A stretch of 64,000 bases of DNA. Source: a virus (Duplodnaviria > Caudoviricetes). The translations under genes were made by a program, and so were the position numbers. Position 1 is the stretch's first letter, and every line of letters begins with the position of its first letter. Location of the stretch: IMG/VR virus record IMGVR_UViG_2524614649_000001; one strand, 5' to 3'. This document shows, piece after piece, positions 1-64,000 of this stretch. The notes beneath the pieces were generated by a model that had not been told where the DNA came from, searched no databases, and saw nothing but the letters and a program-made list of their open reading frames with translations.

Positions 1-68
1 CAGCACACGCCGCTCTCAAGCGGCGCGCTGATGAGGAACTCGCGGATGCGCTTGAGAAGGTCCTCCAT
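1..68 (-). CDS. hypothetical protein, 5' part only (runs off window edge)
   Basis: ATG at 68 overlaps the TGA of the upstream ORF; open to position 1 (MEDLLKRIREFLISAPLESGVC...). Confidence 0.5.
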   Translation of the reverse strand, partial: MEDLLKRIREFLISAPLESGVC

Positions 69-265
69 CAGCGCATCCTCTCGACAATACGGGCGAGGAT
101 GATGGTCACGTCGTCGATGTTCTTGACCGCGCCGATCGCGCGCATCAGGGCGTCTTTCTTGTGACGGTCGACGATGGTCATCATCCCCTCGCCGGTTCGC
201 TCGCGCTCGGCGCGAACCTCGGCGGCAGATGGCAGGGTCTCAAGCAGTTCGAGAACGCGCGACAT
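68..265 (-). CDS. hypothetical protein
   Basis: 65 aa ORF, coupled to neighbours in the leftward operon. Confidence 0.6.
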   Translation of the reverse strand: MSRVLELLETLPSAAEVRAERERTGEGMMTIVDRHKKDALMRAIGAVKNIDDVTIILARIVERMR

Positions 266-485
266 AATTTCTCCACAGCCCCCAGATGCTGACCCCGCCG
301 TAGAAGGCGTTGATCATCAGGGTGGGCAGATTGAATTGTTCGAAGAGCGACGACAGCACGAGCGCCGCCGCGACGATGTTGAGAACGAGGTAGGCCGGGC
401 CGTCAGAGACGACCCGGCCGGTTACGAGCAGCCCGTAGTTCAGCATGCCCAAGAGCACGCCGATCATGCCGGCTGCGACGAGCAC
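240..485 (-). CDS. small multi-TM membrane protein (CBU_0592-like)
   Basis: 81 aa, three hydrophobic segments, YLVLNIVAA...LVLSSL...FNLP...N motif recalled from that family. Confidence 0.6.
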   Translation of the reverse strand: MLVAAGMIGVLLGMLNYGLLVTGRVVSDGPAYLVLNIVAAALVLSSLFEQFNLPTLMINAFYGGVSIWGLWRNYVARSRTA

Positions 486-1091
486 TTAGCGGTTGTCTCC
501 GTCGCCCTGGAGGACGCCGCGCGCCTTGCGGTCGAGCAGCTTCTCGGCGTTGCCCGCCGCGATGGTCGACAGGTCGGTGCCGAGCAGCGCCGCCTTAACC
601 ACCAAGTTGGCCAGTTGGTCGAAGAGCAACGCCTTGAGCTCTTCGCGGCGGGCGTCGGACAGACCCTGCTCGGTCAGCGTTCCAGCTTCGACATTGATCT
701 GGATCGCGCCCAGCCCGTCGTCGCGGACGGCCTTCCCGACCAGCTCGGCGAAGCGACAGGCGACCTTGGCGCCAACCAGCGCGTGGGTGTATGTCGAGCC
801 GACATGGCCTTCCAACCCGAAGGTGAAGCCTTCGAGATCGTCCCTGCCCGCGACCTCGGCGAGCGTCGTGCCAAGTTCACGGGCCTTGGCTGCGAGATAC
901 CACAGTTCATCGCCGACTTCCTTGGTCAGTGCCTTCACCGGCACGAACGGTTCGTCGACGAGGTGCCCGGCGAACTCGCCAGCTTCGCCCGCGCCCTTCA
1001 GCGCGACATACATCAGGCCGAGCGGGCCGCCCTGGCCAGGGTAGACGGCGGTCGACAGGGCGGCCGCTTCATATTCAGAAAAGGTTTTCAA
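486..1091 (-). CDS. mazG: MazG-like nucleotide pyrophosphohydrolase with an internally duplicated core
   Basis: TAVYP...GEAGE...KEVGDELWY motifs and C-terminal N.EKL.DR..RG.LQGDGDNR typical of phage MazG-like proteins. Confidence 0.8.
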   Translation of the reverse strand: MKTFSEYEAAALSTAVYPGQGGPLGLMYVALKGAGEAGEFAGHLVDEPFVPVKALTKEVGDELWYLAAKARELGTTLAEVAGRDDLEGFTFGLEGHVGSTYTHALVGAKVACRFAELVGKAVRDDGLGAIQINVEAGTLTEQGLSDARREELKALLFDQLANLVVKAALLGTDLSTIAAGNAEKLLDRKARGVLQGDGDNR

Positions 1092-1648
1092 CGGGAAAGC
1101 TCCTCATAGCGTTCGAGAAAGCGGTAGGTGGCCAGATCGGCCGGCCACGGCGTCAGGTCGACGCGCGGCTTGAGGTGGCTGACGTCCCCGACGTAATCGA
1201 GGATCGCCCAGTTGCTGTGGTCGTTCGGAAGGAGCTCTTCCTTCTCGAGCTTCAGCATCTGGTCGTCGACCAGGCGAACCTCGGGCGGCAGCGGGTAGCT
1301 GAAGTTGAACAGCCGAGACATCGCGCCCTCGATGCGCGTCTCCAGCTCCTTGAAGCCGGGGATTTTGCTCTTCATCGGGCGGGGGATGTCGTTCGTGAAC
1401 GCCTCGGCCGTGTCGTGCATGAGGGCGTCGAACTCGAAGCCCTCGGCGACGATGTAGCTCGCGTTCACCGCGTGCTGCGCCACCGAGTAGAAGTGGCGGC
1501 ACTGGCCGGCGAAGCGGCAGATTTTCCCCAAGCCCTCGGCGATGTCCTGGACGGCGACGTCGGAGAGGTGGGGATTGTCGTAATCGAACATCACGCCCGA
1601 GAAGAGCCTGATGCCCGCCGACAGCGGGATTGTGACGGGTGCGTTCAT
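1088..1648 (-). CDS. HD-domain 5'-deoxynucleotidase (YfbR-like)
   Basis: DIAEGL...CRFAGQ...YSVAQH...ALMHDTAEA..NDIPRPMK; start set at ATG 1648 behind a GGAG SD. Confidence 0.85.
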   Translation of the reverse strand: MNAPVTIPLSAGIRLFSGVMFDYDNPHLSDVAVQDIAEGLGKICRFAGQCRHFYSVAQHAVNASYIVAEGFEFDALMHDTAEAFTNDIPRPMKSKIPGFKELETRIEGAMSRLFNFSYPLPPEVRLVDDQMLKLEKEELLPNDHSNWAILDYVGDVSHLKPRVDLTPWPADLATYRFLERYEELSR

Positions 1649-1664
1649 GTGTGCTCCAAATGCA

Positions 1665-1700
1665 ATGGAGCCCCGGCAGTTAGGCCCGCCGGGGCTCCAT
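1665..1700. terminator. GC-rich intergenic hairpin between nrdB and the HD gene
   Basis: ATGGAGCCCCGGC / GCCGGGGCTCCAT, 13-bp stem, 10-nt loop, no clear U-tract. Confidence 0.5.
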
Positions 1701-1710
1701 GTCTCAAGCG

Positions 1711-2721
1711 TCAGGGCAACTGACTGGGTCTCTTGTCGAAACGGCTCCAGCTGTCCTGCCAGTTGCCGCTCACCGCCGCCTTCGAGTATTCCGTCGCGCG
1801 GTTCTCGAAGAAGTTGGTGTGCTCGACCCCGTTGAGCAGCGGGATCAGCCACGGCAGCGGATGCTCGGTGATGCCGAAGATCGGCGCCATCTTGAGCTGC
1901 TGCAGACGCCAGTCGGTGATGAACCGGACATAACGCTTCACGTCGCCCGCGGTCATCCCCTCGACCGGCCCCATCGCGAAGGCCAGGTCAACGAAGGCGT
2001 CTTCCATCTCGACCACCTTGACGGCGTGCTCGCGGATGCGCTCGATCACCGTCGGCGTCAGCGCGCCGGTCTCGCGAGCGAACTCGTGGAACAGGCGGAT
2101 GATGCCTTCGCAGTGCAGGCTCTCGTCGCGGACGGACCAGCTGACGATCTGCCCCATGCCCTTCATCTTGTTGAAGCGCGGGAAGTTCATCAGCATGGCG
2201 AACGAGGCGAAGAGCTGCACGCCCTCGGTGAAGCCACCGAACATCGCCAGCGTCGTCAGGATGTCCTCGTTCGAGGACATGCTGAACTGCTGCCCATAAT
2301 CATGTTTCTCCTTCATGGCCTCGTATTCCATGAAGGCTTGGTATTCGGCTTCCGGCATCCCGACGGTATCGAGCAGGTGGCTGTAGGCCGCGATGTGGAT
2401 CGTCTCCATCGCGCTGAACGAGGTGAGCATCATCTGCACCTCGGTCGGTTTGAAGACGCCCAGATACCGCTGCATGTAGCAGCTGGCGACGTCGATGTCG
2501 GCTTGGGTGAAGAAGCGGAAAATCTGCGTGAGCAGGTTCTTTTCGGCGGGAGTGACGTTCTGCGCCCAGTCACGCACGTCCTCGCCAAGGGGGACTTCCT
2601 CGGGGAGCCAGTGGATCTGATTTTGCAGCTTCCAATAGTCGAACGCGAAGGGATAGCGGAACGGCTTGTAGGCCGTCGATGCGGTCAGCAGACCGGGCTT
2701 AGACACGGGCAAATTCTCCAT
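1711..2721 (-). CDS. nrdB: ribonucleotide reductase class I beta subunit
   Basis: YKPFRYP...HWLPEEVPL.ED...FFTQADIDV...ETIHI.AYS...EGVQLF.SF...WSVRDESLH; start at ATG 2721 (MENLPVSK). Confidence 0.95.
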   Translation of the reverse strand: MENLPVSKPGLLTASTAYKPFRYPFAFDYWKLQNQIHWLPEEVPLGEDVRDWAQNVTPAEKNLLTQIFRFFTQADIDVASCYMQRYLGVFKPTEVQMMLTSFSAMETIHIAAYSHLLDTVGMPEAEYQAFMEYEAMKEKHDYGQQFSMSSNEDILTTLAMFGGFTEGVQLFASFAMLMNFPRFNKMKGMGQIVSWSVRDESLHCEGIIRLFHEFARETGALTPTVIERIREHAVKVVEMEDAFVDLAFAMGPVEGMTAGDVKRYVRFITDWRLQQLKMAPIFGITEHPLPWLIPLLNGVEHTNFFENRATEYSKAAVSGNWQDSWSRFDKRPSQLP

Positions 2722-3154
2722 GATATTTGTGGGCGGCTGCGGTGTAGGCCGCGTGGGCCTCTTCCGAGGTTTCGAAGGTTCCGAGGTAGTGGCGTGCGCC
2801 GTTGTCGTCCCTGATGCGGGCGCTGAAGCGCCCGCTGGGCTTTTCTTGAACCCCTTTGAGACCAACCGAGTTGGTCTTTTTCATGCAGCTGTTCTGGGCG
2901 TTCCGGCGCTGGACGGTGACACGCAAGTTTTTGCGGCGGCAATCAAATGTATCGCCGTTCACATGATCAACCACTGTTCCCGGTTTTGCTTTGAGCAGCC
3001 AACGATGAAGGTCGACGTGTCCTTCACCGCGGATGAACGATCGGAAATAGGCCCGTCCATCCGCGTGTCTGCTCTCGGTCCAATTGTAGAAGAAGGCGGC
3101 ACGCCAATCCCCGTCATCGACGAGAACGGGCGTGCCGGAGGAGGCAAATATCAC
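2699..3154 (-). mobile_element. free-standing HNH-AP2 homing endonuclease gene
   Basis: LHRWLL...VDHVNGD.FDCRRKNLR (HNH) followed by KGV...RFSARI...YLGTFET.EEAH.AY (AP2); GTGA overlap with the nrdA stop. Confidence 0.85.
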
Positions 3155-4923
3155 TGACACGCAAGACACTCGTCGAAGTCGATCGGGGCCGCGATCACCT
3201 TCGGCTTATCGAGCGTGTTATCGGCGTCGACAGACCCCGCGAATGCCGCCCGCTTGGCGGAGCGGCTTCTCAGGTAGTAGAGGGACTTGATGCCCAGCTC
3301 CCATGCACGGAAGTGGAGCATCAGGAGCTGCCACACGTCGACGTTCGGCGGGAGGAAGATGTTGTTCGACGCCGCCTGGTCGATGAAGTCCGTACGATCG
3401 GCGGCGAGCTCCAGGAGCCAACGCTGGTCGATCTCGAAGCTCGTCTTGAAGACGTCAGCATCAGGCAGATCGAGATGCTGGACCGAACCCTCGTGTTCGA
3501 GGATCGAGTTCCAGACCGCGTCGGTGTTCTTGCCCTCGGTCTCGAGCACGCGCTCGAGGTGCGGGTTCTTGACAACGTAGCTGCCCGACAGCGTCTTGTG
3601 GGTGTAGATGTTCGCCGGGATCGGTTCGATGCAGGCGCTGGTCCCGCCGCAGATGATGCTGATCGACGCCGTGGGCGCGATCGCCATCTTGCAGCTGAAC
3701 CGTTCCATCACGCCAGCATCGGCAGCGTCAGGGCAGGGGCCACGTTCGCCGGCCAGCACCAGGCTGGCGCGATCGGCGGCGGCGCGGATGTGGCGGAAGA
3801 AGCGCATGTTCCAGCTCTTGGCCATCGCGCTTTCCATCGGGATGCCGCGCGACTGCAGGAAGCTGTGGAAGCCCATGACGCCGAGACCGACCGAGCGTTC
3901 GCGCGCTGCCGAATAGGCGGCCCGGGCCATGCTCGGTTCGGCGCGCTCGATGTAGTCGGTGAGGACGTTGTCGAGGAAGCGCATGACGTCTTCGATGAAC
4001 TGCTCGTCGCCGTTCCACTGATCCCACGTTTCGAGGTTCAGCGAGGACAGGCAGCAGACGGCCGTGCGATCGTTGCCGAGATGGTCGCGGCCGGTCGGCA
4101 GCGTGATCTCCGAGCATAAATTGCTGGTGGTCACCTTCAAGCCAAGCTGGCGGTGATGCTCGGGCATCGCCTTGTTCACATGGTCGATGAAGACGATGTA
4201 GGGCTCGCCGGTCGCAAGGCGGGTCTCGACCAGCTTCTGGAACAGCGTGCGGGCGTGGACTTCGCCGCGCTTCGACCCGTCGCGGGGCGAGCGGAGCGGG
4301 AACATCCGGTCGTCGCGGACGGCTTCCATGAAGGCGTCGGTGACCAGCACGCCGTGGTGCAGGTTCAGCGCCTTGCGGTTGAAGTCGCCGCTGGCCTTCC
4401 GGATTTCGAGAAACTCTTCGATCTCGGGGTGGTCGATCTGGATGTAGACCGCCGCCGAGCCGCGCCGCAGCGAGCCCTGGCTGATCGCGAGGGTCAGGCT
4501 GTCCATGACGCGGACGAACGGAACGATGCCGCTGGTCTTGCCGACGTCGCCGACCTTCTCGCCGATGCCGCGGACATTGCCCCAGAAGGTGCCGATGCCG
4601 CCGCCGCGCGAGGCGAGCCAGACGTTTTCGTTCCAGGTGTTGACGATGCCGTCGAGGCTGTCGTCGACCGAATTGAGGTAGCAGCTGATGGGCAGGCCGC
4701 GGCCGGTGCCGCCGTTCGACAGAACGGGCGTGGCGGGCATGAACCAGAGCTTGGAGATGGCGTCGTAGAGACGCTGGGCGTGGGCGTCGTCGTCAGCGTA
4801 GGCCGAGGCGACACGGGCGAAAAGGTCTTGCGGGCCTTCACCCGGAAGCAGGTAGCGGTCCTTGAGGGTCTCCTTGCCGAAATCAGTCAGCAAGGCGTCC
4901 CGAGAATGGTCGATCTGGACCAT
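3151..4923 (-). CDS. nrdA: ribonucleotide reductase class I alpha subunit (short, no ATP cone)
   Basis: ATPVLSN...PISCYL...SNLCSEI...CCLSSLN...IAPTASIS...KSLYYLRS and C-terminal CLACQ. Confidence 0.95.
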   Translation of the reverse strand: MVQIDHSRDALLTDFGKETLKDRYLLPGEGPQDLFARVASAYADDDAHAQRLYDAISKLWFMPATPVLSNGGTGRGLPISCYLNSVDDSLDGIVNTWNENVWLASRGGGIGTFWGNVRGIGEKVGDVGKTSGIVPFVRVMDSLTLAISQGSLRRGSAAVYIQIDHPEIEEFLEIRKASGDFNRKALNLHHGVLVTDAFMEAVRDDRMFPLRSPRDGSKRGEVHARTLFQKLVETRLATGEPYIVFIDHVNKAMPEHHRQLGLKVTTSNLCSEITLPTGRDHLGNDRTAVCCLSSLNLETWDQWNGDEQFIEDVMRFLDNVLTDYIERAEPSMARAAYSAARERSVGLGVMGFHSFLQSRGIPMESAMAKSWNMRFFRHIRAAADRASLVLAGERGPCPDAADAGVMERFSCKMAIAPTASISIICGGTSACIEPIPANIYTHKTLSGSYVVKNPHLERVLETEGKNTDAVWNSILEHEGSVQHLDLPDADVFKTSFEIDQRWLLELAADRTDFIDQAASNNIFLPPNVDVWQLLMLHFRAWELGIKSLYYLRSRSAKRAAFAGSVDADNTLDKPKVIAAPIDFDECLACQ

Positions 4924-4965
4924 GCGGCGGTTCTCCTAAATAGGCGTGAACCGACGCTAGTAAGC

Positions 4966-5014
4966 GGGGGCGGGACGAAGTGTCCCACCCCCATTGACGA
5001 GTGACTGGGTTACT
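4966..5014. promoter_or_regulatory. hairpin plus degenerate GTGAC site upstream of nrdA
   Basis: GGGAC-GAAGT-GTCCC core with G/C flanks, then GTGACTGGGTTAC at 5001-5013 (2 mismatches to GTGACTAGGTCAC). Confidence 0.45.
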
Positions 5015-5204
5015 TGGCGGTGGTGGACCGCTTCGTGGCGTAGTGCTGGTTAAGCACGGTGTTGATCCGCGCCACCATGCGCGGGGGAAGCTGCTTTTTC
5101 TTGAGCTCTTCCAGGTCCATAATAGCAGCGCCCCGAGCGAGTTGTCGCTCGGAGCGCCTGAAACGATGGACTGCTTTGAAGTAGGTGGTCAGATGTTCAA
5201 GCAA
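5010..5204 (-). CDS. hypothetical protein
   Basis: 64 aa ORF in the leftward operon. Confidence 0.5.
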   Translation of the reverse strand: MLEHLTTYFKAVHRFRRSERQLARGAAIMDLEELKKKQLPPRMVARINTVLNQHYATKRSTTAK

Positions 5205-5695
5205 CGGCGCACCTTTTCGAATTGCTCCGCGGACAGAAGATTGCGGAGCATCATGACCGTGAAGTCCTGACCTGTCGAGGCCGCGAGGCGCTCGAGTTGC
5301 GATAAACGGAAGTCGTGCTGGCCACCGCGCTGCGAGGCCAGCAGCTGCTGGGCCTGCGTGAGACCCGTATCGCGCGACACCTCGAGCTGGTGCCGGCCGG
5401 GGGCGTTGCGGTAGTCGTAGACGACGTTCGCCATATTGTTGCGGAAGGTGCGACTGGCATCAGACAGCCGCGGCGGCGTAGATTGCGGATCGGGGGTATA
5501 CTCGATGCCGTATTCGGCAGCTAGGCGTCGAGTGGCCTTACGGCAGTAGTCAGGCTCAAGGCCCTCCAGCTCGGCGATTGCTGCGACCGGGCGGCCTTGA
5601 CGCATTGCCGTGATGATGCGTTCATCACGTTCATCCAACAGGGTTTTCCGCTGATCGCCCCTGCTAACTTCTGTCCGTTTCTCCACTCCAAACAT
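5189..5695 (-). CDS. putative transcriptional regulator with two HTH-like segments
   Basis: GRPVAAIAELEGLEPDYCRK and EVSRDTGLTQAQ...FRLSQLERLAASTG (XRE-like). Confidence 0.6.
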   Translation of the reverse strand: MFGVEKRTEVSRGDQRKTLLDERDERIITAMRQGRPVAAIAELEGLEPDYCRKATRRLAAEYGIEYTPDPQSTPPRLSDASRTFRNNMANVVYDYRNAPGRHQLEVSRDTGLTQAQQLLASQRGGQHDFRLSQLERLAASTGQDFTVMMLRNLLSAEQFEKVRRCLNI

Positions 5696-5966
5696 CTCTT
5701 AGAAACACCTCTTCGTACACTTGCCTCACCAGCGCCGACGGTTCCACGCCGACGAGCCCCGCTCGTGCCTCTTTCAGGAGTCGGATTTTCTCCACATCCG
5801 ACCCGATCTCGATGGTGGTCATGGTCTCCAACCACGCCTCCACCAAGGCTTCGAGCATTTTCATCATCAGAACATCCTTGGACATTTCACCCACCTCTAC
5901 GATGGGTGCATAACGACACACTGATTGGTCTGACAATTCAAATTTCATTATTTGGTCTTGGGTCAT
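5664..5966 (-). CDS. hypothetical protein
   Basis: ATG 5966 preceded by GGGAGA SD; lower-GC coding sequence. Confidence 0.55.
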   Translation of the reverse strand: MTQDQIMKFELSDQSVCRYAPIVEVGEMSKDVLMMKMLEALVEAWLETMTTIEIGSDVEKIRLLKEARAGLVGVEPSALVRQVYEEVFLRDVWSGETDRS

Positions 5967-6014
5967 AGTCTCCCTAAACCAGCGGATATGACTCCGCGTC
6001 ACCGGATCGCCGAA

Positions 6015-6027
6015 GTGACCAGGTCAC
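6015..6027. promoter_or_regulatory. GTGAC-N3-GTCAC palindromic site
   Basis: GTGACCAGGTCAC, intergenic; one of five exact-arm copies. Confidence 0.7.
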
Positions 6028-6128
6028 ATGTTACATCTTTTACAGAGCCCCTCCCCGGGCTGGGTTGGGGCTTTGCGAATAAACTGCTGTGGGGACAATG
6101 AAATTTTCCCGCACGTTGCGGTTAACGG

Positions 6129-6467
6129 TCAGTCGTTTCGACGAACGGCCTGATGGAGTTCGACGAACAACGGGACCGCTTCTGCGGCGATGGCAGGGCG
6201 CAGCCGATAAAAGCACGTCCTGCCGAGTTTGCGACAGTCGAGAACGCCCGCCCGATACATCTTCGCCAGCCGGCGGCGAGCGGTGTCGTCGCTGATCTGG
6301 CCAATACGCTGGGCGACATAATCCGTTGTGATCTCGGGGGTTTCCGACAGATACGCTTCCAGCGCCACACATCCCACGGTGAAATTCACCAGTAGGCGGT
6401 GGAGCCTCAGCGTATTGTCGAGCCGGCACCCGACGATCTGCCGCATCGCAGCTAAATCGTTTCGCAT
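6129..6467 (-). CDS. winged-helix DNA-binding protein
   Basis: YVAQRIGQISDDTARRRLAKMYRAGVLDCRKLGRTCFYRL, a wHTH pattern; GGAG SD. Confidence 0.7.
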   Translation of the reverse strand: MRNDLAAMRQIVGCRLDNTLRLHRLLVNFTVGCVALEAYLSETPEITTDYVAQRIGQISDDTARRRLAKMYRAGVLDCRKLGRTCFYRLRPAIAAEAVPLFVELHQAVRRND

Positions 6468-6542
6468 GGTGCTCCTGCTTCAAAATGGACATAAATCCCT
6501 CGCTAGGTCAATGGTCGTTCACAAATTATCAACGCCAAAATC

Positions 6543-7331
6543 CTACATCGCAAGGAAATTCGTTCTCTTTTCGTTCTCATTCACGAAACCGGAACGATCG
6601 GCCTTGGCAAAGTTTCCTTTCGCTTTCAGACCCACCACCACACCGCGAGGGTCGGCAGGGCGGAAGTCGTGTTCATCGCCATCGATCACCGGTCGGCCGA
6701 GGTGTTGAGCCGGGAGTTCCTGAAAGAAGACCGACGCGATGTTCATGCCGCGAGCCATCTCGGCTGCGACATCTCCCGCGTTTATCTCGCTCTCGCTGAA
6801 CGTCAGATGATAGTTGGCAGGCGGCGTGCGCCCCGGGATTTTGGTGTAATCGTAGAACGACACCTCCGGGAACAGGTCGATGATGTTGTCGGCGGTGCGG
6901 CCGATCTTGGCCGCCACATCCGGGAACAGGATGAAGCGGCGCTTCTCCCAGACGATGTCGCTAGTGCCGTTGAGGCGGACGCCGGGTTTCATGCCCTCGC
7001 GGCCAGCCTTGCGGACGTGGGCCGCGATCTCGAGCGCCAGCAGGTTGAGGAACAGGTTGCGGTCACGGAAGAAGAGGTCGGTCTTGGCCACCCTCGACTT
7101 CGTCTTGGCGTCGAGCGTCACCGGGTTCCCGGCGAAGTGCAGACACGCCGCGCTGCAGCCAGGGCTGCGCTTCGGGCAGGTCTCCCTGCCCGACATGTTG
7201 CCTGGCGCAAGGTGGAGCACGGCGCCGAGCACGCCCACCTTCTTATTCTTCGCGACCTTCGGGTTTGCGTCCGGACGGGACAGCAGCGATCGAAGCCCCG
7301 CGCGGTCGCGGAGCTGCTTCAGTGATGACAT
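6543..7331 (-). CDS. GP88-family phage protein
   Basis: LHLAP...TCP..SPGC.AACL..AG...RLNGTSDI...FYDYTK...NYHLTFS...DGDEHD.R..DP.GVVVGLKAKG. Confidence 0.8.
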   Translation of the reverse strand: MSSLKQLRDRAGLRSLLSRPDANPKVAKNKKVGVLGAVLHLAPGNMSGRETCPKRSPGCSAACLHFAGNPVTLDAKTKSRVAKTDLFFRDRNLFLNLLALEIAAHVRKAGREGMKPGVRLNGTSDIVWEKRRFILFPDVAAKIGRTADNIIDLFPEVSFYDYTKIPGRTPPANYHLTFSESEINAGDVAAEMARGMNIASVFFQELPAQHLGRPVIDGDEHDFRPADPRGVVVGLKAKGNFAKADRSGFVNENEKRTNFLAM

Positions 7332-7364
7332 GGAAATTGGTCCCCTGGTTCGGGGTGATCGGGT

Positions 7365-7586
7365 CTAGTCGGTGATAAAGCTGACGAAGGCGGCACCCTG
7401 CGGGACGCCGGCCTCATCGGCCGACGACACCTTCAGCTCGGCCCGCGCGGGCAGCTCGCCTTCGAGGGGTTCGGGCAGGTCGACGCCGAAGTAGCGGCCG
7501 TCTTCCAGCTCGAGGATCAGACGACGATCGCCAGCCATCTCAACGGTGGCGAACGTCACGGTGGTGGGCTGGGTGCGCTTGGTCAT
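7365..7586 (-). CDS. hypothetical protein
   Basis: 73 aa ORF, phage-like codon usage. Confidence 0.6.
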   Translation of the reverse strand: MTKRTQPTTVTFATVEMAGDRRLILELEDGRYFGVDLPEPLEGELPARAELKVSSADEAGVPQGAAFVSFITD

Positions 7587-7591
7587 GCCCG

Positions 7592-7621
7592 CCGTCCTGC
7601 CGCGTGGTGGCGGCAGGACGG
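7592..7621. promoter_or_regulatory. intergenic hairpin 6 nt upstream of an ATG
   Basis: CCGTCCTGCCGC / GCGGCAGGACGG, 12-bp stem, 6-nt loop. Confidence 0.5.
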
Positions 7622-7639
7622 AAGGATAGACCGGTCAAC

Positions 7640-7891
7640 CTAAGTCAACCGCACCCGTGCTTCGACCTCTTCGAGGCGGTAGCGGGTGTCGTCGTGCGGC
7701 AATTTATTACCCTTGCCGGCCCAGATTTGGACGATTGCGACGAGCCAGTCGTCGTCGCCATCGCCGAGCGGCTTGCCCATCAACGCGCTGAAGGTTTCGA
7801 GCGACGGCTTTTCGGGCCACCACGCTTCGAGGTTGTTGTCGGGTTGGTCGTAATTGTTCGCGACCGAGAAGAGGCACCAAATCTTATTCAT
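7640..7891 (-). CDS. hypothetical protein
   Basis: starts MNKIWCLFSV; Trp-rich. Confidence 0.6.
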   Translation of the reverse strand: MNKIWCLFSVANNYDQPDNNLEAWWPEKPSLETFSALMGKPLGDGDDDWLVAIVQIWAGKGNKLPHDDTRYRLEEVEARVRLT

Positions 7892-8081
7892 CTTGGATTT
7901 CCTGCCAGAAGGCGAACACATCCGGGGCGTCGTTGTTGTAGATTTCGAGGTCGTCCAACGAGTAGCGACCGCGGTCCTTGAGGAACCAGTCCTTCATCTC
8001 CTCACGGGTGCCGGAGAAGACGACGGACTGGCCCTCGTAGGGTTCGTGGTGGAAGACCGAGTAGGTCGGCTCAGTCGACAT
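7884..8081 (-). CDS. hypothetical protein
   Basis: starts MSTEPTYSVFHHEPYEG; overlaps neighbours. Confidence 0.6.
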   Translation of the reverse strand: MSTEPTYSVFHHEPYEGQSVVFSGTREEMKDWFLKDRGRYSLDDLEIYNNDAPDVFAFWQEIQDE

Positions 8082-8451
8082 CCATCTCGTTCCGATGAAA
8101 GCTGTCATCGAGCGACGGCGTGTCGAGCGGGGGCTCTTCCGGTTCGGGCGTGCAGCTGAAGCAGTAAGGGTCGCTACCCTCGCCGTGATCGATGAAATCC
8201 GAGCATTTCTCGCAGATGCGTTCGGTCTCACTGTAGCCGTCGACGCAGAAGCCGCCGCTGGCGTCGATCACGATGGCCGTGTCACCGACCTCACGATCTT
8301 GGTCGTTCCAGGCTTCGATTTCCATCGCGGTCGGCGACAGGCCGGTCTCGACATAATCGTCGGCACAGCGACGGGCGGCGGCGGCGTCGGGGGCTTCGAC
8401 CTCGACGATGATGAAGGACTTCACGTCCACCTTGAACTTAGGCACGGGCAA
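8071..8451 (-). CDS. acidic hypothetical protein with CxxC...CxxC
   Basis: CEKC...CFSC putative Zn site; Asp/Glu-rich. Confidence 0.6.
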   Translation of the reverse strand: MPVPKFKVDVKSFIIVEVEAPDAAAARRCADDYVETGLSPTAMEIEAWNDQDREVGDTAIVIDASGGFCVDGYSETERICEKCSDFIDHGEGSDPYCFSCTPEPEEPPLDTPSLDDSFHRNEMDVD

Positions 8452-8638
8452 TCACCTCGTTGTCGAGCTGGACCTCGACGATCTTGACTTTGCTGATGTG
8501 GTCCTCGTCGACGCCCATGCTCATGATGTGCTCGGCGAAACCGGCGTTGGTCATCGGGCCGTCGTAGACGCCGGCCGTGATGATGAATTTGGCGGTGACC
8601 TCGTAGACGACGTCGATACGGTCGTGGGTGCCGGTCAT
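8438..8638 (-). CDS. hypothetical protein
   Basis: 66 aa, ATGA coupling. Confidence 0.55.
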   Translation of the reverse strand: MTGTHDRIDVVYEVTAKFIITAGVYDGPMTNAGFAEHIMSMGVDEDHISKVKIVEVQLDNEVIARA

Positions 8639-8811
8639 AACCCTGACGGCAGTCCATGAGCGGCCTTGACCGTGAGCGGCCCATTGCCACTGTCATGATA
8701 GGTTGTGCCGATGTAATTTCCGTGTCGGTCGTAGTTGACGCGGCTAGATAAGCGGGGGTTGGTCAAGCCCCCGCAGGCACAGTAGCAGCGATAAGAGATG
8801 GTGCTCGTCAT
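8635..8811 (-). CDS. small hypothetical protein (58 aa, not in ORF track)
   Basis: MTSTISYRCYCACGGLTNPR...; TGATG coupling to the ligase stop and ATGA coupling to the next gene. Confidence 0.55.
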   Translation of the reverse strand: MTSTISYRCYCACGGLTNPRLSSRVNYDRHGNYIGTTYHDSGNGPLTVKAAHGLPSGL

Positions 8812-9884
8812 CACAGCGTCCTCTCAGCACCGTGGAACTTCGTGACGACCGGGAAGCGCGGGACGCCGTCCGGGGTCAGGGCGAAGAACCGGACGGTTAC
8901 GACCTTGTGCTGCTCACCAAGAAGGGAAGCCGCGCGCTCACGAGTTCCGCGGATGCCTGCTCCGAAAACGCGACCATCAGGAAGGCGGCAGCTGACGCGC
9001 TTTGCGACGCCCGCCCAGTTGCCGTTGCCCTCGTCGATCGAAATGACCTCATATTCCGCATCCTGGAACTCCTTCCGCTTCAGCAGGCTCTTCGAACGCT
9101 TCTGCTCGTAGAGCGCGTCGAGGCGGACCATCTGGCCTTCGTAACCGGCTTCGAGCCAGCGGCCGTAGAGCTCATCAAGCTCCACCGCGCTCTGCACCAG
9201 GACGGTTTCGACCGGGACGATCCAGCCGCAGGCGAGCGACTTGAACATCGTCGCCAGATCGTCCGCGCGGAAGCGGAACGGGCTGTTGCCGACCGAGGGC
9301 ACGTCGTAGACGTGATACTGCATCACGGCTTCCGCCTTCTCGAGGTCGGCCGCCGACGGCTTGGCCTTGCGGACGATCGAGCTGATCTCGCCGAAGTCAT
9401 CCTTCAGGTCGTGGTTGTAGAGCTCGCCGTCGAGGATCAGGCCGGGGTTGGCCTCGAACAGCGGCGCGAGCGCGGCGTGGATATGCGGCACGGCGGTGAT
9501 CGGCTTGCCCTGGCGGGAGAACATGCCGTCCTTGGTCGTGATGCAGCGGATGCCGTCCAGCTTCGGCTGGGCGAAGACCGGGAACGAGGTCGGCGCATAT
9601 TCCTTCGCCAGCATCGGCTTGAAGAAGTGCGCGCCGCCGTCCGTCGCCTCGATCGTGCGATGATATTCGCGCGTCAGCTTGTTGTCGTAGGCCGACTTGA
9701 TCTCGAAGTTGGCCTGCGCCTCGTCGGTCGACTGGCTGGCGGCTTTGGCCTGCGTCCAGCCGGTCACCGCGAGGGTGCCGTCGACGAGGCCGGAGTGGAC
9801 GCGGTAGCGCGAGCCGTCCTGCTCGATGAACCAGGTCCGGAGCCGGCCCTGGCTATCACGCTTGTAGATGCGATCGTGGTTCAT
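8811..9884 (-). CDS. ATP-dependent DNA ligase
   Basis: KPMLAK, QPKLDGIRC (adenylation KxDG), LDGELY, YEGQMVR, LLKRKEF motifs. Confidence 0.95.
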   Translation of the reverse strand: MNHDRIYKRDSQGRLRTWFIEQDGSRYRVHSGLVDGTLAVTGWTQAKAASQSTDEAQANFEIKSAYDNKLTREYHRTIEATDGGAHFFKPMLAKEYAPTSFPVFAQPKLDGIRCITTKDGMFSRQGKPITAVPHIHAALAPLFEANPGLILDGELYNHDLKDDFGEISSIVRKAKPSAADLEKAEAVMQYHVYDVPSVGNSPFRFRADDLATMFKSLACGWIVPVETVLVQSAVELDELYGRWLEAGYEGQMVRLDALYEQKRSKSLLKRKEFQDAEYEVISIDEGNGNWAGVAKRVSCRLPDGRVFGAGIRGTRERAASLLGEQHKVVTVRFFALTPDGVPRFPVVTKFHGAERTL

Positions 9885-10108
9885 GCGTTGTGCCCGTGAA
9901 TTTTGGTGGTGATCTTGCGGATTTCGTCCGCAGCTTTGGCCAGGCTCGCGCCTGCCCGAGGGTTGGGGTTGGTCGGCGCGATCTTGCCGTGCTCGAGGGC
10001 GTCAGCCGCGGTGTCGAGGAAGCGGGCGAAAACGCCCGCCGCCCCGCCACGCTTGATGCGGATGACGATCTCATCGCTCTCGAAGTCGCGAGTGACGTTG
10101 ACGGCCAT
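9881..10108 (-). CDS. hypothetical protein
   Basis: 75 aa, coupled on both sides. Confidence 0.55.
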   Translation of the reverse strand: MAVNVTRDFESDEIVIRIKRGGAAGVFARFLDTAADALEHGKIAPTNPNPRAGASLAKAADEIRKITTKIHGHNA

Positions 10109-10497
10109 CAGTTCAGCTTCGGCCCGAGGGTGCTGACCGCCAGCGAGGTCTCGGTCAGCTCGATTTGGATTTCGAACGCGGTGTCGAGACCCGGGATTTC
10201 ATCGAGCGCGATGCCTTCGCAGAAGTCGTCACCGCCGCAGAGGCTGCGGGCAGTTTCGTAGAAGTCGTCATCGACGCCGGGGTTGCACCCCTTGGCGTAG
10301 ACGACGACACACTTCTCACCTTCGCCGGTCAGCTGCCGCGGATCGGTCGGGGCCATGAGGTAGGCTCCTTGATCCTTGACCAGCATCAGGCTCGGGGCGA
10401 CGGGTTCGCCGTAGACCGATTGACCTTCGGGGTTCGCCCGCGAGTGCGCGATGATCGACTTCAGCGTGTCGTCGACGGGGAAGACGAGCAACCCCAT
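10108..10497 (-). CDS. DUF3085-like protein
   Basis: LMLVKDQGAYLM...VVYAKGCNP...GGDDFCE motif. Confidence 0.75.
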   Translation of the reverse strand: MGLLVFPVDDTLKSIIAHSRANPEGQSVYGEPVAPSLMLVKDQGAYLMAPTDPRQLTGEGEKCVVVYAKGCNPGVDDDFYETARSLCGGDDFCEGIALDEIPGLDTAFEIQIELTETSLAVSTLGPKLN

Positions 10498-10703
10498 CAG
10501 CCGACGTCCTTGTCGCCGGCCAGGTCTTCGAGCCAGCCAAGCCCTTCCTCGACGGCGTCCGGGTCGGCGCGCAGTCGCGTCTGGATTTCCTTGGCGAGGC
10601 CGCGACCGCGGTCATTGAAGAGCTCGACGATGGCGACGAAGACGTCGGCCGCCTGCTCGTCGGTGAGTTCGTAGGTGTTGTCGATGATGTTCTGGACGTT
10701 CAT
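10497..10703 (-). CDS. acidic hypothetical protein
   Basis: ATG 10703 with GGAG SD. Confidence 0.55.
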   Translation of the reverse strand: MNVQNIIDNTYELTDEQAADVFVAIVELFNDRGRGLAKEIQTRLRADPDAVEEGLGWLEDLAGDKDVG

Positions 10704-10717
10704 GTTGGTCTCCAGTT

Positions 10718-10745
10718 GGGGGCGAGGCCATGACTCCTCGCCCCC
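10718..10745. terminator. intergenic hairpin
   Basis: GGGGGCGAGG / CCTCGCCCCC, 10-bp stem. Confidence 0.5.
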
Positions 10746-10753
10746 GGTCGGCG

Positions 10754-11035
10754 TCACGCGACGAGTCGGATTTCGAACTCTTCGGTGACCTGCAGCGGCC
10801 GGAGCTCCAGCGTCTTGCTGTCGCTTTCCAGCCAGAGGCGTGCCCCACACGGCAACGGATCGTGGGGGCGGTAAACGAACTTGCCGACGACCTGTCCGTC
10901 GACGACGAGCTCGACTTCATGGGCGCGCTTGGCGCCCTTGTAGTTGCGAACGATGATGGGCGGCTCCAGCTCGCCGTCAGTGCGCTTGCGGTTGGCCGCG
11001 ATGGCGCACTGGGCGACGTGCAGGACCTGCTTCAC
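10754..11035 (-). CDS. conserved phage hypothetical protein
   Basis: LHV.Q..I.ANRK...PPI.V...HEVE...VY.P.DPL.CGARLW.E motif recalled from many phages. Confidence 0.65.
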   Translation of the reverse strand: MKQVLHVAQCAIAANRKRTDGELEPPIIVRNYKGAKRAHEVELVVDGQVVGKFVYRPHDPLPCGARLWLESDSKTLELRPLQVTEEFEIRLVA

Positions 11036-12267
11036 TCGGTCGGCCCCAGCAGCCAGCGCCAGAAGCCCTTGCGGGTCTCTTTCTGCTCGACGTGGAAGTC
11101 GACGAGATCATACTGGGCTTCCTTGGCCCGCCCATCCGGATGCCAGCCGCGGGTGACCCAACGGCCACACTCCAGAACCTGGCCGACCGCACCGGTGTCG
11201 AACACCTTGTCGACCCGCGCCAGCGAGCCGTTGCGGAGCCGGAACTTGACGCCCTCTTCGGGCTCGACCGTCTCGACGACATCATCCAGCAGCTCGACAA
11301 GGTCGAACGGATGGTTGTCCTGACAGTCCGAGAAGAACCCTCCCTCCGTCCAGGTTTGCTCTTCCCCGTCGAGCCTGCCGGAGATCGGGTAGTAGAAGTC
11401 ACCCTCATCAATCGCATCGATATAGGCGATCGAGCCGCCGCGGGTCCGATAACGCTCGCCGACACGGATGTCTTCAAGGCCGTCGGCGTCGTCATGACTG
11501 TAGCTGTAGTCGTAGCTCGACACCGGGCTCGGGAAGAAGTCCTTCGCCTTGGCCGGCGGGATTTCGCCGACGACCTCGTAGCGGCAAGCGCGGCCCTTCG
11601 AGACGTTGTAGTCGCGCGGGAACGCGACGACGTCCTTGGGGTGCAGCTTGACGACCAGCACGCGCCGGTTGCCGTTGTAGGCGCCGAACGCGGGGAGGTA
11701 GGCCGTCGAGCAGAAGTGCAGGCCGTAGCTGCAGGTCCGATCGGGGTCCTCGTCGCACTCGTTACGCGGCTGCTCGACGACGTTGCCGATCGAGTTGTCC
11801 ATCGTGCCGGTGTGGCAGTCGGTGTAGTCGGCGTTGACGATCTTCCACGCGAGGATGTCGCCCTCGGGGGTGATCGGCAGACCCGACCGGTCGCACCAGT
11901 CGTAGAGACCCTGCACCGCGCGGCGGCTCGGGTTCTCCATGACCTTCTCGAAGAAGGCCATCAGCGGCTTGGCCATGCCTTCCTGCCCTTCGTCCATGAA
12001 GTGCAGGATGCGGCGGGTGAGCCCGCTGTCGATCGCACGGCCCTTGTAGTAGAGCGTGCGGTCGACGAGCTGGATTTCGCCCTGCATGTAATCGGCGATC
12101 GCGGCCGGCAGGTCCATCAGTCGATAGACCTCGTTGTCGTTACCGGCCTTGAGGGCCGTCACCACCTGGTCGAAGGCGGCGTGGGTGTGGGGCATGGTCT
12201 TCGGGACGAAGTCCTTGCCCAGGATCGTGACCGACGTGTCGGACAGGGTGTAGTGGACGTTGCTCAT
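11032..12267 (-). CDS. rIIB: rIIB-like protein with C-terminal extension
   Basis: ENPS.RAV.GLYDW...LPIT.EG...AWK.V..DY.D.HTG...DEDPDRTCSYGLHFCS..YL...VKLHPKDVV.FP.DYN.SKGRACRYEVV. Confidence 0.9.
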   Translation of the reverse strand: MSNVHYTLSDTSVTILGKDFVPKTMPHTHAAFDQVVTALKAGNDNEVYRLMDLPAAIADYMQGEIQLVDRTLYYKGRAIDSGLTRRILHFMDEGQEGMAKPLMAFFEKVMENPSRRAVQGLYDWCDRSGLPITPEGDILAWKIVNADYTDCHTGTMDNSIGNVVEQPRNECDEDPDRTCSYGLHFCSTAYLPAFGAYNGNRRVLVVKLHPKDVVAFPRDYNVSKGRACRYEVVGEIPPAKAKDFFPSPVSSYDYSYSHDDADGLEDIRVGERYRTRGGSIAYIDAIDEGDFYYPISGRLDGEEQTWTEGGFFSDCQDNHPFDLVELLDDVVETVEPEEGVKFRLRNGSLARVDKVFDTGAVGQVLECGRWVTRGWHPDGRAKEAQYDLVDFHVEQKETRKGFWRWLLGPTE

Positions 12268-14405
12268 TACAGGTTCTCCTGGAAGAGGCGCATGTCGTCC
12301 TCATCCATGATGTGAGACAGAGCGGTGAGGAGGCGCGCGGCCTTCCACTGCTTGCTGCGGAACTGCGTGTTGAGCTCTTCCGGCTTGATGCGGCCGGGGA
12401 GCTTGGCGGTGACGAACTGGGCCAGCTTCAGCTGATGCTGGTCCAGCGGTTCGACGTAGGTCTTGTAGATGCTGAAGATGCGACCGAGCGGCTTCTTCGA
12501 GGTGAAGTCGGTGCCCGGGTGGCGGCGGAAGAAGTCGAAGAGCCAGCGGAGGCTGGAGTTGCTGACCGCGAGGCGAGCCGCGAGGTCCGGATATTTGGCC
12601 AGCTCGGCCTTCTTCCGGTTCTCGAACTCGACCGCATAGTCGGTCCAGTTGCCCTTCGGCAGCTTCTTGGCGTCGCCGGAGTTGACGAACGACAGCTCGC
12701 TCCAGCGGAGCAGCCCCGAGTCCACCTTCTCACGAAGGTCGTCCGGGATGTTGAACGTCTCCATGACGACGAGGATGCCGGTCTCCGGCTGGTCGGCGTA
12801 AGCGATCTCTTCCACACCGTCCTTGCCGTAGGCGCCGGGGTTGATGTTGTTCGAGTTACGGCGCCAGTCGTAGCCACGGGCGGTGGTCCCGTCGTAGCTG
12901 AACATCCGGACCTTCGGACGGTTCAGGTTCTTGCTGTAGGTCCGCTCCATGACCGGCTCCGGCAGCGAAGACGTCAGCACGACCTGGTCATGCGGCGGGT
13001 AGCCCATGCCAGCGACGATCTCGGCCGGCGTCAGCTCGACGTCGACGTCCGGACGGATGACCATCAGGCGCCCGCCGTTCTCGTCGGCGAACTCCTTGAT
13101 CTTCTTGATCGCCTTGTGCTTCGGGGTCTGCGGCAGGTCGTCGATCACCAGCGCGGCGAACCGCCCCGGCTGGAAGCCGTGCTTGCCGGGATATTCGAAC
13201 TTGGCCGACCCGATCTGCTTGATCGTGCCGCCACGGCCGCGGCGCTCCCGGCGAGCGTCGATTTCCCAGACGGTGAAGCCGCTGACGTCGACCAACTTCT
13301 TCTCACCCCAGCTGGTCTCGCGCTGGGCGAGCATCGGAAAGGCCAGGCTGGTCTCGAGCTTCGCGCCTTTCCACTTCGCATGCTCCGACAGGAACTTGGC
13401 CCGTGCGCTGTAGTGGTTGTCGCCGAGCTCATTATGCAGGGCGACGGCGGCTTCCCACGGGCTGTCGATGTGGTCGAACATGGTCGAGAAGCTCTCGGCC
13501 ACCTCTTCGATCACCGCCTCACAGGCGAGACGGATCGCCTCGATCGTGCGGTCGTCATAGCTGAGGGCTTCACGCGACAGCGCGACCGAGCAGGTGCCGA
13601 TCGGCAGGCGCAGGTCCAGGCCGTATTCGAGCAGCTTGCGGGCGGCGCTGTCCTCGGGGAACTTGTAGGTGAGGTTGCTCGCCGACACCGGGTAGAGGAT
13701 GCCACCCATGATGACGTTGAGCGCGCCTGCGTTCTGACGCATGCCCCAGGTCTTGCCCTTCGAGACGTAGGCCGGCGGGGTGAACCCGCCGCCGACGGCG
13801 TTCTTCACCTCGGGCAGCGGCTCGAAGTAGCGCAGCGCCTCGAACGCCGCTTCCTCGAACGTGGTGAAGTCTTCCGGCTTGACCGGGAAGCTCACCTCGA
13901 CGCCGTTCGGCTGGTCGGTGACGCGCTGGCCGAGCAGGCCGATCGCCGGGATGCCGTCGTCGTCCTTGAACACCGAGTAGGCGCTCTCGACGCCGTCGAA
14001 CCTTGAGGTCACGGTGTATTGGTCGACATAAGCAAATGGCGATTTGCTGCCGATGCCGAAGCCGCCGATCGCTTCGTTCGAGCTGTCCTTGGTCGAGCCG
14101 TCGGCGTAGCACATGAACGACGTCATCATGAAGTCGTGGCTCATGCCCAGGCCGTGGTCGCGGACGCGGAACACGGGGTCGAGCAGGGTTGGGAGCCACA
14201 CCTCGATCGGCAGGTCGGGCTTGCCGGCCATGACGTGGCTGTCCAGTGCGTTGGCGGCCAGCTCGCGGCAGATGGCGCGCGGCTTGTTGGCGTAGGTCTG
14301 GTCGGCGAAGAAGTTGAAGATCTTCGGCGACGTCTTGATGGTGGCTCGGGCGACCTGCTGGACGCCGTTCGTCACAATGGTGCGATTTTCTTTGTCGAGA
14401 AGCAT
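12267..14405 (-). CDS. rIIA: rIIA-like protein (N-terminal GHKL/HATPase domain)
   Basis: YANKPRAICRELAANALDSH...RDHGLGM...STKDSSNEAIGGFGIGSKSPFAY; adjacent to rIIB. Confidence 0.9.
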   Translation of the reverse strand: MLLDKENRTIVTNGVQQVARATIKTSPKIFNFFADQTYANKPRAICRELAANALDSHVMAGKPDLPIEVWLPTLLDPVFRVRDHGLGMSHDFMMTSFMCYADGSTKDSSNEAIGGFGIGSKSPFAYVDQYTVTSRFDGVESAYSVFKDDDGIPAIGLLGQRVTDQPNGVEVSFPVKPEDFTTFEEAAFEALRYFEPLPEVKNAVGGGFTPPAYVSKGKTWGMRQNAGALNVIMGGILYPVSASNLTYKFPEDSAARKLLEYGLDLRLPIGTCSVALSREALSYDDRTIEAIRLACEAVIEEVAESFSTMFDHIDSPWEAAVALHNELGDNHYSARAKFLSEHAKWKGAKLETSLAFPMLAQRETSWGEKKLVDVSGFTVWEIDARRERRGRGGTIKQIGSAKFEYPGKHGFQPGRFAALVIDDLPQTPKHKAIKKIKEFADENGGRLMVIRPDVDVELTPAEIVAGMGYPPHDQVVLTSSLPEPVMERTYSKNLNRPKVRMFSYDGTTARGYDWRRNSNNINPGAYGKDGVEEIAYADQPETGILVVMETFNIPDDLREKVDSGLLRWSELSFVNSGDAKKLPKGNWTDYAVEFENRKKAELAKYPDLAARLAVSNSSLRWLFDFFRRHPGTDFTSKKPLGRIFSIYKTYVEPLDQHQLKLAQFVTAKLPGRIKPEELNTQFRSKQWKAARLLTALSHIMDEDDMRLFQENL

Positions 14406-14425
14406 TTTGGCAATATCCTGTTGAT

Positions 14426-14491
14426 CCGGTGGGACGACTGTCCCACCGGGCGCGGTTTGTTGAGATGCTGTGGAGGAAGTGACTTAGTCGG
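14426..14491. promoter_or_regulatory. hairpin plus partial GTGAC site upstream of rIIA
   Basis: CCGGTGGGAC-GACT-GTCCCACCGG (14426-14449), then GTGACTTAGTC at 14479. Confidence 0.5.
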
Positions 14492-14680
14492 TTGCGAGAC
14501 GGGGCCGGCGGGTCAGGTGCCAGTCCAGGTGATCCGCACTGAGCGGCTTCTCATTGTCGTTGTCGAAGTCGCTATCGATCGTGTCGCGGCTGAAGTTCTT
14601 GACTTGGGAGCCCATGAAAAATGAGCGACGGGCGTGATAGGCTGAGGTCGACGACGGACGGGTCATGATGACGTTCACGG

Positions 14681-14962
14681 CTAGTCCTCGTCGCCCGTCT
14701 TGAGGACCAGCTGGCTTTCCAACCACTCGCCACCGTCGACGTCGATGAAGACGCGCTCCATGACGTAGCCGCCGTTGGTGGCGTCGCGGGTGACCTGCTT
14801 CTGGCCGTCCCAGTCGACGTCGGTGCCGGTGCCGTCGTAGTCGAAGTCGTAGGTGCCGTCGTCCTTGCGGGTGACGGTCCCTTCGCGGATGCCGCACGAC
14901 CCGGGGATGGTCTCGAGCGTGCGGTCGATGAGGCGCCCGTTCGGGGCGTAGAGGTCAGCCAC
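14681..14962 (-). CDS. acidic hypothetical protein
   Basis: 93 aa, phage-like codon usage. Confidence 0.6.
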   Translation of the reverse strand: MADLYAPNGRLIDRTLETIPGSCGIREGTVTRKDDGTYDFDYDGTGTDVDWDGQKQVTRDATNGGYVMERVFIDVDGGEWLESQLVLKTGDED

Positions 14963-15392
14963 GGAGCAACGCCTCGAGGCGGGCCGTCGTGTCTTCGATC
15001 ACGACCCGGTCCTTGAAGATCGCCACCGCGCCGCCGCCGAAGGCGTCGAGCCGGTCGCTGCTGCAGTCATTGGCATACTGGAAGCCAATCGGCAGCTCGG
15101 GCTGCAGCACGACGCGCAGCACGTTGGCGATCGCCCACGGGTTGGCCTGGTAGCCACTGATGACCAGCTCACCGCCGCCGTAGGTGGCGTCGGCATCGCA
15201 CGAGAACCAGAGGTCGTCGGCCGCCTGATCGTAGATGTTGGCGGCGAAGTCCTCGATCGGCCCGAACGCTGCGCGCAGCTCATCGGGATAGGGCTCGTCG
15301 TCGCCGGAGAAGTTCAGCGCCAGGTCGACGAGGGCGGCCTGCTCGGCCGTGCAGGGCACGGCGAAACAGAGCTTGGTGAAATAATCAGCCAT
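14955..15392 (-). CDS. conserved phage hypothetical protein
   Basis: MADYFT...YA.DCS..RLDAFGGGAV.I motif. Confidence 0.65.
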   Translation of the reverse strand: MADYFTKLCFAVPCTAEQAALVDLALNFSGDDEPYPDELRAAFGPIEDFAANIYDQAADDLWFSCDADATYGGGELVISGYQANPWAIANVLRVVLQPELPIGFQYANDCSSDRLDAFGGGAVAIFKDRVVIEDTTARLEALLRG

Positions 15393-15768
15393 AGATGACG
15401 TCTCCGAAGAGGCAGCACTGGAGGAAGACGTCGTGGGTGTCCGCGTCGTCGTTCTCGCTCGTCATGTCGGCGAAGTGCCGGGCGTATTTCTCGGCCATGA
15501 CCCGAAGGCCGTTGGTGACCGAGGCGGGCTCAAGGGTGTAAAGGGCGTCATCGGGCACCGCGATGGTGACCTTGAAGTCCTCGGCGAAGACGTTGCGCTT
15601 GCTGTTGCCATACCAGACGACGCCGTCGTCGGGCAGCTCGGCGTAGGCAGGGCGCAGCAGTTCGACCCGGCCGCGGCCGAGCCAGTAATTGGAGCCGCCC
15701 TCGAACGCGCCGACAATCATGTCCTGGACGCGCTGGGGGTCAACAGAGATGGTGGTTTGGTAGGTCAT
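15385..15768 (-). CDS. conserved phage hypothetical protein
   Basis: A.EGGSNYW...DDADT.DVFLQ..LFGDVIYG motif. Confidence 0.7.
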   Translation of the reverse strand: MTYQTTISVDPQRVQDMIVGAFEGGSNYWLGRGRVELLRPAYAELPDDGVVWYGNSKRNVFAEDFKVTIAVPDDALYTLEPASVTNGLRVMAEKYARHFADMTSENDDADTHDVFLQCCLFGDVIYG

Positions 15769-15959
15769 TCGGACAGGTCCACAGTTTCAAAGGAACCGAT
15801 CATGAGCCCGAGGTCGCCTTGAAAGGTCTCGGCGACTTCGAACACATTGGCGGAATTGGCGGGGTCATTGTCCCGCTGGATGATGAGGGCGCGAGCCGCG
15901 GCCTCGGTTGCATTGTCGGCGTCGATGTCGATCTCCCACCGGACGCGGAAGTTAGGCAT
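15765..15959 (-). CDS. hypothetical protein
   Basis: F.V.WEIDIDA...EAA..A pattern. Confidence 0.6.
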   Translation of the reverse strand: MPNFRVRWEIDIDADNATEAAARALIIQRDNDPANSANVFEVAETFQGDLGLMIGSFETVDLSE

Positions 15960-16146
15960 CCGGCGCCTCCAGCTTGTCAGCCTCGGTCACCAGCTGCGCG
16001 GCCAGTTTCCTGGCCTCTGCCGGCGAGATGCAGCCGCCCCCGGCGTCGCCGCCGCGGGGGCCGTAGAGTGAGAGATGGATTTCGGGCTTGTCGTAATTCG
16101 CCCAACCCAAGGTGGTGACGGCGGCGTAGCCGCGGCGGTTGGTCAT
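15952..16146 (-). CDS. hypothetical protein
   Basis: ATGA coupling. Confidence 0.55.
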   Translation of the reverse strand: MTNRRGYAAVTTLGWANYDKPEIHLSLYGPRGGDAGGGCISPAEARKLAAQLVTEADKLEAPDA

Positions 16147-16433
16147 GCGACCAGCTCCATTTCGTTGATGTTGACCCACCAGCGGCCCCAGTCATGTTCC
16201 TGGACGAAGTCGTCGTCATCGCCGTAGCGGTCGACGAGGTCATCCCAATTCTCGGCAGTCGGTTTCAGGTGGACGAGCAGCGGGTGGTTAGCGTTCTTGA
16301 TTGCCCAATAGGCCTTCAGGAACATCTCGGTCAGCTCGACGGCTTTCGCCGTCGCGCCTTCCAAGGTGGCGTGCACCGATTGCGGGTAGAAGGGGTCGAA
16401 GGGGTGCTCCCCGTCGACGATGTAGACGATCAC
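16143..16433 (-). CDS. hypothetical protein
   Basis: 96 aa, coupled to neighbours. Confidence 0.6.
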   Translation of the reverse strand: MIVYIVDGEHPFDPFYPQSVHATLEGATAKAVELTEMFLKAYWAIKNANHPLLVHLKPTAENWDDLVDRYGDDDDFVQEHDWGRWWVNINEMELVA

Positions 16434-16888
16434 TGGCCAACCGCCACGACCGGCCGGCCGTCGCCGCTGCAGCAGATCAGCTTCTCACCCGGCTCGAGCA
16501 TCGAGATGGCTTCGTGATAGGTGGCCTCAAACGTCGACATCCCGTCGATCGAGTAGAGGCCCTTCGCTTGATGGGCCGACACCGACCAGTCCCCGTAGAA
16601 CTTGCCGTCGTAGACGACCAAGCCGTCATCGACCGGCAGGAAGATGTCGAACTCATCGCGCACGACGGCGTTCGCGTGGCGGGCACGGAACTCGTTGTCG
16701 CGCTCGATTTCCTCGGGGAACATGATGGCGGTCTCGGCGCGCGGCAGCGCGAACTTGATGTCGCAGCCGTAGGTGCCGTGGACATATTCGACCGGGCCGA
16801 TCGTCGGGCCGTTGAAGCCCCAGCCGTCCATGTCGCTGTCCTTGGCGTCGCGGCCGTGGAAGAGGTGCAGGTAGAGCTCGGCCATCAT
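16430..16888 (-). CDS. hypothetical protein
   Basis: LYLHLFHGR...MD.WGF.GP.IGP...GLVVYDGKFYGDWSV. Confidence 0.65.
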   Translation of the reverse strand: MMAELYLHLFHGRDAKDSDMDGWGFNGPTIGPVEYVHGTYGCDIKFALPRAETAIMFPEEIERDNEFRARHANAVVRDEFDIFLPVDDGLVVYDGKFYGDWSVSAHQAKGLYSIDGMSTFEATYHEAISMLEPGEKLICCSGDGRPVVAVGQ

Positions 16889-17157
16889 TCGCTCTCCGAG
16901 ATGTCTTCGAGCGTGAGCTCCTGGTCGGCGATCGTCATGGCCGGCGAGAGGTTGAACTCGTCGCTTTCGGCCAGCTGGTCGAACGGGGCACCGGTCATGG
17001 CGACGCCGTCGCCCAGCCACTGGTAGTCGCTGTGAAATTCGATGCCGGTGTTGCCGTTGGTGATTTCCTTCAGCTGCGACAGCGCGTCTTCGGCGCTCTC
17101 GGCGTTGAAGTAGACGGTGGCGTAGAGCTGGATGTCAGCTTGGAAGAGTTTGGTCAT
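16885..17157 (-). CDS. acidic hypothetical protein
   Basis: ATGA coupling. Confidence 0.6.
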   Translation of the reverse strand: MTKLFQADIQLYATVYFNAESAEDALSQLKEITNGNTGIEFHSDYQWLGDGVAMTGAPFDQLAESDEFNLSPAMTIADQELTLEDISESE

Positions 17158-17510
17158 AGCGTGCAAATCTCCGCGTTGTTGCGGGCACGTTCGATCGCGC
17201 CGTGGGCAAGCAGGAGTTGATGGGCGAGGGGCAGCTGTTCGAACTGCTCCTCGATCTTGAGGGATGCGTCGAGGTAGGATGGCAGCACCGGGGCTGGCAC
17301 TGCCCGCGGTGCTGCCTCGGGCGCCGAGCCGCCCGATAGGAAATCATTCTCGACGCTCGCGGCGCCGATCTGGTCATAGAGGCCGTTGATGAAGTGCATC
17401 AACCCCGCCTTGTCGGTCGGGATGTCGATCTGTTCGAAGTCGCGGTCGATCGCCTTGGCGTCGGCTTGGGTGCCGCGCAGGGTGTTGCCGTTGCAGAGGT
17501 AGAAGATCAC
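17154..17510 (-). CDS. hypothetical protein
   Basis: GTQADAK...IDIPTDKAGL..FIN motif. Confidence 0.6.
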   Translation of the reverse strand: MIFYLCNGNTLRGTQADAKAIDRDFEQIDIPTDKAGLMHFINGLYDQIGAASVENDFLSGGSAPEAAPRAVPAPVLPSYLDASLKIEEQFEQLPLAHQLLLAHGAIERARNNAEICTL

Positions 17511-17511
17511 G

Positions 17512-17937
17512 TCAGTCGACCAGCTCGAATGGCGGCAGCGGGGCGGCCGCCTTGTCGAAGTGCTCGAGCACCTTTTCGTACGAGCCGAGCTCTTCGATCT
17601 CGCCGCGGGACAGGCACGGGCCGTTCTCGCCGGTCGTCTCGAAGGTCTCGCCGGTCGCGGCGTAATAGCGGCGGTTGATGCGGTCCCAGTCGGGGCCGCT
17701 GCCGCAGCTGTAGTCGTAGTCGAGCCCGCGCTCCTTCGCGAAGTCCTCGAGCTCGTCCAGGTCGCCGAAGTTGACGCTGTCCGAGGCCAGCTGCTCGCCC
17801 AATTCGTCGATGACGGTTTCGCCGCCGCACATGTCGACGGTCAGATATTTGTCGTTCACGAGCTCGAGCAGCTCGGGGGCGTGCTCGCGCTTCAGCTTTC
17901 CGCCGAACTGGATGCCGGCGTAGATATATTCGCCCAT
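17512..17937 (-). CDS. acidic hypothetical protein
   Basis: ATG 17937 with GGAG SD. Confidence 0.6.
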   Translation of the reverse strand: MGEYIYAGIQFGGKLKREHAPELLELVNDKYLTVDMCGGETVIDELGEQLASDSVNFGDLDELEDFAKERGLDYDYSCGSGPDWDRINRRYYAATGETFETTGENGPCLSRGEIEELGSYEKVLEHFDKAAAPLPPFELVD

Positions 17938-17938
17938 G

Positions 17939-18220
17939 TCAGGCTCCTGCGGGCGGCCAGATGGTCTGGCCGTCGATGATTTCGTCGGGACCGTCGAAGG
18001 TCGGCAGGTCCCCGTCGATGAAGATGCCGAGTGCCTCGGCTTCGGAGTGGGTAAGATCGCGCTCGTCGTCACCCGATTGGATGGCGATGACGTCCCACAC
18101 CCTGACGATGTCACCGTTCGGCAGGCGGACGCCCGAGCCGGTCTCGGTCAGTTCCGAGCCGACCGGAGCGACCAGCGCGCCGCGCAGCGCCCAGTTGAAG
18201 GTGACGCTCTGGTCGCTCAT
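17939..18220 (-). CDS. hypothetical protein
   Basis: 93 aa, coupled. Confidence 0.6.
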   Translation of the reverse strand: MSDQSVTFNWALRGALVAPVGSELTETGSGVRLPNGDIVRVWDVIAIQSGDDERDLTHSEAEALGIFIDGDLPTFDGPDEIIDGQTIWPPAGA

Positions 18221-18663
18221 CCCGGCACGCTTTCATTGAAGATGGCCAGGCCTTCGAGGACCTTTCGCTTGAAGGCATGCAGCTCGTGGTTCTCAGCCGT
18301 GAGGCGTTCGAACTCGGCTTTCGCCTCGGCGATGACCGCCGGGTTGGGCCACTGAGAGGCCAGGCGGCCGGCCAGGTCCCACTCATCCATCGAGCCGTCG
18401 TCGGTCGACATCGACCAGTCGAGGACCATGTTAAGCGGGCCGATGATCCAGCTGCCATGATGGAGCTTCACCCGTTGGCGGATGAAGTCGGTGACGCTGC
18501 CCTTGAACTCGGTCTCGCGACCGTTCGGGTGGCGGATGACGATGACGGTTCCCTCGGGATTGCCGACGCCGTCGAAGGTGGCGTTCTCGAGGGCGGCGGA
18601 CTCGCGGGCGTCTTCGAGCATCTCGACGACGCGCGGCGGGAGGCGGTGTTGGGCTTCACTCAT
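18217..18663 (-). CDS. hypothetical protein
   Basis: starts MSEAQHRL. Confidence 0.6.
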   Translation of the reverse strand: MSEAQHRLPPRVVEMLEDARESAALENATFDGVGNPEGTVIVIRHPNGRETEFKGSVTDFIRQRVKLHHGSWIIGPLNMVLDWSMSTDDGSMDEWDLAGRLASQWPNPAVIAEAKAEFERLTAENHELHAFKRKVLEGLAIFNESVPG

Positions 18664-18895
18664 CGTCGGGTCCGATCTGAACTTCGATCTGCCAGCCGAC
18701 CTGGGCGAGAGGCAGCAGCTCCTGCTTGATGAGCGTGGCGAGCTCATCCTCGAGCAGGTCCTGCATGTGGTCGGGCAGGTGGATCGCGATGCTGACCGAG
18801 AGGTCGGTCTCGGTGGTTTGCTGGGTGGCGTTCATGAAAGCGCCCGACTGCGTCGACGCGGGCACCCCGGTCGTGATCTGGAGGTAGTCGCTCAC
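18656..18895 (-). CDS. hypothetical protein
   Basis: 79 aa, coupled. Confidence 0.55.
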   Translation of the reverse strand: MSDYLQITTGVPASTQSGAFMNATQQTTETDLSVSIAIHLPDHMQDLLEDELATLIKQELLPLAQVGWQIEVQIGPDDE

Positions 18896-19089
18896 CGACC
18901 GACCCCCAACCGCAGGCGGCGCTCGGCTTCCATGACAAGCTGTTGGAGCCGCTCGATTGCGTCGTCATAGGTGGCGGCCTCGTCCTCGCCCCGCCCGGCG
19001 AGGGTCGTGTCGACATAGATGTCGGCGTCGGCGGCCGCCCGCAGCTGGTCGGCGAGGTCTTCGTTGGAAAGTTGTTCGTATTGGGTCAT
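18892..19089 (-). CDS. acidic hypothetical protein
   Basis: starts MTQYEQLSNEDLADQL. Confidence 0.55.
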   Translation of the reverse strand: MTQYEQLSNEDLADQLRAAADADIYVDTTLAGRGEDEAATYDDAIERLQQLVMEAERRLRLGVGR

Positions 19090-19394
19090 AGGATGTCGCA
19101 CCTTTCTTGATACCAGCGGTCGAGCTGGCGGCCGGCGGGGGTGCCCACTAGGGCTTCGATCGCGGTCTGGACTGGCGATTGGAACGGCAGGCCGTCCTCG
19201 AGCTCCGTGCAGCTGTCGAGATGGAATTGGTCGTCGAGATATTCCCGGAGCGGCGTGTCTTCCCGGCCGTAGGCCAGGCGCATCTCCTGCGCGGCTTTGC
19301 GCTTGGCCTCGGCGGGGCCGCGCGCGGTGATGGTGAAGGACGAGGTGGCGAGCATTTCGCCGTCCTCGTGGCACTCGATGTAGTAGCGGTTCAT
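19086..19394 (-). CDS. hypothetical protein
   Basis: 102 aa, ATGA coupling. Confidence 0.6.
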   Translation of the reverse strand: MNRYYIECHEDGEMLATSSFTITARGPAEAKRKAAQEMRLAYGREDTPLREYLDDQFHLDSCTELEDGLPFQSPVQTAIEALVGTPAGRQLDRWYQERCDIL

Positions 19395-19744
19395 AGCTCA
19401 TCGGCCTCCGTGTCGGGGTGGACCTCTTTGGCCTCGTCATAGAGGGGGCAGTCGGCGCTGCAGGGGTTGAGGCGGTAGTCGCTGTTGTCCCGACCACAGT
19501 GCTTGCACTGGCCGTTCTCGTCGTTGTCGGCGATCAGCTCGAGGTCGCTTGGGTCCCCGGCGAAATAGACTTCCCGCTCCATGTTGGTGCAGTCGTCGCG
19601 CTCGAACCTGAGCATGCCGGTCTGGCCGAACTGGCGGGCCTTTTTCACCGCGGTTTCGATCGCTTCTTCGGGGTTGTCGGCTTCGACGCGCCAGGTGGTG
19701 GTTTCGGTCACGTCGCGCGTGACGGGGACGTTATAGGTCGGCAT
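19391..19744 (-). CDS. hypothetical protein with Cys cluster
   Basis: CKHC...C...CP near the C-terminus. Confidence 0.6.
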   Translation of the reverse strand: MPTYNVPVTRDVTETTTWRVEADNPEEAIETAVKKARQFGQTGMLRFERDDCTNMEREVYFAGDPSDLELIADNDENGQCKHCGRDNSDYRLNPCSADCPLYDEAKEVHPDTEADEL

Positions 19745-19943
19745 CGACTGTGTCCTTTTTCTCATAGCTGAAGACGACACCGTGGACGTCGCCGTAGCGG
19801 TCGGCGTCCCACGAGAAGCTGCCCTCGGCCGGGAGCGCGAAATGGTTGCGGATGATGATTTCGACGTCTTCGAGGTCGAGTTCGAGCTTGGTTCGCTCGA
19901 TCGTCGTGATCGTGCGGGATTTGGTGACCTTGACCTCGGCCAT
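19731..19943 (-). CDS. hypothetical protein
   Basis: 70 aa, coupled. Confidence 0.55.
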   Translation of the reverse strand: MAEVKVTKSRTITTIERTKLELDLEDVEIIIRNHFALPAEGSFSWDADRYGDVHGVVFSYEKKDTVDADL

Positions 19944-20350
19944 CAGAGGCGCCCTTCCGGCCGCAGCTGACTGACGATCAGCTGGTAGAGGTTCGGTGCG
20001 TTGTTCGGCAGGTTGGCGAGACCGCAGCCGAGGCTGGGCTCGTCGGTGCCTGGCAGGACCGGCACGACCACGTCCATCGTGCGCGCCATCGCCTTGACCA
20101 TGAGGATTGCGGTGACCAGCGCCTGCTGGTCGCGGGCGTTGCCGTCTTCGAAGAAGGACTCGAGGCGGTTGTCCGGTTCCCGCTTGGTCGGGACGCCGAA
20201 GGCGTTGGGTTCGCAGCGGATGATGGCTTGGCCACCGAAGCCGCGGCGCATGAGGTTGTCGCCGAACAGGAAGACGTGCAGCGGGTTACCGCGGCAGAGG
20301 TCGGCGCTGTAGTGGCCGTCGAAACTTACGAGCATGGAGAGCTCCTGCAA
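19943..20350 (-). CDS. conserved phage protein (FGDN...GGQA...EPNAFG.PTK family)
   Basis: motif recalled from many phage genomes; function unknown. Confidence 0.65.
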   Translation of the reverse strand: MQELSMLVSFDGHYSADLCRGNPLHVFLFGDNLMRRGFGGQAIIRCEPNAFGVPTKREPDNRLESFFEDGNARDQQALVTAILMVKAMARTMDVVVPVLPGTDEPSLGCGLANLPNNAPNLYQLIVSQLRPEGRL

Positions 20351-20516
20351 GACGCGCCCAATCGTCCGCGGTGTTGTGCCACGGGTGCATATTGAGGGCG
20401 CGGATCATGTTGTTGGTCGGGACGCCGGGTTTGATGTTGTCGGCGTATCGCTGGATGTCGTCGTCGGTGGCGCCGGCCGCGTGGGCTCGGGCAGTGGCTT
20501 CACGCAGCGATAGCAT
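20286..20516 (-). CDS. conserved phage hypothetical protein
   Basis: NMIRAL.MHPWHNT.DDW.RL motif. Confidence 0.55.
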   Translation of the reverse strand: MLSLREATARAHAAGATDDDIQRYADNIKPGVPTNNMIRALNMHPWHNTADDWARLAGALHARKFRRPLQRRPLPR

Positions 20517-20802
20517 CGAGCTGCGCCACCATGTGCGGCAGCTGCTTGTCGTTGAGCGAGTAGCCGTCGCGCGGCTCCTCGAAGGTCAGCGGGAGGACGG
20601 TCAGGTCCTCGATCTTGTCGACGGTGAACAGCTTCCAGCCGAGCTCGCGCTGGGTGCCGCCGGCTGGCTGGAACCCGCGCATGCTCATCTTGCCCTTGCT
20701 GGTAGCGCCGAGGGCGTGCGGTTCGACGAGGCGGTTCTCGTTGTCGTAGCGGAAGGAGATGAGGTTCTTGCCGTTGATGGCTTTTTCGATGAGGTCGATC
20801 AT
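20500..20802 (-). CDS. standalone WYL-domain protein
   Basis: ISFRYD...RLVEPHALG...RGFQ..GG...GWKLF.VDKI..L...F...R.GY...D; no HTH. Confidence 0.8.
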   Translation of the reverse strand: MIDLIEKAINGKNLISFRYDNENRLVEPHALGATSKGKMSMRGFQPAGGTQRELGWKLFTVDKIEDLTVLPLTFEEPRDGYSLNDKQLPHMVAQLDAIAA

Positions 20803-20948
20803 TTGATGCTGGCTCCCGGAAGGAGTTGGAAGATGCACCCGAAGACACGGGTGGCGAGGCCAAGGGCGAGGGCGGCGTCGGCCGCCTGGCGCCAATCGCC
20901 ATAGGGTTTGGTGACCGGCTGGCCGGCGAAGTGGAGGGTGTAGGTCAT
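20799..20948 (-). CDS. small hypothetical protein
   Basis: ATG 20948 with AAGGAAGG SD; ATGA coupling to the WYL gene. Confidence 0.55.
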   Translation of the reverse strand: MTYTLHFAGQPVTKPYGDWRQAADAALALGLATRVFGCIFQLLPGASIK

Positions 20949-20997
20949 GACCCTTCCTTTCAGAGGTCGGGCGGGTTGGGCAGAGGGAACGGAGGTA

Positions 20998-21010
20998 GTG
21001 ACCAGGTCAC
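20998..21010. promoter_or_regulatory. GTGAC-N3-GTCAC palindromic site
   Basis: A-GTGACCAGGTCAC-T, intergenic, 50 nt upstream of ATG 20948. Confidence 0.7.
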
Positions 21011-21150
21011 TTGCTGTGGGCGCGCTCCCAATAGGCATGCAGCCCCGGCTGGGTGATCTGGTCGTAGGGGTTGGGCGTGCTGCGCCGGGCCTTGCGGCCG
21101 CGGCGCGCGGCGACGGAATAGCTGATGCTGTCGAGCGTCGACTTACGCAT
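21007..21150 (-). CDS. small basic hypothetical protein
   Basis: MRKSTLDS...NPY...YWE. Confidence 0.5.
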   Translation of the reverse strand: MRKSTLDSISYSVAARRGRKARRSTPNPYDQITQPGLHAYWERAHSK

Positions 21151-21374
21151 CAGACTTCGTTCGCGAACGTGATGTCGAAGCCGTCTTCCTTGATGGCGAC
21201 GATGATGGTGTCGGCCTGGGCCGGGTTGTCGACCACGCCGCAGTTGCCGACGGCGTCCTCGAAGTGGGTCTCCCACCAGTCCAGCGGGCAGGGTTGGTCC
21301 GAGCGGGCGTCGGCGACGGGGGTGAAGACGGTCACGCCGCGGGCGCGGGTGACGATGAAGCCGGTGTTACGCAT
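21150..21374 (-). CDS. hypothetical protein
   Basis: 74 aa, coupled. Confidence 0.55.
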   Translation of the reverse strand: MRNTGFIVTRARGVTVFTPVADARSDQPCPLDWWETHFEDAVGNCGVVDNPAQADTIIVAIKEDGFDITFANEV

Positions 21375-21711
21375 CGAGCAGTTCCTTGAACGGCATTGAT
21401 TTGAGGTCGTCGATAATCAGCCCCTCGACGGCGCCGGCCAGCAGGTCGGCGCGGCCGTGGATCAGGCAGATGGCGTTGTCGAGGTCGATGTATCGACGGG
21501 GGAGGCGGAGGTTGATGCCGGGGTTGGGTTTGCCGTCACGGGGTGCGACGTTCGTCCCTTGCTCGGTCCACACGCCGACCGCGTCGTAGTCGTCGTAGAT
21601 GGCGACGCCCATGAACACGGTCTGGGAGTCGCGCGGGCGGCGCATTTCGCGCAGGATTTCGACCTGGCAGCGACCCCCGACGGTTTCGTAGATTTTGCCG
21701 ACTTCAAGCAT
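21367..21711 (-). CDS. hypothetical protein (VGK.YET.GG...W...G domain)
   Basis: resembles the repeats at the rIIB C-terminus. Confidence 0.55.
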   Translation of the reverse strand: MLEVGKIYETVGGRCQVEILREMRRPRDSQTVFMGVAIYDDYDAVGVWTEQGTNVAPRDGKPNPGINLRLPRRYIDLDNAICLIHGRADLLAGAVEGLIIDDLKSMPFKELLDA

Positions 21712-22069
21712 CGAGCAGCTGCCTGATCTTGGGCAGGTTGGCGAGGCGGGCGAAGGGCAGCACGAAGCTGACCATCTCGCCGTCGTCGTGGACGTCCTCG
21801 CAGCCGAGGTCTTCGAGGTCCTGCGGGTTGAAGTCGTCTTCCGTTTCGATGCGGAGGGCGATGCCCACCACATTGTCGCCGGTCAGCGCGTGGAGCGTGG
21901 CCGCGGCGCTGTTCAAGAGGAACGAGATGCTGGTGGTCCGCGCCTCATCGACGCGCGTCGGATAGTTGGTGAGCTGCGCCAGCAGCCACCACAGCTCCTC
22001 GTCGGTTGACGGGACGAAATGGCCGGCTTGCGGGCGGCTCGCGAAGAGCTTCTTGAAGCGTTCGATCAT
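21704..22069 (-). CDS. hypothetical protein
   Basis: starts MIERFKKLF. Confidence 0.55.
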   Translation of the reverse strand: MIERFKKLFASRPQAGHFVPSTDEELWWLLAQLTNYPTRVDEARTTSISFLLNSAAATLHALTGDNVVGIALRIETEDDFNPQDLEDLGCEDVHDDGEMVSFVLPFARLANLPKIRQLLDA

Positions 22070-22236
22070 CGGTTCGACCCGACGAAGGCGAGGACGAGGA
22101 GGACGCGCCAGCCGGCGTACGACGACCAGAACCACTGCAGGTCCCACATGATGAAGCTGGTCACGAGGCTGGCGATGGCGCAGACCATGAAGAGCCAGAG
22201 GGCGAAGATGCCGAGGGCGGCAGAGCCGGTGTTCAA
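22066..22236 (-). CDS. small membrane protein (56 aa, not in ORF track)
   Basis: MNTGSAALGIFALWLFMVCAIASLVTSFIMWDLQWFW...; TTGA and ATGA coupling. Confidence 0.55.
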   Translation of the reverse strand: MNTGSAALGIFALWLFMVCAIASLVTSFIMWDLQWFWSSYAGWRVLLVLAFVGSNR

Positions 22237-22520
22237 AGCGAAATTCCAATCTGCTTGAGGGCGTCGGCGAGGTCGAGCTTCCCGCCCATGTCAATGCGCT
22301 TGCCCATGTGGTTGATGACGAAGTGGACGGGGTCGACGCCGATCATGCGGGCCGTCGTCTGGGCGACGTCCATGTGGTCGGCGATCGTGCCGTAGGACGA
22401 CCGATCGAAGTCGTGTCGCGAGAGCTCGTAAAGCGCGCTGCCCCCGTCGAGGGCGTCGGCCATCGTCGGGTAGCCGTTCCACGGGCTGTAGGTCTCGAGC
22501 TTGATCTGGCTATTGGGCAT
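22233..22520 (-). CDS. hypothetical protein
   Basis: 95 aa. Confidence 0.6.
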   Translation of the reverse strand: MPNSQIKLETYSPWNGYPTMADALDGGSALYELSRHDFDRSSYGTIADHMDVAQTTARMIGVDPVHFVINHMGKRIDMGGKLDLADALKQIGISL

Positions 22521-22896
22521 CGGACCATGCTTTCTTGAACGCGGCGTGCGCCGGGCGGACGTCGTGGAGGTCGAGGCGCTGCAGCAGGCAGTGAGCGTAT
22601 TCGACCTGATGCGGCATCAGGATGGTGCCGACGGCGAGCTGGGCGAACTCGCTGGCGCGCGACTTGACGTCAGGGTTGTCGGTCGTCGTCATGATGATGT
22701 CGTGCGCGGCCGTCGACAGCGCCTCGGTCCAGCGCACGCCGAGCTTGCGGCGCACGTCCTGGCCGAAGTCGCCAGCGATGACGAAGCTGCCATCGTCGTT
22801 GAGGTGGAGGTGGGCCGGGGTCGACGCCGGCGTCGGCTGGTCCCAGATGGTGGGTCTGCCCTCGATGAGGGAGAAGTGGACGGGGAAATTACGCAT
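22510..22896 (-). CDS. hypothetical protein
   Basis: ATG 22896 with GGAG SD. Confidence 0.6.
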   Translation of the reverse strand: MRNFPVHFSLIEGRPTIWDQPTPASTPAHLHLNDDGSFVIAGDFGQDVRRKLGVRWTEALSTAAHDIIMTTTDNPDVKSRASEFAQLAVGTILMPHQVEYAHCLLQRLDLHDVRPAHAAFKKAWSDAQ

Positions 22897-23104
22897 TGCG
22901 GGTCTCCAGGCTGGCACGGGCCAGCAGGTTGTGGGCGAGGTGAAGGTGGGCGATCGCCTCCTCGACGAGGTGGGCGGCCGGTTCGGGCAGCTCCGAGGAG
23001 CAGAAGGCACGGGGCAGGCCGCGATATTCGCGGGTGCTGATCGTGCGGGCGAGGTCGATGACGGTCTCGGTGTCGTCGTTCAGCTGGCGGACGTGGTCCG
23101 TCAC
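22889..23104 (-). CDS. hypothetical protein
   Basis: 71 aa, coupled. Confidence 0.55.
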   Translation of the reverse strand: MTDHVRQLNDDTETVIDLARTISTREYRGLPRAFCSSELPEPAAHLVEEAIAHLHLAHNLLARASLETRNA

Positions 23105-23298
23105 CAGAGCACCGAGACCGCGGTGACGTGGGCGAGGTTGAAGAAGACGTCGTTGTCTTCCCGGTCCTTGAAGTGCGGGCCGGGGTAGACCCAGACCTCG
23201 ATGTCGGTTTGGCCCATCAGGTGGATCATCAGGGTGTAGCCGGCGCCGCCGTGCTTCTCGTCGTTGGCGAAGGCGAGCGCCTGGTCGAGGACGCTCAT
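23101..23298 (-). CDS. hypothetical protein
   Basis: 65 aa, coupled. Confidence 0.55.
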   Translation of the reverse strand: MSVLDQALAFANDEKHGGAGYTLMIHLMGQTDIEVWVYPGPHFKDREDNDVFFNLAHVTAVSVLW

Positions 23299-23693
23299 CC
23301 GCGCTGCATCCCTTCGCTGTTCAGCAGGTCGACGATCTCGTCGGCCGGGACGGCTTCGGTGGGGTCGTCCGGGTCACCGTCGGAATAGTGGATCGCGCCG
23401 TCGACCACGCTCCAGCGCGGGACCTCGAGCGTGACCTGCTGGCTCTCGTCATTCCACGGCTCGGCGCAGATGAAGTAGCCGAGGCGGTTCACATAGTGCC
23501 GGCCGGGCGCGATCCACATCGTGCCGTCCTCGTCCATCAGCGTCCAGACGAGGTGCGGGTCGGTGGCGTGGACCTCGGTGATCTCGTCGCCGAAGGTCTC
23601 GAACAGGGTGCCGTCGTAGGAGGCGTGCTGGTCGAGGTGGTTCTTGATGGGCTGGTAGGTGTCCAGCCACTCGAAGTAGCAGAGTTCTTTCAT
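23295..23693 (-). CDS. conserved phage hypothetical protein
   Basis: LFETFGDE...VWT..D.DG...I.PG.HYVNRLGYFI motif. Confidence 0.7.
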   Translation of the reverse strand: MKELCYFEWLDTYQPIKNHLDQHASYDGTLFETFGDEITEVHATDPHLVWTLMDEDGTMWIAPGRHYVNRLGYFICAEPWNDESQQVTLEVPRWSVVDGAIHYSDGDPDDPTEAVPADEIVDLLNSEGMQRG

Positions 23694-23863
23694 CAGAGGG
23701 TCACTCCTTCGTCGAGGCAGAGCGCGCGGCGGGCGTCGAGCACGGCGCGCAGGTGTTCGTGGTCGATCCGCGGCAGCGGGTTGTTGAGGGTGCGCGGGCC
23801 GGAATAGGTCCGGTGCCCGGGCGCGGGCTTGGCGGGCGCGCGGGTGAAGAACTCAGTCCGCAT
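23693..23863 (-). CDS. small hypothetical protein
   Basis: starts MRTEFF; TGATG coupling. Confidence 0.45.
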   Translation of the reverse strand: MRTEFFTRAPAKPAPGHRTYSGPRTLNNPLPRIDHEHLRAVLDARRALCLDEGVTL

Positions 23864-24188
23864 TGGCGATCGCCTTGTCGATGAGAGCGAGGACGTCGGC
23901 GTGAGTGGTCTCGGGGTCGTCGTTGAATTGGAGGTGGTTGCGGCCTGCGAAGTTAGAGAGCCGGTCGGCGGCGTCGCGATATTCCCCGAAGCGATACGGG
24001 TTCGAGGTGTTGACCTCAGGGTGCAGCTCGTGGGCGGCGCGGATGAGGGCGCCGTCCAGGCAGAAGCAGCGGGCAACCGGCTCGGTCGGGTCGATGAAGT
24101 ACCCGTTGTCGTCGCGGGCGAAGCTGTCCTTCGTCCAGTGCTCGGGGTCGGCGAGGATTTCGCGGACGCGGATGAGGAGGTCAGGCAT
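23853..24188 (-). CDS. DUF6197-like protein, paralogue 1
   Basis: W.K...A...CFCL.GAL...FND...TTHADVLALIDKAIA. Confidence 0.7.
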   Translation of the reverse strand: MPDLLIRVREILADPEHWTKDSFARDDNGYFIDPTEPVARCFCLDGALIRAAHELHPEVNTSNPYRFGEYRDAADRLSNFAGRNHLQFNDDPETTHADVLALIDKAIANAD

Positions 24189-24519
24189 CGGCGATCGCCT
24201 TGTCGAACACGGCCAGCACGTCGGCGAGGGTGGTGGTGTCGGCGTCGTTGAACTCGGTCACGAGGTCGAAGGTGGTGTCGCGGTCGGCCGTCGGGTCCAG
24301 CGCACGGGCGAGCGCGAGGCTTTCCGGCGTCTCGGTGAGCAGGATGTCGGCGGTGCGGTTGACGACGCCCAGCGCGCCGAGCATGCAGAAGTGACAGGTC
24401 TCGGCGTCGGCATAATTGTAGTTCATAGCCACGCCGTGTGGATCGGCGGCGTAGCAGCCGCCTTGGGTCCACTGACCCTTGGCGAGGATTTCGCGGGCTT
24501 TGATGAGAGTGTCACGCAT
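24181..24519 (-). CDS. DUF6197-like protein, paralogue 2
   Basis: W.QG..A...CHFCMLGAL...FND.D.TT.ADVLAVFDKAIA. Confidence 0.7.
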   Translation of the reverse strand: MRDTLIKAREILAKGQWTQGGCYAADPHGVAMNYNYADAETCHFCMLGALGVVNRTADILLTETPESLALARALDPTADRDTTFDLVTEFNDADTTTLADVLAVFDKAIADA

Positions 24520-24697
24520 CGATTTGGTCTCCAAAGGCGAGACGGACGAGGCGGTGGGCCTCGGTCTCGTCGGGGTTCATGCTGTCGGCCATGTCACCGC
24601 GGGCGCGGTGGGTGATGTAGGCAAGGTTGGGCTGGCCCTGCTTGCTGAAGGTGCGCTCGGCACGCTTCAGCTCGCAGGCGAGGAAGGGATTGATCAA
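24512..24697 (-). CDS. hypothetical protein
   Basis: 61 aa, coupled. Confidence 0.55.
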   Translation of the reverse strand: MINPFLACELKRAERTFSKQGQPNLAYITHRARGDMADSMNPDETEAHRLVRLAFGDQIDA

Positions 24698-25008
24698 AGA
24701 CCGAGCACCTCGACGGGCTTGGTGGTCGACAGCGCGAAGAGGAAGGTCTCCTCTCCGGCGTAGACCGAGCGGTGCTTGAGGTGCGAGACGTGGAAGCTGC
24801 CCTTGACGCGCCGGCCGTCCTCGAAGCTGAGTTCGTAGAGGTCGGAGCGGCCGGTCACGGCGTCGGACAGTGCCTGGTCGCGGGCCTGCTTGCTGACGAA
24901 CACACCGGTCCCGGCGAGGGTCATCTTGCCAGGCGGGTTGTGGGTGACTTCGTCGGTCTTGAGACCGGCGATGGTGTGGCCGTCGCGTTTGACGAGGTAG
25001 GCGGTCAT
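24694..25008 (-). CDS. truncated TP901-1/GTA-type tail-tube protein homologue in the early region
   Basis: AYLVK.DG..TIAGLKT...N and LAG.GVF...Y.LSFEDG...G.F.V..L.....Y.GE..F...L....PV; GGAGG SD; TGATG coupling. Confidence 0.6.
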   Translation of the reverse strand: MTAYLVKRDGHTIAGLKTDEVTHNPPGKMTLAGTGVFVSKQARDQALSDAVTGRSDLYELSFEDGRRVKGSFHVSHLKHRSVYAGEETFLFALSTTKPVEVLGL

Positions 25009-25307
25009 CAGATGGCCTCCTTGCGGGCGCGGGCGACGGTCTCGATCTTGCGACAGGTGGGGAAGGCGTCCCCGTCCCAGTTGACCAGCACCTTCTGGTT
25101 TTCGCAGTCGAACCCGATGAGACGGGCGCGCAGGCTCACGACCTGGCTCTCGGCGAGCTCGTTGACGGTGAGGGTGTCGGGGTTCGCGACGACGGCACCG
25201 TTGTGGACGACGATGACGTTGTCCCAACGGTGCTCGCGCTCGTTGAGGAAGTTGCCGGTCAGGATGCCGATGGCGCCAATCATGGCGGGGATGATGAAGC
25301 GGTGCAT
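25008..25307 (-). CDS. hypothetical protein with N-terminal hydrophobic anchor or signal peptide
   Basis: MHRFIIPAMIGAIGILTG. Confidence 0.6.
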   Translation of the reverse strand: MHRFIIPAMIGAIGILTGNFLNEREHRWDNVIVVHNGAVVANPDTLTVNELAESQVVSLRARLIGFDCENQKVLVNWDGDAFPTCRKIETVARARKEAI

Positions 25308-25437
25308 GGGGTGAACTCCGTCCTATAAGGATTTTTCTTACTAACTTATTTTCTTAGACTCTATAACCAGATGAATTAAAAAGAGTAAGAGAAACAGTTA
25401 GTTAGACTATCCTTGGGTGAGGGGGATTTGATGGGAT

Positions 25438-25453
25438 TTGGGAAATTTCCCAA
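25438..25453. repeat. 16-bp palindrome TTGGGAAATTTCCCAA, copy 1
   Basis: exact self-complementary sequence. Confidence 0.9.
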
Positions 25454-25506
25454 CTGTCCGCTCCCAGAAAGTGGGAAATTTCGCTAACAGTTGGGATTGG
25501 GGACAA

Positions 25507-25519
25507 GTGACCTAGTCAC
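25507..25519. promoter_or_regulatory. GTGAC-N3-GTCAC palindromic site
   Basis: GTGACCTAGTCAC (reverse complement of GTGACTAGGTCAC). Confidence 0.7.
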
Positions 25520-25530
25520 TCGAAAAAATC

Positions 25531-25944
25531 CTATAAGGCGCGAGTCCGACCACGGGCCGCAACCAGCCGCACACCGGTCAAAGGGTCGAAAATGACGTTT
25601 CGCCGCCACCGCCAGACCTTTTTCGGGTGAACACCCAGTTCACGGGCAATGGCCGCGGCCGACCTCTTGTCGTTCTTGAGGTCGAGCTGCGTCCACAGCG
25701 GCGCGGCACCGGCATAGTCCGGACACACGGCGGCGATCATCTTCAAACCATCTCCTGGGAGGAGGCTTTCTGCGAGCACCTGGCCCTCGGCCGGGTCGGC
25801 GGCGTCGATCATATTGGTCAGACCCTTGCGGGCCTTGGGACCGATGCCGCCGAGCGCGTAGACCCACTCTATAGGAATACCGGGCGTCGTCGCGAGCAGC
25901 ACGAGGTCTGCCCGCGACGGGCGCTTAAGCAGTTTCGAGAGCAA
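25531..25944 (-). CDS. protein with C-terminal HTH
   Basis: SAAAIARELGVHPKKVWRWRR. Confidence 0.65.
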   Translation of the reverse strand: MLSKLLKRPSRADLVLLATTPGIPIEWVYALGGIGPKARKGLTNMIDAADPAEGQVLAESLLPGDGLKMIAAVCPDYAGAAPLWTQLDLKNDKRSAAAIARELGVHPKKVWRWRRNVIFDPLTGVRLVAARGRTRAL

Positions 25945-26188
25945 GGTTGATGATCGGCCGTTCGATTTTCATGACCATCGCCTTGGACCGGCCGAGGGCG
26001 CGGACGAGGCTCTGGGTCGTGAGGACAGGGTAGCGCGCGGCCTCCAGCAGGTCATACATGCGGTTGGCGTGGATGGCGAAGCCGGCGTCGTCGCCGGCAC
26101 GGCCGCACCGCAGCGCCTGCTTGGCCTGCCACTCGGCGAGGCTCGCGACCTTGGCGATCGGCAGGGTGGGAATGAGGGTCGTGTTCAT
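25925..26188 (-). CDS. hypothetical protein
   Basis: ATG 26188 with GGAGGA SD. Confidence 0.65.
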   Translation of the reverse strand: MNTTLIPTLPIAKVASLAEWQAKQALRCGRAGDDAGFAIHANRMYDLLEAARYPVLTTQSLVRALGRSKAMVMKIERPIINLALETA

Positions 26189-26300
26189 GGCAAAGTCCTC
26201 CTGTGGCCGGGCGCACGAGCGGCCGGCGAATGTTGAAACGTGGTTGGTTGGTGACGCTGGAACTGTCCTAAAATCCGGCGGGCGTCATCCACCGGTAGGG

Positions 26301-26319
26301 CAAGTGACTAGGTCACTTG
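26301..26319. promoter_or_regulatory. GTGAC-N3-GTCAC palindromic site (extended)
   Basis: CAAGTGAC-TAG-GTCACTTG. Confidence 0.75.
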
Positions 26320-26510
26320 ATGCGAGCGAGATCCTTGCGGAGCGCGCGAAAGACGAGGGCCGAGGCGGTGCCGTAGGCGACGACGTTGAGGCCGCAGGCG
26401 GCGAGGATCATCAGGGGCGGGCGCTCGAGCGCGACCACGACCGAGACCACGACCGTGGCGAGGCAGAGCAGCGCCATCGCGCCGCCGACGAGGATGACGA
26501 GCTTACGCAT
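26313..26510 (-). CDS. small two-TM membrane protein
   Basis: two long hydrophobic stretches. Confidence 0.65.
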   Translation of the reverse strand: MRKLVILVGGAMALLCLATVVVSVVVALERPPLMILAACGLNVVAYGTASALVFRALRKDLARIK

Positions 26511-26652
26511 CGGCCAGGACTCCGCCGAAGGCTACAAAGAGACCCTTGGCCCAGCGGGCCTTGGCGGCCCATTTGGCCGAGCCGTAACGGCGGGCGAGCG
26601 TGTCGTAGTGCGTCCAGTCCGCGAGCGCCTGGGCGCGAAGAATTTCCATCAT
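26503..26652 (-). CDS. small hypothetical protein
   Basis: ATG 26652 with GGAG SD. Confidence 0.5.
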   Translation of the reverse strand: MMEILRAQALADWTHYDTLARRYGSAKWAAKARWAKGLFVAFGGVLADA

Positions 26653-26665
26653 GTCGTTCACTCCA

Positions 26666-26690
26666 ATAAAAAACCCCGCCGAAGCGGGGT
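26666..26690 (-). terminator. rho-independent terminator
   Basis: minus strand ACCCCGC-TTCG-GCGGGGT followed by TTTTTATT. Confidence 0.85.
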
Positions 26691-26698
26691 GAGGTTGG

Positions 26699-26716
26699 TT
26701 TGGGAAATTTCCCAAA
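26699..26716. repeat. TTGGGAAATTTCCCAA palindrome, copy 2 (18 bp)
   Basis: TTTGGGAAATTTCCCAAA. Confidence 0.9.
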
Positions 26717-26718
26717 AT

Positions 26719-27201
26719 TCAGTCGATAACCTTGGCCATCTTGCGGTCGAACGCGGCCAGCGCCTTGCCCAAGGCCTTGTCGGCTTGCTTGGCGCGGATG
26801 GCGGCCGCCTCGGCCTTGGCGGCTTCGGTGGCGCGGGCCAGCCGGTCGCACTCGGCCGCAATCGCTTCGGGCGAAAGCGGGTCGAGCTTCGCCTTGACCG
26901 GCAACGGGGCGCGCGGCGCGGGTTGGCGTTCGTGCCGCTCGATGAACGGTTGCGGCTGGACGGCTTCGAGCGACGTTTTGAACGCTGACAGGAAGGCGCG
27001 CGACTTTGCGATCGACTGGAAATAGTCGCACTCGGCGCGCGGCCGGCCCTTCACAAGCGGCGCGGGCGTCGGCTTGCGATAGCCGTTCCTGTTCTGGCGC
27101 GCCTCTTTGCGCGACGGTTGGCAGGTTTCCATTTCCCGCCGGTCGCGTTCGGCAACCCACGGGTTGCCAAGGCGGGCGAATTGTTGCGCGTTCGTGTCCA
27201 T
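26719..27201 (-). CDS. basic Ala/Arg-rich hypothetical protein
   Basis: ATG 27201 with GGAGG SD; own terminator downstream. Confidence 0.7.
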   Translation of the reverse strand: MDTNAQQFARLGNPWVAERDRREMETCQPSRKEARQNRNGYRKPTPAPLVKGRPRAECDYFQSIAKSRAFLSAFKTSLEAVQPQPFIERHERQPAPRAPLPVKAKLDPLSPEAIAAECDRLARATEAAKAEAAAIRAKQADKALGKALAAFDRKMAKVID

Positions 27202-27258
27202 AACGGCCTCCAGATAAAGCAGGGTCAGGGGAAGGGGCGGCGCGCGTCCCTTGCCATG

Positions 27259-27290
27259 ACCCTGCTTTGGGAAATTTCCCAAAGCAGGGT
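27259..27290. repeat. TTGGGAAATTTCCCAA palindrome, copy 3, extended to a perfect 32-bp palindrome
   Basis: ACCCTGCTTTGGGAAA|TTTCCCAAAGCAGGGT. Confidence 0.9.
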
Positions 27291-27299
27291 TGCGGGCGA

Positions 27300-28013
27300 T
27301 TAACCGTTGACGGCTTCGGCTTCGGCTTCGCCTTCGGCTTCAAGGGCGCGATTTTCCGCCGCGCGGATGGCTTCCATCAGGGCGAACAACGCCTTGTCGG
27401 CCGCAATGACTTCGGCAACGTCGGCTTCGGCAAGGCGAAGCGCCAGTCGCTCGGCCATGACGGCAAGCGGAGTCGTCGCAACCGCTTCGCCCGTCGCTTC
27501 GCCTTCGCCTTCGCCTTCGCCTTCGCCTTCGCCTTCGCCTTCGCCTTCCGCTTCGCCCTTGTCGGCCTTGGCGGCTTCGCGGCGCATCGCGGCCATTTCA
27601 TCGCGCAAGGCATAAAGCGACTTCGGCGCATCGGGCGATGCGGTGATGAACGCCACCAGTCGCGGCTTGAACGTGTCGGCGATGCGGCCCGCTTCGGCTG
27701 CTTCAATCATTTCCAGACACAGCGTCGCTGCCTTGCGGACGGCATCGCCACCCTTGGCATAGCGAAGCGATGAGAGGCTATCGCCCGCCTTGCCGTTCGG
27801 CTTTTTCGGCTTGAACGTGGCGAGCAAGGCAGCCGTCAAGTCGCCTTCGGTCATCGCCTTGGTGTAGAGGCCGAACAGGGTTGCTTGCCCCCATGCCGAA
27901 CGGGCATTCTCGCTAGCGACTTCTTTCTGGCGTAGGGCTTCGGTCGTGACGGCATAGTCGGCTGCATTGAAAGCTTCAGCCGAAAGGGCAATGGTGCTGG
28001 TTTCATTGGTCAT
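27300..28013 (-). CDS. Ala/Glu-rich hypothetical protein with (GE)8 tract; probable first early gene
   Basis: ATG 28013 (MTNETSTIAL) with AAGGAAA SD; Glu encoded mostly by GAA. Confidence 0.7.
   Translation of the reverse strand: MTNETSTIALSAEAFNAADYAVTTEALRQKEVASENARSAWGQATLFGLYTKAMTEGDLTAALLATFKPKKPNGKAGDSLSSLRYAKGGDAVRKAATLCLEMIEAAEAGRIADTFKPRLVAFITASPDAPKSLYALRDEMAAMRREAAKADKGEAEGEGEGEGEGEGEGEGEATGEAVATTPLAVMAERLALRLAEADVAEVIAADKALFALMEAIRAAENRALEAEGEAEAEAVNG
27498..27545. repeat. hexamer tandem repeat (TTCGCC)x8
   Basis: 8 perfect units encoding Gly-Glu on the minus strand. Confidence 0.95.
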
Positions 28014-28040
28014 GGTATCGTTTCCTTTTCCGTTGCTGCC

Positions 28041-28056
28041 TTGGGAAATTTCCCAA
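28041..28056. repeat. TTGGGAAATTTCCCAA palindrome, copy 4
   Basis: exact; 28 nt upstream of ATG 28013. Confidence 0.9.
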
Positions 28057-28065
28057 AGGCCGTTG

Positions 28066-28189
28066 GCATGAGACGGGCACGCGCCGAGGCCGAGCGAGAG
28101 GACAGTCCCGCGCGCTTCAGACATAGCTAGCCCCAACCCCTTCGGGGTTTGGGTGGGCGTTGCGCCTCGCTGTGTGTTCCGTCTCATGC
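28066..28189. ncRNA. candidate structured RNA or long leader hairpin
   Basis: GCATGAGACGG/CCGTCTCATGC closing stem, inner CGAGGC/GCCTCG, apical AACCCC-TTC-GGGGTT. Confidence 0.35.
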
Positions 28190-28400
28190 GATTGTTCTGA
28201 CAGAAACAGTGACCACTAAAAGAAAAACTTCTCATGCCATAGTAACACACCCCGATAGGTGACTAAATGACGTGTCAAGCACTAAGAAACCTTTGTTTTC
28301 AGGCACTTAGGCCGGAAGGGTGCCACCTTTTTTGCCCCAGATTTTTTCACTTAGAGGGAGATCATGCCCCAAATATCCCGGGGAAATTTTCGCGTTTTTC

Positions 28401-28409
28401 TAATCCACA
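28401..28409 (+). promoter_or_regulatory. TAATCCACA box (DnaA-box-like)
   Basis: exact copy in an AT-rich intergenic region; no start codon at +52. Confidence 0.45.
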
Positions 28410-28471
28410 ACTACGAAAAAGGGGCCGAGAACGTGTCTCGACCCCTTGTTTTTGTTCAAAACCGCGCTGTT

Positions 28472-30919
28472 TTAGGCAGCTTTGGCCAGAGTAGGCACAG
28501 TAACCTTCAATCCGACGACTTTGTCGCGCGTCACGAGCATCTCGTCCTGATATTCGATCACCCGGTAGCCCAGGCCCTCGAGCATCGTCTTGAACCGCTC
28601 GAAGGTGACGCCCATGCCGCGGCTGACATCCTTCATGTAGAAGAGATACTGGTCGAACACCGTGCGGCAGTCCGCGACCGAGGCTTCGTCCGGACGGACG
28701 CGCTCGCACGACTGCAGGAACGCGGCCACGCTGTTGTTCGAGCGGAGCACCAGGTTCTCCAGCCGCTTGTGCGACTTGGGCAAGGTATATTCCCGCTGCT
28801 CCAGCAGACGCTTCAAGCCGTCGACCGCCCACGCGGCGATCGCCTCGCGCTCTTCCGAGATCACGACCTCGGCGAAGTTCAGGATGCGCTCGCTCTCGGG
28901 GACCTTCCTCGTGAACTCGAAGATGATCCAGCGGCGGATGAAGCCATCCGAGGTGTCGCGCGAGCGCGGCAGGTGGTTCGAGGCGAACCAGTGCGCCGCC
29001 ATCGGCGGGAACGTGAACCCGTCCTTGCCCTTGTATTCGGTGTCCTGGCGCTCGCCGCAGACGATCCCCTTGAACCGCTCGCCCGCGATCATCGCGTCTT
29101 CCGGCAGCTCGCCGCAGACGTTGAGCACCTTGCCGACCAGAGCCGTCAGCGCGAACCGCTCGCCCCATTTGTGCGGGGGTAGGGCGCAGACCGCGTTGTC
29201 GGGCATCATCGCGTCGAGGATTTCCAGCACCTGGCTCTTGCCGGTCTTGCCCGGGCCGTAGAGCAGGATCGCGCGCTGATACTCCGGCGCGATGCCGAAC
29301 ATGGTGGCCGCGATGACCTCCTGCAGCGCCGCGACCTTCTCGTTGTAGTCGGCGTCATCGCCCCACGCGCTCTCCAGCATGCCGAGGAAGCGGTGGCACT
29401 CGTGGCGGCGCTCGGGGATGTAGTTGAACGGCAGGGTGAACGTCTTGCCGAAGTGCGGCGCGTGGTCGTGCAGCTGCAGCGACATGTCGAGGAAGCCGTT
29501 GGCGAAGTTGATGCCGAGCTCCGGATTTTCCTCCAGCGGCATGTTGACCAGCGCGCTGATCGTCTTGACGATCGACGCATAGTCGTTGTGGCGCCGCGCC
29601 AGCGCGTTGCCCTTCACCCGCTCCGCGATGTGGCGGTAGATGTCGTTGTCGTCGAGCATCCCGAAGCACGACCCGTTCCACTGCCAGAAGGCACCCTGGT
29701 CGTGACGCAGCTCGCCGCCGCGCGAGATGTCCTCGATCACCATGCGGGCGATCGCCTCATGATCTTCCGCCGCCCCGTCGCCGGAGCCGACGCGGGCCAT
29801 GACGAACATCTTCTTGAGGGCGGGCTTCGACATCTTCACCGCCCCGAGGGCATTGACCAGCACCGGGATCAGCGCGTCGAAGTGGTGCTCGGCGAACTGC
29901 TCGTCCTTCGCGACCTGAGCCACCAGCTCCTCGACCTTGGTCAGCGCCCAGTCGTCGTCGGCGGGCTTCGCCGAGACCTGCTCGTTGATCCAGTCGCGGG
30001 CGCGGGAGAAGGTCCAGCGTTCCGCCTTGTTCTTCTCGGCGATCGCCGCGATCGTCGGGTGGGCCAGCTGCTCTTCGGTGAGACCCGCGTCCCAGCCTTC
30101 CGGCAGCGTACGGCCGCCTTCGATGTCCTTCAGCAGGAACTCGAGCAGTTTCGCGATGCCCTTCTGGGGGTCCATGTCATCACCCGCGACGCCCGCGGTG
30201 AAATTCTCGACCCAGTGGTGCATGTGCTGCATCGCTTCCGACAGCGACCACTTCTCGTTCTTGTCGAGACCGAACACGACGCGCGCCAGGTAGCCCGCGT
30301 GGCGGACCAGCTGAATATCACGCTCGCCGGCCGGGACGACGTCGAGCGGCTTCGAGCGCCCCTCGTGGGCGAGCGACACGCCGCCCTTGACGCCGAGCGC
30401 CTCGCGCAGCTGCGTCTCGATGGTCACCGGCAGCACCGGGATTTTGTCCATCACCTCCCACAGGTTGGTGTTGGCGGTATACGCCTCGCCCGTATCGGGG
30501 TGGATCGACGGCGGCAGCACCATCTGGTTGCCCAGACCGAGGAACTCGCAGATCATCCCCTCGTCCGAGCGGATTTTGAAGTTCTTCTGGCCCTGCCAGC
30601 GGTAAATCAGCGCGCAGCCCTTCGCACCGACACGGCGCCACGGGGTCATCGGGAGGCAGTCCTCGATGATCTCGACCAGCTCGGGGTCGGTGGTGTCGAT
30701 GTCGATCGCGCACAGGCCCGAGGCAGGACCGAACGGCAGGCCGATGTTCGAGCGGGGGTAGGTTTCCAGCCAGTGGCCGCGGACGGCCGCGGACGGCATG
30801 TTGGTGCCATACTGGGTCCACTCCGACAGGATCGGAGCCTTGCTGCGGACCTTGAGCGGCATGGCGGGGAGACCCGCCTCCCAGTAGAGCGGGGCAAATT
30901 CACGGAAGACGTTGGACAT
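28472..30919 (-). CDS. bifunctional primase-polymerase fused to D5/P4-type SF3 helicase
   Basis: N-terminal NIGLPFGPASGLCAIDID...TP.RRVG.KG; C-terminal LYGPGKTGKS, LVGKVLNVCGEL, FASNHLP, D.SDGF.RRW. Confidence 0.9.
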   Translation of the reverse strand: MSNVFREFAPLYWEAGLPAMPLKVRSKAPILSEWTQYGTNMPSAAVRGHWLETYPRSNIGLPFGPASGLCAIDIDTTDPELVEIIEDCLPMTPWRRVGAKGCALIYRWQGQKNFKIRSDEGMICEFLGLGNQMVLPPSIHPDTGEAYTANTNLWEVMDKIPVLPVTIETQLREALGVKGGVSLAHEGRSKPLDVVPAGERDIQLVRHAGYLARVVFGLDKNEKWSLSEAMQHMHHWVENFTAGVAGDDMDPQKGIAKLLEFLLKDIEGGRTLPEGWDAGLTEEQLAHPTIAAIAEKNKAERWTFSRARDWINEQVSAKPADDDWALTKVEELVAQVAKDEQFAEHHFDALIPVLVNALGAVKMSKPALKKMFVMARVGSGDGAAEDHEAIARMVIEDISRGGELRHDQGAFWQWNGSCFGMLDDNDIYRHIAERVKGNALARRHNDYASIVKTISALVNMPLEENPELGINFANGFLDMSLQLHDHAPHFGKTFTLPFNYIPERRHECHRFLGMLESAWGDDADYNEKVAALQEVIAATMFGIAPEYQRAILLYGPGKTGKSQVLEILDAMMPDNAVCALPPHKWGERFALTALVGKVLNVCGELPEDAMIAGERFKGIVCGERQDTEYKGKDGFTFPPMAAHWFASNHLPRSRDTSDGFIRRWIIFEFTRKVPESERILNFAEVVISEEREAIAAWAVDGLKRLLEQREYTLPKSHKRLENLVLRSNNSVAAFLQSCERVRPDEASVADCRTVFDQYLFYMKDVSRGMGVTFERFKTMLEGLGYRVIEYQDEMLVTRDKVVGLKVTVPTLAKAA

Positions 30920-30922
30920 GGG

Positions 30923-31450
30923 TTAGCTCCGGAAGGGCTCGAGGCGCTTGAGAAATTCGTCCCGCTTTTCGTCGGGCACGAGGTCGTCGAGGATGCCGAC
31001 GACGGTGGACTGGAAGGTCGCGACCTTGCGGACGGATGCGAACCGCTCGCGGATGGAGACCAGCTTCTCCATCAAGGTCGTCTGGGTCTTGATGATCGTC
31101 AGCTTGGTCGACGTGTCGAGGTTCTTCAGCTCGCCGTCGGCATCCTTGCCCAGCTCGCGCAGTTCCTTGAGCAATTCCTTCGCCTCGGTTTCGAGCTCGA
31201 CCGCGTCATCGTCGGTGATCTCGCCCGACTTCTTGGGCCGGCCGACCTGGCCGCGGGTGGGCTTGTCGATATATTTCTCGACGATCACCTCGATCTCCTT
31301 GGGCTGGAACAGCTTTTCGAGGAGCGCGACAGTGTCGTTGTCGTAGGGGCAGTCCGGCTTGCGAAGGAACCCGGGGGTTGCGTCGCACTGTGCCTTGAGA
31401 TCGGCGAGGCCAGACAGCACGCCGAGGCGAAGGGTGGGGTAGTTGCTCAT
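30923..31450 (-). CDS. hypothetical protein, possible small terminase subunit
   Basis: divergent from terL; GRPKK motif and long predicted coiled helix. Confidence 0.35.
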   Translation of the reverse strand: MSNYPTLRLGVLSGLADLKAQCDATPGFLRKPDCPYDNDTVALLEKLFQPKEIEVIVEKYIDKPTRGQVGRPKKSGEITDDDAVELETEAKELLKELRELGKDADGELKNLDTSTKLTIIKTQTTLMEKLVSIRERFASVRKVATFQSTVVGILDDLVPDEKRDEFLKRLEPFRS

Positions 31451-31578
31451 GCCCACCCTATGCCCCTCGGCCGGAAATTTTCTCCAGCCAACTTTTTGAA
31501 GTGACTCAGTCAGTCACCGTCCACCACATCTGATTTCCACCTTGTTCAACCACCCCGTTCTCGGCCTTAGCGTGGTGG

Positions 31579-33321
31579 ATGTTCGAAGAGCTCTACCAGA
31601 CTGTGAAGGCGCGCTACGGCGCGGGCGCTTCGAACCAGTCGATGAGCGACTGGATCAGCAACAACACGACGATCAAGCGGGCCACGCCGTTCAGCTTCGA
31701 CAAATACGAGTTCCAGCGCGCGATCATCGACGACATGCACCCCGACCTGTCGGTCATCAAGTGCTCGCAGGTCGGTCTGACCGAGGTTCAGCTCCGCAAA
31801 TATCTCGCGATGCTGACCCGCCAGGACAACCTCTCCGGCATCTTCACCCTGCCGAACGAGGACATGTTCAAGCGCGTCTACAAGACCCGTCTCAAGCCGA
31901 TGATGGACCGCGACGAGATCTTCAATCCGCCCACTGACACCAAGCCGATCCGGTCGACCGGCCTCGTCCAAATCCGCGACAGCTTCGGCTACATCACCGG
32001 CTGCGGCGAAGACGACGCGACCTCGATCCCGGCCGACTTCCTGTTCCACGACGAGCTCGACCTGTCGCCCGAGGACATGATCGGCCTCTACCAGTCGCGT
32101 CTGCAGAACTCGGACATGAAGATCACGCAGAAGTTCTCGACCCCGACCTTCAAGGGCTTCGGGATCGACAAGAGCTACGCGCTCACCGACCAGCGTGAAT
32201 ATCTGGCCCGCTGCGGCAGCTGCAACCACTGGCAAATCCCGGTTTTCAACCGCCGCTTCGTCCACTGCGAAGAAGCCGACATGCTGGACGTCAAGGACCT
32301 GACGGACATCACGGCCGAGCAGATCGCGCTGATGGCGCTCGATGAGACCTATGTGAAGTGCGAGAAGTGCCACGCGCGGCTCGACCTGGCGAACCCGGAG
32401 ATGCGCGAGTGGGTGGCCCGCCACCCGGGCCGCACCGCCTTCCGCGGCTACTACGTCCGCCCGTTCAGCGCCGGCCGGCTCAACCCGGCCTATGTCTTCG
32501 GCCAGCTGGCGAAATACCGGACGCAGGGCTTCATCCGCGGCTTCTACAACACCGTGCTCGGCGAGCCCTACAACTCGGCCGACGCGCAAATCCAGCGCGA
32601 CGACGTCGAAGCCTGCATGAAGGGCGGCGAAATTCCGAACGTCGGGGATGACACCCCGGTGTTCCTCGGGGTCGACGTCGGCTTCCAGTGCCACATCACC
32701 CTATCCTACGACGACCCGGTCACCTTCGAGCCGGTCTGGGTCCTGTTCGAGACCGTGCCTTACGCCCGCCTCGAGACCCGGATCGCCGAGCTGCGGATGG
32801 TCTACAACGTCGTGCAGGGCGCGATCGACCGCTTCCCGTTCACGCCGACGGCGGACGCCATCCGCCAGCACACCGGTGGCGTCATCATGCCGATCCAGTG
32901 GCGTGGCGTGGCCGGCCTGGCGCCGGTCAAGGACGAGCTGGGCGAGCTCACTCACTACAGCGCGAACCCGACCCTCATCTTCGACCGCATGCAGGCCGTG
33001 ATCGGCCAACGGAAGATGGTGATCCGTGGTTACACGCATTTGAAGGAGACGCTCATCACCCACGTCTGCGACATGGTGCGCGACGAAAAACCCGACGCCA
33101 ACGCGGAAGCGGTGTGGAAGAAGACGAGCGGCAACGATCACTTCTTCCACAGCATGGCGTTCAACATGCTTTCCCGGAGGATTTGCGAGCACATGTATCA
33201 CACGCAGAGCGGCTCCGAAGGCAGTTCCTCCACCATCGTCGGCACCGTTGTCGGCGCAACCACCCAGGGCCGCCCGCTGCTCGGCAGCGCGGCCCGTAGT
33301 TCGAGGCTTGGACGCGAATGA
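31579..33321 (+). CDS. terL: terminase large subunit, lambda gpA-like
   Basis: F.FDKYEFQR.I...IKCSQVGLTE (gpA-type Walker A), LFHDELD, FSTPT..GFGI, Zn-type CxxC pairs, GVDVG and NDHFFHS nuclease motifs. Confidence 0.9.
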   Translation: MFEELYQTVKARYGAGASNQSMSDWISNNTTIKRATPFSFDKYEFQRAIIDDMHPDLSVIKCSQVGLTEVQLRKYLAMLTRQDNLSGIFTLPNEDMFKRVYKTRLKPMMDRDEIFNPPTDTKPIRSTGLVQIRDSFGYITGCGEDDATSIPADFLFHDELDLSPEDMIGLYQSRLQNSDMKITQKFSTPTFKGFGIDKSYALTDQREYLARCGSCNHWQIPVFNRRFVHCEEADMLDVKDLTDITAEQIALMALDETYVKCEKCHARLDLANPEMREWVARHPGRTAFRGYYVRPFSAGRLNPAYVFGQLAKYRTQGFIRGFYNTVLGEPYNSADAQIQRDDVEACMKGGEIPNVGDDTPVFLGVDVGFQCHITLSYDDPVTFEPVWVLFETVPYARLETRIAELRMVYNVVQGAIDRFPFTPTADAIRQHTGGVIMPIQWRGVAGLAPVKDELGELTHYSANPTLIFDRMQAVIGQRKMVIRGYTHLKETLITHVCDMVRDEKPDANAEAVWKKTSGNDHFFHSMAFNMLSRRICEHMYHTQSGSEGSSSTIVGTVVGATTQGRPLLGSAARSSRLGRE

Positions 33322-34811
33322 AGCTCAACCCGGTCAAGCTGATCCTGCCGAAGGGCAAGGGCGTCAAGGGCGGCAAGTCCTTCACGCCGACCTACAACCA
33401 GCGTCAGCCGCTCCTGAAGGCTCCGACCTACCGCGAGCACCTCCAGGACCTCTACAACTCGCGCCTGTCGAGCGACAGCCGCGACCTTCTGAGCGCCGCG
33501 GTCAACCAAGACCCGGACGTCTCGGCCGCCGTTCACGCCTACCTCACGATCGCGGGTAGCGCGGACCTCGTCATCTATGCCTTCGACGACAAGGCCCAGC
33601 TGGACATGGAAGGCGTCAAGCTCGGCCGGGCGCTGCTCGACCAGCTGACGACCGTCTCGGATTACTCGGTAGGCTATTCGGCCAAGCCGCTGCTCTCGTC
33701 GCTGTGCGAGAGCATCCGTTATTTCATGATGCTCCGCGGGATGGTCGCGGCCGAGCTCGTCTTCGACAAGCAGATGGTGCCGAGCGAGCTGCGGCTCGTC
33801 GACCCGGCATCGCTGATCTGGAACGAAAAGACGCCGGGCGTCTTCGCACCGGTCCAGAAGCCGAAGGGCTCGCAGGTCGAGATCGACCTCAACATCCCGA
33901 CCTTTTTCACGAGCCGGTTCCACCAGAACCCGACCGACATCTACACCTTCTCGCCCTTCGTCTCGGCCATCAACACGATCGCCGCGCGGCAGGAAGTCAT
34001 CAACGAGCTCTACCGCATCATGCGGGTGGTCGGCTATCCGCGCCTCGACTTCGAGGTGCTGGAAGAGGTGCTGCAGCAGAACGCTCCGGTCATCATCCGC
34101 AATGACCCCAAGAAGATGCGCGAGTTCGTGGACGGCGAGATCGCCAAGCTGACGACCGCCCTGCAGACCATCCGGTCGGACCAGGCGCTGGTCCACTCGA
34201 GCGCGGTCAAGGCCAGGGTCATCAACGACAAGAACCCCGGCGCCGGGATGCAAATCCAGCAGATCATCGACGTGCTGGACGCGCAGAACCAGTCGGCGCT
34301 CAAGGTCATGCCGGCCGTGATCGGCAAGGCGGATGGCGGCCAGGTGGCCGGCACCGAAGCGCGCCTGTTCGCGCTCGGCGCCGACAGCATGAACCGCGCC
34401 GTCGCGGGCGTCCTGACGCAGTCGCTGACCCTCGCCGCACGCCTCGCGGGCTATCAGGGCCGGATCGAAGCGCGCTTCCGCCCGGTCGAGCTCCGGCCGG
34501 AGCTGGAGCTGGAGCCGCAGAAGGTGATGAAGTCGTCGCGCCTCAAGCAGGACCTGTCGGCCGGCCTCATCACCGACGACGAATACCACATGGAGATGTA
34601 TGGCCGCCCGGCACCGGAAGGCGCGGAGCAGCTGTCGGGCACCAACTTCCTGACCCCGAACGCCGGGGCGGCGAACGTCGACGTGACCGACATCTCCCCG
34701 AACCAGGACGCCCACGGGCGCTCGCTCGCCCCGCCGGGCGGCAAGTCGGCCAAGTCCAACGCGAGCAAGCCCGCTGCGGCGCCCCAGACGAAAACCGCCA
34801 AGAAGGAATAG
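33318..34811 (+). CDS. portal protein
   Basis: 497 aa directly after terL; DPDVSAAV...YPRLDFEV pattern. Confidence 0.8.
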   Translation: MKLNPVKLILPKGKGVKGGKSFTPTYNQRQPLLKAPTYREHLQDLYNSRLSSDSRDLLSAAVNQDPDVSAAVHAYLTIAGSADLVIYAFDDKAQLDMEGVKLGRALLDQLTTVSDYSVGYSAKPLLSSLCESIRYFMMLRGMVAAELVFDKQMVPSELRLVDPASLIWNEKTPGVFAPVQKPKGSQVEIDLNIPTFFTSRFHQNPTDIYTFSPFVSAINTIAARQEVINELYRIMRVVGYPRLDFEVLEEVLQQNAPVIIRNDPKKMREFVDGEIAKLTTALQTIRSDQALVHSSAVKARVINDKNPGAGMQIQQIIDVLDAQNQSALKVMPAVIGKADGGQVAGTEARLFALGADSMNRAVAGVLTQSLTLAARLAGYQGRIEARFRPVELRPELELEPQKVMKSSRLKQDLSAGLITDDEYHMEMYGRPAPEGAEQLSGTNFLTPNAGAANVDVTDISPNQDAHGRSLAPPGGKSAKSNASKPAAAPQTKTAKKE

Positions 34812-34814
34812 ACG

Positions 34815-35399
34815 ATGAGCACGATGTGTCGCACCCTGATCAACCCGACCTACGACCGGGCATGGATCGCCAAGCAGGCTGGCATCCCCAGCTATGCCGA
34901 GACGCTCGATGAGGAAGGCTTCTGGGTCTACTCGGCCTCGGACGCCGAGCGCGCGATGGAGATCATCAACGACTATCCGGTCCTGTATCTCGCCAAGGCC
35001 GGCCCCGAAGCGAAGAAGCTGATCGAAGCCCGGGCGGCCAAGGCGTTTCTCGACGGCTTCGAAGTCAGCCAAGGCCCGCTCGCCGGCCACCGGCTGCAGT
35101 GCCGCGACGCCGAAGACCGGACCAACTGGCTGTCCAGCCAGGTCAGCTATTCCGCGGCGATCGGGCTCGGCCTCGGCGACGAGCCCGGCGCGACGTTCCG
35201 CACGGCCGCGAACGAGACCCTGCAATGCACCTACCGCGAAGGCTCGGCCGTCCTGCTAGCGATGGGTAAATGGGGTGCGGGCATCATGGGCCGTGCGTGG
35301 CAGCTCAAGGACCAGGTCAAGTCGGCCGGTAGTCTTGCCGAGCTGCAGCTCGTCATCGACGACATCGACAATGGTTGGCCGACAACCGCGGCGGTGTAA
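34815..35399 (+). CDS. DUF4376-like fibre-associated protein
   Basis: LQCRD.ED..NW...FRTAANET...AW.LKDQV..A....EL...GWP. Confidence 0.6.
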   Translation: MSTMCRTLINPTYDRAWIAKQAGIPSYAETLDEEGFWVYSASDAERAMEIINDYPVLYLAKAGPEAKKLIEARAAKAFLDGFEVSQGPLAGHRLQCRDAEDRTNWLSSQVSYSAAIGLGLGDEPGATFRTAANETLQCTYREGSAVLLAMGKWGAGIMGRAWQLKDQVKSAGSLAELQLVIDDIDNGWPTTAAV

Positions 35400-35444
35400 T
35401 CCTCTTTCCTAGAAATCGACCATGCCTCTGGCGAAAGCCGGGGC

Positions 35445-35777
35445 ATGGTTGAGCCCGAAGCCCTCGTAGACAACAACGGCGACATCCACCTGCACGGCCG
35501 GCAGGGTGCAGTCCTTACGGTCGAGTTCACCGACATCACGGGCGCGCTCCGCAACATGGTCGGCACCACGGTGATGTTCGAGGTTGGCCCCAACATCAAC
35601 GTCGCCCTGACGAACGTCGTCGGTCAGCCCGCGCAGATGCAGCTGACGCTGACCCAAGCGAACGTGAAGGCGATCTACCAGTCCAAGATCAAGGATTTCA
35701 TCTTCCTCGAGACCAGTGCCGCGCAGCCGACCCCGCTGTGGACCGGCGTCTGCTATGTGACTGGGTGGGTTGAATGA
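35445..35777 (+). CDS. hypothetical virion protein
   Basis: beta-rich 110 aa; ATGA coupling to the fibre gene. Confidence 0.6.
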   Translation: MVEPEALVDNNGDIHLHGRQGAVLTVEFTDITGALRNMVGTTVMFEVGPNINVALTNVVGQPAQMQLTLTQANVKAIYQSKIKDFIFLETSAAQPTPLWTGVCYVTGWVE

Positions 35778-37909
35778 CCCAGATCACGCAGCAGGTCCTC
35801 GAAAAGGTTGTCGTCCAGCCGGGCAAGCCGCCGATGCGCGTCATGGTAGCCTACGGCACGGGCGCGCTCTCGGTTCTCGACGACGCCAGCGCCGCGGCTG
35901 ACCGCACCTGGTCGGCCCAGAAGCTGATCGCCCAGTTCGCCGCGAAGGCCAACGCGGCTCACACCCACGCAATCGCAGACGTCACCGGGCTGCAGGCGGC
36001 ACTCGACGGCAAGCTCGCCGCCGCAGGCGGAACCGTCACCGGCAACCTTACGGTCAACGGCACCTTCACGATGGGTGGCACGACCCTTTGGTCGACCTTT
36101 GGCCGCCTGTTCGTCGATGCGAACGCCGCGAATTATCGGGCCGTCAAGCATAAGTTCCAGCCCGCCGACGGGTCCACCACCTGGCTGCAAGCGGGCAGCG
36201 ACGGGGTGATCATCGACGGGGGTGGGGCCTATAACCAGCCTTCGCTGAAGATTTCGAACAATGGCTCGGGCTACTCCGGTATCCAGGTCAGCCAGCAAGG
36301 CCAGGGTCGCACCCGCACGGTCGGATCGGTCACCGATTACCAGGCCTTCACTGACAGCTGGTATAATGGGACCGCGCTGTTCCTCGTCAACGGGACGCAG
36401 TTCTACGACACCGGCGCGGCCCATTACCATTTCCAGGCGGGGATGGGCGGCACGCTCCCGGTGTTCCAGCTGAAGAACGTCGTCAACGGGGCGACGGGCG
36501 ATTTCCTCCGGGCCGTCGACAGCGCCGACGCGATCAAGTTCCGCCTCAAGGCGGACGGGGCCGCCGAGTTCGCGAGCGTTCAGGTCAACGACGTCGCCTA
36601 CGGTGCGGGCTGGGCGGGCTCGCTGCTCGCCCCGACCCGCAATGCGGTCTACAACAAGATCGCGGCCCTTGAAGCGACCGTCAACGGCAAGATCGACAGC
36701 TCGCTGATCGGCGTGCCGAACGGCCTGCTGCTGACCGACGCGACGAACAAAATCCCGGCCAGCTACCTGCCGAGCTACGTCGACGACGTCCTCGAATACG
36801 CCAACTCGGCGGCCTTCCCGGCGGTGGGCGAGGCGGGGAAAATCTACATCTCGCTGAACGACAGCCACATGTGGCGCTGGTCGGGCAGCGCCTACTTCGA
36901 CATGACCGCGGCGGCGTCGGGCGGCACGACCGCGACGTCGACCGACAGCCTGGCCGAAGGCGCGACCAACCTCTACTTCACCGTCGGGCGCGTGCGCGCG
37001 ACGGCGCTCACGGCGATCGATGTGGCAACGACCGGTGCGGTCAGCGCAACCGACACGGTCCTGTCGGCGATCGGCAAGCTCGAGGCCACCAAGCTGTCGA
37101 AGGCTGGCGGCACCATGACCGGCCTGTTCACGTCCAAGGCGTCGGCTGCCGGCGGCGCGGGTGTGAACCACCCGCACGGCGCGGACCCGACGGCCCCCAA
37201 CAACGGTGACTTCTGGTCGACGACCGCTGGCTTCAAAGCCCGGGTCAACGGCGTCACCGTGACCTTCTCGGTCAACGGCCACACCCACGCCTGGGCGGAC
37301 ATCGTCTCGGGCAAGCCGACGACCCTCACGGGCTACGGGATCACCAACGGCGCCGCGCTCGACGCGACCGAAAACGTCTTCTCGGGCATCGGCAACTTCA
37401 TCACGCCGAACGCAGGCACAACCGGCGGCCTTCGCCTGCGCGCGAACGCCACCTTGGGCTATGCGATCCAGCAGATGCTGTCTTCGGACGGCGCCACGCA
37501 GTGGGGCTACTGGCGCTACAACGCGACCGGCGACGCCGACTGGTATGGCACTGGCGGCCTGAAGTGGAATGGCAACAAAGTCGCGCTCAACAACCCGCAG
37601 CTGCCGGCCAACCAGGCGACGCCCGCGACGCTGACGCCCGACTTCGCCTACGACCAGATCAACGTCACGGCGCTGGCGAACGCTATGAACGTCGCCAATC
37701 CGACCGGCACGGCTGTGGACGGTTGGGGCATGGCGCTTCGCATCAAGGACAACGGCACCTCGCGCGCCATCACTTGGGGCTCCCAGTATCGCGGCATCGG
37801 CGGCGCGCTGACCGCGGCGACGACGGCTGGCAAGACCATGTATTTCCCGATGATCTGGAACGCTGCTGACAGCAAGTTCGACGTGTTCCCGCCGCAGATC
37901 GAACCGTAA
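35774..37909 (+). CDS. fibre protein (mosaic), located in the head module
   Basis: HTHAIADVTGLQAALDGK, LPSYVDDVLEY...FP.VGE.GKIY, STD.L.EG.TNLYFT..R modules typical of phage fibres. Confidence 0.75.
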   Translation: MTQITQQVLEKVVVQPGKPPMRVMVAYGTGALSVLDDASAAADRTWSAQKLIAQFAAKANAAHTHAIADVTGLQAALDGKLAAAGGTVTGNLTVNGTFTMGGTTLWSTFGRLFVDANAANYRAVKHKFQPADGSTTWLQAGSDGVIIDGGGAYNQPSLKISNNGSGYSGIQVSQQGQGRTRTVGSVTDYQAFTDSWYNGTALFLVNGTQFYDTGAAHYHFQAGMGGTLPVFQLKNVVNGATGDFLRAVDSADAIKFRLKADGAAEFASVQVNDVAYGAGWAGSLLAPTRNAVYNKIAALEATVNGKIDSSLIGVPNGLLLTDATNKIPASYLPSYVDDVLEYANSAAFPAVGEAGKIYISLNDSHMWRWSGSAYFDMTAAASGGTTATSTDSLAEGATNLYFTVGRVRATALTAIDVATTGAVSATDTVLSAIGKLEATKLSKAGGTMTGLFTSKASAAGGAGVNHPHGADPTAPNNGDFWSTTAGFKARVNGVTVTFSVNGHTHAWADIVSGKPTTLTGYGITNGAALDATENVFSGIGNFITPNAGTTGGLRLRANATLGYAIQQMLSSDGATQWGYWRYNATGDADWYGTGGLKWNGNKVALNNPQLPANQATPATLTPDFAYDQINVTALANAMNVANPTGTAVDGWGMALRIKDNGTSRAITWGSQYRGIGGALTAATTAGKTMYFPMIWNAADSKFDVFPPQIEP

Positions 37910-37910
37910 C

Positions 37911-38312
37911 ATGATGCCGATCCAGATGCTGCTGATGGCCAAGCGCGCATCGACAGCCCTCGACACCCAGACGGTTGTGGCCGGTTCGGTCGGCACGACG
38001 CCGAACCGCACCCGTGGCTTCACCTTGGGTGGCGTCGGCACCTGCACCGACGGCACCAGCGCCCTTTACGGCGAAGCGACCATCAACGGCATCTACCACG
38101 ACGAAGCGACGAACTCGCTCATCTTCGAAGTGGCGGGCGTCCGCGCCAACAGCGGCTGGACGACCATGACCATCAAAAATGGCGCGACTGTCGTTGCGAC
38201 CGTCACGCGCGCGTCGGCGACATTCACCTCTCCGTCCTATTCGCGCTGGACTTGGGCAGGCGTGGCCAACCCCTGGACCAACGGCCAGAGCCGCACGGTC
38301 GAGTTCACATAA
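37911..38312 (+). CDS. hypothetical virion protein (fibre-tip-like)
   Basis: Gly/Thr-rich beta protein following the fibre gene. Confidence 0.6.
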   Translation: MMPIQMLLMAKRASTALDTQTVVAGSVGTTPNRTRGFTLGGVGTCTDGTSALYGEATINGIYHDEATNSLIFEVAGVRANSGWTTMTIKNGATVVATVTRASATFTSPSYSRWTWAGVANPWTNGQSRTVEFT

Positions 38313-38377
38313 GCGGTGGATCGCGGTTGACGGCTCTTTCCTCGAAGGGGCCATCCCCCGCCGCGTAGGCGCAGGGT

Positions 38378-39517
38378 ATGAAGCGCCTCGAACTCACCCC
38401 CGAGCTGATCTCGCTGATCCACGACCGCGTCGGCCCCGACGTCGATACGGACGGCATCGCCGTTTTTGAGAGCATCTCGCTCAACAACCTGCCGCTGCCC
38501 GGCAAGAAGGGCACGATCTGGGAAGGCGCGATCGCGACCCCGCTGACGCTGCGCCAGATCGCCGACCACATCAACAATGGCGGCCACATCCCGCTGGTCA
38601 TGAACCATGACATGTCGGGCGTGCCCAAGGGCCGCGTGTTCCAGGCGGGCATCGACTACAGCTCGAGCGGCGACTTCGAGCTCCGCACCCTCTTCTACCT
38701 CGACAAGACCGAAGCCGAGATGGCGGCGAAGATCGATGCCGGCTCGATGGACGAGGTCAGCATCTCGTTCCTGCCCACCAGCTACCAGTGCTCGGAGTGT
38801 GACTTCGACTACCTGGGCGAGGGCGCGAACTGGGAGAACTTCTACACCCGCACCTGCTCCAACGACCATGAGGTCGGCAAGGATGGCGTCCATGTCCGCA
38901 TGGTCGGCCTCGCTAGCCTCATCGAGTTGAGCTTGGTTGCCCGCGGTGCAGCCGACAAGCCTAAAATTGTTGGCCGCTCCACGTCAAAGCTCGCCCCCGC
39001 GTCTGCACAGCGTCTCGCTGCCGCAGGCTTCGAAATCGACGGTCTGGTTTGCCAGGCGTCTCGTGGAGAAAGCACACCGATGGACACGAATAAGCTCACT
39101 GCCGACCTCATCGACGCCAAGACCCAGGTCGGCGTCCTGACGGCTGCGGCGACGGCGCATGAAGCGCAGCTCACCGCCGCTCACACCGCACGCGACGAAG
39201 CTCTCGGGCAGGTCGCGACGCTGACCGCCGAGCGCGACGAGCTGCAGACCAAGCTCACGGCCGCCGAAGGCGAAAGCCGCACGGCCGACGCTGAAGCCGC
39301 CGTCACCTGGCTCACCGCCTCGCTGACCAAGCTGCTCACCGCGGCTGGCAAGACGGCCGAGAACCTGCCGACCGACGTTGCCGCGCTCACCGCCGCGATC
39401 GACGCCGAAACGCAGGGCCTCACCGCGCTCATTCCGGCTGGCGGCGCTTCGCAGCAGGCCGGTGGTGATGACACCGCTCCGAAGGCCGACCTCTCGGCTT
39501 TCAAGACCCGCAAGTAA
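38378..39517 (+). CDS. prohead protease with scaffold-like C-terminus
   Basis: PLVMNHD...GRVF...DEVSISF...ELSLVARGA; Ala-rich coiled C-terminal third. Confidence 0.8.
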   Translation: MKRLELTPELISLIHDRVGPDVDTDGIAVFESISLNNLPLPGKKGTIWEGAIATPLTLRQIADHINNGGHIPLVMNHDMSGVPKGRVFQAGIDYSSSGDFELRTLFYLDKTEAEMAAKIDAGSMDEVSISFLPTSYQCSECDFDYLGEGANWENFYTRTCSNDHEVGKDGVHVRMVGLASLIELSLVARGAADKPKIVGRSTSKLAPASAQRLAAAGFEIDGLVCQASRGESTPMDTNKLTADLIDAKTQVGVLTAAATAHEAQLTAAHTARDEALGQVATLTAERDELQTKLTAAEGESRTADAEAAVTWLTASLTKLLTAAGKTAENLPTDVAALTAAIDAETQGLTALIPAGGASQQAGGDDTAPKADLSAFKTRK

Positions 39518-39529
39518 GGGAGACCTAGA

Positions 39530-39922
39530 ATGTACGATCCCCGTAATGTTGTCTCGTTCGGTTTCCCGCTCGACGACTTCACGTTCACCTACAACCTGGC
39601 GGCCGGCACCGTCCTCGCCGACGTCGGCAAGGCGCTGTCGATCGACCCGACCGGCGCGAGCAAGATGAAGCTCGCCGGTGACGGCGACACCATCCGTGGC
39701 CGTCTGACCACGTTCGAAGACCGCACCCAGCAGGGTGCGGGCCTTAAGGGCGCTGTCCAGCGTCGCTTCAAGGAAAAGCTCCCGGCTGCGGCCGCGCACG
39801 GCATCGTGCCCGGTGACAGCGTCGTGGGCGCGGGCGGTGGCCTCGTGAAGAAGGCTGCTGGCGCGAACAACACCCTCGTCGTTGAAGCCGGCGCCGACTT
39901 CGTCGTCGTCGAGCTCCTGTAA
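39530..39922 (+). CDS. head decoration/cement protein
   Basis: 130 aa between protease and capsid; DVGKAL...KLAGDGD.I.G.L...EDR. Confidence 0.65.
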   Translation: MYDPRNVVSFGFPLDDFTFTYNLAAGTVLADVGKALSIDPTGASKMKLAGDGDTIRGRLTTFEDRTQQGAGLKGAVQRRFKEKLPAAAAHGIVPGDSVVGAGGGLVKKAAGANNTLVVEAGADFVVVELL

Positions 39923-39937
39923 GAAAGGCTCAAGAAG

Positions 39938-41146
39938 ATGAAGACCCCGTTCCTCCTCGACCTCGCCCGTAACCGTCAGGCGGCCGACGTCGTCCTCGCG
40001 GGCCTCGACAGCCAGAACCCGGCCGAGAGCCTGGCCGCCGGCCAGACCCTCGTTGCCGCGGCGAAGAACCACGGCCTTGCCATGCGCGATTACCTGCGCC
40101 TGGCGATCGACCCCAATGCGGGCGAATACAAGGGCTCTGGTCTCAACGGCTACGAAGTCGCCCTCCATCACCTCGGTCTGCCTGTGCAGGACGACATGGA
40201 CTCGGGCATCCTGCTTCAGGCGGCCGCCGAGACGTTCCAGTATCGCCCCGGCACCCGCGCGCTGTTCCCGGAAGTCGTCGATGACGTCGTCCAGTGGCGC
40301 TACCGCCAGGACCAGATCGAGCGCGTCGATGGCATGCTCGCCGGTAGCCGCGGTTCGGACGGCGTCGAGCTGATCACCAAGATCATCGACGACAAGGCCG
40401 ACGACTACCAGGCCACTGGTGTCATCGCCGAAGGCGCCCGCATCCCGATCCGGTCGCTGAAGACCGACCAGAAGTCGGTGACCTTCCACAAGTTCGGTGG
40501 TGGTTACGAGTTCACCTACGAGTTCGAGCGTCGCGTTTCGCTCGACGTGGTGACCCCGTATGCCAACCGCGTGAACCGCGAGGCGGGTCTCGGCCAGGTG
40601 GGCATCGTCACCGACCTGCTCATCAACGGCGACGGCGTGAACGGCGCGGCCTCGGTGACCAACGCTTCGGCGCTGGGTGCCGGCTATGTCGACCACGCGG
40701 CCATCAAGGCCGGTCGTATGAACTGGGAAATCTTCCTGAAGTGGCTGATCAGCCGCGCGCAGAAGGGCCTCCCGGTTGACACCGTGGTCGGTAACTGGGA
40801 CATGTTCTTCGAGTGGGAGCGCATGTTCGCGACCCCGACCGGCCAGGGCATGACCATGACCGACATCCTCGCCAAGGCTGGCGTGGAAACGGCGATCGCC
40901 AACCCGCGCTTCAACGCGAAGGTGAACTTCGAAGTCAGCTCGAGCGCCCCGGCCTCGAAGCTGATCGGCTTCATCCGCGGCGAAACGGTCGAAGAGCTCC
41001 GTGAAAACGGCTCGGACATCGAAGAAAGCGTCCGCGCGATCGAGAACCAGAAGGTTCGCTACGTCAAGACCGAGAACAAGGGCTACCGCCTGGTCTTCGG
41101 TGACACCCGCGACATTCTGAACCTCGACGCGGTGGCTGCGGCCTAA
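39938..41146 (+). CDS. major capsid protein
   Basis: 402 aa, position, IAEG..IP...KFGGGYEFTYE..RR motif, strong terminator downstream. Confidence 0.85.
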   Translation: MKTPFLLDLARNRQAADVVLAGLDSQNPAESLAAGQTLVAAAKNHGLAMRDYLRLAIDPNAGEYKGSGLNGYEVALHHLGLPVQDDMDSGILLQAAAETFQYRPGTRALFPEVVDDVVQWRYRQDQIERVDGMLAGSRGSDGVELITKIIDDKADDYQATGVIAEGARIPIRSLKTDQKSVTFHKFGGGYEFTYEFERRVSLDVVTPYANRVNREAGLGQVGIVTDLLINGDGVNGAASVTNASALGAGYVDHAAIKAGRMNWEIFLKWLISRAQKGLPVDTVVGNWDMFFEWERMFATPTGQGMTMTDILAKAGVETAIANPRFNAKVNFEVSSSAPASKLIGFIRGETVEELRENGSDIEESVRAIENQKVRYVKTENKGYRLVFGDTRDILNLDAVAAA

Positions 41147-41172
41147 GTCCGCTTCCTTCGGGAACTAACAGG

Positions 41173-41205
41173 AACCCCGGGCCGTGAGGCCCGGGGTTTT
41201 CTTTT
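41173..41205 (+). terminator. rho-independent terminator after the capsid gene
   Basis: AACCCCGGGCC-GTGA-GGCCCGGGGTT then TTCTTTT. Confidence 0.9.
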
Positions 41206-41208
41206 GCC

Positions 41209-41217
41209 TAATCCACA
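41209..41217 (+). promoter_or_regulatory. TAATCCACA box
   Basis: 52 nt upstream of ATG 41261; TAG at +41. Confidence 0.7.
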
Positions 41218-41260
41218 GTCCAATCTGGGCCGTCTTGGCCGCCCATGCGTAGGTCGCGAC

Positions 41261-41581
41261 ATGAAGGAAATCACCGTCAAAACCAGCGGCAACTTCATGC
41301 TGCTCGATCGCACCTCCGGTCACGAAATTCTGCCCGGAGTTCCTACCACCGTCCCGCACACGGACTTCATTACGGAACGCCTCGAGCTCGGCCAGCTGGT
41401 CGAGACGGACGAGGAAGGCGTGACGGCACCGCCCGCAGTGCCGCCGGCCGATCCGATACCGACGAAGGCCGAGGCCGAAGCCGAAGCCGAAAAGGAAGCG
41501 GCTGCGAAGGCCGAAGCCGAAAAGGAAGCGGCTGCGAAGGCCGAAGCCGCCAAGGAGCCGACGAAGAAGGCCGGTAAGTAA
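41261..41581 (+). CDS. hypothetical virion protein with 30-bp repeat
   Basis: no SD; 41481-41549 holds about 2.3 copies of a 30-nt unit encoding an AEAEKEAAAK repeat. Confidence 0.7.
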   Translation: MKEITVKTSGNFMLLDRTSGHEILPGVPTTVPHTDFITERLELGQLVETDEEGVTAPPAVPPADPIPTKAEAEAEAEKEAAAKAEAEKEAAAKAEAAKEPTKKAGK

Positions 41582-42285
41582 TGCGCTCGGGCGTGCCGCT
41601 TTCGCAGCTCGTCGAGTTCGACCAGGGCTTCCCCGACGGGGACATCCTCTGGAGCCTGCTCGACGCGCGTGGCCTGACGGTCGCGAGCGGAAGCGTCACG
41701 CCCGCCGCGGACAGTGTGTCCGCCATCATCTTCGTCTCGGGTGACGACAACACAATCGAACCCGGCCTACTGGCCAGCCCGCGCGAGCTGGCGTGGGTCT
41801 ACACGGCGGGCGGTATGGTCGTGAACGGCCGCCGCCGCTACCGCCTCGAAGCCTTTCTTCCGCTCGGCCTGTCGGAAGACGGCGTCCGCCGGAAGCTGGG
41901 CGTCGAGCCTCACGAGCTGGGCGACGAAGCGATCGACCTCGTCGGCGCTTACGGGCGCTTCCGCGAGACGGTCGGAGCCGACAACCTCACGGCAGTCGAG
42001 CTGGCCGGCGGGCACGACGCCCTGCTGGTCTGCGACGCCATCGAGGCGTTCGCTGCCATCTCGCTTATCCCGTCGCTGCAGGTCAGCCTGGCCGCCAAGG
42101 AAGCGTCGGGCACCAACCAGTTCCAGCGCGCCACCATCAACTGGCAGCTGATCCGCGCGCAGCTTGAGGGCTACATCTCCGACGGCACCCTTGCCGCGGC
42201 GCCCGAGCTTGACCCGACGCTCAACACGGGCGCGCTCCTCGTGGTCGTCGTTCGCGATGACCCGGTGACAGGCACCACGGCGTAA
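41581..42285 (+). CDS. probable head-tail adaptor / virion protein
   Basis: TAATG coupling; position after the capsid gene. Confidence 0.6.
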   Translation: MRSGVPLSQLVEFDQGFPDGDILWSLLDARGLTVASGSVTPAADSVSAIIFVSGDDNTIEPGLLASPRELAWVYTAGGMVVNGRRRYRLEAFLPLGLSEDGVRRKLGVEPHELGDEAIDLVGAYGRFRETVGADNLTAVELAGGHDALLVCDAIEAFAAISLIPSLQVSLAAKEASGTNQFQRATINWQLIRAQLEGYISDGTLAAAPELDPTLNTGALLVVVVRDDPVTGTTA

Positions 42286-42301
42286 GCTACACCCCCGCGC
42301 C

Positions 42302-42595
42302 ATGAAAGCGCATATCCTTGTCATCGCCCTGGCGCTTGCTGCCTGTCAGCAGGAGCCCCACCAACAACCTGTCTCGGCCGAATGGACACAGAGCGAGCTC
42401 GCCTTGATCTCGCATGAGATCCAAGGCGGGATGTCGAAGCAGGATGCGGAGGCTTTCGTGCGAAAGGTGCGGGAGGTCCGCGCGCAAAACGCAACAGACC
42501 CGGCAGTCGCCCACCGGGTGGCCGAACGCCAGAAAGACCTGGATAAGCTCGCTGCGATTGCCTGCAAGGAAGAGCCCTACCGCAGCGGTTGTTAA
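42302..42595 (+). CDS. small lipoprotein
   Basis: MKAHILVIALALAA-C lipobox signal peptide. Confidence 0.7.
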   Translation: MKAHILVIALALAACQQEPHQQPVSAEWTQSELALISHEIQGGMSKQDAEAFVRKVREVRAQNATDPAVAHRVAERQKDLDKLAAIACKEEPYRSGC

Positions 42596-43041
42596 GTCCC
42601 GGTGCGGAGGACCTCGACGCCGATCGACCGGTAATTCCGCACCTGCGTCTGGCCCATCGGCAGGACCTCGCAGTGGACGCAGACCAGCTCGTTGGTCTGC
42701 TCGACCTCGCCTGCGATCTCCTCGACCAGCGCGATCTTGCGCTTCTCGCCGAAGCGCGAGTGGATCATGTCGATGATGTCCGCCTCTTCGAGCAGGTTCG
42801 CGTCGTCGACGGTGGAGATGGTGAGACCGAACCGGACCAACCAGAGACCGCTATTCTCTTCGAACGAGAAGCCGTTGACTCCGAGCAGCGGCACGCGAGG
42901 CATCTTGTCCTCGTCCATGCGGCTCTCCCAAGCCCAGTATTGCAGATCGGCCTGCCCCGGCACGGTGGACTGAATGTCCTTGACCAGCTCGTTCACCGCA
43001 CGGAGGACGGATTTGTAGAGGGTGCTGTAGAGCTTCGACAT
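42592..43041 (-). CDS. probable tail-completion/terminator-like protein on the opposite strand
   Basis: ATG 43041 (MSKLYSTLY); phage-like codon usage; alpha/beta pattern. Confidence 0.55.
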   Translation of the reverse strand: MSKLYSTLYKSVLRAVNELVKDIQSTVPGQADLQYWAWESRMDEDKMPRVPLLGVNGFSFEENSGLWLVRFGLTISTVDDANLLEEADIIDMIHSRFGEKRKIALVEEIAGEVEQTNELVCVHCEVLPMGQTQVRNYRSIGVEVLRTGT

Positions 43042-43069
43042 CCCTCTGCGGTGATTGAAGGGTTTTCGC

Positions 43070-44023
43070 ATGTCCAGCTTCCGCCTGCGGTTCAGGTTCA
43101 ACCAACAGTCGAAAGCCTCGACGAAAGGCCTCGGCGGGACGCGTGGCGGCGACAACTTCTCGCGCGTCATCGTCGAGGACGTGGCCTTCTCCTATTCGGA
43201 GGGTCTCTTCAAAAAGCTGAAGGCCGACATTGGCGGGCGCATCCACGGGGATGTGGACAAAGAGCTCGCCCACATGGCACGCATGTTCATGAGCGGCGTC
43301 GTCGGCATCGCCGGGCGCAACCGGGGCGCCACCGGCATCCTCACGGCCAAGTCGCCGAAGGCTGACATGTTCAACGAGAGCCTCTACGTCCCGGTGCGGT
43401 CGGTAGCCGGCACCTGGCCGCGTCGCAGCCCCGACTATCTGAAGTGGCGGAAGCGGCGTGAGGACGGGGGAGACCCGAGCTGGTTCCACCGTAAGGGCAA
43501 CGTGCTGGCGAAGCTCGCCTCGGCGAAGACCTGGACCAGCGCCTACGGCGGCATCACCGTGACCGTGAAGCGGCACACGAGCTTCGGCCCGTCTGACCCG
43601 GCCGCCCGCGGCTTCAACACACGCCTCGGCGGGACCCGCGGCGGCAACGCGCGCGTCGGTGTCGCTACGATCCGCGTCGATGCAATGGGCGGGATCACCC
43701 CGGCGATGCTCCCGGCGACGGGGGGCGGCGCGCTAGGCGACTTCGGGGCCAACCCGCGCAGCAACGGTCTGCTCGACAAGCTCGGCGACGACATTGCCTA
43801 CCGGCTCGGCGGTGACCCGCTGCGCGTCCCGTTTCGCCCGACGGTCCAGCCGTTCCTGGCGTTCTTCCTGACGCGCCAGCTGCCGAACGCCGTCTTCAAG
43901 CGCATCGAGCAGGGCCTCGACGGCAAGCTGCTCAACGACAACACCGGCTCGGCCGGTCGCGCGTCGAAGGGGCGTTACTCGGAACGGTCGCTGTCGCTCA
44001 AGGATTACTCGCCGCGGCGGTAA
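43070..44023 (+). CDS. hypothetical virion/neck protein
   Basis: basic, Gly-rich; ATG 43070. Confidence 0.6.
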   Translation: MSSFRLRFRFNQQSKASTKGLGGTRGGDNFSRVIVEDVAFSYSEGLFKKLKADIGGRIHGDVDKELAHMARMFMSGVVGIAGRNRGATGILTAKSPKADMFNESLYVPVRSVAGTWPRRSPDYLKWRKRREDGGDPSWFHRKGNVLAKLASAKTWTSAYGGITVTVKRHTSFGPSDPAARGFNTRLGGTRGGNARVGVATIRVDAMGGITPAMLPATGGGALGDFGANPRSNGLLDKLGDDIAYRLGGDPLRVPFRPTVQPFLAFFLTRQLPNAVFKRIEQGLDGKLLNDNTGSAGRASKGRYSERSLSLKDYSPRR

Positions 44024-44029
44024 TCCACA
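44021..44029 (+). promoter_or_regulatory. TAATCCACA box
   Basis: overlaps the TAA stop; TAG at +41. Confidence 0.65.
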
Positions 44030-44101
44030 GGACGTCATTCACCGGCAACCACTGGCCACCGTAGGGCGGGTTCACCACTCGCAACCGGCCAAGGAGCCAC
44101 A

Positions 44102-44338
44102 GTGTCCAAAAAGACCCATCGCAGTTTCACCCTGCGCGTCGATACCGACTTCTACCTCACGCTCGCCGCGTCGGCGCAGGCCGAGGGCATCCCGCTCAAC
44201 CAGCTGGCCAACCGGCTCCTTCGTCTCGGCATGGACAAGCACGTCTCGCTCGAGAAGGCCATCACCTCGCTGCTCCTCGACCGCATGGTTGACGACCCCG
44301 AACTCAAGGCCGCGATCGCCGCACAGGTGCAGGCATGA
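44102..44338 (+). CDS. Arc/HicB-C-like ribbon-helix-helix DNA-binding protein
   Basis: SFTLRVD.D....LA..A..EGI.LNQLANRLL; AGGAG SD. Confidence 0.75.
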   Translation: MSKKTHRSFTLRVDTDFYLTLAASAQAEGIPLNQLANRLLRLGMDKHVSLEKAITSLLLDRMVDDPELKAAIAAQVQA

Positions 44339-44763
44339 GCGCGATGACGGCCGGCGAGCTCAAGCGCCCGAGCCTCACGATCAGCATCAAGCTCGAGGAC
44401 GAGACCGAGCAGACGATCAAGTGGACGTACGGCTTGTCCCAGGACCTCCAGCGCGTTCTGCCCGACCCGGCCTCGGTCGTCGATGTGATCATGTCCGACC
44501 CGGTGACGCGCGACTACATCATCCGCCGCTGCATGACGCCGCTGAAGCGCATGGTGACGGACACGGACAAGGACCTGCTGGCGTTCGAGGATTGCAAGCT
44601 CGACGACCCGGATGAGGTCGAGAAGCTGGTCCGTTGGGTCGCGGAGCACCTTCTGTATTTTTTCGCCATCTCGGCGGGGGGTCTGAAGAAGATCGGGGAG
44701 GCTCTCAAGGCCGCGACCAACCCGGGCCTACCCGACCCCTCGAAGACTGGTTCGCAGGACTAA
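44335..44763 (+). CDS. tail assembly chaperone (G-like)
   Basis: upstream of the tape measure gene; in-frame slippery heptamers T_TTT_TTC and G_GGG_GGT. Confidence 0.65.
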   Translation: MSAMTAGELKRPSLTISIKLEDETEQTIKWTYGLSQDLQRVLPDPASVVDVIMSDPVTRDYIIRRCMTPLKRMVTDTDKDLLAFEDCKLDDPDEVEKLVRWVAEHLLYFFAISAGGLKKIGEALKAATNPGLPDPSKTGSQD

Positions 44764-45053
44764 CCTTCGAGGACAGCATCTGCTGGGCCTACGGGGTTGA
44801 TGAGGGGGACCTCGAAGACCTCTACTGGCGACTGAGCTTCTACGAGCTCGTCGCCAAGGCCCGGCTGAAGCTGGGCGAAATGCACGCAGTCCAGCTCTGC
44901 CACTACTCGGCGTTCGCCAAAGTGGTGAGCCAGGCGCTGGGTGGTGACGACGGGGACAGCAGCGGGCGTGACCCCGATCGGGTCAACCTTGCCGACGCGC
45001 CCACCTACGACGCTGCGATCGCAAACATCAACGCCGCGCTGGGATTTGGTTGA
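44658..45053 (+). CDS. tail assembly chaperone -1 frameshift extension (T-like)
   Basis: -1 frame open 44634-45053 with no SD-led start; LEDWFAGLTFEDSICWAYG... Confidence 0.6.
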   Translation, partial: FFRHLGGGSEEDRGGSQGRDQPGPTRPLEDWFAGLTFEDSICWAYGVDEGDLEDLYWRLSFYELVAKARLKLGEMHAVQLCHYSAFAKVVSQALGGDDGDSSGRDPDRVNLADAPTYDAAIANINAALGFG

Positions 45054-45081
45054 CGACTTTTTCCGGGACGTCGCCAAAACC

Positions 45082-45155
45082 GCGGGCGTAGATGTTCGCA
45101 GCACAGGCTGCGAAAGGAGGTGATCTCGCCATCTACCCGCCGCTGGTTCCCCAGC
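45082..45155 (+). ncRNA. candidate structured RNA containing a 14-nt complement of the 16S rRNA 3' end
   Basis: GTAGATG/CATCTAC stem, TTCGCAGC/GCTGCGAA hairpin, GAAAGGAGGTGATC at 45112-45125. Confidence 0.35.
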
Positions 45156-45187
45156 CAGCCTCGGGTCAGACCTTTGGGAGCTGCCAG

Positions 45188-45220
45188 GCGTCCACCACGA
45201 TTTCTAAGCGTGGTGGACGC
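45188..45220. terminator. intergenic hairpin before the tape measure gene
   Basis: GCGTCCACCACG / CGTGGTGGACGC, 12-bp stem. Confidence 0.55.
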
Positions 45221-45221
45221 C

Positions 45222-45230
45222 TAATCCACA
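45222..45230 (+). promoter_or_regulatory. TAATCCACA box
   Basis: 52 nt upstream of ATG 45274. Confidence 0.7.
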
Positions 45231-45273
45231 ACCCCACCGTGAACTAGGCACCTCACTCCTGTTGAGAAGCGCC

Positions 45274-48200
45274 ATGAGCACCAATGGCGCCGTCGAGGCT
45301 GATGTCTTTCTGGGTGTGGACGGGCGGCAAATTGATGCCGCCTTCGCCAACATCAATAAGCACCTGTCGCAGATGCAGGGCCAGATCAATGGCATGGGTG
45401 ACAAGCTCAAGTCGACGCTGAACGGCCTCGACGCCCAGATGCTCAAATCCCTGAGCAACCTGAACAAGGCGATCTCGACGCTCGACGCCGCACAGAAGAA
45501 CGTGCAGCGGTTCAACCCGGCGGTCCAATCCGGCCAGAGCTGGGCCAAATACCAGGCGGACCAGAAGCAGGCTCGGGCGGACGAACGCAAGCACATGCGC
45601 GAAGTCGACGCTGCTTACCAGCAGCGCGAGCGGCAGGTGGCCAACGCCGCCGACCGCCGCGCCCGCCAAGAGGCCCAGATGTGGGCGCAGCGGGACCGCG
45701 CGGCCCAGACCGCCGAAGCCAAAGAGGAGCAGCTGGCTGAACGCCGCTGGGCTGTCGCCCGCGCGCGTGAGACCCGGCTCGAGCGTGAGCGCGAGCAGTC
45801 GATGCAGCGCACTTCGCGCCTCGCCGAGCAGAACAATTTCAAGATCGCCCGCGACAAGGTCCAGCAGGAAGTCAAGGCCGCCAGCGGTCTTCGCGAACTG
45901 GACAACCAGCGTCTCGTAGCCGCCGACCGGCTGAACCGCGCCCGCGCCATGCTCGGGAAGTTCGGCGCCGAGGAAGACCGCCAGCTCCTCCAGATGATCC
46001 AGCTGGAGAAGGAACGGCTGGCGCTGGCTGAAGCTCGGATCAAGGCCGACCGGGCGGCGGCGTCGAGCCGCTTCAAAAGCGACGCGGCCGTTGACGGCCG
46101 GCTCAACGTCCGCACCGGCAAGACTGACGAAGCGCAGCTCGCCTCGGCGCTGGGGCTCGGCCAGGCCCGTGCCCGGCAGGCCCAGCTTGAGACGCAGATC
46201 GCAAACCAAATCCAGCGTGCCCGCACCCTAACCGGGGAAGAGAAAGTCGACGCGGAGCGTGTGCTCAAGGTCGACGAAGCCCGGCTTCAGGTCATCAAGT
46301 CGCGCGTGCGCGAGCTTGAGCGTGAAGCGAAGGCGATGGTCCAGTCGGCGCAACCCAAGCCCGGCATGTATGGCCCGCCGACCCCTCCGGGTTTCAAGCC
46401 TCCGGGTGCCCCGCCGGCCCCGCCGAGCGGCGGGGGGCTGGGCGGTCTCTTCGGCAGCGGCGGCATCGGCGGCATCTTCCTCCGCACCGCGGCCTATGGC
46501 GGCGCGGCGGCGGCCATCTACGGCACCATCGCCGCGATCAAGGACGGCATCACCGCCTCGATCCAGTTCCGTGACGAGATCGCCAAGATTGGTGCAGTTG
46601 CGGGGCTGACTGCGTCGCAGCAGGACAAGCTCGCCAGCTCGATCCAGAGCGTCGCCAGCAACTCGCGCTTCGCCACCGACGAAATCGCCCAGGCCACGAT
46701 GGTCATGGCGCAGGCAGGTTTCTCTGCCAGCGACATTACCGACAGTCTGCAAAACGTGGCGAACCTCGCGGCCGCGTCGGGCACCAGCTTCCAAGAAGCA
46801 ACCGACGTCGTCACCGGCGCGATCGGCGCGTTCCAGCTCCAGACCTCGGAAACCGCGCACATCGCCGACACCCTGACGAGCGCGCTGAACACCACCAAGC
46901 TGAACATCCAGCAGGTTGCGCTGGGCATCCAGTATGCGGGTGCGACGGCCTATGAGAGCAAGGTCAGCTTCGAAGAACTGACGGCCGTCATGGCCACGAT
47001 GGCGCAGGCCGGCATCCGGTCGGGTTCGACGATCGGCACCGGCGTCCGCCAGTTCCTGGTCGATCTGCAGACGCCTACCAAGAAGATGACCGCCGAGATG
47101 ACCCGTCTGGGTCTCACGATGGAGGACCTGAACGTCAAGACCTTGGGTCTGCCCGAGGTGCTGCGTCGTCTCGGTGAGGCGGGCTTCGGTTCGGCAAGCG
47201 CCTACGGCTCGCTCGAAACCCGAGCGGCCGCGGCCTACCTGGTCCTGAAGAACAATCAGGGTCTCCTACAGGAACAGATCACGCTGCAGAACAGCCTCGG
47301 CGCCTCGGCCGAAGCCGCGGCGAAGGGCTCGGAGTCGCTCGCCGCCGAGTGGCAGCGTTTCAAGAACCAGCTGAACGAGTCCGTCGACCGTCAGATCAAG
47401 CCCGCGACCGACGCGCTGCGGGACATGCTTCACATGTTCAATGAGATGGGTGCGAACGAAGACCTGCGCCGGATGCGCGAAAATCTTCGCAACCTTGAGG
47501 AGGGCAGCGACGCCTGGATCGCGCAGATCGACGCCATCGAGGCCTACAAGGAAGCCCTCCGGGGTTCGGTTGAAATCGAGGAGGCGCACGCCGAGGCACT
47601 CGACGCAGCCAACACCCGCGTCAACGAAGCGAAGGATGCGCTCGACGCGCAAGAAACCACGATCCAGTCGTCGAGCGACGCGATCTCGCGTCTCGTCCAA
47701 CGCCAGGTCAGCCTCAAGGGGAACAGCGCCGCGCTTGCCGCCGAGACGGCGACGCTGGAGTCCCGCTTCGAAGGTCTGGCCTCCCAGCTGTATGGCACCG
47801 CCGCGAGCTACGAGAACCTGATCCTCGCCATGCAACGCTACCGGAAGGAAGCGATCGCAACCGGCGCGCTCAAGTCGGCCGAGCTGTCGATGGCCTACGA
47901 CCAGAAAGCGCGGGCACAGGGCGACAAGGCCGGGGCTTACGCCAACCGCCTTATTGCCAACGGCACCTACCAGTCGCTTCCCAAGGATGTTCAGAACGCC
48001 ATCGTCAGGTTGGCGAACAACCCGCGCGGTCCCGAGGCGAACACGTTGGGCATGCTGATCAGTGACTACGCCAACAAGCGGGGCACTGGTCTGAATAAAA
48101 TCCAGCAGGGGGACCTGCGTGCCTACGCCCTGAACGCCACCGGGGCGGGGCTCTCGGCGGTCTACCGCGATCAAGCCCGCAACCAGAGCTACATCTACAA

Positions 48201-49944
48201 CCACCTCGGGTCGAAGAAGGGCCAGGAGCTGCTGGCCGGCGTCGACAACATGGCCAAGATGAGCGAGGCCGATAAGAAGAAGTTCTTCGACGGCCTGCTC
48301 GCCGGTGCCGGGAACATGAACAAGTCCGAGAGTGTCCGTGGGGCCTATCAGCTGCTGGCCAACATGGCGCAGGGTCAGCTCGGCGCCGATCAGGCGGCAC
48401 CCAGCGGCGGCAGCAAGAAGAGCGGCAGCGCCGCCAGCCGCGCGGAGCGCGAGCAGGACCGGCGCAACCAGAAGATTGCCGACATGCGCCTCAAGGCGAC
48501 TGAGGCGGAATTGAAGAACGCGCTGAAGGGCATCACCGACAAGGGTGGGGACGTCAGCGGCGACGGCGGGGAAATCACCGTCAGCGCCGGTCGCGGTCTC
48601 ACGAAGACGCAGCTGCTCAAGAATATGGATCGGGTCGACAAGGCCCTCGACAAATGGATCGAGGACCGGACCAAGCAGGTCAAGGCCCAGATCGACAGCG
48701 CCAACATGAGCCCCGAAGAAGGCCAGCTCATGATGGACGAGCTCGCTCGCGAGATCGCCGAGAAGCGTGAAAGCACGGCGCGCGAGATGGAAAAGGGTCT
48801 CGTCGACGCGATGGACGCGATGGTCGAGACCATCATGAACGTCAAGGAGCGCGCCGAGCAGGCGGCCGACCAGGTCGTCGCGCTAGCGGACGCCCGTCTG
48901 CGCGCTTTGGATCGTTCGGCTCTGAAGGGCCAGGTGCCGGATTACGTCCGGGCCGGCTACGAACGGATGGCCGACCGGGCCAAGGAGAACCGTGACGCCC
49001 AGCAGATCGGCATCAACAACAAGACGATCGAGTCGCTGCAGGCGAAGCAAACCTTCTGGCAGGACATCTTCGACGAGGCGAAGGCGCGCGGCGCCATCGT
49101 CAATCTGCAGGCTGCGGACGACAAGCTGGCCCAGATCAAGGACCAGATGACGCAGCTGCAGATGCAGAACGAAGTCCTGCAGACCAGCCTCCAGACGAGC
49201 GGGCTCGTGCCGCAGTCGATCGGCGAAAGCTGGAAGGCTGTCGTTGACAACTGGCGTGACGCCAACAAGGGCGCGGGGGACCTCTCCAACGTCATCCGCA
49301 TGAACCTCGGCGACGCGCTCAACACTGTGCAGGGGTCGATGGAGGAGTTCCTCGGCAACGTCATCTCCGGCACGATGTCGATGCGCGAAGCCTTCCGCTC
49401 GATGGTCCAGTCGATCATCCAGTATCTCATCAAGCTCATCGTCAAGATGCTTGTGGTGAAGGCGCTGCAGGCGGCGCTCGGCGGCGGCGGGGGCGGCACC
49501 GGCGAGGGCAACGGCATCGGATCGTTCGGCTCGTCGTCGCCCAGCTTCTCCGGCTATGTCGGGATCGGCAGCTCGCTCGGCCATTTCAATGGCGGCGAGA
49601 TCGGGCGCTCGAACGGCGGCATGGTCGAGAATGGCGTGCCGAGCCGTGACAGCGTCCGCACCAAGCTGGCCAAGGGCGAGTTCGTCCAGCGCAAGTGGGC
49701 GGTCGACAACGTCGGCCGGGACTTCATGGCGGACCTCAACAATCGCGGGAAAGCGGCCCTCACCGGCGTGACCCCCAAGATCGTGATGCCGCCGCCCGCC
49801 CACCAGGAGATGAAGGTCTACGTCGTCTCCGAGGAGAGCAAGCCGCAGATGGGGCCGAACGACGTTCTGGTAACCGTCGCCAACGACATCATCAAGGGCG
49901 GCAATCTGAAGCAGCTCGTCAAGCACGTTTCGCAGGGAGGTTAA
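45274..49944 (+). CDS. tape measure protein
   Basis: about 1556 aa, Ala/Gln-rich; TP901-type core (AQAGFSASDI...LAAASGT...AETAHIAD.L...GTGVRQ). Confidence 0.92.
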   Translation: MSTNGAVEADVFLGVDGRQIDAAFANINKHLSQMQGQINGMGDKLKSTLNGLDAQMLKSLSNLNKAISTLDAAQKNVQRFNPAVQSGQSWAKYQADQKQARADERKHMREVDAAYQQRERQVANAADRRARQEAQMWAQRDRAAQTAEAKEEQLAERRWAVARARETRLEREREQSMQRTSRLAEQNNFKIARDKVQQEVKAASGLRELDNQRLVAADRLNRARAMLGKFGAEEDRQLLQMIQLEKERLALAEARIKADRAAASSRFKSDAAVDGRLNVRTGKTDEAQLASALGLGQARARQAQLETQIANQIQRARTLTGEEKVDAERVLKVDEARLQVIKSRVRELEREAKAMVQSAQPKPGMYGPPTPPGFKPPGAPPAPPSGGGLGGLFGSGGIGGIFLRTAAYGGAAAAIYGTIAAIKDGITASIQFRDEIAKIGAVAGLTASQQDKLASSIQSVASNSRFATDEIAQATMVMAQAGFSASDITDSLQNVANLAAASGTSFQEATDVVTGAIGAFQLQTSETAHIADTLTSALNTTKLNIQQVALGIQYAGATAYESKVSFEELTAVMATMAQAGIRSGSTIGTGVRQFLVDLQTPTKKMTAEMTRLGLTMEDLNVKTLGLPEVLRRLGEAGFGSASAYGSLETRAAAAYLVLKNNQGLLQEQITLQNSLGASAEAAAKGSESLAAEWQRFKNQLNESVDRQIKPATDALRDMLHMFNEMGANEDLRRMRENLRNLEEGSDAWIAQIDAIEAYKEALRGSVEIEEAHAEALDAANTRVNEAKDALDAQETTIQSSSDAISRLVQRQVSLKGNSAALAAETATLESRFEGLASQLYGTAASYENLILAMQRYRKEAIATGALKSAELSMAYDQKARAQGDKAGAYANRLIANGTYQSLPKDVQNAIVRLANNPRGPEANTLGMLISDYANKRGTGLNKIQQGDLRAYALNATGAGLSAVYRDQARNQSYIYNHLGSKKGQELLAGVDNMAKMSEADKKKFFDGLLAGAGNMNKSESVRGAYQLLANMAQGQLGADQAAPSGGSKKSGSAASRAEREQDRRNQKIADMRLKATEAELKNALKGITDKGGDVSGDGGEITVSAGRGLTKTQLLKNMDRVDKALDKWIEDRTKQVKAQIDSANMSPEEGQLMMDELAREIAEKRESTAREMEKGLVDAMDAMVETIMNVKERAEQAADQVVALADARLRALDRSALKGQVPDYVRAGYERMADRAKENRDAQQIGINNKTIESLQAKQTFWQDIFDEAKARGAIVNLQAADDKLAQIKDQMTQLQMQNEVLQTSLQTSGLVPQSIGESWKAVVDNWRDANKGAGDLSNVIRMNLGDALNTVQGSMEEFLGNVISGTMSMREAFRSMVQSIIQYLIKLIVKMLVVKALQAALGGGGGGTGEGNGIGSFGSSSPSFSGYVGIGSSLGHFNGGEIGRSNGGMVENGVPSRDSVRTKLAKGEFVQRKWAVDNVGRDFMADLNNRGKAALTGVTPKIVMPPPAHQEMKVYVVSEESKPQMGPNDVLVTVANDIIKGGNLKQLVKHVSQGG

Positions 49945-49945
49945 T

Positions 49946-50347
49946 TTGGCAGGCCTATTCGACTTCTGCCCGGGACGGATCGTGCCCACGATCAAACCGC
50001 CGCCGGCGCAGGGCAAGGCCGTATCCTTCAACGGCTGGCAGTTCTCGTCGCGCCCGACGGTGCCCTACCAGAAGGTGTTCGTCCTGAAGCTCCAGGGCAT
50101 GCGCTGGTATCTGCAGGACAACGGGATGTTCAACATGTCGGTTGACCCGCATTTCAATGCACGGCGGCTCGAGCTCTTCTACGAAGAAAACGGCACCTGG
50201 GACAATTTCGACTTCCCGCACCCGCACCTCGGCATGCTTCGCTGCCGCTTCAAGGAGCCGGTCGAAATCCCCGCCGCCGTGCCGAACTCGAACGGCTTCA
50301 TCGATGCCTTCGAGATCACGCTTGTCCACCACAACCCGGGGTTCTGA
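49946..50347 (+). CDS. distal tail (Dit / lambda M-like) protein
   Basis: directly after the tape measure gene; LELFY..NG.WD.FDFPHP..G...CRFKEP. Confidence 0.6.
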   Translation: MAGLFDFCPGRIVPTIKPPPAQGKAVSFNGWQFSSRPTVPYQKVFVLKLQGMRWYLQDNGMFNMSVDPHFNARRLELFYEENGTWDNFDFPHPHLGMLRCRFKEPVEIPAAVPNSNGFIDAFEITLVHHNPGF

Positions 50348-50349
50348 TC

Positions 50350-50901
50350 ATGGCTAGTCTCGCGCGCGTCGGCCGCCGTAACGAAATCCCGCTCTCGATC
50401 GTCGAGGGCGGGAGCGGAATGATCCACGGTGTCGTCTCGGAAGCCGACCAGAAACAGATCCCGGTCTACGCCTTCGTGAACCCGCGCCACGTCCTGCGGA
50501 CGAAGCCGTCGTGCCCGCTGAAGACCGGGATGGTCATCAAGACGCCGCACGGCGATCACTTCATCGTCGGCACCAACGGCCCGTCCGAGCAGCGTGAGGG
50601 AACGCTGTGGCAGAGCTGGCGCCTGTTCGAGGCGACGCAGCTGGTCCACTGGCAGCGCCGCACCCAAGTCGAGGACAAGGTCACCGGCCTAAAGCGCGAC
50701 GGCGTGCTGCAGGATATGGGCATGATCTGGGCGGCGGTCGAGCCGCTCGACCGCGAGGTCGGCGACTTCCGCATGAGCGCGAGCTTCGAACAGTCGCGCG
50801 TCATCACCGGCCGTCCGATCAAGCACGATGACCTGATCGACAACCGCAAGGTGTCGCGCGCCGAACCCTCGCTCGGTGTCATCATCGGGGTCGTGACCTA
50901 A
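50350..50901 (+). CDS. hypothetical virion protein
   Basis: 183 aa in the tail module. Confidence 0.6.
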   Translation: MASLARVGRRNEIPLSIVEGGSGMIHGVVSEADQKQIPVYAFVNPRHVLRTKPSCPLKTGMVIKTPHGDHFIVGTNGPSEQREGTLWQSWRLFEATQLVHWQRRTQVEDKVTGLKRDGVLQDMGMIWAAVEPLDREVGDFRMSASFEQSRVITGRPIKHDDLIDNRKVSRAEPSLGVIIGVVT

Positions 50902-51000
50902 CGGTTGATGGCGGTTGCCGCGCTTCTTCGTGAAACGGGCAACCGTCGCTCGCAAAGGATGGCTTCGAACAGTTTCGCCTACCCTTGAGGAGCACCCGCC

Positions 51001-51840
51001 ATGTCGGCACCGAAGAAGAACGCTTTCATGCTCTCCAGCGCCACTCTGATGATGTGCCGCTATGGGGACACCCCCGTTTTCGATCTCACCCCGGCGCTGC
51101 ATGGCGTGGGCCTGTCGGAAGAGATCGCCGTCAACCTGGACAGCTCGAACGTCGACCTGACCGCCGGCATCGCGCAGGCGATCGTCGACAGCCAGCGCGT
51201 GAACGTGCAGGCGGGCATCACCGGCACGGTGAAGGAATACAGCCCCGAGAACCTGCTGCGCGCACAGGGTCTCGCGACCGGCGCCGTCACGACCCTTCGT
51301 GGTAAGCTGACCGCCCCGGCCGCCGCCGCTGCTGTCTCGCTGTCGGTAGCGACCGACCCGATCCCGGGTGACCCGTCGAGCGACATGGGCACCGCCGCAG
51401 CTGCCGTGAAGGCCGGCTCGGTCGTGCTGATCCAGGACCCGGCGACGCCGGAACTGGTCTTCCCGGCCCGCGTCAAGGCGGACTCGACCTATGCGGCCGG
51501 TGTCCACACTATCTCGATCGCCGACACGCCGCTCCCGGCGGGCATGTCGTTCCCGGTCGATGCGAAGATTTGGGTCGTGACCGAGATGGCGGTCGGCGCG
51601 ATGGGCAACACCGATCTCTTCTCGGTGAAGATCGTCGGCACCCTGTCGAACTTCAATCGCCCGATCGTCGCGGTCTTCCCGAAGGTCCAGGTGACCAAGG
51701 GCTTCAACCTGACCTTCTCCGAGAAGGAATACGGCACGATGCCGTGGGAAATGCGCCCGCTGCTCCTGTCGGCCTCGGAAGCCACCGGCCGCCTGGCCGA
51801 GATCGGCACCAAGGCGCCGGGCAAGGTCTACGCCGCGTAA
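51001..51840 (+). CDS. probable major tail tube protein
   Basis: strong GAGGAG SD, own terminator, Ala/Thr/Val-rich, FPKVQVT.GF.L.F...YG.MPWE..P. Confidence 0.65.
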   Translation: MSAPKKNAFMLSSATLMMCRYGDTPVFDLTPALHGVGLSEEIAVNLDSSNVDLTAGIAQAIVDSQRVNVQAGITGTVKEYSPENLLRAQGLATGAVTTLRGKLTAPAAAAAVSLSVATDPIPGDPSSDMGTAAAAVKAGSVVLIQDPATPELVFPARVKADSTYAAGVHTISIADTPLPAGMSFPVDAKIWVVTEMAVGAMGNTDLFSVKIVGTLSNFNRPIVAVFPKVQVTKGFNLTFSEKEYGTMPWEMRPLLLSASEATGRLAEIGTKAPGKVYAA

Positions 51841-51862
51841 CCCGACACAATGTTGGAAGGGG

Positions 51863-51888
51863 AGAGGGGGCCGATCGGCCCCCTCTTT
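51863..51888 (+). terminator. terminator-like palindrome after the tail tube gene
   Basis: perfect 24-bp palindrome AGAGGGGGCCGATCGGCCCCCTCT followed by TT. Confidence 0.7.
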
Positions 51889-51894
51889 CATGCC

Positions 51895-51903
51895 TAATCC
51901 ACA
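51895..51903 (+). promoter_or_regulatory. TAATCCACA box
   Basis: 53 nt upstream of GTG 51948; TAC at +41. Confidence 0.7.
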
Positions 51904-51947
51904 AGCGTTCCTAGTCCACCACGCTGCCTCACCAATACAGCGCGGGT

Positions 51948-52442
51948 GTGACCAGCACCCCCATCGAACATATCCAAGACGCCCACAAGCTAGTCGCCGA
52001 CGCGGAAATCGATCTGTTCGAGCTGACCCCGATCGGCGGCGGGACGGTCTACTTCAAAAACGAGAACGAGGTCACCTGGCAGGGCAATCTCTACGAGGGC
52101 CTGCCGGTCAGTTTCGACGGCATCAAACGGTCGTCGCAAGGCACCGCGCTGGCTCCCAAGATGAACATCGGCGACGGCACCGTCGATCTGTCGCCGTTCA
52201 AGCCGCTCGTGTTCGACGGCTGGCTGGATGACGCCACCGTCCGCCACATCATGGTCCTGCGTGAACATGTCGAGGCCGACGTGCCGATCTTTCAGGAGCG
52301 GTTCTACCGCGTGAAGCGGCTCGAGGAATACCACCGCATGTGGATCGCGATGCAGCTGGCTACCGCCTCGGACGCGCTCGGCTTCACTTTGCCGCACCGC
52401 CAGTATCATCCGCCGGCCTTCCCCGCGGTGGCGCCGCAATGA
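51948..52442 (+). CDS. minor tail protein (lambda L-like N-terminal / hub)
   Basis: IDLFEL...YF.NE..VTWQGN.YE.LP...G; LPHRQ near the C-terminus. Confidence 0.7.
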   Translation: MTSTPIEHIQDAHKLVADAEIDLFELTPIGGGTVYFKNENEVTWQGNLYEGLPVSFDGIKRSSQGTALAPKMNIGDGTVDLSPFKPLVFDGWLDDATVRHIMVLREHVEADVPIFQERFYRVKRLEEYHRMWIAMQLATASDALGFTLPHRQYHPPAFPAVAPQ

Positions 52443-52912
52443 TCGTCTACCAGCCCTTCATCGGCCGCCCGTTCCTCTACGGCGTTCGCGATTGTTACGC
52501 GCTCGTGCGCGACATCTACGAGGCGAGCTTCGGTCTCAAGCTCACCAATTACGCCCGGCCCACCAACTGGCGTGCCGACACGGTCGATCTCATCAATTCG
52601 CTCTACGCCCACGACGGCTTCCAGATGGTCGTGGACTGGACCGCCAAGGACCTCCGGCCGGGGGACATCCTCTGCATGGCCGTGGGCGAGCGCGCGGCGA
52701 ACCACATGGCCGTCTACGTCGGCGACAACAAGGTGGCCCACCATCTCTGGGGCCGTCTGGCCTCGGAAGACCCTTACCGCGACTTCTTCCGCAGCACGAC
52801 CTGTTTCGTCCTGCGCCACCCGGACGTGCCCGACCTTCGTCCCGTCCTCCCCGTGACAGACATCAGGAGCCTTCTTCGTGAACGCTATGACGCAATCCGT
52901 CCTGCTGACTGA
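52439..52912 (+). CDS. NlpC/P60 tail peptidase (lambda K C-terminal-like)
   Basis: IGRPF.YG.RDCY.LVRD.Y...PGDIL...ANHMAVYVGD...HH. Confidence 0.9.
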   Translation: MIVYQPFIGRPFLYGVRDCYALVRDIYEASFGLKLTNYARPTNWRADTVDLINSLYAHDGFQMVVDWTAKDLRPGDILCMAVGERAANHMAVYVGDNKVAHHLWGRLASEDPYRDFFRSTTCFVLRHPDVPDLRPVLPVTDIRSLLRERYDAIRPAD

Positions 52913-53234
52913 GCTGGCAGGATCGCTGGAGTTCGGCCAGCCCGAACGCTGTGGTGTGATCACCGCGGCGGGCGAGCTGCTGGAGATCGAGAACATCCAC
53001 ACCGACCCGGTCAAGGGGTTCCACATGGACCCGCTCTCGTTCCTGAAGGCGATCGAGGACGGCGCGACCGCCACCTGGCACACACACCCGGCCGCCGATC
53101 CCAACCTGTCGGAAGACGACCGGCAGGGCTTCGCCCAATGGCCGGAGCTGACGCACCACATCGTCGGCATCCGCGACGGTGAGCCGACCGTCCACAGCTT
53201 CGCCTTCGTCAACGACATCCTGGTGACAGTATGA
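52878..53234 (+). CDS. JAB/MPN metalloprotease (lambda K N-terminal-like)
   Basis: ERCG...ENIH...WHTHP...S.DD, JAMM residues intact. Confidence 0.9.
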   Translation: MNAMTQSVLLTELAGSLEFGQPERCGVITAAGELLEIENIHTDPVKGFHMDPLSFLKAIEDGATATWHTHPAADPNLSEDDRQGFAQWPELTHHIVGIRDGEPTVHSFAFVNDILVTV

Positions 53235-53776
53235 AGATCGTCCTGCATGGCGAGCTCGCCAAGCGGTTCGGCCGCGAGCACACCATCCAGACCAACGTGC
53301 CGGCCGAGGCACTGGAAGGATTGTCGCGCCAGTTCGCGGACTGGCCGCGGGAGATGGCCGTCGACGTCGTCGGCTATCGCACCGAGGAAAAGCTGCGGAC
53401 GCCGACCACCGACAAGGAGCTGCACCTCATGCCCGCCATGCACGGCGGCGGCGGCGTGGTGAAGATCGTCATCGGCGTGGTCATGATCGTTGCGGCCATC
53501 ATCCTTCCCAAGGGTCCGTGGACGCCCATCCTGATGTCGATGGGCGCGAGCCTTATCATGTCCGGGGTTTGCGACCTGCTGATGAAGGCACCCACGGTCG
53601 ACAAATCGAACGACCCTCCGGCCTCCAAATATCTGGGCATCAATCGCAACACTGTCGCGATCGGAACCTTCATCCCGCTTGCCTACGGCCGCAACAAGAT
53701 TGCCGGCCACTGGCTCTCCCTGCAGTCGGACTCGAACCAGCTGGTCGCGACGTCCTTCCCGGCCACCACCAGCTAG
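53231..53776 (+). CDS. tail assembly protein I-like (ubiquitin-like N-terminus)
   Basis: IVLHGELAKRFG...EALEGL...LHLMPAMHGGGG, then hydrophobic segments and G.FIPLAYG. Confidence 0.85.
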   Translation: MKIVLHGELAKRFGREHTIQTNVPAEALEGLSRQFADWPREMAVDVVGYRTEEKLRTPTTDKELHLMPAMHGGGGVVKIVIGVVMIVAAIILPKGPWTPILMSMGASLIMSGVCDLLMKAPTVDKSNDPPASKYLGINRNTVAIGTFIPLAYGRNKIAGHWLSLQSDSNQLVATSFPATTS

Positions 53777-53784
53777 GATCACCC

Positions 53785-55008
53785 ATGACAATCGACGAAC
53801 GCCTGAAGGACTACGCCACGCCCGCACAGGCCCGCTACATCGACGCCGTCAACGAGGCTGGCAGTAAGCGGGCTGCGGCTCGCCTGCTGGGCGTCCACCG
53901 TCGCATGATCGACAAGGGTCTCGCGGCGGTCGAGCTGAAGGCCAGCCGCGCGGGCTACGCGCCCTCGCACGGTCTCGACTATCCGGCGCCGCCGGGGCGC
54001 TTCGTCCCCAAGACGACGGTCCACTTCAAGAACGGCCAGAAGGTCGAGGAGTGGGTGCGGTTCGCGATCGACGACGAGCAGTTCATCGGCTCGGTCAAGG
54101 ACGCGATCACGGCGTTCTGCGAGGAAGCACCGAAGATCGAGCCGATCGGCACGGTCCCCAGCGCGCTCCAGTGCAACTCCGACGTCATCCCTTGGATCAA
54201 CATCGGCGACGCCCACTTCGGCATGATCGCTCACGCCAGCGAAGTCGGCTTCGACTTCAACCTGCAGATCGCCGAAGCCGAGATGAAGGCCGGGATCGGC
54301 CAGGTGATCGACGAGCTGCCCTATTACGACCGCCTCGTCATTCAGGACATGGGCGACTTCACCCACTACGAGAACACCAGCAAGGTCACCGAGCGCAGCC
54401 GTCACTCGCTCGACGTCGATGGCACCATGCCGCAGCTGATCGAGGTCTACACGCGCACGATGCGCTGGATCATCGAGAAGGCGCTGACCAAGGCCAAGGT
54501 GGTTGACGTCATCATCAACCAGGCGAACCACAGCCGGTCGAACGACTGGTGGATGGCCCAGCTCCTGCGCGCGGTCTACGGCGAGAGCGGGCGCGTCAAC
54601 GTCATCGACAACAGCTCGCCCTTCATCGCCTACCGCATGGGCAACGTGCTGGTGCTCTGTCACCACAGCGATCTCGTGAAGCCCAAGGGGCTGGCCGACA
54701 TCATGACCTGCGATTTCCGCAAGGACTATGGCGAGACGCTGTTCCACTACGTCGACATCGGCCACGTCCACCACGAGATGGTCGTCAAGCAGCACCCGTC
54801 GGTGCGCGTCGAGAGCTTCAACCAGCTGGCCCGGCCCGACAAATATGCGTTCGAGGGTGGCTGGCGGAACCGCAATTCGCTGACTGTCGTCTTCCGTTCG
54901 AAGACCTTCGGCGAGATCGGCCGGCGCGTGCTGCCGATCGAGGAGCTGCAGACGCGGCTCTACGGCAAGCCGCTGGAAGCGCAGCGTACGATCCACCGCG
55001 TCGCCTAA
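53785..55008 (+). CDS. HTH-fused calcineurin-like metallophosphoesterase inserted in the tail module
   Basis: N-terminal GSKRAAARLLGV; GDAHFG, DMGDFTH, ANHS, HHSD, GHVHH motifs. Confidence 0.8.
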   Translation: MTIDERLKDYATPAQARYIDAVNEAGSKRAAARLLGVHRRMIDKGLAAVELKASRAGYAPSHGLDYPAPPGRFVPKTTVHFKNGQKVEEWVRFAIDDEQFIGSVKDAITAFCEEAPKIEPIGTVPSALQCNSDVIPWINIGDAHFGMIAHASEVGFDFNLQIAEAEMKAGIGQVIDELPYYDRLVIQDMGDFTHYENTSKVTERSRHSLDVDGTMPQLIEVYTRTMRWIIEKALTKAKVVDVIINQANHSRSNDWWMAQLLRAVYGESGRVNVIDNSSPFIAYRMGNVLVLCHHSDLVKPKGLADIMTCDFRKDYGETLFHYVDIGHVHHEMVVKQHPSVRVESFNQLARPDKYAFEGGWRNRNSLTVVFRSKTFGEIGRRVLPIEELQTRLYGKPLEAQRTIHRVA

Positions 55009-55014
55009 TCCACA
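55006..55014 (+). promoter_or_regulatory. TAATCCACA box
   Basis: overlaps the TAA stop; 52 nt upstream of ATG 55058; TAG at +42. Confidence 0.7.
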
Positions 55015-55057
55015 ACACCACCGTGAGCCACCGCCGCGGCGGCGGCATAGCCTCGCC

Positions 55058-58000
55058 ATGCTGAAGATGATGCGTGGCGCAGGTGGCGGTGGTAAGGGTG
55101 GCGGCGGTGGCGACTTCACCCAGAAGCCCGACAACCTCCGTTCGGCCGATACCTTTGAGGGCCTGCTCGGCCTGTGCGCCGGTCCCATCAAGGGACCGGT
55201 TCGCGGCCTGAAGTCGATCCGCATCAACGGCACCCAGATCGAAGGCGAGAACGACGAGGAAAACTTCGAGGGCGCCGTGGCGGTTTTCGCCGACGGGGAC
55301 CCCATGAAGTTCCCGCAGATCGCGGACCTCAAGCTGGGCTCGGCAGGCGCCCCGGTGAACGTCGGCGTCGACATCAGCAACACCTATCCGGCGGGGACAC
55401 CTGGCCCGTGGGTCTCGCGCACGCTGAACAACACCAACGCCGAGGCGATCGACCTCCGCTTCATCGTCAACCAGCTCTACAAGCAGACGAAGAGCGGGGT
55501 GTTCGAGAACGTCCTGCATCTCGAAATCGAGATGAAACCGAGCGGCACCGCGACGTGGATCAACCCGTTCGCCTCCAACGGCAACACGACCCCCGATTAC
55601 AACCTGATCGGCTACGACACGACCGGCAAGGACAGTGGCCCGCTCAAGGTCATGGCGACGATGGCGGCGATGGACCGGCACACGGTCGGGCGTTCGACAG
55701 CCGACGGCATCTACCTGGCCGTCGCGGGCAAGACCTCCAGCCCCTATGTGACCGAGCTGCGCGTCAAGGTTCCCAACCAGGGCGTCTACGCTAACCGGAC
55801 GTGGGACGTCCGCGTCCGCCTGCGCGAGCCGGAAAGCATTGATGCTGACCCCAATTTCGAGAAGCGGCTCGTTTCGTGGGAGTCGATGGCCGCGGTCTAC
55901 GCCGGCCGGCTCGGCGAGCATGAGGACTGGCGGGCGCTCGCGTGGCTGCAAATCTACGGCAAGGCGAGCGACAACTTCAACGGCCTGCCCGCTATCGACG
56001 GCATCTACGACACGAAGATCGTCAGCGTTCCGCCGTTCGCGGTCTACAACCCCGACACGCGGGTCTACACCGGCGCGACGTGGGACGGCTCGTGGACGAA
56101 GGCCTACACCAACGACCCCGCGTGGGTGATCTACGATCTCGTCACCGACAACATCTCGGGGCTGGCCGCGTTCGTTCCGACGGCGACACTCAACAAATGG
56201 GACGCGCTCGAGCTTTCCAAATGGTGCTCGACGCAGGTCCCGGACGGGAAGGGCGGGCTGCACCCGCGCTTCTCGCTCAACATCTACATCGACCAGTCGC
56301 AGCGGTCGGACGAGCTGGTCCGCTTCCTCGCCGGGTCGTGCGGTGCCACCGCCTGGGACAACGGCAACGGCGAATGGCGCGTTCGCGTCGACAAGCCGCA
56401 AATCCCCGCCGCGATCTTCACGCATGAGAACATCGAGGGCGAGTTCGCCTACAGCCACACCGACGTCGACACCCGGTTCAACGAGGTCACCGTCGTCTTC
56501 CTCAACGAGGAGTTCGACTATCGCGAGGACTGGATCAGGGTCCAGCATGACGCGGACATCGCCAAGCACGGCCGGCGCCCGACGCGCCTGGTTGCTGTCG
56601 GCTGCACCAATCGCCAGCAGGCGCTGCGCTGGGCGGTCCAGCGCATCCGCACGAACCTCAACGAGTTCCGGATGGTCACCTTCACGACCAACCGGCAGGG
56701 CAAATATCTGGAGCGGTTCGACCACATCCTCGTCGCCGACGGTTCGCTCAACGAGGTTGGCGACAGCGAGGTGCGGCGCACCACCGGCCGCATCGTCGAC
56801 AAGATCGGCTCGATGGTCGAGGTCCGGGACCCGATCCGGCTCGAGGTCGGCGTGAACTACAAGCTCCGCACGACCATGCCGAACCCGGACTACAACCCGG
56901 AGCCCACGGCCGAGCCGACCGACCCCACCTGGTCGCAGCCGACGATCACCGTGACACGCGACATTCTGAACGATGCCGGGCAGCGCGGGGACGTCACCGA
57001 GCTTTATCTCGACAGCCCGTTCCCGGACACCGTCGCCGAGAACGCCAACGTCGCGCTCGAAGCCGTCGGTCTCCCGTCGATCCCGCGCGTCTATCGCGTG
57101 CTCGACATCGACTACAACAGCGACAACGAGCACATCTCGATCGCGGCCATCGAAGTCGACACCGGCAAATGGGCCGCAGCCGACGAGGCGACGGACGACA
57201 ATCTCCAGCAGGTGCTCGACGATACGGTCCCGCCGGTCGTGCTTCCGGTCGGTGGCATGTTCACGCTGTCCACCTTCACCGGGGAGTTCGGCATCAAGCG
57301 CATGCTGATCGCGAACTGGGAGCGTCCGGACAGCGCCAGCTTCGACAAGTATCGCCTCGAATATCGCTTCAACCAAGGCCCGTGGCAGGACATGGGCTAC
57401 CAGCGCGACGATTTCTGGGAACTGGCCGAGCCGCAGGTCGGCCGCCACGAGCTGCGCGTCTATGCCGTCGCCCGCCGCGGCTTCGAAAGCCTGCCGACGG
57501 GTGACAACATCGCGGTGCCCGACCTGCCCAGCAGTCTGGCGGTGAGCTACGGTCCCTCGGCGGTGACCGCGCTCTACGACTACACTGGCGCGACGCCGCA
57601 GGACCTGCCCAAGGACTTGCTCTACAAACTGCAGGCCAACGGGATCGAGCTGGCCGAGGTGTCGTGGGATTACCGGGTCACTGACGGCAGCGTGAACGGC
57701 TTAACGCCTGCCTCCGGCTGGCATGCCCTGCCGCAGGAAGGTGGTATTGGCACGCTCACGCTGACGAGCGTCGAAGTGACGGACAGCCAGGTCGAGGTCC
57801 GGGGGACCGCCGCGGCCGGAGGTTCCGCATCGGAAGCCGTCGCTGTCACGAGAGCACTGGCCGATCCGCCTGCGAGCGCGGGCGTCGGCGCCACGCAGTC
57901 CAGCGGTTTCAACGTCATCAACACCCCGGGCTCCAGCTTCCAACCGGTCACGGCTGATTTGGACGTGTCGATCGGCGCGGGCAAGACGCAGGCCAACATC

Positions 58001-58192
58001 AACATCAGCCTGGCCCCGTTGATGAGCAAGCTGTCGGACAACGACGGGCCTTGGGACATCGAATACAAAGTGCAGCGCCTGGTCGGCGGCGTTTGGACCG
58101 ACGTCGGTGCGCTCCAGCACTCCAGCCCTGACCCCTACATCGATTACCTCGCCACCGGCACCGGTGGCGGGGGTGGAGGATTGATCCCTTGA
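55058..58192 (+). CDS. central tail fibre / tip attachment protein J
   Basis: GAGGGGK...PDNLRS...GPIKG...YTNDPAWV.YDL...PRFSLN...N..G.F.YS...RFNEV.V.F...GCTNRQQA.R. Confidence 0.92.
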   Translation: MLKMMRGAGGGGKGGGGGDFTQKPDNLRSADTFEGLLGLCAGPIKGPVRGLKSIRINGTQIEGENDEENFEGAVAVFADGDPMKFPQIADLKLGSAGAPVNVGVDISNTYPAGTPGPWVSRTLNNTNAEAIDLRFIVNQLYKQTKSGVFENVLHLEIEMKPSGTATWINPFASNGNTTPDYNLIGYDTTGKDSGPLKVMATMAAMDRHTVGRSTADGIYLAVAGKTSSPYVTELRVKVPNQGVYANRTWDVRVRLREPESIDADPNFEKRLVSWESMAAVYAGRLGEHEDWRALAWLQIYGKASDNFNGLPAIDGIYDTKIVSVPPFAVYNPDTRVYTGATWDGSWTKAYTNDPAWVIYDLVTDNISGLAAFVPTATLNKWDALELSKWCSTQVPDGKGGLHPRFSLNIYIDQSQRSDELVRFLAGSCGATAWDNGNGEWRVRVDKPQIPAAIFTHENIEGEFAYSHTDVDTRFNEVTVVFLNEEFDYREDWIRVQHDADIAKHGRRPTRLVAVGCTNRQQALRWAVQRIRTNLNEFRMVTFTTNRQGKYLERFDHILVADGSLNEVGDSEVRRTTGRIVDKIGSMVEVRDPIRLEVGVNYKLRTTMPNPDYNPEPTAEPTDPTWSQPTITVTRDILNDAGQRGDVTELYLDSPFPDTVAENANVALEAVGLPSIPRVYRVLDIDYNSDNEHISIAAIEVDTGKWAAADEATDDNLQQVLDDTVPPVVLPVGGMFTLSTFTGEFGIKRMLIANWERPDSASFDKYRLEYRFNQGPWQDMGYQRDDFWELAEPQVGRHELRVYAVARRGFESLPTGDNIAVPDLPSSLAVSYGPSAVTALYDYTGATPQDLPKDLLYKLQANGIELAEVSWDYRVTDGSVNGLTPASGWHALPQEGGIGTLTLTSVEVTDSQVEVRGTAAAGGSASEAVAVTRALADPPASAGVGATQSSGFNVINTPGSSFQPVTADLDVSIGAGKTQANINISLAPLMSKLSDNDGPWDIEYKVQRLVGGVWTDVGALQHSSPDPYIDYLATGTGGGGGGLIP

Positions 58193-58356
58193 CCCGTAAA
58201 ACCTTCGCCGGGAACATGAGCGTCGTCGTGAACGACACCGGCTTGCCGTCGAGCACCACCCAGAAATATCGGGTGGTCGCGCGGATTGCCACGAACAACC
58301 CCAGCGCGGGCGCCAGCCTGTCGCTCACGGGCAAGGTGGAGATCACCGTCCCGTGA
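58189..58356 (+). CDS. 55-aa ORF in the -1 frame, apparent continuation of J (not in ORF track)
   Basis: TTGA overlap with the J stop, GGAGGA 8 nt upstream, ...TQKYRVVAR...LTGKVEITVP; GTGA overlap with the next gene. Confidence 0.6.
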   Translation: MTRKTFAGNMSVVVNDTGLPSSTTQKYRVVARIATNNPSAGASLSLTGKVEITVP

Positions 58357-58781
58357 CGCGCTATCTGATCGAGAAGGACGGCGAGCGCCAGAACGTCACG
58401 AGCCTCGACGGCTACGACGATTGGGTCTTGGTCGATGAAGTCGATTGGCAGACGCCGGTCGAGGTCCGCCGCGAGAACCGCTGGCGGGAGGTCAAGGTGC
58501 TGCGCGCCGAGCGCGAGGACGCGCCGATCGAGACCTCGATTGGCCTCGTCCAGGCGGACGCAGCGTCGCGCGAGCGGCTGCGCTCGCTGGCCTTGTTGCC
58601 CGAGGTCGAGCTGAAGACGGCGGACAACCGGATCGTCACGCTGCCTGGCGCTGCTGTGGCGGGGGTGAACGTCATGATCGCCGAACGGCTGGCCGCCATC
58701 CACGCCCGCGCGCAGCAGCTGCGCGAGGAGATCGAGGCGTCGGACGATCCCGAGGCCATCGACATCGAGGCGGGCTGGTGA
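58353..58781 (+). CDS. DUF4376-like tail fibre assembly protein
   Basis: W.EVK.LR..RE...QADAASRERL...TADN..V.L...H.RAQ.LR..I.A...I...GW. Confidence 0.75.
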   Translation: MTRYLIEKDGERQNVTSLDGYDDWVLVDEVDWQTPVEVRRENRWREVKVLRAEREDAPIETSIGLVQADAASRERLRSLALLPEVELKTADNRIVTLPGAAVAGVNVMIAERLAAIHARAQQLREEIEASDDPEAIDIEAGW

Positions 58782-59137
58782 ACGACGAGCCGCTTCTGTT
58801 GGAGGCGCTCTGCGACGAGCGCGAGGGGCGCGGCCTGTTCCGCGTCTACCAGCCGTTCTCGTTCACGACATCGTGGGGGTTCGTGGTCGTCGTGCCTGCG
58901 GGCTACGTCACCGACCTGTGCTCGGTCCCGTCGTTCGCCCGCGCTTGGGTTCCGACGTCTGGCCGCGTCTCGAAGGCGGCGGTCCTGCACGATTGGCTGC
59001 TGGATCAGGGCTGCAGCGAAGCCCATCGGGTGTTCAATGAGGCGCTCGAGGTGGCCGGCGTGAAGCCGACCACCCGTCGCATCTTGGTTACAGCTGTTCG
59101 GCTGTGGGCTTGGTATAGACGTTTTCAGCGCGCATGA
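58778..59137 (+). CDS. DUF1353-family protein
   Basis: VVPAGYVTDL.SVP...KAAVLHDWL. Confidence 0.85.
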   Translation: MNDEPLLLEALCDEREGRGLFRVYQPFSFTTSWGFVVVVPAGYVTDLCSVPSFARAWVPTSGRVSKAAVLHDWLLDQGCSEAHRVFNEALEVAGVKPTTRRILVTAVRLWAWYRRFQRA

Positions 59138-60026
59138 TGTCGTCGATCGCCGCGTAGAGATCGTCGAGCGTGCCGTGGTTGCTGATGACATAGTCGGGAT
59201 TGAGCAGGTCCGTGCGCTCGCTCGGATGCACACCCCACATCGACCCGAAGACGTCGTAGAGGAACTTGCCGAGCTTGTGCTTGAACGCCACCGGACCCTT
59301 GCCCGGGCGTTCGATCATGATCGTGAAGCCCTTCAGCTCGTCCTGGATCGCCCGCTCTTCGTTCGGAAAGCGAACGCTGTCGTTCATCGACCGCGGCACG
59401 CCTTCGCCCTCGACCGCCCAGCAGCGCGCCCACAGGTCGTTGTTGACCAGCTCGCGCCCCCACTCGGTGCCGAGCGTGATCTGCGCGCGACGACTGGTGA
59501 TGCCGAGGCACGGGATCACCTCTTCCTTCAGGTCGCCCGTCAGGTAGCGATCGATCAGCACGTCATCCATCTTGAACCGCCGCAGCAGCGTGCGGAGCAT
59601 GTCGCGCAGCGGCTCGGCGATGTGCCGGCGCTGGTAGCCATACTGGCTCTCGATGTAATTCGCCGCCTCGGTCTTGCCCGTTCCGGCGAAGCCCGACAGC
59701 CCGATCGCCGACGGCCCCATGAACTGGTAGCGAGCCCAGCTGTCGTCGCTGCCCGGCGTGCTGACGTAGATCGAGCCGTCGAAGCCGGTCGTGCGAGCCG
59801 CCAACGCCTCGCCAATGGCGACGGTGTCGTCGAAGTTGCCCTCGTCGAGGTTCGCAAGCAGCGCCAGCCGCTCACGATCCGCCTCGGCGTGGATGCCGGT
59901 GAAGTCCGCGTAGAAGCGGGGAGCCTGACTGGCGAAGGCCGCGAAGCCTTCGTCTATGCCAGCGTCGACGCCCTTTTTCGGTGCAGGGACGGGCATGGCG
60001 AACCCGCCTTGGTTCGCCGCGCTCAT
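59088..60026 (-). CDS. deoxynucleoside monophosphate kinase-like protein with N-terminal extension
   Basis: [40 protein letters not shown]. Confidence 0.85.
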
Positions 60027-60847
60027 ACCGCCACCTCCGCTTTGATCGGAGGATGCGGATCGTAGCCGATCAGCTCGAAGTCCTCGAACGAGTAAGTGTG
60101 GACCTCGTTCACCGTCTCACGGATTTTCAAATAGGGCGACAGGCGAGGCGTGCGCGCCAGCTGTTCAACCGCCTGTTCGACGTGGTTATTGTAAAGGTGG
60201 ACGTTGCCGCCGGTCCAGATGAACTCGCCTACCCGCAGACCGACCTGGTCTGCGATGATGTGCGTCAGCAGCGCGTACGACGCGATGTTGAACGGGACCC
60301 CGAGGAACATGTCCGCCGACCGCTGGTAGAGCTGGCAGTTCAGCTTGCCGTCATTCGTCACGTCGAACTGGAACAGGCAGTGGCACGGCGGCAGCGCCAT
60401 CTCGTCGACCTGCGCCGGGTTCCACGCCGTGACGATGTGGCGACGGCTGTCGGGGTTCTCGACCAGACTGATGATCACGTCGTCGATCTGGTCGATCACG
60501 CCGTCATCGCAGAAGCCGATCGGACCCGCCGGCCAGCTGCGCCACTGCGCGCCATAGACCGGACCAAGCTCGCCGTTCTCGTCGGCCCACTCGTCCCAGA
60601 TATGCACGCCCGCTTCCTGAAGGCTGCGGACGTTGGTCTCGCCGCGCAGGAACCAGAGCAGCTCCTCGACGACGCCCTTCCAGAAGACACGCTTCGTGGT
60701 CAGCAGCGGGAAGCCCTGCTGCAGGTCGAAGCGCATCTGGGCACCGAAGAGGGCGCGGGTGCCGACGCCAGTGCGGTCGGTGCGCTTCTCCCCGTCCCGA
60801 AGGACGCGGAGCAGCAGCTCGCTATAGGTGCGGTCGTGCTGGCTCAC
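60023..60847 (-). CDS. thyA: thymidylate synthase
   Basis: [59 protein letters not shown]. Confidence 0.97.
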
Positions 60848-61230
60848 AGCTGCACCTCCGGCCGGAAGTAATCCGGCTGCGCGGCCACCTTCTTGCGAAG
60901 CGGGATCGAGCAGAGGAACTTGACCGAGCCATCGCGGTGCGTGGCCATCGTGTGGGTCCCGGCGCAGAAGCGTTCGCGGGCCAAGGCCACGCCCGGCTCC
61001 TCGTTGTCCCAGCGGTCGGCGCAGCGCGAGCTGGCGACGAAGAACGGACGCAGGTCCGGACGACCTTCACCACCCCAACGCTCGACGTTCTGGACGGCAG
61101 CGTCGGGGTTCTCGTCGATCACTTCCCAGACGTCCTTGACGTCAAAGCCCAGGTTGTTGGCGACTTTGTAAGGCGAGCGAACGCGACGATACTCGGCGAT
61201 CACTTCGGCCTTCTGTTCGGGGGTAAGCAA
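60844..61230 (-). CDS. protein with N-terminal HTH
   Basis: [20 protein letters not shown]; TTG start with GGAG SD. Confidence 0.65.
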
Positions 61231-61261
61231 AACGGGTCTCCTTTGTTGCGGAGACCCGTTT
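61230..61261 (-). promoter_or_regulatory. 12-bp hairpin sequestering the SD of the HTH gene
   Basis: AAACGGGTCTCC / GGAGACCCGTTT; the arm next to the start contains the SD and reaches the first base of TTG. Confidence 0.6.
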
Positions 61262-61297
61262 GCAAATCCCGACTCTTCAATGCCATCGAAGAGGATG

Positions 61298-61314
61298 TTG
61301 TGACTAGGTCACAA
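61298..61314. promoter_or_regulatory. GTGAC-N3-GTCAC palindromic site (extended)
   Basis: TTGTGAC-TAG-GTCACAA. Confidence 0.75.
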
Positions 61315-61331
61315 GGACAGTTGGCTAAGGG

Positions 61332-63248
61332 TTAGAGGACGATTTCCTCGTCGAAGTTCTCGAGCCGCTTGTGGCTGATGACCACGACCTGCTTCAGCTG
61401 GTCCTTGAGCGACAGGAGCGCGTCGACGATCGACTGCGCGTTATCGACGTCGAGGTCGCTGTCGATCTCGTCGCCGATGAACAGCGGCATCACGCGGCTG
61501 ACCAGCACCTGGCCGAGCGCGAGACGCAGGGCGAGGTTGACCATCGTGGCGTGGGCGCCGTTGAAGGTCGAGACGTCCTGCCCGTCGACGGTGATGTTCA
61601 TGTCCTCGTCGACGACGATCTGATGCAGCGGGCGCTTGGCGTTGACCGTCATCTGCTGGACGATGGAGCTGCTGACGCGCGAAAGCGACGGCGCGAGGAA
61701 CGCCTTCAGCGTGCGGCGGGCCTCGACGAGACCCTTGGCACCGGCAGCGAACGCTTCCGACCGCTGCTGCTTGTCGGCGATCTCGGCGGTGAGCTCGTCG
61801 AAGCGAGCCTTCTGCTGACCGTAGCTCTCGACCTGCGTCTCGTAGACGCGCGCAGCGACGAAGGCAGCATCCAGCTCGGCCACGGTGGCCTTCAGCTTCG
61901 GCAGCTCGTGCAACGCCTGCTCGGCCTCATGCGCCGCGGCGAGCCGCGCCATGTGTGCTTCGCTGTCGCGGGCATAGATGTCCCACTGGCGATCGAGAGC
62001 ACGCGCCTTGGCCAGCTCGGCCGAGCGATCTTCCAGCTGCGGCAACGCGTCCAGCTCGGCCTGCATCGTCGCCTTGTCGGCGGCGCGGTCGAGGGCGCGC
62101 ACGCCGTCCTGGATTTCCTCGCGCGACAGGCGCTCCGCACCAGCCGGTTCGACCAGCGGTTCCGACCAGCGTTGGATGCGATACTCCTGGTCCATGATCT
62201 GTGCGCGGGTCAACGACGGCTCCGGCAGCGCGGCAAGCGCGGCGCGGTCGATCGTCGGGTCCGAAGGGTCGAACTGATGGGAGCACTGCGGGCACTCCAC
62301 GCTGTCGTGCGCCAGCTTTTGCTTCGCTTCGATCAGCGAAAGCTGGTCGTTGAGAAACTTCGCATCGTAATCCGGCTGCGGCCCGCGACGCTTCACCTCG
62401 GCATCGTATTCCAGCAGCGCAGCGGCGGCCTCGAGCGCCTCACGGGTGTGGGTCGCGTCGGGGATGCGTTCGATGCTGGAGTAGAGAGCCTTGTAGCGGG
62501 CCTCGTTCTCGACGCGCGCCTTCTCGTGCGCCTCAAGGTCTTCGATGCTGACCGCCAGTTCCTCGGTCGGCTCGACCGGCGCGGCGCCGACGGCGGCGAT
62601 GGTGCGCTCATAGTCGGCGCGCTTGGCGGTGATTTCCTTCGCCTCGGCCAGCTCGACCGCGATGTCGCGCGACGGGGCATAGCCCGCCGGCTTCAGCGGC
62701 TCGACCGGAATGGTCAGCGAGCGGGTGAGGGCGTCGGCCTCGCGGCGCAGACCGTTGGCCTCGTCACGGCACGCCTTCTCGACGGCTTCCTGCGCGGTCA
62801 GACCGACGACCTCGTCGATCAGTTCCTTGCGCTTGGTCGGCGTCAGGCGGGTGAGGCGCTCGCTCTCCTTCTGGTTGGCGACGCAGACGACGTCGAACAC
62901 CTCAAGGCCGAAGCCGAGGATGTCGATGATCTTCTTGTTCACGGCGTCAGCGCCGACGGCGAGCTGCTCTTCGTCGAGGACGAGCTTCTCTTTCTTGCCG
63001 CGCGTGACCTCGTAGGTCTGGCCGCCGACGACGAACGTCAGCGCCATGTCGAGCGACTTGTAGTCGGACGCGGGGCCGCGCAGCGCCTTCTTACCGAAGA
63101 GGCCGTAGCGGATCATTTCCGAGATGAAGGATTTGCCGGTGCCGTTCCGACCCGAGACCGCGGTGGCCCCCGGTTGAAAGCTATGGTCGCCGGAAAGCGA
63201 GATGCCGTTGGTAGGGAACGAAACGGCGTAGCGAAGGTGGTTGATCAT
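61332..63248 (-). CDS. SbcC/Rad50-like SMC ATPase
   Basis: SGRNGTGKS Walker A, CPQC zinc hook, coiled coils, LFIGDEIDSDLD Walker B, VISH. Confidence 0.9.
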   Translation of the reverse strand: MINHLRYAVSFPTNGISLSGDHSFQPGATAVSGRNGTGKSFISEMIRYGLFGKKALRGPASDYKSLDMALTFVVGGQTYEVTRGKKEKLVLDEEQLAVGADAVNKKIIDILGFGLEVFDVVCVANQKESERLTRLTPTKRKELIDEVVGLTAQEAVEKACRDEANGLRREADALTRSLTIPVEPLKPAGYAPSRDIAVELAEAKEITAKRADYERTIAAVGAAPVEPTEELAVSIEDLEAHEKARVENEARYKALYSSIERIPDATHTREALEAAAALLEYDAEVKRRGPQPDYDAKFLNDQLSLIEAKQKLAHDSVECPQCSHQFDPSDPTIDRAALAALPEPSLTRAQIMDQEYRIQRWSEPLVEPAGAERLSREEIQDGVRALDRAADKATMQAELDALPQLEDRSAELAKARALDRQWDIYARDSEAHMARLAAAHEAEQALHELPKLKATVAELDAAFVAARVYETQVESYGQQKARFDELTAEIADKQQRSEAFAAGAKGLVEARRTLKAFLAPSLSRVSSSIVQQMTVNAKRPLHQIVVDEDMNITVDGQDVSTFNGAHATMVNLALRLALGQVLVSRVMPLFIGDEIDSDLDVDNAQSIVDALLSLKDQLKQVVVISHKRLENFDEEIVL

Positions 63249-63316
63249 GATGCCTCCTGAAAACGCCTAGCCAACCGCCGCAACTCCCGTCGCGGCATCT
63301 GACCAGGTGACTTGCG

Positions 63317-64000
63317 ATGGATGTGTTCGAACTGCAGACCCGGCTTCAGAGCGCAGGGTGCTATGCGGGGAAAATCGACGGCGTTGCGGGTGCAGTGACC
63401 CGCCAGGGTGTCATTGATTTCATGACGCTCGGGCCCGATTACAAGCTCGAGGACACGGATTTCGATGTGGCGGCCGGCGCGCTCGGCGTGCCTGTCAGCT
63501 ACGTCAAGGCACTCTACGAAGTGGAGAGCTCCGGTTCCCCGTTCATTGATGGCCGGCCGGCCATCCTGTTCGAGCCGCACCGGTTCAGCCGGGCGACGGG
63601 CGGGCGCTTCGACGCCAGCCATCCGCACATCAGCTACCCGGCGTGGGACCCGAAGCGTTACCCGCGCACGCAGGCGGCACGCTACGACCAGCTGGCCGAG
63701 GCGGTCTGCCTGGCGCCCGACGCTGGCTTTGCGTCGGCGAGCTACGGCGGGTTTCAGATCCTCGGCGAGAATTATCATCGCTGCGAAGCGCGCGACCCGA
63801 TGGCCTTCGCGTGGCAGGAAAGTCAGACGACTGCCGACCAGCTCCACCACTTCGTGCTGTTCATCCAGAGCGACCGGGTCCTGTGGGACGCGCTGAAGCG
63901 CGCCGACTGGGTCACGGTGGCGAAGCGTTACAACGGCACCGCCTATTACAAGAACCGCTATGACGTCCGTCTGGCGCAGGCCGAGCGGGGTGCTCGGTGA
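63317..64000 (+). CDS. endolysin: peptidoglycan-binding domain plus N-acetylmuramidase (DUF3380-like)
   Basis: LQ.RL...G.Y.G.IDG..G..T; VESSG...ILFEPHRF...SASYG.FQI.GENY; stop at 63998-64000. Confidence 0.88.
   Translation: MDVFELQTRLQSAGCYAGKIDGVAGAVTRQGVIDFMTLGPDYKLEDTDFDVAAGALGVPVSYVKALYEVESSGSPFIDGRPAILFEPHRFSRATGGRFDASHPHISYPAWDPKRYPRTQAARYDQLAEAVCLAPDAGFASASYGGFQILGENYHRCEARDPMAFAWQESQTTADQLHHFVLFIQSDRVLWDALKRADWVTVAKRYNGTAYYKNRYDVRLAQAERGAR

What the first reader, a model, noticed from the sequence alone, without database searches (positions are those of the whole stretch)
24694..25008. Early gene encoding a GTA-type tail-tube homologue lacking the polymerisation loop: candidate tail-assembly decoy
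Seen in sequence: a 104-aa coupled ORF with a good SD, MTAYLVKRDGHTIAGLKTDEVTHN-PPGKMTLAGTGVFVSKQARDQALSDAVTGRSDLYELSFEDGRRVKGSFHVSHLKHRSVYAGEETFLFALSTTKPVEV. It lies among early genes about 26 kb from the phage's own, unrelated-looking tail tube gene (51001-51840). From recall: it aligns end to end with alphaproteobacterial RcGTA-like/TP901-1-family tail tube proteins (AFLLK.GDG...TVAGLRTTQLSIN-[GEAVDITNKDSGGWRELLSGAG]-VRSVSVSGAGVF...DDYELSFESGE.MRG.FLVTRLDYAGDFNGERSY.LSLESSGPV). The bracketed ~20-aa segment is replaced here by about 4 residues. In siphophage tubes that segment corresponds to the extended beta-hairpin loop that locks rings together. Inference: a captured host-GTA or prophage tube gene edited into a non-polymerising subunit. 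It could poison or cap tail assembly of host GTA particles or co-resident prophages, or act as a decoy for defences that sense tail-tube monomers (DSR2 is known to be activated by a tail tube protein).
Basis: partly seen in the sequence, partly recalled or inferred. Interest (0 to 1): 0.88.

Follow-up and report, generated by a model that had tools for sequence, protein, structure and literature searches.

The report
Loop-less tail-tube copy among early genes
An ~82-kb phage sitting in a bacterial chromosome carries, among its early genes, a shortened copy of a tail-tube protein that has lost the loop that stacks tube rings; it belongs to a small family I found no description of, and may sabotage rival tails or blunt host sensors, which nothing here tests.

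Summary
Window 24694-25008 (minus strand) encodes a 104-aa protein that is a true homologue of TP901-1/RcGTA-type tail tube proteins (PF06199). A profile-profile comparison gives probability 100% and E 1.8e-43. The AF2 model (pLDDT 94.7) best matches the RcGTA tube, Z 11.1. The one large difference is a 22-column gap that removes the long beta2-beta3 loop. That loop is the main ring-to-ring contact in tail tubes. DSR2, Avs16 and HigBAC all use it to sense tubes.

This is not a one-off edit. About 30 loop-less representatives exist. In all nine contexts I could read, they lie in early or accessory gene arrays and never in tail modules.

In this phage group the gene is accessory. The cassette (99-aa gene plus tube copy) sits between two conserved genes and is missing from 10 IMG/VR relatives. 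The phage's own tube (51001-51840) belongs to a different family (Z 16.2 to the phage Mystique tube).

The host has no GTA hallmark gene, no other PF06199 tube and no SIR2_2 domain, so "poisoning host GTA" is unsupported here.

Function is inferred only: a non-polymerising tube mimic, either a chain terminator of rival tails or an immune decoy.

The parts
24694..25008 (-). Gene for the 104-aa loop-less tail-tube paralogue (P0001)
   Evidence: ORF, translation and coupling. hhalign against canonical tubes gives probability 100% with a single 22-column gap. AF2 pLDDT 94.7; RcGTA tube Z 11.1.
25008..25307 (-). 99-aa ORF translationally coupled to the tube copy (ATGA overlap); part of the same accessory cassette
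   Evidence: No Pfam, PHROG or PADLOC hit. No homologue was detected in the syntenic regions of five complete relatives; G401 and G402 show the flanking genes in direct succession.
25308..25530 (.). AT-rich intergenic region upstream of the cassette, holding the 16-bp palindrome TTGGGAAATTTCCCAA (25438-25453) and a degenerate copy (25471-25486); putative promoter/operator
   Evidence: The 14-mer core occurs only 4 times in the 2.55-Mb genome, all at window 25.4-28.1 kb.
25531..25944 (-). 137-aa HTH_23-like protein; conserved upstream flank of the cassette
   Evidence: Pfam HTH_23 E 1.6e-4, below cut-off. Homologues flank the short tube in L001, L005 and L206, and are present in relatives without it.
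25925..26188 (-). 87-aa protein; conserved flank
   Evidence: 69-71% identical next to the short tubes of L001 and L005. Present in 5 of 5 complete relatives.
24512..24697 (-). 61-aa protein; conserved downstream flank. In relatives it directly follows the HTH gene.
   Evidence: G401 and G402 have the order g87-HTH-g61-DUF6197.
51001..51840 (+). The phage's own tail tube protein, of a different family (Mystique/YSD1/SPR type)
   Evidence: AF2 pLDDT 76.5. VIA Z 16.2 to 9n71_A, the phage Mystique tail tube. tblastn hits in Seuss-like phages. The Seuss homologue sits before the chaperones and tape measure.

Best explanation
The gene encodes an assembly-incompetent paralogue of a TP901-1/RcGTA-type tail tube protein. 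It keeps the beta-sandwich and helix that make the subunit and its side-by-side contacts. It has lost the long beta2-beta3 loop and most of the N-terminal arm, the two elements that tie one ring to the next.

It is an accessory cassette placed directly behind a phage-specific operator/promoter in the early arm, so it should be made before any tail genes (inferred; no expression data).

Most likely it works as a mimic of tube subunits: it engages partners of PF06199-type tube monomers but cannot extend a tube. It would therefore act as a chain terminator or sequestering subunit against tails of competing elements in the same cell, such as superinfecting or resident siphophages, or GTAs in hosts that have them. 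The phage's own tube belongs to another family and would be spared.

Shown: homology, loss of the loop, fold, genomic context, accessory status. Inferred: early expression, failure to polymerise, the target.
For: - Homology and the exact gap.
- Fold.
- The loop beta2-beta3 gives the largest inter-ring contact. Deleting it abolishes tube formation in T5 and tube growth in SPP1, and yields hexameric rings in YSD1 (PMC8718954). In RcGTA the long loop links successive discs (PMC7296036).
- The N-arm is shortened: median 4.5 residues in short forms against 8 in canonical ones. The FLLK-to-GIF spacing is 31-43 against 55-65, with no overlap.
- Many short forms stay 50-65% identical to GTA-type tubes outside the gap. 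That fits a need to stay compatible with them.
- All nine readable contexts are early or accessory arrays, not tail modules.
- The gene is accessory: 0 of 10 IMG/VR relatives have it, and the cassette lies between genes that are adjacent in G401 and G402.
- The phage's own tube is a different family.
- dN/dS is 0.58 against the 63%-identical homologue.
Against: - There is no experimental or expression evidence of any kind.
- The present host has no PF06199-type tube or GTA to poison, so a target would have to come from outside.
- P0001 itself is among the most diverged members (about 27-37% identity to canonical tubes), so co-assembly with them is uncertain.
- Poisoning tails does not save an infected cell, so the benefit must come from competition between phages or at the population level.
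Confidence: 0.38

Rival explanations
1. Immune decoy or sensor blocker. Made early, the loop-less tube-fold protein occupies host sensors that recognise tail tube monomers without switching them on. This protects the later burst of real tube protein.
For: - DSR2 binds monomeric tube D1. A tube lacking loop 1 (beta2-beta3) still gives a complex, but NADase activity drops (PMC10981675).
- The phage's own tube resembles the SPR tube seen in DSR2 complexes (Z 8-10).
- Short forms sit beside anti-restriction-type genes: Lar, RadC, orphan methyltransferases and MazG.
- Its accessory status and fairly fast evolution fit an arms-race gene.
Against: - Avs16 contacts mainly the beta-hairpin, and the HigBAC escape mutation lies in the same loop (PMC13581612; bioRxiv 2024.02.24.581848). 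A loop-less protein should not titrate those sensors.
- The decoy belongs to a different tube family from the phage's own tube.
- The host has no SIR2_2 domain.
- There is no PADLOC hit nearby.
Confidence: 0.25
2. A tube-fold protein recruited to a function unrelated to tails, for example a ring or monomer acting in DNA metabolism, host take-over or regulation.
For: Neighbours in several phages are replication and recombination genes: helicase, PDDEXK nuclease, DNA polymerase A, primase. YSD1 tube without the loop forms free hexameric rings. Hcp rings are close structural matches (Z 9-10.8).
Against: Short forms remain acidic like real tubes (median pI 5.4 against 5.1), so there is no shift toward DNA binding. 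The gene is dispensable in 10 relatives, so it has no core role. Tube-family motifs are strongly retained.
Confidence: 0.2
3. A minor structural or assembly protein of the phage's own tail (such as a cap, terminator-like ring or assembly regulator) that merely lies outside the tail module.
For: Terminator, stopper and distal tail proteins share this fold (PMC7296036). Gene order in this phage is already unusual, with the tube gene downstream of the tape measure.
Against: It is on the opposite strand in the early arm. It is absent from 10 relatives with the same tail genes. Its sequence family differs from that of the phage's own tube.
Confidence: 0.05
4. A decaying remnant of a tube gene with no function.
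For: It is rare. Its Pfam score is below threshold. dN/dS is not very low (0.58).
Against: The ORF is intact, with SD and coupling, and GC3 is 0.90. The same in-frame loop loss is kept across about 30 representatives down to about 30% identity. The position is conserved in four related phage fragments. The AF2 fold is confident. No other tail genes lie nearby.
Confidence: 0.04

Closest known systems
RcGTA tail tube protein g9 (Rcc01691, PDB 6TBA) and the TP901-1 family major tail proteins (PF06199, TIGR02126)
   Same: Clear sequence homology. Same beta-sandwich plus helix fold (Z 11.1). Shared motifs such as YELSFEDG.
   Different: Lacks the 17-22-residue beta2-beta3 long loop and most of the N-arm. 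It is 104 aa rather than about 135. It is encoded in an early accessory cassette, not between the terminator and the chaperones/tape measure. It falls below the Pfam cut-off and has no NCBIfam hit.
Engineered loop-deletion mutants of tail tube proteins (T5 pb6, SPP1 gp17.1, YSD1 MTP; lambda gpV loop mutants), as reviewed in PMC8718954
   Same: The same structural element is missing. Those mutants fail to form or extend tubes, and the YSD1 mutant forms hexameric rings.
   Different: Those are laboratory constructs of real tube genes. This is a natural, conserved gene family with its own genomic niche.
DSAD1, the phage inhibitor of the tube sensor DSR2
   Same: A small early phage protein proposed to stop a tube sensor from firing. 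The tube without loop 1 shows that binding without activation is possible.
   Different: No sequence similarity was detected. The short-form profile found only the RcGTA tube among PDB sequences. The paper describes DSAD1 as acting allosterically on the open sensor domain. No DSR2-like gene is present in this host.
Hcp of type VI secretion
   Same: Same fold, and a ring former (Z 9-10.8).
   Different: No sequence relationship. The protein is plainly derived from PF06199 tubes.
Structural-protein homologues used by satellites to interfere with helper assembly (for example the capsid-fold protein Ccm of SaPIbov5; from my own knowledge, not checked here)
   Same: The principle: a copy of a virion building block is used to derail another element's assembly.
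   Different: It is a tube, not a capsid. It is carried by a phage, not a satellite. No interference has been shown.

Membership tests
PF06199 / TP901-1-family major tail (tube) protein | Significant sequence match to the family | tested here: met
   hhalign of the short-form profile against a canonical profile gives probability 100%, E 1.8e-43. The profile against PDB sequences finds the RcGTA tube at E 3.6e-14. The single sequence alone is below Pfam's cut-off (19.2 against 23.8 bits) and has no NCBIfam hit.
PF06199 / TP901-1-family major tail (tube) protein | Tail-tube beta-sandwich fold flanked by one helix | tested here: met
   AF2 pLDDT 94.7. 6tba_50 gives Z 11.1, rmsd 3.3, 101 aligned residues. 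BFVD hits are tube proteins.
PF06199 / TP901-1-family major tail (tube) protein | Long beta2-beta3 loop that makes the inter-ring contact | tested here: not met
   A 22-column gap, skipping chain residues about 43-59. The model has a 3-residue turn at residues 25-27. Spacing is 31 residues against 55-65 in canonical tubes.
PF06199 / TP901-1-family major tail (tube) protein | Encoded in the tail module, upstream of the chaperones and tape measure | tested here: not met
   It lies on the opposite strand in the early arm, between an HTH gene and DUF6197 genes. The neighbours of all short forms share nothing with canonical tail/GTA loci.
PF06199 / TP901-1-family major tail (tube) protein | Polymerises into the virion tail tube | not testable with these tools
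Anti-defence decoy of tube sensors (DSAD1-like function) | Binds a tube sensor and prevents its activation | not testable with these tools
   Only an analogy with the DSR2/tube-without-loop-1 result. No SIR2_2 domain in the host. No PADLOC hit.
RcGTA-type gene transfer agent component | Lies in a GTA head-tail cluster of a genome that carries GTA hallmark genes | tested here: not met
   No GTA_TIM (PF13547) and no second PF06199 match in the complete host genome. No GTA_TIM in two genomes of the same family.

The most novel reading that the evidence does not exclude
Phages carry a dedicated family of 'disarmed' tail-tube subunits that lack both the stacking loop and the immune epitope. They would be expressed early as molecular mimics, either to terminate the tails of rival phages and GTAs or to blind tube-sensing immunity. 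This would be mimicry of a structural protein used as a weapon by a phage.
Probability: 0.35. Interest if true: 0.85.

Novelty: new variant of a known kind. Interest (0 to 1): 0.66.

Why it matters
Tail tube proteins are known as building blocks and, more recently, as triggers of bacterial immunity. DSR2, Avs16 and HigBAC all read the same beta2-beta3 loop.

A natural, conserved tube copy that lacks exactly that loop, and is encoded where accessory and counter-defence genes sit, gives two directly testable ideas. One is dominant-negative sabotage of competitors' tails. The other is a silent decoy for tube sensors. Either would add a new class of phage accessory function. It would also supply a natural ring-only or monomer-only tube variant for studies of tail assembly.

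If neither holds, it is still a clean example of a virion protein recruited to a non-structural role.

Tried and rejected
- No RNA holder was listed by the look-up of sequencing runs, so there is no expression information.
- PHROGs, NCBIfam and PADLOC gave no hit for the protein.
- The search for related loci with the broad alignment A2 failed for lack of a conserved stretch.
- Scans of IMG/VR and GTDB genomes with narrower queries returned only canonical tubes, mostly 13-16-kb GTA-like clusters and Sphingomonadales genomes.
- tblastn of two short forms against 50,697 phage records found only canonical tubes and one truncated fragment.
- A sample of 401 genomes of the host's class gave an end-to-end match only in the window's own genome.
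- The genome search could not reach the metagenome contigs that carry other short forms. So I could not test whether those phages have PF06199-type tubes of their own.
- The idea of a basic, DNA-binding ring was dropped because short forms are as acidic as real tubes.
- My first guess that 43055-44023 was the tube gene was wrong. It has no phage hits and a poor Atlas model. 51001-51840 is the tube.
- Multi-stretch hits of the profile in 1,200-2,300-aa proteins were not pursued. I suspect a chance likeness of the YELSFEDG stretch to a repeat.
- The tree of 61 proteins is poorly resolved over 112 columns. Leaving out P0024 in the second AU test was decided after seeing the tree.

Full report
**The feature**

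Window 24694-25008, minus strand, is an intact 104-aa ORF (P0001). Its ATG overlaps the stop of an upstream 99-aa ORF (ATGA), and AAGGAGG lies 8 nt upstream. GC at third codon positions is 0.90, as expected for a real gene in this 64% GC DNA.

**Homology**

- Pfam PF06199 (Phage_tail_2) matches residues 29-94 only weakly: E 0.0013, 19.2 bits, cut-off 23.8.
- PHROGs and NCBIfam give nothing.
- The collection clustered at 90% identity holds one close relative, P0002 (63% identity, 102 aa, metagenome).
- An HMM search of 1.8 billion representatives found 79 proteins at E <= 0.001.
- A profile of 22 short relatives (A2) against 16 canonical tubes (A4) gives hhalign probability 100%, E 1.8e-43. The 114 aligned columns are interrupted by one 22-column gap.
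- The same profile against all PDB sequences finds only the RcGTA tube protein Rcc01691 (E 3.6e-14). It matches in two stretches that leave out chain residues about 43-59.

**Fold**

AF2 with A2 gives pLDDT 94.7 and pTM 0.84. The order of elements is strand 3-8, strands 11-24 and 28-37 joined by a 3-residue turn, helix 40-52, then four more strands.

The best solved match is the RcGTA tail tube in 6TBA: Foldseek E 2.3e-5; VIA Z 11.1, rmsd 3.3, 101 of 130 residues aligned. Lambda gpV, other siphophage tubes and Hcp follow at Z 9-10.8. BFVD matches are tube proteins.

**What is missing**

The review of major tail proteins (PMC8718954) makes these points:
- The GTA tube has one long loop beta2-beta3.
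- Deleting it abolishes tube formation in T5 and tube growth in SPP1.
- In YSD1 its deletion yields hexameric rings.

The RcGTA paper says the long loop links successive discs (PMC7296036).

The N-terminal arm, a second axial contact, is also shorter: median 4.5 residues before the FLLK motif in short forms against 8 in canonical ones. Note that the 118 canonical rows are mostly close kin.

The parts that make a subunit and a ring are kept, and the parts that stack rings are gone.

**A family, not a single edit**

- The distance from FLLK to G[IV]F is 31-43 residues in 30 short proteins and 55-65 in 118 canonical ones, with no overlap.
- A tree of 61 proteins is poorly resolved.
- The AU test rejects one clade for all 34 short rows (p 9e-5). 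It does not reject one clade once P0024 is left out (p 0.29). P0024 is a near-copy of a canonical tube on a 567-bp, low-coverage contig. That exclusion was post hoc.
- Some short forms are close to GTA tubes outside the gap. P0083 is 64% identical to a 135-aa canonical tube of the Erythrobacteraceae-dominated GTA group, with a clean 22-residue gap. Others reach 50-62%.
- P0001, P0002 and P0012 are the most diverged lineage.

**Context of the short forms**

Every context I could read is non-structural:
- L001, L005 and L206: small-ORF arrays.
- L088: dCTP deaminase, PDDEXK nuclease, SNF2 helicase, DUF927 primase.
- L089: small-ORF array.
- L090: helicase, PDDEXK nuclease, AAA_24, ParB-methyltransferase, DNA polymerase A.
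- L203: Cro, SSB, NinB, methyltransferase, MazG, DHFR.
- L204/L205: Lar, nucleoside deoxyribosyltransferase.
- L209: small ORFs.
- P0009 is followed by RadC.

ORFs around the short forms share nothing with canonical GTA or tail-module loci except the tube copy itself. Control canonical loci share about 90-100 ORFs, shadow frames included.

**Context in this window**

- The phage is a relative of the roughly 80-kb Seuss-like siphophages.
- Prim-Pol (28472-30919, minus strand) is transcribed divergently from terminase (31579, plus strand), as in Seuss.
- The target lies in the leftward early arm: 87-aa gene, 137-aa HTH-like gene, a 223-bp AT-rich spacer, 99-aa gene, tube copy, 61-aa gene, then two DUF6197 genes.
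- The spacer holds the palindrome TTGGGAAATTTCCCAA. Its 14-mer core occurs four times in the whole 2.55-Mb genome, all at 25.4-28.1 kb and each just upstream of a gene start.
- The 87-aa and HTH genes also flank the short tube in L001, L005 and L206.
- Ten IMG/VR relatives have no match to the short-form profile. Nine are at least 92% complete, they measure 77-83 kb, and their own-tube proteins are 44-67% identical to this one. The same kind of search finds the gene in the window's own genome at E 1e-30.
- In two of these relatives the order is 87-aa, HTH, 61-aa, DUF6197.
- So the 99-aa gene plus tube copy is an accessory cassette inserted at a variable spot directly behind a putative promoter.

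**The phage's own tube and the host**

Window 51001-51840 is the true tube. AF2 gives pLDDT 76.5, with a low-confidence loop at residues 49-67. The best match is the phage Mystique tail tube at Z 16.2, with YSD1, Chi and SPR tubes at Z 8-10.7.

The complete host genome has no other PF06199 match, no GTA_TIM gene and no SIR2_2 domain. Two genomes of the same family lack GTA_TIM.

**Mechanism (inferred)**

Three published tube sensors use the missing loop:
- DSR2 needs loop 1 for activation, yet still forms a complex with a tube lacking it (PMC10981675).
- Avs16 contacts the beta-hairpin (PMC13581612).
- The HigBAC escape mutation lies in the gpV beta2-beta3 loop (bioRxiv 2024.02.24.581848).

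The protein is therefore predicted to be unable to polymerise and poorly visible to such sensors.

My ranking of the explanations:
- Chain terminator or sequestering mimic against PF06199-type tails of competitors: 0.38.
- Immune decoy: 0.25.
- A function unrelated to tails: 0.20.
- A role in the phage's own tail: 0.05.
- A remnant with no function: 0.04.

Three observations bear on this ranking:
- Accessory status argues against a core role.
- The acidic charge (median pI 5.4 against 5.1) argues against a DNA-binding ring.
- dN/dS of 0.58 fits a constrained but fast-evolving accessory gene.

**Novelty**

Six full-text searches found no description of loop-less tube paralogues in early regions. 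The library is incomplete, so this shows only that I found none.

Noticed in passing
window 25438-25453, 26700-26715, 27267-27282, 28041-28056 (degenerate copy 25471-25486): A perfect 16-bp palindrome, TTGGGAAATTTCCCAA, sits just upstream of four successive minus-strand gene starts. The 14-mer core occurs nowhere else in the 2.55-Mb genome. It is probably the operator of a phage regulator controlling early or middle units.
   Followed up: partly
whole window; G000:C1:1379331-1443330: The window is most of a Seuss-like siphophage lying inside a complete bacterial chromosome; its relatives are 77-83 kb. IMG/VR classes some relatives as having direct terminal repeats and others as proviruses. The borders were not determined. 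The nearest tyrosine integrase is 47 kb to the left of the window.
   Followed up: partly
window 45262-49944 and 51001-51840: The tail tube gene lies downstream of the 1560-aa putative tape measure ORF. In phage Seuss its homologue lies upstream of the chaperones and tape measure. The tail module therefore appears rearranged.
   Followed up: partly
window 23853-24188 and 24181-24534: Two tandem DUF6197 paralogues (phrog_762) lie just downstream of the cassette. Relatives carry one to three copies at the same place.
   Followed up: no
window 44102-44338: A 78-aa ORF with a HicB-family match (E 9e-6) lies inside the tail module, just before the putative chaperone genes.
   Followed up: no
window 27300-28250: The early protein encoded here contains a run of Gly-Glu dipeptide repeats. 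The ORF called from the first start codon probably begins too early; a likely start lies near 28010, just after a palindrome.
   Followed up: no
proteins P0003, P0011, P0046, P0068, P0069: Very long proteins (1,200-2,300 aa) match the region around YELSFEDG 5-9 times each. This is probably a repeat that resembles the motif by chance.
   Followed up: no
protein P0014 (126 aa): This protein has the short N-terminus of the P0005 lineage but carries an 18-residue loop of different sequence from the canonical one. The loop may therefore be variable within the early-gene family. Its genomic context is unknown.
   Followed up: no
window 3151-4923, 8811-9884, 60023-60847, 61332-63248: Ribonucleotide reductase, ATP-dependent DNA ligase, thymidylate synthase and an SMC/SbcC-like ATPase lie within the phage-like region.
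   Followed up: no
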